Of a stretch of DNA of 30,630 nt, positions 1-30,630 are shown piece after piece (the first letter of the stretch is position 1; each line of letters opens with the position of its first letter). The translations under genes and the position numbers were made by a program. The notes under the pieces are model-generated. The model was not told the origin of the DNA. It worked only from the letters and a program-made list of their open reading frames with translations, and ran no database searches. Origin of the DNA: Candidatus Latescibacterota bacterium (lineage in GTDB: Bacteria > Latescibacterota > CBDEFO01); NCBI GenBank assembly GCA_965237525.1, contig CBDEFO010000005.1, forward strand, positions 1-30,630. Direction: 5' to 3'.

Positions 1-2
1 CC

Positions 3-834
3 GCCCGGAATCGTGGCCGGCCCATCGCGCTGGGAGCAAGGGTGCTGCCGGTCCTCTCTGGCAACTTGGCTGCCGGCCTGGACGTGCCGACTTGGATAAG
101 AGAGGGACTGCTGGATTTCGTGGCACCCAACTTCTACATAGACCATCAGATGGACTCCGATAACCCATTTGAGTGGCTCGTAGATCTGGCGCGGCCGACA
201 GAATGTCAGGTCTATCCCCCGCTCCAGTACCGCGTCGAGAGCGCCGGAGAATATGCCGCGAGTGTTGAACACTACCGGGCAGGGGCAGCGTCATACTGGA
301 GCAGGGGCGCCGACGGTATATACGTGCCCCTGGTTCAACTGGCCTATCGGCGCCGAGCAGAGGCAGATCCTCTCCGAGATCCATGATCCTGATCTCCTGA
401 CGGAGAAGACAAAGCATTACGTGGTAAGACGCCTTCACGAGGAGGCCGCCAGCTACGGCTATACGGCCCAGTTGCCTTTGGAGTTGACCGTGGGGATGGA
501 CGTGCCCGGGCAGAGGCTGAAGTTTTTCCTTGCGGATGATCTTGAGAGGGGCTACACGTGCCTGAAGCTGCGGCTTGTGGGTTCGACCTCCCTCGATTCT
601 ATGACGGTCAGCCTGAACGGCAAAACGGTGTCCCCAGAGTTGTGCCGGCGGACAGAGCACCGTTACTTCTACACATGGCTGGAGTATTCGCTTCCGCGGG
701 GATTGCTGCACAGAGGCTACAACGAGCTGGGGCTTGCACTGCACACTCGGCCGCACAACCTGAAGGCTCAGGTCAGTTTGGAGAGCGTTGAGCTGGTTGT
801 GACGTATCCGGAAGTAAAGAGGGGCGAGCTTTAA
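3..834 (+). pseudogene. 5'-truncated glycoside-hydrolase-like (GHL10/UPF0748-type TIM barrel plus C-terminal beta domain) gene with a +1 frameshift at the C-run 327-330
   Basis: Frame 3 is open from the window start (ARNRGRPIALGARV...GLDVPTWIREGLLDFV...YRAGAASYWSRGADGIYVP). It continues naturally in frame 1 (WFNWPIG...LSEIHDPDLL..KTKHY) if one C of CCCC at 327-330 is removed. The GLDV.TW..EGL.D and GADGIY.FN motifs resemble GHL10-like proteins. This could be a real pseudogene or a sequencing error. Confidence 0.55.
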
Positions 835-904
835 GGGAAGGGAATAAGTAAGTTATCTCCTCAAGATAAGCTTACTCGTCTGAAACGATTCATCTGCTGA
901 ATTC

Positions 905-3241
905 TTAGAGCCTACCCACGACAAACAGGACATCAAAAAGATTAACTATGCCATCAGCCCCATCTCCTGTACCGTCCGCTGCATCCATAACGAATCTCGT
1001 AACTCTATCCGATCCTGATATCACATCCGGGACACCAGACTCAGAAATCCTTCTAAGAACTACATCCACTACAAAGTCCAAATCCTCCGTGCCAATCTCA
1101 CCGTCAGGTATTCCTCTGCCGGGAGGAAACTTTGACACATCCCCCATAATCCCCGTCACAGTCCGTATCATGAATCCTCCGTCACCTGTTAATCCAAAAT
1201 CAGAGCCCCGTCTCCACCGTGTCACTCCTCCGATTTCATCGAAAGTCCAACTCTTGCTTGGGTCAAGACCGATATTTACAGCTATTGAAGGACCTGTAAG
1301 AGAAGATAGCTCCATAGCTATGAACAGGGTCTGTCCCTGAGTTATTCCTAAACTGACTCTGCCATCTTCAAACCTTGTGAATCCTTCTGATGCAAGCTGA
1401 CTGAGACCTCCAGCAGGATCTATCACCTTACTTGTCAACAACACTCCCGGCTCACTGCCGCTGGTGTCAAAGACCTTCCCGACAAAAGGATTAAGTGCTA
1501 CAGTGACGTTATAGCTCACAGCCAACAGGCTATCTTCCAACGTCCCCGCAGTGTTGCTCTTAACTGTATCTATCAGGATCTCAATAGCTGCTCTGTCCCC
1601 CACAGCGTCAAAGGAGACAGTATCGGTTATCGCATCAATAGAAACAAAAGCGAATCCGTTACATAGCGTGTCTGCCTCACCGTCTGGATTTGCAACTATC
1701 ACATCTACAGTACCGGCAGGATGAAGGGGAATCACAGCGGTAATGATACTATTTGACACTACGACTACACTATCGGCTGCACTACCATCGAAAGTTACGG
1801 TCGCTCCGCTTTGGAAATTTCTCCCTGTTATCGTCACAGGCGTACTGCCCAATTCCGTTCCGGAAAGAGGATCAATAGATATCACAACAGGTACCTCCAG
1901 GACAATGAAGAGAATTTGACCGATCTCGGTGTTGTCGACGAATTCGCCGCGTACGGGGTCGAATTGGTCAGCGTAACCAGCGAACAATTCGCTGCCAACT
2001 CCCCGGGCAAATAGTGGTATCAGGGCATTAGTATGACCTATGCTATGCCATTCCATGCCGGGCAAGTTGCCTTGACCGTTGTTGACCAGAGTATTCCAGA
2101 CGGGTCCTGCTTCACCCTGTCCCGAACCAGGTCCGGTGAGATAACCGGTCTCGTGATCTCCAGTCACAATTACCAACGTCTCGTCCCAACTGCTATTATC
2201 TTCTACCCAGGCTACCACCGCTTCCGCGGCATTGTCAAAATCAATCTGCTCTTCGATCATGCGCCCCGATAGGTTTTCATGGCTGGCCCAATCAACGGCG
2301 CCACCTTCCACCATCAGGAAGAATCCGTCCGGATCGTTGTCGAGCACATTCAGCGCCGCCCGGGTCATCTCCTCCAACGTAGGTACTGTCTCCATCAGTG
2401 GAACGACGTACGGATCAGCACTGGGATCTCCTTCGCGCATCTCCTGCAGAGTCGACCGCACCTTCGGCACGCCGATAACTCGCTTGGGCGTTGCCCCCGA
2501 CATCAGAGACTGAAATTCAGATCGGTCCTGAATCAAGGTCCATGCATCTGCTACCCCATCACCGTCCGCATCGTTCCCAGCTGTGCCCACAATTAGAGCC
2601 TGCCAGGTAGACTCCCCACCTACGTACTTGAAGTTAGGGACACCCACAGCCATCCCATTGTCAAAGAAGTAGGGATGGCCAGTGCCCATGATCACGTCTA
2701 CCTTGCTGTCAAAAATCATTTCCTGGGCAATGTCAACGTAATTATCGCGGCTAACGTTATGCGCAACGAACCCGGCTGGAGTAGCGTGACTGAGCTGCAC
2801 ACTGGTAATCACCCCGGTGGCTTTACCTAACTCTTCGGATCTTTGGACGATGTTTTTCAGCGGCACTCCAGTGGCATCTACTCCGATAGCGCCGTTATTT
2901 GTCTTGACACCGGTCGCCATGGCGGTAGCCGCAGCCGCCGAATCCGTGAGTTTTTGCTTTTGATAGTCGAACTGACCCCAGGCTTCTTGAGGGTCATAGC
3001 TACCTCCGATAGCAAAGGTGGACATGGCATATTGTACTGGAAAGCCCTCGTACACCTGGACGCCTGTCTGACCATGCCGGTATATGCTCTCAGCATCAAC
3101 GTGATTGTAGCCCCAGCCATCGCAGATCAAAACAATAACGTTTAGGGGAACATTGGAGGGTGAAGCGAAGGCGTAAGATCCAGTACAAATTGAGGAAGCA
3201 AAAAGTATCGTTTTGAATAGGATTTTTGCATAATCTTTCAT
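905..3241 (-). CDS. Secreted alkaline phosphatase (PhoA family) with IPT/TIG domain and C-terminal dockerin-like repeats
   Basis: Signal peptide followed by the motifs ICDGWG, TDSAAAATAMATG (catalytic Ser), HATPA, EGGAVDWASH, GDHETG and GHTN. The IPT/TIG segment reads PVVISIDPLSG..GSTPVTITGRNF...GTVDVIVANPDG. Start placed at ATG 3241 behind an AGGAGAAG RBS. Confidence 0.9.
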   Translation of the reverse strand: MKDYAKILFKTILFASSICTGSYAFASPSNVPLNVIVLICDGWGYNHVDAESIYRHGQTGVQVYEGFPVQYAMSTFAIGGSYDPQEAWGQFDYQKQKLTDSAAAATAMATGVKTNNGAIGVDATGVPLKNIVQRSEELGKATGVITSVQLSHATPAGFVAHNVSRDNYVDIAQEMIFDSKVDVIMGTGHPYFFDNGMAVGVPNFKYVGGESTWQALIVGTAGNDADGDGVADAWTLIQDRSEFQSLMSGATPKRVIGVPKVRSTLQEMREGDPSADPYVVPLMETVPTLEEMTRAALNVLDNDPDGFFLMVEGGAVDWASHENLSGRMIEEQIDFDNAAEAVVAWVEDNSSWDETLVIVTGDHETGYLTGPGSGQGEAGPVWNTLVNNGQGNLPGMEWHSIGHTNALIPLFARGVGSELFAGYADQFDPVRGEFVDNTEIGQILFIVLEVPVVISIDPLSGTELGSTPVTITGRNFQSGATVTFDGSAADSVVVVSNSIITAVIPLHPAGTVDVIVANPDGEADTLCNGFAFVSIDAITDTVSFDAVGDRAAIEILIDTVKSNTAGTLEDSLLAVSYNVTVALNPFVGKVFDTSGSEPGVLLTSKVIDPAGGLSQLASEGFTRFEDGRVSLGITQGQTLFIAMELSSLTGPSIAVNIGLDPSKSWTFDEIGGVTRWRRGSDFGLTGDGGFMIRTVTGIMGDVSKFPPGRGIPDGEIGTEDLDFVVDVVLRRISESGVPDVISGSDRVTRFVMDAADGTGDGADGIVNLFDVLFVVGRL

Positions 3242-3276
3242 TCTTCTCCTTCTTTTATAGCATACCACACTTGAAA

Positions 3277-3495
3277 CCGAATAATTAGTTCACAAATTCG
3301 AGGCGTTTACCATCGCAGCGCATGGCACTACAGTCGTGTGTGTCGACACTACAGTAGAAAGGAACACCAAGACAGAAAAACTTACCAACTTCCCCTTCCA
3401 TTAGGGAATCATTAGATTCTTTTCTGAAGGGTGGTAATCAGCCTTGTGAGGTCAAATTCACTTTTTAAACGAAGTTTATGAATTAATCGGGTTAG
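3277..3495. mobile_element. Degenerate second copy of the MITE-like element at 13597-13832
   Basis: 3472-3495 (AAGTTTATGAATTAATCGGGTTAG) matches the reverse complement of 13597-13620 at 22/24. 3277-3296 (CCGAATAATT-agtt-CACAAA) resembles the other terminal repeat with a 4-bp insertion. Confidence 0.45.
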
Positions 3496-3595
3496 AAACT
3501 TATTCGGATGACTTCACGTTTATCGTGAGTCTACCACGCCGACTTGGAGTTATCCTACACCATCTCACGAACGAATATGCAATGCGTCAAAGATC

Positions 3596-4423
3596 TCACG
3601 CGTTAGGCGCATGTTGATCCCGGCGCGGTGGAATCTCTGTTCCTCTCAATTCTCTTATCAATTCAATGAGTCCCTCAATTGCCGCTTCCAGAAACTTCTC
3701 CCCTTTTTCAACTGTCGCCTTGGTCGCATCGCCCATCACGCCGCTTGCTGTCTGTGAACTCCAGTAGGGTATCAAACGAGCAGCGGAACCTTCAGGATGA
3801 GCGCCACCGGCCAGGATGTCGGTCTTGAAGCTGGGCGGAAGAGGCGATCTCTCATCAACAGCCTTGCTCATATCTACCCGCTCGGGTTGTAATGCAAGAT
3901 AGAGGGATGTTTCAAATTCCCCGGCATGTGACGTCCCTCCATAGTCCGATTCTCTTATAGCGTTACCAACTTCTTTGACTCTCCGAAGATCCCAGTGGTT
4001 GACCGATGCGCAGAGTATCTTTCCATGGTACTCCATATTGGATAATCGCGCCGAAAGGTCTAATGGGGAACTATTACTTCCGTGTCCGTTGACGACCAGA
4101 ATTCGCGTGAAACCGTGATGGGCAAGGCTGCAGCAGACATCCTTTACATATTTGATAAAGGTATCCCAACCGATCGTGATCGTGCCGTGGAAATCCATGT
4201 GATGTGGGCTGTAACCGTGTGTCACCGGGGGCGCTAAGATGGCTTCAGATGGGATGCGCGCCACCGCGCGTTCTGAGATCTGTGTGCAGAGGAGAACATC
4301 AGCATCCACAGGGAGGTGTGGACCGTGATCCTCGTATGTTGCAACGGGGAGGACTGCCACGCGATCCTGTTCCGCTGCCTCTTTGCACTCATACCAGATC
4401 ATTTCAGCATAGCGGTATTTCAT
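3596..4423 (-). CDS. Creatininase / creatinine amidohydrolase family protein
   Basis: Motifs LPVATYEDHGPHLPVDAD, GYSPHHMDFHGTI, NGHGSN, HAGEFETS and SGVMGDATKATVEKG. True start is ATG 4423 behind AAGGAG; the ORF-track 5' extension overlaps the upstream gene. Confidence 0.92.
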   Translation of the reverse strand: MKYRYAEMIWYECKEAAEQDRVAVLPVATYEDHGPHLPVDADVLLCTQISERAVARIPSEAILAPPVTHGYSPHHMDFHGTITIGWDTFIKYVKDVCCSLAHHGFTRILVVNGHGSNSSPLDLSARLSNMEYHGKILCASVNHWDLRRVKEVGNAIRESDYGGTSHAGEFETSLYLALQPERVDMSKAVDERSPLPPSFKTDILAGGAHPEGSAARLIPYWSSQTASGVMGDATKATVEKGEKFLEAAIEGLIELIRELRGTEIPPRRDQHAPNA

Positions 4424-4559
4424 ATCTCGCTCCTTGGTTTCAGGCGGGTTAGTGTTGTCAAACTGCCACACACCCGTGAGTCCCGGCAGCGTCTTGCGCC
4501 GACGCGGCGTCTTCAATCCGTTCCAGCCGATTCGACCAGCCCATTCGAATAGAGGAGGG

Positions 4560-5579
4560 TTACGATGCGTCCGGCGATGCTTCCAGCAGGGCGAGGAGAT
4601 CTTCGGCCTTCTTGCGCTTGGCCGGGTCAGGGTCGCGAGCGACAATCCGCTGAAGCACCGAAAAGGCGCGTGGGTCACCGTCCTCGGCCATTTCAAAGGC
4701 CAGGCGATCGCGCTTTTCCTGGTAGCTGCTGTCGTACGCCTTGACCTTCAAATCCCACTTTTGCCAGTAGTACTTCAACTCGCTGGGCGGCCAATCGGCG
4801 TAAATCTCCTCCCAGGTGTTCGGCTGGCTGTGCGGCTCCAGGCTGCCGGGCGAGATGGGGTCGCTGACTTTCTGGTACCTGCCGTCCACAGACATCCTCA
4901 GCCGTTCTGACGTGCAGGGCAGACCCTTGTGCACGGCCATGCTGTGAAAGATGAGCACGTCCGACTTCCTGAACGGATTGCTCACCCAGGTGCTTTCCAG
5001 GGGGTCGGTAACCTCCATCCCTCCGGCGCCTAAGGCCGGGCGAAAATCGTAGATCCCGTGCCGGTGCGAGCCGGCCGCAATCTGAAGGCCCCCTAATTCG
5101 GGCGGCACATCGCTCAACGGGATCCATGCGGTGTAGGTATCGGCGGTGCCCTGGATAGGGATAAAGTCCTGATGCGGCGGCGTGGTAAACGCCTCCCGCT
5201 GAGGGAAGATCGTCCTGCCGATGATGCGCGGGTGCGGCACCACCGGCTCGCCCAACATCCGCTCAAAGATCGCGATAAGGTTGGGGTGATGCTGCAGCGT
5301 GTGGAACTCCTGGAGCTTGTACATATGGTAATAGACCTGCATGTACTTCGGCTCCGGCTCGACACAAAAGCCGTTCAGGTCTGCAATGGCGTCTTCCAGA
5401 GATGTATCGGCCTTGACCCAACCCGCCTGACGCGCGATCTCAAGCAACTGCATCCGCAGGCTCTCCAACATATCGTCGGGCAGCAGGGAGCGGATGAACA
5501 GGTACCCGTCTTTCTGCATGCGCTTCTGCAGTTCAGAAGCGTTGTCTATGATGTCTGTCGAATCCAGAAAAGGTTGCAT
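4560..5579 (-). CDS. Phytanoyl-CoA dioxygenase (PhyH) family Fe(II)/2-oxoglutarate oxygenase
   Basis: Motifs DGYLFIR, TPPHQD (HxD), TAWIPL, GGLQIAAGSH, DVLIFHSMAVHKG (distal His) and RMSVDGRY. Confidence 0.9.
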   Translation of the reverse strand: MQPFLDSTDIIDNASELQKRMQKDGYLFIRSLLPDDMLESLRMQLLEIARQAGWVKADTSLEDAIADLNGFCVEPEPKYMQVYYHMYKLQEFHTLQHHPNLIAIFERMLGEPVVPHPRIIGRTIFPQREAFTTPPHQDFIPIQGTADTYTAWIPLSDVPPELGGLQIAAGSHRHGIYDFRPALGAGGMEVTDPLESTWVSNPFRKSDVLIFHSMAVHKGLPCTSERLRMSVDGRYQKVSDPISPGSLEPHSQPNTWEEIYADWPPSELKYYWQKWDLKVKAYDSSYQEKRDRLAFEMAEDGDPRAFSVLQRIVARDPDPAKRKKAEDLLALLEASPDAS

Positions 5580-5959
5580 GTGTTGCTCTCCGTATGAGGG
5601 TTTCAGGGGATGGACTGTGCTGTTGCAGGATAGACAGGGAATTACTTTCCTACAGGTGAAGCCCCTGCCGGTTTATCGCCTTTAGCACCCAGAATTTCCA
5701 CGATTACCCACCCAGATACTGCGTCGGCGTTGATTAACGGCTTCTTTCCACTGAGGGTAATGGATTCGCCTGGTGTTATTGGCAGCAGGCCAGACGATGA
5801 ATATGCTCCAGTAAGTAAGCAATCCAGTTTTCAGAAAATCCAGGATCTTGCATCTCTATTGCCCTTATGCTATTAAGCCTAATACCGTTAAGCCACTTCA
5901 GCCGCAGACGAATCGTGCACCGAATTGGCAATCTGCTGCAAGAGACAGTTAGAGATCCA

Positions 5960-6430
5960 CTATGTAAAGTACGTAAGAACCTGCTTGGCGAACTTCTCCC
6001 ACCCCACGGCAGTAAGCGCTATCGGACGAACTCGGCGTACGGTATTAAACGCCTCGTTAGGAGACAGACCAGAATGCTGCATGAGGAAATAACAGAGGAA
6101 AAGCCCCGTTCTATCTTTGCCCGCGGAGCAGTGAACCAAGACTCCACGATCCTCCTCTATCTGCGCTCTGACGAACTCATAGGCTTTAGGGAGGGCGTCC
6201 AGGCAGATTTTGTCGTCACCTGGAAGTGGAGGTGCGTGGTTGGACAAGGGCACACAGGCGTAGCTAATATCATATGCATGGAAGTCCTCCCGATTGCACA
6301 ACAGGTCGTCGTTCACAGACAGGACAGCGCCAATGCCGCCCTCTCGCAAAGATTTCAGGTTCCATGGATACTGATCAGGCCCAGCCCGACCAGCCAATTT
6401 TTCAGGTATTACCCAGAATAGTTTGTCCAT
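5960..6430 (-). CDS. Dual-specificity / protein-tyrosine phosphatase family protein
   Basis: P-loop VLVHCSAGKDRTG (HCX5R), N-terminal WVIPEKLAG, C-terminal VRRVRP, and a GGGGAG RBS. Confidence 0.92.
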   Translation of the reverse strand: MDKLFWVIPEKLAGRAGPDQYPWNLKSLREGGIGAVLSVNDDLLCNREDFHAYDISYACVPLSNHAPPLPGDDKICLDALPKAYEFVRAQIEEDRGVLVHCSAGKDRTGLFLCYFLMQHSGLSPNEAFNTVRRVRPIALTAVGWEKFAKQVLTYFT

Positions 6431-6899
6431 TGTTTCTCCCCAATTTAAGCAACCGGAAACAAGTAGATAGAGCTACCCCCTGCTCCTCCCTATCTGCTAA
6501 TCTTGTAACTACCTCGTCATGTGGGGGATGAAGACAGTAAAAATGGGTCAGAGTGCAGTCTTGTAGCAACCGCCATAAGTGAGCTAATCACACCTTAGCG
6601 TTTTCACTCTGATATGGTTCACAAGATAGGACAAAACATGATAAATGTCAATGAAAATCCTGCAGGCATTGGCAGACAGAAAGGTATGTATTATCTTGAA
6701 AATTATCTACACTTAACAGGTAGTAGATACGCCCCACCTACCGTCCACTGGAAACGTGGATGCACTATGCTGACGCTTGTTGCTCACAGGGGATTTTCCG
6801 GTGGGATATTGAGGGACTATCTGGATCTGTTGCCGTCAGATCAGAGGGAATCAGGATCCAGAAAATTCGTGTGGCGGCTGTTCAACTGGCATTTTTCTA

Positions 6900-6928
6900 T
6901 TGACATCCAGAAAAGGATTAATTATATT
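6900..6928 (+). promoter_or_regulatory. Sigma70-type promoter of the pyr operon
   Basis: TTGACA (6900-6905), 17-bp spacer, TATATT (6923-6928), upstream of the PyrR leader. Confidence 0.75.
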
Positions 6929-7023
6929 TGTTTGTAACAAGAAAACTTGGGCGTTCTGTCCAAAGGCATAATTTTTTATCTACCGTCTACTCTAATACAC
7001 ATTGGGTGCGATGAAAAAGGCGA

Positions 7024-7052
7024 CTTTAATCTGGTCCAGAGAGACCAGCAAG
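7024..7052 (+). promoter_or_regulatory. PyrR-binding loop (anti-antiterminator) of the pyr attenuator
   Basis: CTTTAA followed by hairpin CTGGTC-CAGAGA-GACCAG, matching the PyrR site signature (CUUUAA...UCCAGAGAG), directly upstream of pyrR. Confidence 0.88.
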
Positions 7053-7076
7053 TGGCTGACATGCTATCAGGAGCAC

Positions 7077-7114
7077 AAATGCTCTCTTGTCTTTTATGAC
7101 ATGAGGGCATTTTT
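7077..7114 (+). terminator. Attenuator terminator in the pyr leader
   Basis: Stem AAATGCTCTC-TTGTC / GACA-T-GAGGGCATTT followed by a T-tract, about 25 nt after the PyrR loop. Confidence 0.75.
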
Positions 7115-7186
7115 GTATCCAGCTTAACAACTGACAGGGTGCCTCAACTCCCTGTATCTGTCTACTGTCCACTATTGGAGAGGTGA

Positions 7187-8751
<1,565 letters not shown>

Positions 8752-8764
8752 ACAGGAAACGTCA

Positions 8765-8790
8765 GTAGGGGCAAACCTGTGTGTTCGCCC
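8765..8790 (+). repeat. GTAG-type REP (GTAGGGGCAAACCTGTGTGTTCGCCC)
   Basis: GTAG 5' motif plus an imperfect palindrome; related copies at 10344 and 29429. Confidence 0.75.
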
Positions 8791-8823
8791 AGTAGATTGG
8801 TACATCCGCCCGGTCCTTGTGAT

Positions 8824-8844
8824 CCCCGATTGAGTCTATCGGGG
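8824..8844. repeat. 21-bp hairpin unit CCCCGATTGAGTCTATCGGGG
   Basis: Near-identical units at 12150-12170 (inverted), 12340-12360 and 23535-23555. Confidence 0.8.
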
Positions 8845-8968
8845 AACGGGGAAGCCCAGAGCGAAGCGAAGGGCCTGCGAAGTTCTAGTGAAGCGATCTT
8901 ATGTTGCAGTTACAACAGATTACAGCACTGCAGATAGGGGCAAAAGCCAGTAGATTCCTGGAGGGATA

Positions 8969-10327
8969 GTGTCAAGTAGTTCAAAAGGATATAGAGGGAT
9001 CCTGATCAAAGGCGGGAAAGTTTTAGATCCGGCCATTGGTCTGGAGAGCGAAAAGGATGTATTGATCGAGGACGGGACTATAAAGAAAATAGATAGAGAC
9101 ATCGCCGAAGAAGACGGTCTGGAGGTCATAAAGGCAAAAGGTTTAGTCGTAACACCAGGGCTTATAGATATGCACGTTCATCTGAGGGAGCCGGGCAGGG
9201 AGGACGAAGAGACGATAGCTTCGGGGACGGACGCTGCTGCGGCTGGAGGGTTTACGGCTGTGGCCTGCCTGCCGAACACAGAGCCGCCTATCGATAATGC
9301 CGGCATCGTGAGGTCTGTGATAGAAAGAGCGCAAGGAGCAAGAGCAAAGGTCTATCCCATAGCGGCGATCACCAAGGGACAGGCGGGCGCAGAGTTGACA
9401 GAGATGGGCGATCTTGTGGACGCCGGGGCGGTAGGGTTCTCAGACGACGGCCTCCCCGTGGAGGACGCCTCTGTGATGAGGAACGCACTGGAGTACTCCG
9501 GAATGTTCAACGTCCCGATCTTGACTCACTCGGAGATAAGATCTTTGACAGAGGGCGGCCATATGAACGAGGGGCGCTGCTCGTCTATCTTGGGAATCAA
9601 GGGAATGCCAAGAGAAGCTGAAGAGTTGATGATCGCCCGGGATATTTCTCTGGTCGAAAAGACAAAGGGTGGTGCGAGCACTTCGTGCATTGCTGCCACA
9701 ACCTCGTCCACCTTGCCCACTCCGTGCAGACTCCATGTCCTGCATGTCAGCACAAAGGGCTCTGTGGAGCTGATCAGAGAGGCGAAGAAGAGAGACCTCC
9801 CCGTAACATGCGAGGCGACACCCCATCATTTTACCCTCACCGAGGATGAGGTAATGACGTTCAACACGAACGCCAAAATGAGCCCGCCTTTGAGGACAGC
9901 GGAGGATATTGAAGAGATTAGGTGCGGCCTGAACGACGGCACAATTGACGCCATAGCGACCGATCACGCCCCACATTCAAGGGAGGAGAAGGAGACCGAA
10001 TTTGAGGAGGCGCCCTTCGGGATATTGGGACTTGAGACGGCCCTTGGATTGGTAATCACGCAGTTAGTGGAGCCTGAAATTCTGTCCCTGAGCGAGGCGA
10101 TATATAAAATGACCGTTGCACCTGCCAGGATACTCGGAATTGAAGGAGGAGAATTGAGGATAGGTGGAAAGGCCCACGTTACGATTATCGATCCCAATAT
10201 GGAGTGGACTGTGGACGTGGAAAGCTTCAAGTCACTCTCAAAGAATAGCCCGTTTGACGGGATGAAATTGAAGGGCAGGGCAGTAGCAACTATCCTTGAC
10301 GGGGAAATCGTGCACAGGATTCAGTAA
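8969..10327 (+). CDS. pyrC: Dihydroorotase (type I, long form)
   Basis: Motifs PGLIDMHVHLREPG, AAAAGGFT, LPNTEP, LHVLHVST, CEATPHH, KMSPPLR, ATDHAPH and APFGILGLET. GTG start after GGAGG. Confidence 0.96.
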   Translation: MSSSSKGYRGILIKGGKVLDPAIGLESEKDVLIEDGTIKKIDRDIAEEDGLEVIKAKGLVVTPGLIDMHVHLREPGREDEETIASGTDAAAAGGFTAVACLPNTEPPIDNAGIVRSVIERAQGARAKVYPIAAITKGQAGAELTEMGDLVDAGAVGFSDDGLPVEDASVMRNALEYSGMFNVPILTHSEIRSLTEGGHMNEGRCSSILGIKGMPREAEELMIARDISLVEKTKGGASTSCIAATTSSTLPTPCRLHVLHVSTKGSVELIREAKKRDLPVTCEATPHHFTLTEDEVMTFNTNAKMSPPLRTAEDIEEIRCGLNDGTIDAIATDHAPHSREEKETEFEEAPFGILGLETALGLVITQLVEPEILSLSEAIYKMTVAPARILGIEGGELRIGGKAHVTIIDPNMEWTVDVESFKSLSKNSPFDGMKLKGRAVATILDGEIVHRIQ

Positions 10328-10343
10328 CAGTAGATAACGTACA

Positions 10344-10369
10344 GTGGGGGCAGACCCGTGTGTCTGCCC
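10344..10369 (+). repeat. GTAG-type REP variant (GTGGGGGCAGACCCGTGTGTCTGCCC)
   Basis: Stem GGGCAGAC/GTCTGCCC; same family as 8765 and 29429. Confidence 0.7.
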
Positions 10370-10532
10370 TGGTTAGTGGGGTAATTCCTGGTTTTGTAGC
10401 GGCAAGATCAGCTCACCCCAAGGGCATTGAAACACTGTCCCCACATTAATTTTGCAGCGTAACGTTGCTCATATAGTCAGAACACGTGGTTTCACCCCCT
10501 ACAGATGTCTACGTAAAGGCGAAGGGAAAGTG

Positions 10533-11648
10533 ATGAACTCTAAGCAGGCAAAGGCGGTATTGGCGTTGGAAGATGGAACCGTATATGAGGGATATTCGTT
10601 CGGGGCAGCAGGCGAAAGCTCAGGTGAAATTGTGTTCAATACCAGCATGACAGGCTATCAGGAAATTTTGACCGATCCGTCTTACAAGGGACAGATTATC
10701 ACAATGACCTATCCGCTTATTGGCAACTGCGGTGTGAATGAAGAGGATTTCGAGTCGTCGCGCCCTCACGTTGAGGGCTTCATCGTCCGCGAATGCTCCA
10801 GATTCCCCAGCAGTTGGCGCTCCCAAAAGTCACTTCCAGAGTTCCTCAAAGAGTTCGACATCATAGGCATCGAAGGTTTAGATACAAGACAACTTACGCG
10901 CCGTATCCGCATACACGGAGTGATGAACGCCGTCATTTCGACTCTGGACCTTGATCAGGAGAGCATGATAAGAAAGGCGAAAAGCTTCCCGGGTTTGGAA
11001 AAGATCGATCTGGTCAAAGAGGTCACATGCACAGAACCGTACGAGGTGGGTCCGGAAAATCCCCGCTTTCACGTTGTCGCTTTCGACTACGGCATCAAGA
11101 GGAACATACTGAGGAAGTTGGTGGAAAAGGATTGTCGAGTGAGCGTAGTTCCCGCCATCACCACTGCCGAAGGGGCGCTTGCATACGACCCCGATGGCAT
11201 ATTTCTCTCAAACGGACCGGGCGATCCGAGGTCCGTCTCCTACGCCGTAGAGACGTGCAGGGATCTTATCGGAGCCAGACCGATCTTCGGCATCTGTCTT
11301 GGCCATGAGATTCTGGGACTGGCTCTTGGAGCTAAAATCTTCAAGCTCAAGTTCGGACATCGCGGTGCAAACCAGCCCATCAAGGAGATGGACACCGGCC
11401 GCATCCTGATCACCTCCGAAAACCACGGATTCGGAATAGATGGCAGCACACTCCCTGATTCCGTGGAGGCGACCCGGATCAACCTGAACGACGGAGTGGT
11501 CGAGGGTCTGCGGCACAGGGAGTTTCCGGTCTTTTCGATACAGTGCCATCCAGAAGCGTCGCCTGGACCACACGACAGCTTTCACCTCTTTGAGAACTTC
11601 GTGCAGATAATGGAACAGTATAAAAGTAAAGGAAAAATTAAAAAATGA
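10533..11648 (+). CDS. carA: Carbamoyl-phosphate synthase small (glutaminase) subunit
   Basis: Motifs LALEDG, GEIVFNTSMTGYQEILTDPSY, LSNGPGDP, PIFGICLGH, FGHRGANQP and HPEASPGPHD. Start moved to ATG 10533 (GTG 10530 also possible). Confidence 0.97.
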   Translation: MNSKQAKAVLALEDGTVYEGYSFGAAGESSGEIVFNTSMTGYQEILTDPSYKGQIITMTYPLIGNCGVNEEDFESSRPHVEGFIVRECSRFPSSWRSQKSLPEFLKEFDIIGIEGLDTRQLTRRIRIHGVMNAVISTLDLDQESMIRKAKSFPGLEKIDLVKEVTCTEPYEVGPENPRFHVVAFDYGIKRNILRKLVEKDCRVSVVPAITTAEGALAYDPDGIFLSNGPGDPRSVSYAVETCRDLIGARPIFGICLGHEILGLALGAKIFKLKFGHRGANQPIKEMDTGRILITSENHGFGIDGSTLPDSVEATRINLNDGVVEGLRHREFPVFSIQCHPEASPGPHDSFHLFENFVQIMEQYKSKGKIKK

Positions 11649-12094
11649 TAGAGGGCGTAATAAAGACAAGGCTTTCAAGGATAGCAGACGACAGAGGCTT
11701 CTTAACCGAGATACTAAGATGCGATGACCCTCACTTTGTCAAGTTCGGACAGGTCTATGTCACGACAGGCAGAAAAGGTGTGATCAAGGCCTGGCACGCT
11801 CACAGACTTCAGACGGATAACTTCTACGTGATAAAGGGAACCGCCAAAATCGGGCTCCACGACGACAGAGAAGAAAGTCCCACAAAGGGAGAGTATATGC
11901 AGGTAGCTTTGGGAGAAGAGGGCGAGGATGCGCGTTTAACGATCCCTCCTTTCGTCTGGCACGGCTTTATGTCCTTAAGCCAGATGTGCTACGTGCTCAA
12001 CGTGGTCTCCGAGCCATATAATAGAGAAAATCCTGACGAACTTAGAGTCCCGATAGAAGCCTTCGAGGACATCTGGACTATAAAGAACAGGTAG
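11645..12094 (+). CDS. dTDP-4-dehydrorhamnose 3,5-epimerase-like (RmlC) cupin
   Basis: Motifs DDRGFLTE, GVIKAWHAH, DDREESPT and IPPFVWHGF. ATGA overlap with the carA stop. Confidence 0.85.
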   Translation: MIEGVIKTRLSRIADDRGFLTEILRCDDPHFVKFGQVYVTTGRKGVIKAWHAHRLQTDNFYVIKGTAKIGLHDDREESPTKGEYMQVALGEEGEDARLTIPPFVWHGFMSLSQMCYVLNVVSEPYNRENPDELRVPIEAFEDIWTIKNR

Positions 12095-12138
12095 GCAAGT
12101 AGATAAAATACACAGCATCGCCTCTCCGCCTGATTATT

Positions 12139-12187
12139 GGGCGAGGGATCCCCGATAGAGTCATTCGGGGACAGGCCTCGCCCCTAC
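12139..12187 (-). repeat. GTAG-type REP (GTAGGGGCGAGG...CCTCGCCC) with a 21-bp hairpin unit in its loop
   Basis: Arms 12139-12146 and 12176-12183 enclose CCCCGATAGAGTCATTCGGGG at 12150-12170. Confidence 0.7.
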
Positions 12188-12264
12188 CTTCTGTCTAACG
12201 TCTGCCAGATTGCTTGCTTTTCCCGAAAAAGTTCTCCGATATCCCCAATAGGCGGAAGATAGCC

Positions 12265-12506
12265 ATCTTTACCAGATACATAGGGGCAGCTATGCAGCAT
12301 ACCCATTACGAGATTCTTCCGGATGAAGGCAAGTACTGCCCCCGATTGAACCTATCGGGGGGGAGATTCCAGAATGTAGAGGTTTCTGCGCCACTGCGGA
12401 CGGTCTCAAAAGTTGTAGAGAGGGACTTGCAGAAGTGCTCGAAGATTGGATTCTATTTCGAGTGTATAGAAATCTATCCCTACCTTTACTTGCTGGCAAC
12501 AGATGA
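12265..12506 (+). pseudogene. hicB: HicB-family antitoxin pseudogene disrupted by a hairpin insertion
   Basis: IFTRYIGAAMQHTHYEILPDEGKYC (12265-12339) joins GEIPECRGFCATADGLKSCREGLAEVLEDWILFRVYRNLSLP (12360-12506) if 20 bp of the hairpin unit are removed. The start codon position reads ATC. Confidence 0.8.
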
Positions 12507-12610
12507 AAGTACAGTTATTATAGTTTAGTATCCACTGCTTCCTCCTTCGTTCGATTTACCCACTTATAATCTTATTGTTTAATAGAATAAGCTAATTTTA
12601 GGAGCAAGAG

Positions 12611-13540
12611 ATGTCTGAACAGAATCTAAGAGGAGTATTTGCCATCCCTGTAACTCCTTTCACGGAAGATGGTCAACTCGATATTGAATCTTTGGATACA
12701 TGTGTGGATTTTTGCCTTGACCACGGATCACATGGAATTGTTATGCCGGTAAATGCAAGTGAGATTTCGACATTGACTGACCAGGAATGGGAGAGAGTTA
12801 TTAGTGCAGGAATCTCGAGAGTTAACAGCAGAGTTCCATTTGTTGCCGGTATAAGTGGAAATTCGTTAGAGCATTCTGTTGAGAGGGCAAGAAAAGCTCA
12901 GGACTTTGGTGCTGGATCTTTGATGGCTATGCCTCCCGGAACAGAAGCGAACAGGGAAAATATTAAGCGATTCTATGAAGAAGTAGCTGATTCAGTTCAG
13001 ATACCAATATGGATTCAAAATAATAAGCCCCCTAAAATGGTTTCAATACCGACAGACGTGTGTATTGATCTATTAAGAAATGTTCCTAATATAAAGTGTT
13101 TAAAGGAGGAAAGTGAATATCCCGGTCATGTAATGAGTAAAGTATTAGAAGAAGCAGGGGAATTCTGTAAATCCATAATGGGAGGTTTGGGAGGAAGATT
13201 TCTCTTGGATGAATTTAGAAGAGGGTCTGCTGGAACGATGCCGGCAGGGCATTACACTGACCTTCAAGTGAAAATATGGAAGTCACTAGAAAAAGGCAAG
13301 AGAAACGATGATGGTACTAGAGAAATCACAAGAGAAGCCAGATGCTTATGGGAGAAACTATTACCATCGTTAAACTTTGAGTTTGTGTTTGGTGTAACTG
13401 CGTATAAATTAATTTTCTGGAAAAGAGGCGTAATATCATCTCCTGCGACCCGTATTCCTACTCGAAGACCTTTTGACGACAAAGATATGCTTGAACTTGA
13501 TGAGATCATGAAGAATATGCAAGATGTATTGGATTCTTAG
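12611..13540 (+). CDS. Dihydrodipicolinate synthase (DapA)-family class I aldolase/lyase, probably not true DapA
   Basis: Motifs LRGVFAIPVTPF..DGQLD and LMAMPP, with the Schiff-base Lys in IKCLKEES. It lacks the canonical GTTGE (has VNASE) and the catalytic Tyr (IWIQN). Confidence 0.85.
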   Translation: MSEQNLRGVFAIPVTPFTEDGQLDIESLDTCVDFCLDHGSHGIVMPVNASEISTLTDQEWERVISAGISRVNSRVPFVAGISGNSLEHSVERARKAQDFGAGSLMAMPPGTEANRENIKRFYEEVADSVQIPIWIQNNKPPKMVSIPTDVCIDLLRNVPNIKCLKEESEYPGHVMSKVLEEAGEFCKSIMGGLGGRFLLDEFRRGSAGTMPAGHYTDLQVKIWKSLEKGKRNDDGTREITREARCLWEKLLPSLNFEFVFGVTAYKLIFWKRGVISSPATRIPTRRPFDDKDMLELDEIMKNMQDVLDS

Positions 13541-13596
13541 AGCCACTTAATAGTGTTTTTTCACTTCTTCAACATATGCTAAGGAACAAGATGCAC

Positions 13597-13832
13597 CTAG
13601 CCTGATTAATTCATAAACTTGGTGGAGTCATTGCGAGGAGCAAAGCGACGAAGCAATCTCACGGTTTTATACTGGTCTCCTATGAGAGCGGGAGAGTATT
13701 ACATCTACCACAGAATCGAGATTGCTTCGCCTTCGGCTCGCAAGGACACCGAAGGTGGTAAAACAGGATAACTATAATATAATACAATCCCTTAATTAAT
13801 ACACGGCCTTTTTTGTGAATTATTCGGGCTAG
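13597..13832. mobile_element. MITE-like non-autonomous element (236 bp) with 21-bp imperfect terminal inverted repeats
   Basis: CTAGCCTGATTAATTCATAAA (13597-13617) versus TTTGTGAATTATTCGGGCTAG (13812-13832): 18/21 complementary, CTAG at both ends, no ORF. Confidence 0.7.
13627..13747. repeat. Inverted REP pair (REPIN) of the GTCATTGCGA...GAAGCAATC type
   Basis: GTCATTGCGAGGAGCAAAGCGACGAAGCAATCTC (13627-13660) and GAGATTGCTTCGCCTTCGGCTCGCAAGGAC (13718-13747). Confidence 0.8.
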
Positions 13833-13886
13833 GAAGCAGAGTAATGCCCCACTTTAGACTCAAAGGGGATATTGGTAAGAGTGGAA

Positions 13887-13927
13887 CCCCTTTAATTCCC
13901 CCCTTAACAAGGGGGGAATTAAAGGGG
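13887..13927. repeat. Perfect 19-bp-arm hairpin between convergent genes (repeat element and/or bidirectional terminator)
   Basis: CCCCTTTAATTCCCCCCTT-AAC-AAGGGGGGAATTAAAGGGG. Confidence 0.75.
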
Positions 13928-13970
13928 GGTCTACAAGGATGATTGGGAAGGGCTACAACGCTTTGAGTGC

Positions 13971-16900
13971 CTACCTCATACTATACAACTTTCTCTGCTC
14001 CTCGTCCAGCGCTCTCCACGCCAAGAACTGCTTCCTGATGTCATTTAAGAAGGCCCGATTCCCCCTGACCCAATACGACCGATCTCCCGATACCCTGCTT
14101 ATATTTAACCTTATCGCAAAGATGCCGTCGGTATCCGACTCTTCGGTCAAAATCTCCACTTCCTGCCTTACTCCCATGTCGAAAGGAGAGAGCCAGACTG
14201 TAAATCTGAGGTTCAAAATTCCCTGTTCATCAGAAAGGGGACGTTCCGCATCAGGCGGCTGACAGTAGAAGCCCCCACCTATGGAGCGCTCTTCGTGCGC
14301 CTCAAAATATTCTCCCAAGAAGGCCCTCAAGCCCAGAGCATCCCTTCTGCTCAGCGTGAAAGGGAGTTCCGAAGATAGAAAATCCCCAGCGGGTTCGGGC
14401 AATCGCCATCTCCTTTCAATCCCGGGGACGCAGAGTTTAGACGCCATCCTCGCCGGATATATCGCCGATCCTATGACCACTACCATGATCAGGAATATAG
14501 TCGCAACAGTGGAAAGAGAAGAATAGTTCAGCGTCATCCCGGGGAGGAGTCCCAACTCTACTATGACCTTCGCCGCTCCCTGACCGATAATGTACCCGGA
14601 TACACCTCCTAAGACTGCGTACACAGCGGCCTCGGCCACAAATAGCCCGGCTATGTGAACCGGTGCAAGTCCCACAGCGTTAAGTGTCCCTATCTCTTTA
14701 GTCCTCTCATAGACCGCGCCTAACATCGTATTGAAGACGATCAGAGCGGCTATGATTAAGGGAATTAAAAGATTCCTCTCTGCCCTGAAAGACTTCATCC
14801 CTACAGAGTTCACGATATATCTGTCTCCATCTATCCCTGCAAATACGTTCAAGCCCAAAAATGACATCAACTCCTCGAGATCCTCCTCTGGATCATCCTC
14901 ATATACGCCTATTGACCTGAGTGACCCCCTCCCTATGGACATGACGACTTCATACGGCAGGATAACTATCTCAGAGGGAGACGAATGGACGAACGAAAAG
15001 TCCTCGTCCCCCCTTTTTCCTATGCCGACAGATTTGCTGTCTGGCACTTGAGCGTCGGGGTCCAGGGGCGTCAAAGGATACCCGTTCAGATCTTCAATCT
15101 TATCGAATCTGTTCTCGTCTATTACGCCGATGACTCTGAACTCCAACCCCCAGACCTTCAATTTGGAATTTTCCCGGTCGTCTTTCCCGATCCCCAACTT
15201 TGAAGCCGCGCTACTTGGGACAATGCAGGCGTCATTTTCGCCCTCTTTGAACCATCTTCCCCAGATCAATGCCTTCTGGGGATGCGTCGCCCGACTCTCA
15301 GAAGCGGAAAGTCCCAATATACCGCTCACTTTAAAAGTGGTGCGACCACTGTGGTTCTCTCCACTAGCAACTCTCTCCAGGACGACAGTCGAACTCCTCC
15401 CCTGACTCCAGATCCTCCACGCCCGGGGAGCTACGTTTTCGGGTCCGTATCTGTCCCTTAATATGTTCAAGACGGGTCTTTCCAGAGGGGTCCATCCAGG
15501 CATCCTAAAAAGGACACCTTCGTACTCAGACCCTTTAGAAAGGAGCCTCCTGTTGAGCCTCAAAGAGGACTTGATGGAAGTAAACGACACTATGGAAAAG
15601 GTCATCAAAACGATCGTTGAAAGGGTCAAGGCCGTCCGGAGTTTCCTCCTTTTCATATTCGACACGCCCACGATGAACGCCGTAAGGAGAGTCTCAGACC
15701 TTTGGAGATCCGCTCTGTGAGCCGCAAGCCGGGGGGATACCGCCTCTCTTATCTGCCTGTTGAACTTCGCAAATCCAATATACATAACGATCGCAGCAAG
15801 GGCTAACACTACGAAGCCTTCAAGTATAATTACAGGATGCAAAGTAAGCTCGAACGCCGGATGCACGTAACGTAAGATTAAGAAGGTCAGGACAAATACG
15901 AGGAAGAATCCCGCTATTTGGCGTCTTATGTCCACAGATCCAAACAGAAGCCTCTCGCAGAAGTAGGAAAAGGGCAAGACTAAAGCCAAAAAGAAGAGGA
16001 CACCGTGCACTACGTCCCCCATCGTATTCTCCACGTCTGTGTACGCTCTGGAGGCATATCCCCACGCCTTCCTTGCAGAATCGGTGAACCGGTCGTATCT
16101 TTTTCCCTTTAAGTATCCCTCAGACTCTGCTAACAGTTTCTCGACCCCTTTGTGCAGGCCCTCTAAACGAGGATTATGAATCCCGTTTCTCTTGAGCTTC
16201 TTTATCCTGCTCTCGTTCAGTAGAAAGGCGTCTAATGCCGCTTGATAAGATGTATGGGTTATGCGATCTGTGCTTTCAACGTCAAATCCCACACCTTGAG
16301 GATCTTCGGGGTTTGAATTGGTGAGAACCATCCTTCTTCCGAGGCCGTATATCCCCGTCGTCATAGTCATCTTGATCTTTTTGTCTGTCTCAGCGAATAC
16401 CACAGCGCACGGTTCCACGTCCGAGAACAGATTATTCGTATATCCAAAGAGCGACACCTCCCTTGGGGTCAGCGGCAGACAATATCCGAACGAAAGGGCG
16501 TCAGCTTCGGTCTTGGCGTCCAACACCTGAATGTCGTCCAGCGTGAACAGATACCTTTGATCTACCATGTCAAAGAGCGTTATCCCTTTACATCTGAACG
16601 TAACGACAGTCACCCGATCTTTCTTACCCGTCATAAGGACATCTGTCGGATAATCTTTGTAGCCCCTTATTCCCATATCGGGGGCATATACTATATCTCC
16701 CGTCTGCTTATCGACACCATAGGCCTCTATCCTTGTCGGCTTGAGATAGATCGTGCTGTGCTCAACTCCCCTGATCTCGAACTTTCCTGAACTATCCGTA
16801 ATCGCAAAGAGATCCCCTCTTACACCCACAAACGCCTTCGTCCTTAATCTTGCCCTGACGATCGCTCCATCTACGGGCACGTCCGGCAGGTAACTCATCT

Positions 16901-18395
16901 TCTCGAAGCTTGCAACCTCTCCCTCTACGATTCCGAAGGAATCCTCCCTCCTCCTGTCCATCGAAGCCTGCGGATCGTCTACAACTTTGGAGACTACATA
17001 GACTAACAGCTTCATCTGCTCTTTCAGATTATCGTAATTGACACTTTGAGGGAGGTCTAACGGAGTGTCCCACAGACGTCTGGTGTCGTTTATAGTCACA
17101 AAAGTAACCGCAAGTTCCCCAGCAAGGTTTATGGCCTCCCCGTCGTAAGCTATATGAGATGGGACCTTCCCTAAGTTTCCCCTTTCCCGTGAGGACTTAA
17201 TACCGTTGTGCAGCATCACTTTTCCCCCGTTCACCCGCTTCTCATATTCCTCGGCATAGGCTATAACTCTTTCAGGTACAGGGGAATCTGCGTGCGCCGA
17301 CCAGGGAATCCTGTAGACCCATCCTCTCTTGGACATACTTAGGACATCCGACCCGCTGCTCAAGTCCAGGCAAACGTACAGATCTATATTATAACCTTTC
17401 AGAAAAGTTAAGAACCTTTGATCCTCAATATTAAGTCCTTCGGTATCACTCCTTAGAAGAGCTACGAAATCCCTTGCCCCTGCAAGGCATTCGAAATGAC
17501 CCGGAAGAGCCAGAAATATCACCGACCTTTTCGGCTTTGTCTTTGCCAGCAACCGGGCCAGCTCTAACAGACCCGCAATCCCGGATGCCTGATCTGCTCC
17601 CGGCGCAAGGGCTGGGACCGCGGAGATCGAATCGTAGTATCCCTCGATCACTACGGCTCTTTTTCTCAACTCTGGATCGCTTCCTTCAATTATCCCCATA
17701 ACCATCGTCCCCGATTTCAACTCCCAATCCATGCGCCCTTCGAGCTGTACTATTTCTCCTCTTTCGGCTAAGATCAGCAAATACTCCCTATCTTTGCTTG
17801 AAGCGTAGAACCTGGGCAGATCGGCTGGAGTCGTCAAAAACTTATCCTCAGCCTGCTTTCTGTAAGTGTCCAGAGGAGAAAGGAAGACCACAGCTTTTGC
17901 CCCTAACATAAATGCGTTCAGCCAGTCCATCCCAGAGTTGAAATCCAGGAGCACAACGCTCCCCTGCATCTCCTGTCCGTTCAACTCCCGGAGCTCCCCT
18001 TTCCCTCCATATATGATTTTTCCCTCGACGCTGCAAGTAGAAGTCCTCGCCATATTGGGCCATACGGCATATATATCTATCACTCTGCCGTCAGACAAAC
18101 TCTTTATCGTCCCTCCCCTATCCACAGGCACAGGGATCTCGAACGATCTGTGGACAACATCGCCCAGACCTGATTCCTTGAAGCTGTCGTAGATATACAT
18201 TCCCGCCCTTTCGCTTCCCTCATAGCCAGTGACCCTCGACCCTAATCGCGCCATGTCCCCTATGCTCTCCCTTAACCTGCTTTCGTCCACAGAGTACGAG
18301 AGCTTCCAATACTGGTCTTGCCCAGCCACGGATAAAGTGGCAGTCATCAACAATATTAAAAATAGAATTGTGAACGTATTACGCGCGTTTTTCAT
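13971..18395 (-). CDS. Large membrane protein: signal peptide + M28 peptidase-like domain + beta-sandwich + TM bundle + MacB/FtsX-like ABC permease domain
   Basis: N-terminal signal peptide; M28-like YYDS..APGADQASGIAGLLELAR..SVIFLA; carboxypeptidase-regulatory-like PVDGAIV..ITDSSGKFEI; MacB TM1 SNMKRRKLRTALT; FtsX signature NTMLGAVYERTKEIGTLNAVG and AIYPARMASK. Confidence 0.88.
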   Translation of the reverse strand: MKNARNTFTILFLILLMTATLSVAGQDQYWKLSYSVDESRLRESIGDMARLGSRVTGYEGSERAGMYIYDSFKESGLGDVVHRSFEIPVPVDRGGTIKSLSDGRVIDIYAVWPNMARTSTCSVEGKIIYGGKGELRELNGQEMQGSVVLLDFNSGMDWLNAFMLGAKAVVFLSPLDTYRKQAEDKFLTTPADLPRFYASSKDREYLLILAERGEIVQLEGRMDWELKSGTMVMGIIEGSDPELRKRAVVIEGYYDSISAVPALAPGADQASGIAGLLELARLLAKTKPKRSVIFLALPGHFECLAGARDFVALLRSDTEGLNIEDQRFLTFLKGYNIDLYVCLDLSSGSDVLSMSKRGWVYRIPWSAHADSPVPERVIAYAEEYEKRVNGGKVMLHNGIKSSRERGNLGKVPSHIAYDGEAINLAGELAVTFVTINDTRRLWDTPLDLPQSVNYDNLKEQMKLLVYVVSKVVDDPQASMDRRREDSFGIVEGEVASFEKMSYLPDVPVDGAIVRARLRTKAFVGVRGDLFAITDSSGKFEIRGVEHSTIYLKPTRIEAYGVDKQTGDIVYAPDMGIRGYKDYPTDVLMTGKKDRVTVVTFRCKGITLFDMVDQRYLFTLDDIQVLDAKTEADALSFGYCLPLTPREVSLFGYTNNLFSDVEPCAVVFAETDKKIKMTMTTGIYGLGRRMVLTNSNPEDPQGVGFDVESTDRITHTSYQAALDAFLLNESRIKKLKRNGIHNPRLEGLHKGVEKLLAESEGYLKGKRYDRFTDSARKAWGYASRAYTDVENTMGDVVHGVLFFLALVLPFSYFCERLLFGSVDIRRQIAGFFLVFVLTFLILRYVHPAFELTLHPVIILEGFVVLALAAIVMYIGFAKFNRQIREAVSPRLAAHRADLQRSETLLTAFIVGVSNMKRRKLRTALTLSTIVLMTFSIVSFTSIKSSLRLNRRLLSKGSEYEGVLFRMPGWTPLERPVLNILRDRYGPENVAPRAWRIWSQGRSSTVVLERVASGENHSGRTTFKVSGILGLSASESRATHPQKALIWGRWFKEGENDACIVPSSAASKLGIGKDDRENSKLKVWGLEFRVIGVIDENRFDKIEDLNGYPLTPLDPDAQVPDSKSVGIGKRGDEDFSFVHSSPSEIVILPYEVVMSIGRGSLRSIGVYEDDPEEDLEELMSFLGLNVFAGIDGDRYIVNSVGMKSFRAERNLLIPLIIAALIVFNTMLGAVYERTKEIGTLNAVGLAPVHIAGLFVAEAAVYAVLGGVSGYIIGQGAAKVIVELGLLPGMTLNYSSLSTVATIFLIMVVVIGSAIYPARMASKLCVPGIERRWRLPEPAGDFLSSELPFTLSRRDALGLRAFLGEYFEAHEERSIGGGFYCQPPDAERPLSDEQGILNLRFTVWLSPFDMGVRQEVEILTEESDTDGIFAIRLNISRVSGDRSYWVRGNRAFLNDIRKQFLAWRALDEEQRKLYSMR

Positions 18396-18438
18396 GGACT
18401 TAACACAATCGGGGATTATCCTTTTTTTTGTGCTTCAA

Positions 18439-19137
18439 TCACGTAAAGTGAAGATCGACACCATAAAGAATCAATCCTAGCTTCTTCGCTACACTCTGTG
18501 ATACAACGTTGTCCCACGATGTGCTGTAAAGAGGTATTCGGCCAAGTTCGCGGACAGCTATTGCCCAACCAGCAACTACGTTAGTAGCGTACCCTCTACC
18601 TCGATAATCTTCCAGGGTCTCAACCCCGGCCTCGTCTGCCTGTGGGGAAATGCGTACACTGCAACAGAAAGACACTGCTTTTCCACTCTCTACTACAGCT
18701 ATACAAGGCTGACTCAACTCTACCCAGGAATCATAATCTGTAAAGCCAAATCTCAAAAGTTCTGCATTTTCCTTGGTAACTCTCACAGCGTTTGTAGGAC
18801 ACCTGATATCGTCAGGGAATCGGTATGCTGGTCCCATCCACACCTGCTGAATCTCTGTGTGTGCCTGTAGAACGTTCTTGAAAGCCTCGAAATTGATCGG
18901 GTTCTCCAGAAGGTTAGTAGGGATAGGCTCTGAGGAAAGCAAATCATCCAACTTACTAACCACGTCTTCCGGCAGATCATACCGGAAACGCCAAATGCTT
19001 CCCTTTTTAGTTCGTCCCAAGAAGAATCGTGGTGCAGGAGACCTTTCAGGTTCGTTGACGTATTGGAGCCGCCCATTTTCGTCGTGGGTGAAGAGAGCCT
19101 CAACCTGTATTTCCATCAGTCTAAAGTCAGATGTCAA
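18439..19137 (-). CDS. GNAT-family N-acetyltransferase
   Basis: Acetyl-CoA motif EAGVETLEDYRGRGYA and YSTSWDNVVSQSVAKKLG. TTG 19137 follows AGGAGG. Confidence 0.88.
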   Translation of the reverse strand: MTSDFRLMEIQVEALFTHDENGRLQYVNEPERSPAPRFFLGRTKKGSIWRFRYDLPEDVVSKLDDLLSSEPIPTNLLENPINFEAFKNVLQAHTEIQQVWMGPAYRFPDDIRCPTNAVRVTKENAELLRFGFTDYDSWVELSQPCIAVVESGKAVSFCCSVRISPQADEAGVETLEDYRGRGYATNVVAGWAIAVRELGRIPLYSTSWDNVVSQSVAKKLGLILYGVDLHFT

Positions 19138-19250
19138 TGTAATTGCCCTCCTATACAATAGACTGTCTATGAAGGCGGAACCAGGATAACCCTGCCCTTA
19201 AATTGTCAACGTTCGACCTTTTGAGGCCCCCTAAGACAGCGGAAGATCTG

Positions 19251-19529
19251 TCATAGACTTTTAAGCTTCCTTTCAATGTATCTCCTGTGAACGACAGTAA
19301 TAGCTACAATAGTTTGAGAATCTATCCTATACAGAATTCTGTAATCTCCCACTCTCAGACGGTAAAGAGCAGGATCGAACCCCTTCAGCTTCTTTATCCT
19401 AGTTCCAAAAGGATAGGGATCATCGGCAAGGGCTTTAATCGCCTGCAATACTCTCATCCGGATCTGGGCATCAATAGCTTGTAGGTCGTTTTCCACCGGC
19501 CTTGCTATCTTAACTTGAAAGCTCGGCAA
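19251..19529 (-). CDS. RelE/ParE-family type II toxin
   Basis: 92-aa basic protein with LADDPYP..IKKLKG..LYRLRVGDYRILYRI...VVHRR; overlaps the upstream antitoxin. Confidence 0.92.
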   Translation of the reverse strand: MPSFQVKIARPVENDLQAIDAQIRMRVLQAIKALADDPYPFGTRIKKLKGFDPALYRLRVGDYRILYRIDSQTIVAITVVHRRYIERKLKSL

Positions 19530-19788
19530 TTTCCTTCTCCGTCTGCCTTATCATATCCTCGATGTCAATCCCACCATTTTCCCGATAGACTTTATAGTCT
19601 GACTCCACTTTTGCCCTTATTTCCGGGTGATTTTCCAGAATATAATCCTCAAGCTCATCCTCCCGCAGATTCCTCAGAATCGCCTTTGGCTTTCCCCTGT
19701 AAGTTATGACTATCTCCTCACCTTTGTCCGTCTGACGTAGAATCTCAGATATCTTAGCCTTCAACTCCCTGACATTTACAAATCTCAC
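19510..19788 (-). CDS. Phd/YefM-family antitoxin
   Basis: VNVRELKAKISEIL...GEEIVITYRGKPKAIL with an acidic C-terminus. GTG start after AAGGAG. Confidence 0.92.
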   Translation of the reverse strand: MRFVNVRELKAKISEILRQTDKGEEIVITYRGKPKAILRNLREDELEDYILENHPEIRAKVESDYKVYRENGGIDIEDMIRQTEKEIAELSS

Positions 19789-19808
19789 CTTGCGTCTCCT
19801 TTCATTTA

Positions 19809-19828
19809 GTGACTACATTAGTGGTCAC
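19809..19828. promoter_or_regulatory. Putative autoregulatory operator of the TA operon
   Basis: Inverted repeat GTGACTAC-ATTA-GTGGTCAC (7/8) about 20 bp upstream of the antitoxin start. A possible TTGTAG-N17-TAAATT promoter lies just upstream on the minus strand. Confidence 0.55.
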
Positions 19829-19894
19829 ACAAAATTTAATACAAAATCCATCCCTCTACAACAAATTTAAGAGCCGAACGCCTAAGCAATACAG

Positions 19895-20185
19895 CTACAT
19901 AGAATATTCTTGGACGATCTTACCGCCGACGGTGAAACACAAGCCCCCACCCATTTGATAATCTACTCACCGAGGATTATACGCCGGCAACAAGGCTTTG
20001 CTCTTCGAAACATCACCTCTCCGCCATATTGGACGATAATCCACTTAATTAGCAACCCGACTAACGTCTAACCCCATATTCTCTGGCTGAAGCCGGCAGC
20101 AAAGATGTAACCGATAGTATAAAATGGACACCTTGAGGAAGGATTACCTCACAATCATAAAGAAACACACAAAAGAAAAAGCCCG
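19895..20185 (-). pseudogene. Decayed C-terminal fragment of a paralog of the 650-aa DUF6785/DUF6784-type gene
   Basis: Translates as CPFYTIGYIFAAGFSQRIWG*TLVGLLIKWIIVQYGGEVMFRRAKPCCRRIILGE*IIKWVGACV...GKIVQEYSM*. This is colinear with WPFHPIGYIFAMGFGKAIWGSILVGWFMKWIIVKYGGAVIFRRAKPFFLGLILGELTMKLVWACV...GKIGEGYGM* at 21528-21826. Confidence 0.88.
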
Positions 20186-20201
20186 CCGTCTGTGGCGGGC
20201 T
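20171..20201 (-). terminator. Rho-independent terminator downstream of the VOC-tag pair
   Basis: Minus strand AGCCCGCC-ACAGAC-GGCGGGCT followed by TTTTCTTTT. Confidence 0.65.
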
Positions 20202-20331
20202 CTGATGCATCAGGGGCCAAAATGGGCCGCTGTCTGCAAATCTCTCCCCGGGGCAAAGTGCTGAAAGTATCCGGAGGGTGTGATTCAGAAGATGGAATAC
20301 ACACAAACCTTCTTCTACTGAAGACCAGGAA

Positions 20332-20844
20332 CTACATGTCGTGCTCTTCTCTCCAACGCTCCATCGTCTCGGGCATCTCCTCCCCCACCGCCCTCATAAA
20401 GAAAAAGGAAGTCGAACTTCCCAGATGTGAAAAGCGCTTGCTCAGGGTCTTTACGAGCTCTCCCTCACCGTTTGCGCTGATTTCCTTAAGAAATACTTCG
20501 AACGATCCATGCTCTTTCTGTATGGTCAACAGTGTTCTGGCGTTTTCGATAGCGGCCCTGATCTTTCGACCGTTCCGGACGATGCCCTTGTCGCTCATCA
20601 GCCTGTCAAAGTCTGGCTCATCAAACACAGCGACCTTGGCAATCGAAAAATCGGCGAAGGCCCTCCGAAAGTCAGGCCACTTTTTCTCAATCACCTTCCA
20701 GTTGAAGCCGGCTCGAAAGACGGCCCTGGTCATCTCTTCAAAATGGCGGTCGTCATTGTCGGGCCTCGTGCCGAGCACGCAATACTTCATGTCAGATAGT
20801 GCGGACGAAGCTGTCGCGCCTGTTCCACGATCTTGCATATCCAT
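20332..20844 (-). CDS. DNA-3-methyladenine glycosylase I (Tag)-like protein
   Basis: Motifs FEEMTRAVFRAGFNWKVIEKKW..FRRAFADF, GIVRNGRKIRAAIENAR and LSKRFSHLG...FFMRAVG. Confidence 0.85.
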   Translation of the reverse strand: MDMQDRGTGATASSALSDMKYCVLGTRPDNDDRHFEEMTRAVFRAGFNWKVIEKKWPDFRRAFADFSIAKVAVFDEPDFDRLMSDKGIVRNGRKIRAAIENARTLLTIQKEHGSFEVFLKEISANGEGELVKTLSKRFSHLGSSTSFFFMRAVGEEMPETMERWREEHDM

Positions 20845-20849
20845 GCTCC

Positions 20850-21215
20850 TTAGTCATGGTTCTCCGGCTGCCAGAGTGCGAAGGCAGCACCGGTTGGGTC
20901 TATCATAACGCTGAAGCGCCCGTAATCCGGAATCTCTGTCACCTCGCGAACGATCGTACCTCCTAATGACTTGGCCTTCTCGGTTGAGGCGGAAACATCT
21001 TCAACCTGAACGTAGGCCAGCCAATGCGACGGAACGCCCGGAACGGGATTCTTCATCATCCCGCCGCCTGTACCTTCCCCCACCTCGATCATTGTGTATG
21101 TGGTCTCGTCCATCGGGATGTCTTGAAGCTTCCAGTCAAATAGACCAGCGTAGAACTCCTTCGCAGCAGCCACATCTTCCGTGAGAAGTTCAATGTGCAC
21201 GAATGCATTTGCCAT
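20850..21215 (-). CDS. VOC / glyoxalase-bleomycin resistance family protein
   Basis: Motifs FVHIEL.T.DV.AAKEFY..LFDW, WLAYVQVEDV and GRFSVMIDPTGAAFALWQ. GGAGG RBS. Confidence 0.93.
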   Translation of the reverse strand: MANAFVHIELLTEDVAAAKEFYAGLFDWKLQDIPMDETTYTMIEVGEGTGGGMMKNPVPGVPSHWLAYVQVEDVSASTEKAKSLGGTIVREVTEIPDYGRFSVMIDPTGAAFALWQPENHD

Positions 21216-21372
21216 ATATGCCCTCCTTCCTTAAAGATGCTTTGCATCTTGATTTCTGGGACCAGATTATTGGGTCCCACTATAGATAATCGTCCTCTTT
21301 GTGACGAGTCTCAGCTTTAGTCCGGTTCTGTGTTGTCTACAATACGAAACCAGAAAGCCGCTATTGTACGTA

Positions 21373-21401
21373 ATATTAAGAAAGTCTCGGCCCTGTGTCA
21401 A
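21373..21401 (-). promoter_or_regulatory. Possible sigma70 promoter for VOC-tag
   Basis: Minus strand TTGACA-N17-TAATAT. Confidence 0.45.
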
Positions 21402-21527
21402 TATCTTTTCGATAGCTCTCTATGCATTTCAGGCTGGAACACTCCTGCAACGAATTTCAGTAATCGGATCAGACGGGACCTTTTCGGCAGATAGGGTGCA
21501 CTGACCCTCGGAGTGGAAGTCTAATTT

Positions 21528-23480
21528 TCACATGCCGTAACCTTCGCCAATCTTTCCCGCAAAAGTGCCGACACAAGCCCACACCAATTTCATAGTCAAC
21601 TCGCCTAAGATGAGACCCAGGAAGAATGGCTTGGCCCTTCTGAAGATCACCGCTCCGCCGTATTTGACGATAATCCATTTCATAAACCATCCCACTAATA
21701 TCGAGCCCCATATTGCCTTGCCGAATCCCATCGCAAAGATGTATCCGATAGGATGAAATGGCCACCTTAGGAAGAATTTCCTCATAATCGTTAAAAACCA
21801 CACGAAAGAGAAACCCACAAAATGGAAGAATATCCTCAGCCAGTCCGTAGGGGATTCAAGATCTCCCGCGGACTGATAGGAATAGGGGTAGTACCTCCCT
21901 ATTCTGGCCTCGGAGAGAGCGCCGCCTTCGTTATCCAATACAAACATCCCGTATTCGTAGATCGTGTTCAAAGAGAAATAATAGCCCACAAACAGACCGA
22001 CAAGGAGACTCATAACGAGAGCGATGGTCATCTTTCCCGTCTTTATCCCGACCTCCTCTCCTATCTTCCACCCTTCAAGCTGCATTGCAAGGCACGTCCC
22101 GAGACAGCCGTAAGTCAGGATGTTCAGGTGAGCGAAGACTACATAATCGGATTCGCCATAGACTCCGGGTCCCGTCCCACCGACTATGTAAAAGAGATGC
22201 GACACCATGGGCAGGCCCAAAAATAGAGGGATCCCCCCATCTACCCTAAGACGGGCGATCCCTATCGAAAAGATGACGAATAGGCCAAAATAGATCAGTC
22301 CCAGATGAAACTTCAATCCTGCGGCATAAGACCAGAACGAACAGAATAGGAGGGAGGCGGCCAGACCCACAAAAGCCCAACGTGGAGGGTCTTCTGCAAG
22401 GTGCGTTGGTCTTCCCAGCCCTCTGAATATCCCCAAAAGATGAGACCTTGCAGCCCACAGGCTCAGTACGACCAGACATATTATTCCACCCCTTGCCTGG
22501 GAAAAGAGGAACGGAAAATGTGGCGGCCACTCCAGACCGAAGGCCTTGCACACACCTCTGTTTTCGGTCAAACCAAGAAGCTCGGTGGCCAGAAGCTGAA
22601 CCCTGGTCATAAGAAAGAAAAACCAGATACTGAACGAGATCTCAAGCGACAGCAGATACGCGATTCCGACTATCATCGGAGAAAAGTCGAAGACGAATCT
22701 CGCCTCAAACGCCGCCATCGCCTTCCAGGGCTCTTCTAACAGAATCTCCCCCATGTCCAGCGAGGTACTTATCTCTCCGACCTGCGGAAAGTAGTGATGA
22801 ACGCCATTTATCGTGAATATGATAACTGGAACGGCGAAGCCCAGCCACATCAGCCTGTTCTTGAGGAACGCCTTCCCCTCTAACATCGCCCTGGGAAGCT
22901 CCAACATCGGAAAGCTCAGCCCTTCGTTTTCGGACCACTGCCGCCTCAGGATGATCCCTATGCACAACATACCTGCAAAGACTGCTACAAAAAGCAGTGA
23001 CCACAGAAAAAGAGGAAAAATCCAGTGCTCCCATGGCACAGGGCCACCCTCAAAGAAATCCACTGCCACCTGGCTTTTCACCTTACCCGGAACCATCCAT
23101 TCTGGGATAAACTCTAAGAACCTGAAATACCTCCCTGTCTCGCGGTAGAAGGGCGAGCGCCCGAAGCTCGTTACCAGCCCCGGCAGGAATCTGTGAACCA
23201 GCCCCACAGAGGCTAAGGGCAGGGAGATGACCAGCGCAGAATATATAAGAACCAACTCCGCCTTGCCGAGACCGGGTCTTTCGTTCAACTTCCGCAGCAG
23301 CCCCCCTATCAGCAGCAGAAGAACAAGGACGCCTATTCCACCGGCGGGAGGAACGTGATCGGACAGCTTTGGCCCCGCGTAGACCAACTCGTTCTTCTGA
23401 GTCCACATTCCCACAAGGACTGTGAAGAATATGAAGATTAACATAGCCCTGATTGTAAATCCAGATTTATCGTTTGACAT
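21528..23480 (-). CDS. Polytopic membrane protein, DUF6785/DUF6784-type (putative transporter)
   Basis: Many hydrophobic helices, with family-typical W..PL..W...LC...ILRRQW.E.E.L.FP..ELP and C-terminal WPFHPIGY...K..IVKYGG...FRRAKPFFLGLILGE. Confidence 0.8.
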   Translation of the reverse strand: MSNDKSGFTIRAMLIFIFFTVLVGMWTQKNELVYAGPKLSDHVPPAGGIGVLVLLLLIGGLLRKLNERPGLGKAELVLIYSALVISLPLASVGLVHRFLPGLVTSFGRSPFYRETGRYFRFLEFIPEWMVPGKVKSQVAVDFFEGGPVPWEHWIFPLFLWSLLFVAVFAGMLCIGIILRRQWSENEGLSFPMLELPRAMLEGKAFLKNRLMWLGFAVPVIIFTINGVHHYFPQVGEISTSLDMGEILLEEPWKAMAAFEARFVFDFSPMIVGIAYLLSLEISFSIWFFFLMTRVQLLATELLGLTENRGVCKAFGLEWPPHFPFLFSQARGGIICLVVLSLWAARSHLLGIFRGLGRPTHLAEDPPRWAFVGLAASLLFCSFWSYAAGLKFHLGLIYFGLFVIFSIGIARLRVDGGIPLFLGLPMVSHLFYIVGGTGPGVYGESDYVVFAHLNILTYGCLGTCLAMQLEGWKIGEEVGIKTGKMTIALVMSLLVGLFVGYYFSLNTIYEYGMFVLDNEGGALSEARIGRYYPYSYQSAGDLESPTDWLRIFFHFVGFSFVWFLTIMRKFFLRWPFHPIGYIFAMGFGKAIWGSILVGWFMKWIIVKYGGAVIFRRAKPFFLGLILGELTMKLVWACVGTFAGKIGEGYGM

Positions 23481-23515
23481 AGAGGTGACGAAGATAAGAT
23501 GTTCTTGAGCGTGCT

Positions 23516-23574
23516 TCCCCGATTGACCCCCAATCCCCTATTGAATCTATAGGGGATTGGGGGTCAATCGGGGA
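23516..23574. repeat. Perfect 26-bp-arm palindrome built from nested hairpin units inside a REP half
   Basis: TCCCCGATTGACCCCCAATCCCCTAT-TGAATCT-ATAGGGGATTGGGGGTCAATCGGGGA, flanked by GCTT...TCGCTCGCAATGAC. Confidence 0.85.
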
Positions 23575-23667
23575 TCGCTCGCAATGACATTTGAAACACC
23601 AAAAATTCTGTGAACATTAGAATATAGCCATGCAGTAACATCCTGTCTACAGTTTTCCTTTGTACAC

Positions 23668-23696
23668 AAAAAAACCCCGAACAGAGTGTCCGGGGT
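23668..23696 (-). terminator. Rho-independent terminator after ccdA-tlpA
   Basis: Minus strand ACCCCGGACA-CTC-TGTTCGGGGT plus a T-tract, about 25 bp after the tlpA stop. Confidence 0.8.
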
Positions 23697-23721
23697 AATT
23701 ATCTCTACAGAGGGAATTCTA

Positions 23722-24420
23722 TCAGGATTTCTCATCTTTCGAAGTCTGTGCAAGCAGAGCCTCAACGCTCCTTTCAAAGACTTCTAAATCGTTCGGGACT
23801 CCCACAATCCTCAGATATATCTTTCCTTCCTTGTTCAAAATAAAGGTCGTCGGTATCACCCCCCTTACAGGAGCGTCGCTCAAATAAGGTTCTGTTTTGC
23901 CGGGAATGTACTGAGGTACCCCGGTCACAGTGAAGAAATCCGTTAGCACTAAGCCCTTATCATCCGCTATAGTGACGGTGTAATTCATCTTATTATCCTT
24001 TACGAATTCCCTCACATTGTCCAGCCGATCGTTCACCGTCACACCCACCATCTCGAATCCCTTATCCTTATACTTTTTTTGAAGCCTTATAAAATGGGGA
24101 ATTTCGAACCTGCACGGGCCGCACCAGGTAGCCCAGAAGTCCACTATTACCACTTTGCCCTTGTAGTCCGACAGCTTTACATCGTTCCCATCTATGTCCT
24201 TCAGTGCAAAATCGGGCGCAGGCTTTAAATCAGAGGCTAAACTGTGGAGTCTGGCCTCTCCTATCTTGGAATCCTCTGTCTTTGATTCTTCAGTCTTGGA
24301 AACCTCAGTCGTGGAATCCTCCTGGGAAAGAACGCTATGCTCCTGAAGAAACAGGACATATAGAACCAGAACACCCAGAATAATCAGAACGAGCCGGCCG
24401 ATAATCTTTGTTCTTTTCAC
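23722..24420 (-). CDS. TlpA/ResA-like membrane-anchored thiol-disulfide oxidoreductase
   Basis: N-terminal TM anchor, APDFAL, VVIVDFWATWCGPCRFEIP (CxxC) and IPTTFILNKEG. Confidence 0.93.
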   Translation of the reverse strand: MKRTKIIGRLVLIILGVLVLYVLFLQEHSVLSQEDSTTEVSKTEESKTEDSKIGEARLHSLASDLKPAPDFALKDIDGNDVKLSDYKGKVVIVDFWATWCGPCRFEIPHFIRLQKKYKDKGFEMVGVTVNDRLDNVREFVKDNKMNYTVTIADDKGLVLTDFFTVTGVPQYIPGKTEPYLSDAPVRGVIPTTFILNKEGKIYLRIVGVPNDLEVFERSVEALLAQTSKDEKS

Positions 24421-24446
24421 AGTTTAGATCTCCTATTGTTTTAGGC

Positions 24447-25172
24447 TTATCCTACATTCAGCCATGGAAAGAGTCTTATTATATATATAGACAGGACGTT
24501 CAGATAGTTAAAGAATATCATGAAACCTACGAGCACTAAAAGGGTTCCGCTGGCTATCTCTATGGCCTTAAAGTACCTTTTTATCCTCGCAAAGACGCTC
24601 AGAAATCTATTGATGCCTATTCCCGTAAGGAAGAAGGGAATCCCCAGCCCTAAAGAATAGGCGCTCAAAAGCTTTATCCCTTCCCACACCGTCTCCTCTA
24701 TCATCGCCAGACCCAAAATCCCGGCAAGGATAGGTCCCACGCACGGCGTCCATCCGAAGGCGAAGGCCAGGCCTACTAAGAACGTCCCCAGGAGTCCCAC
24801 AGGCTTGTTTGAGGCATGAAATTTTTTCTCATAGTTCAGAAACCTTATCTTGAAGACCCCTGCCATATGCAGCCCGAATATTACGATCACGACCCCCGCT
24901 ATCTTGCTTAAGACGCTCATCTTCGACAGCAGAAGCTGACCCGCAAACGTGGCTGTCGCCCCCAGAGCCACAAACACTATTGAAAAACCTAAGATAAAGG
25001 CGAGCGAATTGAGCATAATTCTCCTCAGTGTCCGGGAGTTATCCACGCTCATCTCCTCCATCGAGAGTCTAGATATAAACGAGATATAGGCGGGGACTAA
25101 AGGAAGCACACAGGGAGAAACGAACGAGATGATCCCGGCTCCGAATGCCGCTATGAGGGATATGCCGTCCAA
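24447..25172 (-). CDS. ccdA: Cytochrome c biogenesis protein CcdA (DsbD-beta)
   Basis: Motifs AGIISFVSPCVLPLVPAY, FAFGWTPCVGPIL and YSLGLGIPF. TTG start after AAGGAGG. Confidence 0.93.
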   Translation of the reverse strand: MDGISLIAAFGAGIISFVSPCVLPLVPAYISFISRLSMEEMSVDNSRTLRRIMLNSLAFILGFSIVFVALGATATFAGQLLLSKMSVLSKIAGVVIVIFGLHMAGVFKIRFLNYEKKFHASNKPVGLLGTFLVGLAFAFGWTPCVGPILAGILGLAMIEETVWEGIKLLSAYSLGLGIPFFLTGIGINRFLSVFARIKRYFKAIEIASGTLLVLVGFMIFFNYLNVLSIYIIRLFPWLNVG

Positions 25173-25332
25173 TTTTGTACGCCTCCTTTAGATTGTATTT
25201 ATTGCAGATTAGAATTCGTGTATGAACAGTCTATCACACTTTATCTTTGACTATGCGGCGGCGCTTTAGTTCCAGAGCTTGCCTAGTTTATTGTATCAGA
25301 CAGCAAGGAGGTGCCGCTCCCACCTGTTTACC

Positions 25333-27885
25333 TTAATCTAAGCCCAACCCTAACTGCAAATCGTCTATATCATCCACTTTGCCGTCTCCGTCCTCTTCGT
25401 CCAACTCCCCATTACCTTCAGAATCTACCTCACCCTCTTCTTTGAGCGCCACGCGGGCCACGTCTATAACCTTGTCCTTCTCGTCCAGCTTGATCAGCCT
25501 TACGCCCTGAGTGTTCCGGCCTATGACGCTTATTGCTCGGACAGGCTGTCTCATGATTATCCCGTTTTGAGATATGATTATCAGCTCGTCCTCATCCACG
25601 ACTTCTTTAACACTGATGACCTTGCCGTTCCTCTCATTCGCCTTGATGGATATTATCCCTTTGCCGCCCCTATGCGTGACTCTGTAGTCCGATATCTGGC
25701 TCCTTTTGCCGTAGCCGTTTTCACACACAGTCAAAATCGTCCCCTCTCTTCTGACGATCATCATTCCGACAACTTTGTCGTCCCCATCCCTTAGGCTTAT
25801 TCCTCTTACCCCTTGAGATGTTCTGCCCATATCCCTCACCTCAGACTCGTCAAATCTGATCGCAAAACCTCCCTGAGTCACAAGGACGATCCCCTGAGTC
25901 CCATCTGTTATCGCGGCATCTATCAGAGAATCCCCATCCACGATATTTATCGCCCTGATTCCGGTCCTCATGGGACGGCCGTAAGCCGAAAGGACGGTCT
26001 TTTTGACCAGTCCCCTCCTGGTCGCCATAACCAGATAGTGATCGTCATCGAATACCTTAACGTGGACGAACGCCTCTATCCTCTCACCCGTTTCGACCTG
26101 AAGAAGATTCACAATCGGCCTACCCCTTGCAGCCCTTCCGCTTTCGGGAATCCCGTAAACTTTCAGCCAGTAGCACTTCCCCCTGTCCGTGAAGAACAGC
26201 ATGTAGCTGTGAGTCGAGGCTATAAAGAGATGCTCTACGAAATCCTCCTCCTTCGTCGTCATCCCCGTAATACCCCTTCCTCCACGCCTTTGCCTCTTGT
26301 AGGTGCTGACGGGAAGTCTCTTTATGTATCCCGCATGCGATATGGTGATGACCATATCCTCTTCAGCTATCAGGTCTTCGATGTCGAACTCCGCGCCGGA
26401 AGGGACGATCTCCGTTCTCCTTTCGTCCCCGTACTTTTTCTTGAGCTCGGTTAACTCCGACTTTATAATTTCCATCCTCTGGGGTCTGCTATCTAATATC
26501 CCCCGAAGCTCCGAGATGTTCTTAATCACCTCCAGGTATTCGTCATCCACCTTCTTCCTTTCGAGGGCTGTGAGTCTCTGGAGCGTCAAATTCAAGATAG
26601 CCCGCGCCTGTGTCTCGGAAATGTTGGATGACGACTCTGTCTGAAACGCATCCATGAGTTTGACTCTGGCATCGTCGGGGCTGTCGGAACCTCTGATTAC
26701 CCGTATCACCTGGTCTATGTTATCCAGAGCTATTTTGAAGCCCTCCAATAAATGCGCTCTGTTCTCGGCTTGAGTCAGGTCGTAGCGCGTCCTCTTACGA
26801 ATGACCTCGTGCCTGTGATCCACAAAATGAGAAAGCATCCCCTTGAGGTTCAAGACTACGGGACGATTATTCACAAGCGCCCTTTGGATGGCATTGAAGC
26901 TCGTCTGAAGCTCGGTGTGCTTATACAGTTGATTCATCACCACGTTGGGGTAAGTGTCCCTCTTAAGCTCGATTACAATCCTCATCCCGTCTCTATCGGA
27001 TTCGTCCCTCACATACGCCACGCCATCTATCCTCTTATCGCTTACGAGATCCCCTATCGACTCCAGAAGATGGGACTTATCCACCAGGAACGGAATCTCG
27101 GTTATGACTATGTTCTCCCGTCCGTTCTTCAGAGTCTCTATGCTGGCTCTTGCCCTTACCACAATCCGTCCCGTTCCCGTCCGGTAGACGTCCCTTACAC
27201 CGTCCATGCCGTATATTATGCCTCCTGTCGGAAAGTCAGGGGCTTTGACGTTCCCCATCAATTCGTCGTCTGAGATATCGGGGTTGTCAATTAGGGCCAC
27301 TATGCCATCTACGACCTCTTTAAGGTTGTGAGGAGGAATCGCGCTGGTCATCGCTACGGCGATACCCCAGGTTCCGTTGCATATCAGATTCGGAAAGGCC
27401 CCGGGCAGTACCTTCGGCTCCTGCCTGGTATCGTCGTAGTTTGGTACAAAGTCCACCGTCTCTTTTTCTATGTCCTGAAGCATCTCCACTGCAAAGGCAG
27501 TCATCCGGGCTTCTGTGTATCTCATCGCCGCGGGACGGTCGGGGTAATCTATAGAGCCGAAGTTTCCCTGACCGTCCACAAGCCGGTACCTCATCCTGAA
27601 ATCCTGCGCCATCCTGACCAGCGTCGGATATATCCCCTGCTCACCGTGTGGGTGGTAATTTCCCGATGTATCGCCCGCTACCTTGGCGCACTTTCTATAC
27701 TGCCTCCCCGGTGTCAGATTCAGATCGTTCATCGCCACAAGGATGCGCCTCTGTGACGGCTTCAGGCCGTCCCTGACATCCGGCAGGGCTCGATCTATAA
27801 TGGTACTCATCGCGTACGCCAGATACGATTCTTTCATCTCATCTTCAAAATTGACCCGAATAACTCTGGATCGCTGCGCCAACAT
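25333..27885 (-). CDS. gyrA: DNA gyrase subunit A
   Basis: Motifs RALPDVRDGLKP, YHPHG, AAMRYTE (catalytic Tyr), GyrA-box QRRGGRG, beta-pinwheel repeats and an acidic tail. Confidence 0.97.
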   Translation of the reverse strand: MLAQRSRVIRVNFEDEMKESYLAYAMSTIIDRALPDVRDGLKPSQRRILVAMNDLNLTPGRQYRKCAKVAGDTSGNYHPHGEQGIYPTLVRMAQDFRMRYRLVDGQGNFGSIDYPDRPAAMRYTEARMTAFAVEMLQDIEKETVDFVPNYDDTRQEPKVLPGAFPNLICNGTWGIAVAMTSAIPPHNLKEVVDGIVALIDNPDISDDELMGNVKAPDFPTGGIIYGMDGVRDVYRTGTGRIVVRARASIETLKNGRENIVITEIPFLVDKSHLLESIGDLVSDKRIDGVAYVRDESDRDGMRIVIELKRDTYPNVVMNQLYKHTELQTSFNAIQRALVNNRPVVLNLKGMLSHFVDHRHEVIRKRTRYDLTQAENRAHLLEGFKIALDNIDQVIRVIRGSDSPDDARVKLMDAFQTESSSNISETQARAILNLTLQRLTALERKKVDDEYLEVIKNISELRGILDSRPQRMEIIKSELTELKKKYGDERRTEIVPSGAEFDIEDLIAEEDMVITISHAGYIKRLPVSTYKRQRRGGRGITGMTTKEEDFVEHLFIASTHSYMLFFTDRGKCYWLKVYGIPESGRAARGRPIVNLLQVETGERIEAFVHVKVFDDDHYLVMATRRGLVKKTVLSAYGRPMRTGIRAINIVDGDSLIDAAITDGTQGIVLVTQGGFAIRFDESEVRDMGRTSQGVRGISLRDGDDKVVGMMIVRREGTILTVCENGYGKRSQISDYRVTHRGGKGIISIKANERNGKVISVKEVVDEDELIIISQNGIIMRQPVRAISVIGRNTQGVRLIKLDEKDKVIDVARVALKEEGEVDSEGNGELDEEDGDGKVDDIDDLQLGLGLD

Positions 27886-27905
27886 CTCTTTTCCTCTCTT
27901 TTTAA

Positions 27906-29424
27906 AAGCCTTGTGAAATAGTTATGTCCCAGGCAGCGTCTGAAGCGCCGATTATGGGTCAAAGAGAAGCATATCGTATCGTTTTGCTGTGGAATAAGCA
28001 AAATAGTCTTATCAGAGTTCTGGTCAGCAAGGAATAGGAGCTGTTTGAAGAACAGGATGCACTGTCTTTGACAGACAGGGCACACATAGACGCTTTCCCC
28101 CTTCTTATGAAAGATACAAGCCTCTTGAGATTCTGTACTGTTGCAACAAGATTCAACTGTTCATTCAGTGAGGCTGGTCCTCTATAACGGGCTCGTCCCA
28201 TACCGTGTTGTTGCCTGGCTTCAGCAAAGATATGTTCACTGCGTTTACGGAGTCTCCGGGAGAGTTTGTAGTCAGCTGTTAATGAGATAGACCGTGCATG
28301 ATTTCTGGCTTTCGCCTCTCGCACTTTTCTATCCCGTTCGGCCTGAATATGTGCTGAATTTGTCTTGTTTTTCCATGTAGGAATCGGTTCAATCTTCTCA
28401 TCGGCTCGCAGAGGAATATGGGGTATGATTCCCCGGTCAAGTACATCAGCGATAAAATTACCAGAACCGTAACCGGTATCGGCACTAAGTGTCTGAATGT
28501 CTTTGGGCATGGTGTATGTTTCAAGGTCATCTACCATCTTAAGGGCACTTTCGGGCTCTGCTGTCCCTGTCGCCTGCGTGCCCTGAGTCTCAAGGATTAC
28601 TCTGCTTTTTGTGTCGATCAGATCATGGCCCATAAACGAGAGAAAAGCCCCTTTGCCCTTCGATTTGCTGTATAAGCGCGCGTCGGGGTCTGTAGTCGAA
28701 CGGTGTGTTTGGTTCGTCCACTTTTCACCATGAAAGTCTTTATCCTGAGGATGCCCGGACCTACCCTTTGTCTTATCACCTTCAAAACCGATTCCCTTGA
28801 GATAATCATCAAGAGAAACAGGGGGTTCTATCGGCTCAATACTTTTCACTGAAGCATCAGCTTGTATCTGAGTGCCGTCGACACTAAGGTGTTTACCGCT
28901 CACAAGACCGACATCTATGCAACACTGGACTACCTGACGCATTATCCGTTCAAACAACCCACTGGATGCCCACTTGTGATTGCGAAGCTTGTTGATCGTG
29001 CTCCTATCCGGAACCGCATCATCAAATGTCTGATGACAAAACAACCGATATGCCGCATGCATCCCCACTTCCTGACAGAGCCGATTCTCACTCAAATTAT
29101 ACAGATAGCCAATAAGGATCATTCGAACAACTAATTCAGGATCAATACCGGGTCTGCCATTGTCAGGGCAATAACAATCTGATACAACGTCTCGTACAAA
29201 TGAAAAATCAACTGCCTCATCAATCTGACGAAGGATATGATCCTCGGGAACTAAATCCTCCATCTGAAAATAGTGAAACATCGGATTTGTCTGTTCCTGC
29301 TCTTGTGGGGTCATTGTTTCCTCCATGTATAATATTATCAATAACATAATATAATACATCGGAGCTGCTTTATCAATGCTTGTTCTATACTACTTTCTGA
29401 ATCTAAGGGTTTTTCACAAGGCTT
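27906..29424 (-). mobile_element. IS1182-family insertion sequence (about 1.5 kb) between gyrB and gyrA
   Basis: TTAAAAGCCTTGTGAAA (27902-27918) and TTTCACAAGGCTTTTAA (29412-29428) are perfect inverted repeats. The outer TTAA is the likely 4-bp target duplication, so exact ends are ambiguous by a few bp. Confidence 0.9.
27959..29314 (-). CDS. IS1182-family DDE transposase
   Basis: Motifs LVPEDHILRQID..VDF, GRPGIDPE, VDGTQIQADAS, STTDPDARL, ADTGY and RKRSEHIFAE...RARYRG. ATG 29314 after GGAGG. Confidence 0.93.
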   Translation of the reverse strand: MTPQEQEQTNPMFHYFQMEDLVPEDHILRQIDEAVDFSFVRDVVSDCYCPDNGRPGIDPELVVRMILIGYLYNLSENRLCQEVGMHAAYRLFCHQTFDDAVPDRSTINKLRNHKWASSGLFERIMRQVVQCCIDVGLVSGKHLSVDGTQIQADASVKSIEPIEPPVSLDDYLKGIGFEGDKTKGRSGHPQDKDFHGEKWTNQTHRSTTDPDARLYSKSKGKGAFLSFMGHDLIDTKSRVILETQGTQATGTAEPESALKMVDDLETYTMPKDIQTLSADTGYGSGNFIADVLDRGIIPHIPLRADEKIEPIPTWKNKTNSAHIQAERDRKVREAKARNHARSISLTADYKLSRRLRKRSEHIFAEARQQHGMGRARYRGPASLNEQLNLVATVQNLKRLVSFIRRGKASMCALSVKDSASCSSNSSYSLLTRTLIRLFCLFHSKTIRYASL

Positions 29425-29428
29425 TTAA

Positions 29429-29453
29429 GTAGGGCGACCCCGTGTGTTCGCCC
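29429..29453 (+). repeat. GTAG-type REP abutting the IS end
   Basis: GTAGGGCGACCCCGTGTGTTCGCCC starts immediately after the TTAA at 29425-29428. Confidence 0.72.
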
Positions 29454-29485
29454 AAGAGCATCCTCCAATCCTGGTCTACTGCTCT

Positions 29486-30630
<1,145 letters not shown>

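Follow-up and report, generated by a model that had tools for sequence, protein, structure and literature searches.

Introduction

Type VII ABC systems (LolCDE, MacB, FtsEX, YbbAP-TesA, BceAB-BceS) are built on an FtsX-type module of four transmembrane (TM) segments with a periplasmic core, a coupling helix and a LolD-like ATPase, and it is the partner that sets their function. LolC/E additionally combines two different permease chains. In the group II ECF importers one energising module is common to many scattered substrate modules. Transporters of the OPT/YSL family (TC 2.A.67) are represented by barley YS1 (PDB 7wsr/7wst), a stand-alone proton symporter; characterised OPTs are importers (PMC9691689, PMC3061005), and operons and fusions of OPTs with peptidases are on record (PMC3061005).

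Here we describe a locus in a window of 30,630 nucleotides (the whole stretch of DNA that was analysed) from a Candidatus Latescibacterota bacterium, in which an M28-like/FtsX fusion protein (FUS) accompanies a DUF6785 membrane protein with a predicted OPT/YSL fold. Our literature text searches found no description of DUF6785 or of an FtsX/M28/oligopeptide transporter/PqqD system.

Results

The two main genes

A sequence-only reading of the window had proposed a 1474-aa protein joining an M28-fold region, a TM bundle and an FtsX permease module, co-oriented with a 650-aa polytopic membrane protein. Both open reading frames are real and lie on the same strand (Table 1). A Pfam scan placed Peptidase_M28 at aa 232-316 and FtsX at aa 1212-1320 of the larger protein, which together with hydropathy backs the proposed layout, and found DUF6785 (aa 9-511) and DUF6784 (aa 551-642) in the smaller one. 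The ATPase that an FtsX-type permease needs had been reported missing, and indeed none of the 25 window ORFs scanned encodes an ABC ATPase, while a LolD-like ATPase is found in the genome outside the window. The two genes are separated by 3.1 kb, with a terminator-like site in between; both frames are intact, conserved residues are kept, and the same order, DUF6785 then FUS, occurs intact and adjacent in another genome (G002). Both genes are real and belong together.

Table 1. Coordinates of the features of the locus and of the motor genes in the same genome.
Feature	Position	Strand	Basis
DUF6785+DUF6784 protein, 650 aa, clade B, predicted OPT/YSL-fold carrier	21528..23480	-	Pfam, AF2, Foldseek, VIA, tree
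VOC/glyoxalase gene, accessory; promoter-like site 21401-21373	20850..21215	-	Pfam, consensus scan
tag-like methyladenine glycosylase, accessory	20332..20844	-	Pfam
Terminator-like hairpin 3' of tag, abuts remnant	20178..20203	-	Consensus match only
Non-coding 3' remnant of DUF6785 gene, codons 555-stop	19897..20183	-	tblastn, alignment
Phd/YefM antitoxin and ParE/RelE-type toxin, accessory; toxin missing in G001	19251..19788	-	Pfam
GNAT acetyltransferase, likely start 19116; missing in G001	18439..19158	-	Pfam
FUS, M28-like/FtsX fusion, 1474 aa, clade B	13971..18395	-	Pfam, ORF
FUS signal peptide or anchor, aa 1-25	18321..18395	-	Hydropathy, inferred
M28-fold domain with PA insertion, aa ~30-480	16956..18308	-	Profile comparison
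Transthyretin-like (prealbumin) beta-sandwich, aa ~486-601	16593..16940	-	AF2, VIA
Second beta domain, aa ~602-712, and three-helix stalk, aa ~715-795	16011..16592	-	Model; beta-part fold barely tested
Extra 3-TM bundle, aa ~796-880, strongly conserved	15756..16010	-	Hydropathy, conservation
MacB/FtsX permease module: TM1, periplasmic core, TM2-4, coupling helix	14436..15638	-	Pfam, profiles, motifs
Conserved cytoplasmic C-terminal domain, aa ~1322-1474	13974..14432	-	DUF6785 attached here in natural fusions
mini-FtsX, single in this genome	G000:C8:1116069-1116761		
LolD-like ATPase	C8:1115143-1115931		
Orphan sister ATPase	C3:188735-189451		

The DUF6785 protein and the OPT/YSL fold

The AF2 model of the 650-aa protein has a pLDDT of 93.6. 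Foldseek, suggested earlier as a comparison with OPT/YSL transporters, returned 7wst/7wsr (E 7e-10, TM 0.67-0.72), and VIA aligned YS1 with the model over 560 residues (Z 25.4, rmsd 4.0), the only strong fold match. DUF6785 is thus predicted to consist of a YS1-type core plus scaffold, with an OPT/YSL fold along the whole chain. It differs from the OPT/YSL family in having only 13-15% identity and no match to Pfam OPT (PF03169), and a search of PDB sequences with the DUF6785 profile found nothing, YS1 included; moreover, whereas YS1 works alone, DUF6785 is tied genetically to an ABC motor. The family has 13 full copies in this genome and 21 matches in another (G003), and a DUF6785 protein is also listed for the cultured Chthonomonas calidirosea. 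In a hand-picked survey (92/137 proteins, without background control), genes around DUF6785 members outside clade B included peptidases and sugar-catabolic enzymes.

Architecture of the fusion protein

Hydropathy of FUS shows a signal peptide and seven hydrophobic segments, the 3-TM bundle falling at aa 795-873, FtsX TM1 at aa 923-941 and TM2-4 at aa 1210-1312. Its outer domain has an M28 fold (hhalign probability 97.7) and, like M28 peptidases and their inactive relatives nicalin and transferrin receptor, is membrane-anchored and carries a PA insertion. This region matches active aminopeptidases (E 3.5e-17), nicalin (E 3.5e-6) and transferrin receptor (E 2e-4). The canonical two-zinc set (H, D, EE, D, H) is not matched in FUS: both glutamates of the EE motif and the last His are substituted in all or nearly all sequences. 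Unlike M28 proteins, FUS has an ABC permease fused on and a distinct conserved site (Y/H, E/D, H, F, D, D), occupied here by Y253, D268, H300, F301, D344 and D443, the register of D443 coming from a weakly aligned stretch. Across 193 FUS sequences H300, D344 and D443 (190 each), R439 (193) and E/D268 (178) are near-invariant and the first His is retained in 52, so that a new catalytic site is possible.

The prealbumin-like domain that follows was modelled by AF2 with a pLDDT of 90.9. VIA matched it to a carboxypeptidase D domain (Z 8.8, rmsd 2.1, 78 aligned), which ties with other generic matches, and a PDB profile search with aa 482-800 was empty. The permease module matches profiles of MacB, YtrF, LolF and LolC, and Pfam detected MacB_PCD in a FUS paralog. 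FUS has the FtsX/MacB-type TM domain with coupling helix that marks type VII ABC systems, and the helix is intact (E1230, R1231 and G1242 in 193/193 sequences; E1234 and I1235 in 191/193). FUS departs from those systems in its 770-aa outer region, its three extra TM segments and its cytoplasmic tail, the last with no known relative (nothing in the PDB profile search and no usable ESM Atlas match). Complex prediction of FUS aa 720-950 with the 650-aa protein scored 0.00 with unfolded controls, and favours neither side.

Synteny, fusions and clade B

The sequence-only reading had the two families co-occurring in other genomes; gene-neighbourhood analysis bore this out, showing them to be syntenic and, in many uncultured bacteria, neighbours or in some cases one fused chain. 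An OPT-fold gene adjoins FUS in 76 of 80 loci, and three of the four exceptions end at most 245 bp from FUS. Among the partners, a second OPT-fold family, Pfam-blank, is the most frequent; it is homologous to DUF6785 (557 columns, probability 96.1, E 3e-9), weakly matches Pfam OPT (3/29 members) and gave an empty PDB profile search. The window has no copy of this OPT-like third gene. Clade-B DUF6785 genes have FUS alongside in 20 of the 23 loci that extend 3 kb or more upstream (24/43 overall), against none of 20 informative loci (0/34 overall) for members outside clade B. In three clade-B loci (L127-L129) FUS is absent within ~9 kb upstream. FtsX is present in every one of the 12 long DUF6785 proteins found, which are FUS-DUF6785 single chains with a short cytoplasmic linker; these form one lineage, outside clade B in the tree, and hence probably reflect one event. 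Clade-B loci are mostly close kin, and the TonB-receptor-like gene that flanks six of them is probably a single ancestral linkage (at least 70% identity). In a congener (G001) both clade-B genes have acquired nonsense codons and the core fusion is intact.

The system also includes a mini-FtsX, a 330-aa protein (35/80 loci; in the ESM Atlas it matched unnamed clusters only) and a PqqD protein (33/80 loci) that resembles lasso/PQQ peptide chaperones below cut-off. The latter two are absent from clade-B loci. Prepilin-type DUF1559 genes lie 3' of the operon in Armatimonadota. We saw no precursor or biosynthetic gene that is conserved across the 80 loci, and LolA, MacA/TolC and EnvC were absent from the recurrent neighbour families scanned.

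The motor genes and their copy number

Both the C8 and the C3 ATPases of this genome keep Walker A, Q-loop, signature, Walker B and His switch. An ATPase gene is present in 28/80 FUS loci, the cognate assignment being by synteny only; another LolD-like ATPase falls outside the ATPase clade of the system. Against the NCBIfam equivalog cut-offs, by which membership in LolCDE, MacAB-TolC or FtsEX would be recognised, the ATPases score below all and FUS has no match. FUS, mini-FtsX and ATPase are each found in 19 of 26 near-complete genomes of the phylum, and in family f6 all three are lost together with DUF6785 (0/9). Clade-B loci are devoid of motor genes (0/8 and 0/43 in two surveys). The mini-FtsX is present as one copy in 28/28 genomes carrying it; one genome (G044) combines a single mini-FtsX/ATPase pair with seven FUS genes, all of them next to DUF6785 or fused to it. 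As the mini-FtsX stays single even beside seven fusions, the window likely carries an add-on module that runs on a shared motor, its pair being an accessory paralog of a core copy on contig C8. In 32/32 small genomes of another phylum there is one fusion.

The intervening region

The sequence-only reading had placed a decayed second copy of the DUF6785 gene between the two main genes. The match is real (tblastn E 2e-15, far above chance) but comprises merely the last 287 nt of a 1953-nt gene; a full second gene was rejected, as 15% remains and nothing of the 5' 85% could be found. The remnant, identical to the gene at 211/286 nt, contains two in-frame stops as well as two 1-nt indels, and its mismatches by codon position are 19/96, 20/95 and 36/95. 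It has diverged faster (251/286 identical to the G001 remnant) than the gene end (275/289). Both observations would fit neutral decay of a duplicated 3' end and do not require a once-functional paralog. The proposed ancestral order DUF6785-DUF6785-fusion is not borne out: it is absent from the 80 loci, where the sole locus with two upstream copies reads DUF-FUS-DUF-FUS, and the closest DUF6785 relative of the window gene (L091) lies 52 bp from its own fusion with no second copy.

The small genes in between (VOC, tag, Phd, ParE, GNAT) are accessory, as had been supposed, and vary in content: G001 has VOC, tag, the remnant and a diverged antitoxin, and lacks ParE and GNAT. GNAT resembles kasugamycin AAC(2')-IIb, with a score below cut-off. 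The terminator-like hairpin would split the DUF6785 and FUS transcripts; single promoter and terminator sites are weak, as the scan is near background (15 vs 11.6; 14 vs 10.1).

Discussion

We propose, with a probability of about 50%, that the two window genes encode an accessory module, specific for its substrate, of an uptake machine of modular build that is likely powered by a motor (mini-FtsX plus LolD-like ATPase) encoded elsewhere in the genome. ATP-assisted nutrient import is the likeliest, putative function; physical binding, motor sharing, direction and substrate are predictions. FUS would join the single mini-FtsX in a heterodimer resembling LolC/E that sits on an ATPase dimer (the C8 copy or the C3 orphan). 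The remodelled M28/PA domain may act as receptor for an oligomeric nutrient, for example a peptide or an oligosaccharide, and ATP-driven mechanotransmission would hand it to, or gate, the attached OPT-fold elevator carrier (DUF6785, by itself or together with the second OPT-like protein), which would move it inward. Such a machine would differ from known type VII ABC systems in that the mini-FtsX lacks a periplasmic domain, the partner is an OPT-fold carrier and several paralogs use one mini-permease. The shared-motor logic is that of group II ECF importers; the folds, however, are FtsX and OPT and not EcfT and S-components. Inward transport by the characterised OPTs, the TonB-receptor-like gene beside six clade-B loci, and the peptidases and sugar-catabolic enzymes near DUF6785 genes outside clade B speak for import. 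Against it, the type VII ABCs known so far do not typically move substrate across the inner membrane (PMC12646458), and one fusion in every one of the 32 genomes resembles a housekeeping gene more than an optional feeding system. The proposal also leaves the cytoplasmic PqqD and 330-aa proteins without a role, and it is weakened by the single lineage of the fused forms, the three clade-B loci lacking a nearby FUS, and the spacing, terminator-like site and missing third gene of the window pair.

The one fusion per genome in that phylum lends some weight to an outward or envelope-building machine. Here PqqD and the 330-aa protein would recognise a peptide or glyco-compound in the cytoplasm, OPT-fold subunits would flip it or carry it out, and the type VII motor would extract it or pass it on in the periplasm as LolCDE does. 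Type VII systems do extract molecules from the membrane (PMC12646458), and the frequency of both proteins, the chaperone likeness of PqqD and the DUF1559 genes of Armatimonadota fit. We nevertheless consider this unlikely, given the expansion of DUF6785, often amid catabolic genes, the lack of conserved precursor or biosynthetic genes, and the absence of PqqD and the 330-aa protein from clade B. If the motor were instead regulatory, the M28-like domain would be an active hydrolase or sensor switched by ATP, as in FtsEX or YbbAP, and proton-driven OPT carriers not bound to the motor would import the fragments. The near-invariant site residues and the recorded OPT-peptidase associations agree with this; the substituted EE glutamates and last His do not, and loose coupling leaves the strict co-absence and the extra conserved TM bundle unexplained, which makes it decidedly improbable.

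About equally doubtful, and slightly more so, is that FUS is a biogenesis or quality-control factor for membrane proteins, a bacterial analogue of nicalin/NOMO (BOS), with DUF6785 and OPT-like proteins as its clients and independent proton symporters. The matches to nicalin and transferrin receptor, the one motor for many OPT-fold genes, and a match of the 482-800 model to BOS complex chain 9c7u_B (E 3.5e-4) point that way. However, active aminopeptidases outscore nicalin, 9c7u_B ranks 13th among generic prealbumin folds (TM 0.20/0.31), and neither seven client-linked paralogs nor a covalent 1:1 fusion is what one would expect of a catalytic chaperone. Finally, the inserts and terminator-like site between the genes, the two pseudogenes of the congener and the missing OPT-like third gene could mean that the pair is a relic in this genome, its members no longer working together; the intact frames with their retained residues, and the adjacent pair of G002, make this very improbable.

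Returning to ATP-assisted uptake, we tentatively suggest a wider and less probable step, namely a new importer class in which elevator-type OPT-fold carriers are powered directly by a type VII ABC mechanotransmitter, a shared mini-FtsX/ATPase motor being exchanged among receptor-permease paralogs and dozens of carriers as the core feeding machine of several uncultured phyla. The window itself brings in the modular aspect, through a dispensable paralog that comes with a carrier clade of its own, and the parts list allows direct testing by co-expression. Type VII ABC systems typically confine their work to the periplasm, and OPT carriers are known to operate alone as proton symporters; a machine uniting the two would link ATP to transport in a manner not seen before. 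If the machine is real, it would give a fold and a function class to DUF6785/DUF6784, with up to 21 matches per genome, and likewise to a gene present once in all 32 genomes of one phylum.

Window genes and the DUF6785 remnant

The window spans contig C5 of the genome in full. The sequence-only reading had described a 1474-aa M28-like/FtsX fusion (FUS) co-oriented with a 650-aa DUF6785-type membrane protein, and the ORFs, both on the minus strand, and their Pfam domains agree with this. Between them Pfam identified VOC, tag, Phd, ParE and GNAT genes, of which ParE and GNAT are absent from the congener G001. A decayed second copy of the 650-aa gene had also been placed here; a homologous stretch with stops and indels is indeed present, but it amounts to a 287-nt 3′ remnant, identical to the DUF6785 gene at 211 of 286 nt, with two stops and two indels, and starting at a hairpin behind tag. 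The remnant decays faster than the gene end, identity to G001 being 251/286 for the former and 275/289 for the latter. Most plausibly a VOC-tag insertion left it behind, as a 3′ end of the DUF6785 gene that was duplicated or displaced. The proposed ancestral order, DUF6785-DUF6785-fusion, was seen in none of the best 80 loci examined.

As to the surroundings, the GNAT resembles the kasugamycin N-acetyltransferase AAC(2′)-IIb (E 9e-75; 251 bits, below the cut-off of 390). The IS transposase sits between gyrB and gyrA, which are uninterrupted in G001, and has near-identical copies on other contigs of the genome. Identity to G001 is 94.6-95.9% over positions 13935-27901, but 98% in gyrB and 98.8% in the core fusion; the stretch may be an exchanged or faster-evolving region. 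The ccdA/dsbD-TM and TlpA-like thioredoxin genes directly upstream of the DUF6785 gene end in a terminator-like hairpin, and neither belongs to the families that recur beside FUS in other loci.

Coordinates of features in the window and elsewhere in the genome
Feature	Position	Strand	Details
pyrR-pyrB-pyrC-carA, then RmlC-like cupin	7235-12094	+	ordinary cluster
FUS ORF, 1474 aa	18395-13971	minus	Pfam M28 232-316, FtsX 1212-1320
GNAT	18439-19116	minus	
DUF6785 3′ remnant	20183-19897		codons 555-stop; nucleotide/protein comparison
DUF6785 + DUF6784 ORF, 650 aa	23480-21528	minus	Pfam
Terminator-like hairpin	23696-23674		
ccdA/dsbD-TM + TlpA-like thioredoxin	23722-25172	minus	
IS transposase	27959-29359	minus	DUF772/DDE
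Second FUS copy	C8:1833324-1837967		
L257, DUF6785 tandem array	C8:703578-717675		
Orphan sister ATPase	C3:188726-189472		L097:6727-7473

Predicted fold of the 650-aa protein

An AlphaFold2 model built from 68 sequences scored pLDDT 93.6 and pTM 0.93. The sequence-only reading had suggested a Foldseek comparison with OPT/YSL transporters; in the Foldseek search the only two matches at E < 0.001 were both to barley Yellow Stripe 1 (YS1; E 7e-10, TM 0.67/0.72), and an independent wide structure search aligned 560 residues with YS1 (Z 25.4, rmsd 4.0; runner-up Z 6.0). Because of these matches DUF6785/6784 is, as modeled, a remote OPT-fold family; a Pfam scan and a profile search gave no sequence-level match to OPT. 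YS1 is described as a dimeric, elevator-type, proton-coupled importer (PMC9691689).

The Pfam model finds 13 full DUF6785 copies in the genome, plus one fragment. In a quick tree the window copy branches away from the other 12, in a clade B of its own (SH-aLRT 100), its nearest row being L091 of another genome, G002. Loci L257 and L259 are tandem DUF6785 arrays; in L257 the genes alternate with repeated 650-860-aa exported proteins, two of which were scanned and had no Pfam match at E 1e-12, and a 97-aa DUF6785 5′ fragment is also present.

The fusion, its recurrent neighbors and the probable accessory pair

Hydropathy gives FUS a signal peptide and seven TMs. Residues ~30-480 have the M28 fold, interrupted by a PA insertion. 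Among 193 FUS sequences, not independent and rich in clade B, the canonical M28 ligand positions read Y129/H52, E158/D20, H190, F149/H30, D190 and D190; judged from these, they are conserved, yet would make no standard two-zinc site. Residues 482-800 are modeled (pLDDT 90.9) as a transthyretin-like sandwich followed by another beta domain and a stalk of three helices, with generic fold matches. C-terminal to them come an extra 3-TM bundle, the MacB/FtsX module, whose coupling helix is intact, and a conserved cytoplasmic tail, for which PDB profile and structure-atlas searches found no known relatives. The family is large, with 668 matches at 90% clustering and 1,216 representatives at 50%. In Poribacteria loci, including L059:8657-16183, large insertions bring fusions to ~2,500 aa, and there is a weak LysM match; others reach 3,053 aa.

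Among the best 80 of 626 confirmed FUS loci, from a scan of 21 of the 64 parts of the collection, a ~660-aa Pfam-blank, OPT-like membrane protein follows FUS in 70. DUF6785 lies within 4 kb of FUS in 27/80, in line with the co-occurrence that the sequence-only reading had suggested, and one or the other is present in 76/80. The OPT-like proteins align with DUF6785 as homologs along their length (prob 96.1), and of 29 members 3 match Pfam OPT. The same 80 loci recurrently carry a 330-aa protein (35), PqqD (33), a LolD-like ATPase (28) and mini-FtsX (18), a 4-TM protein without periplasmic domain. Our genome has all four, scattered over contig C8, and an orphan sister ATPase on C3. No permease lies beside the latter. 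In two other genomes (G017, G040) its orthologs adjoin fusion paralogs or lie close to them; it might power accessory fusions or make up one half of a heterodimer.

A quick tree, with long-branch warnings, puts the window FUS in a clade B, which has a long branch and also takes in eight loci labelled Latescibacterota/Gemmatimonadetes, and the C8 copy among Latescibacterota-labelled core copies. The eight loci all carry DUF6785 and seven an OPT-like gene; motor (mini-FtsX, ATPase), 330-aa and PqqD genes are found in none of them. A survey worked outward from DUF6785 over 77 metagenome loci. Where 3 kb or more of upstream sequence was available, FUS adjoined clade-B DUF6785 in 20 of 23 loci and other DUF6785 in 0/20; motor genes occurred in 0/43 clade-B DUF6785 loci. 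Genomes bearing clade B also have core FUS copies. In one, G044, every one of the seven FUS has DUF6785 beside it or fused to it; this genome also carries five OPT-like genes, a single mini-FtsX and two matches to the ATPase. The clade-B pair behaves as a dispensable unit, since in G001 both genes are broken (DUF6785 by two nonsense codons and a 36-nt deletion, FUS by a nonsense codon and a frameshift) and the core FUS is intact. In G002 the DUF gene precedes FUS by 52 bp. The space between the two genes has taken up insertions elsewhere as well: in L002, L004 and L005 an opposite-strand DppA-type D-aminopeptidase (M55) gene lies between clade-B FUS and DUF6785.

Within the phylum (41 genomes), FUS is found in 32, mini-FtsX in 28 (one copy each) and the ATPase in 28 (second paralog in 16); each occurs in 19 of 26 near-complete genomes. 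Family f6 lacks FUS, mini-FtsX, ATPase and DUF6785 (0/9; the DUF6785 scan covered 15/41 genomes), and the OPT-like gene is missing in the 4/9 f6 genomes tested. As f6 is one lineage, the absence counts as one loss. All 32 genomes of the phylum to which G042 belongs have one FUS and 1-6 DUF6785 matches. FtsX is present in all 12 DUF6785 proteins above 1,200 aa, which with a further protein, P0331, are FUS-DUF6785 chains of one lineage by tree.

Proposed import and its alternatives

We favor import, on the OPT fold and the expansion of the DUF6785 family. In the mechanism that we infer (probability about 0.5), FUS would pair with mini-FtsX into a heterodimer seated on the ATPase; a peptide or oligosaccharide would be captured by the outer domain of FUS, and ATP-driven movement would feed or gate the OPT-fold carrier. 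We also count in favor of import a TonB-receptor-like neighbor in six related clade-B loci, and the peptidase and sugar-enzyme neighbors of other DUF6785 genes. Of 137 proteins there, 92 were hand-picked, and 63 of these were annotated, without a background control; they include nine TldD/PmbA in six loci, two S9 peptidases, and GH4, GH20, GH95, melibiase, lactonase and aldolase genes. Peptidases are reported often to adjoin prokaryotic OPTs (PMC3061005). TldD/PmbA is directly upstream of DUF6785 in L140, L151, L152, L157, L159 and L171, candidates for a peptide-uptake subtype.

Against import, moving substrates across the inner membrane is described as atypical of type VII systems (PMC12646458), the single-copy ubiquity of FUS suggests housekeeping, and import leaves PqqD and the 330-aa protein unexplained. 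That the same system instead exports or builds envelope is improbable. An ATP-switched hydrolase with independent carriers seems quite unlikely. We would hardly expect a biogenesis factor like BOS (nicalin/NOMO) either. A relic pair is very improbable indeed.

In the literature searched, mostly open-access text without the supplements where such operons could be listed, we found no paper that names DUF6785 or describes this gene combination. We file the FUS system as a type VII ABC system with a new partner class, the predicted OPT-fold carrier. If ATP does drive an elevator carrier directly, the system would be a new category rather than a type VII variant.
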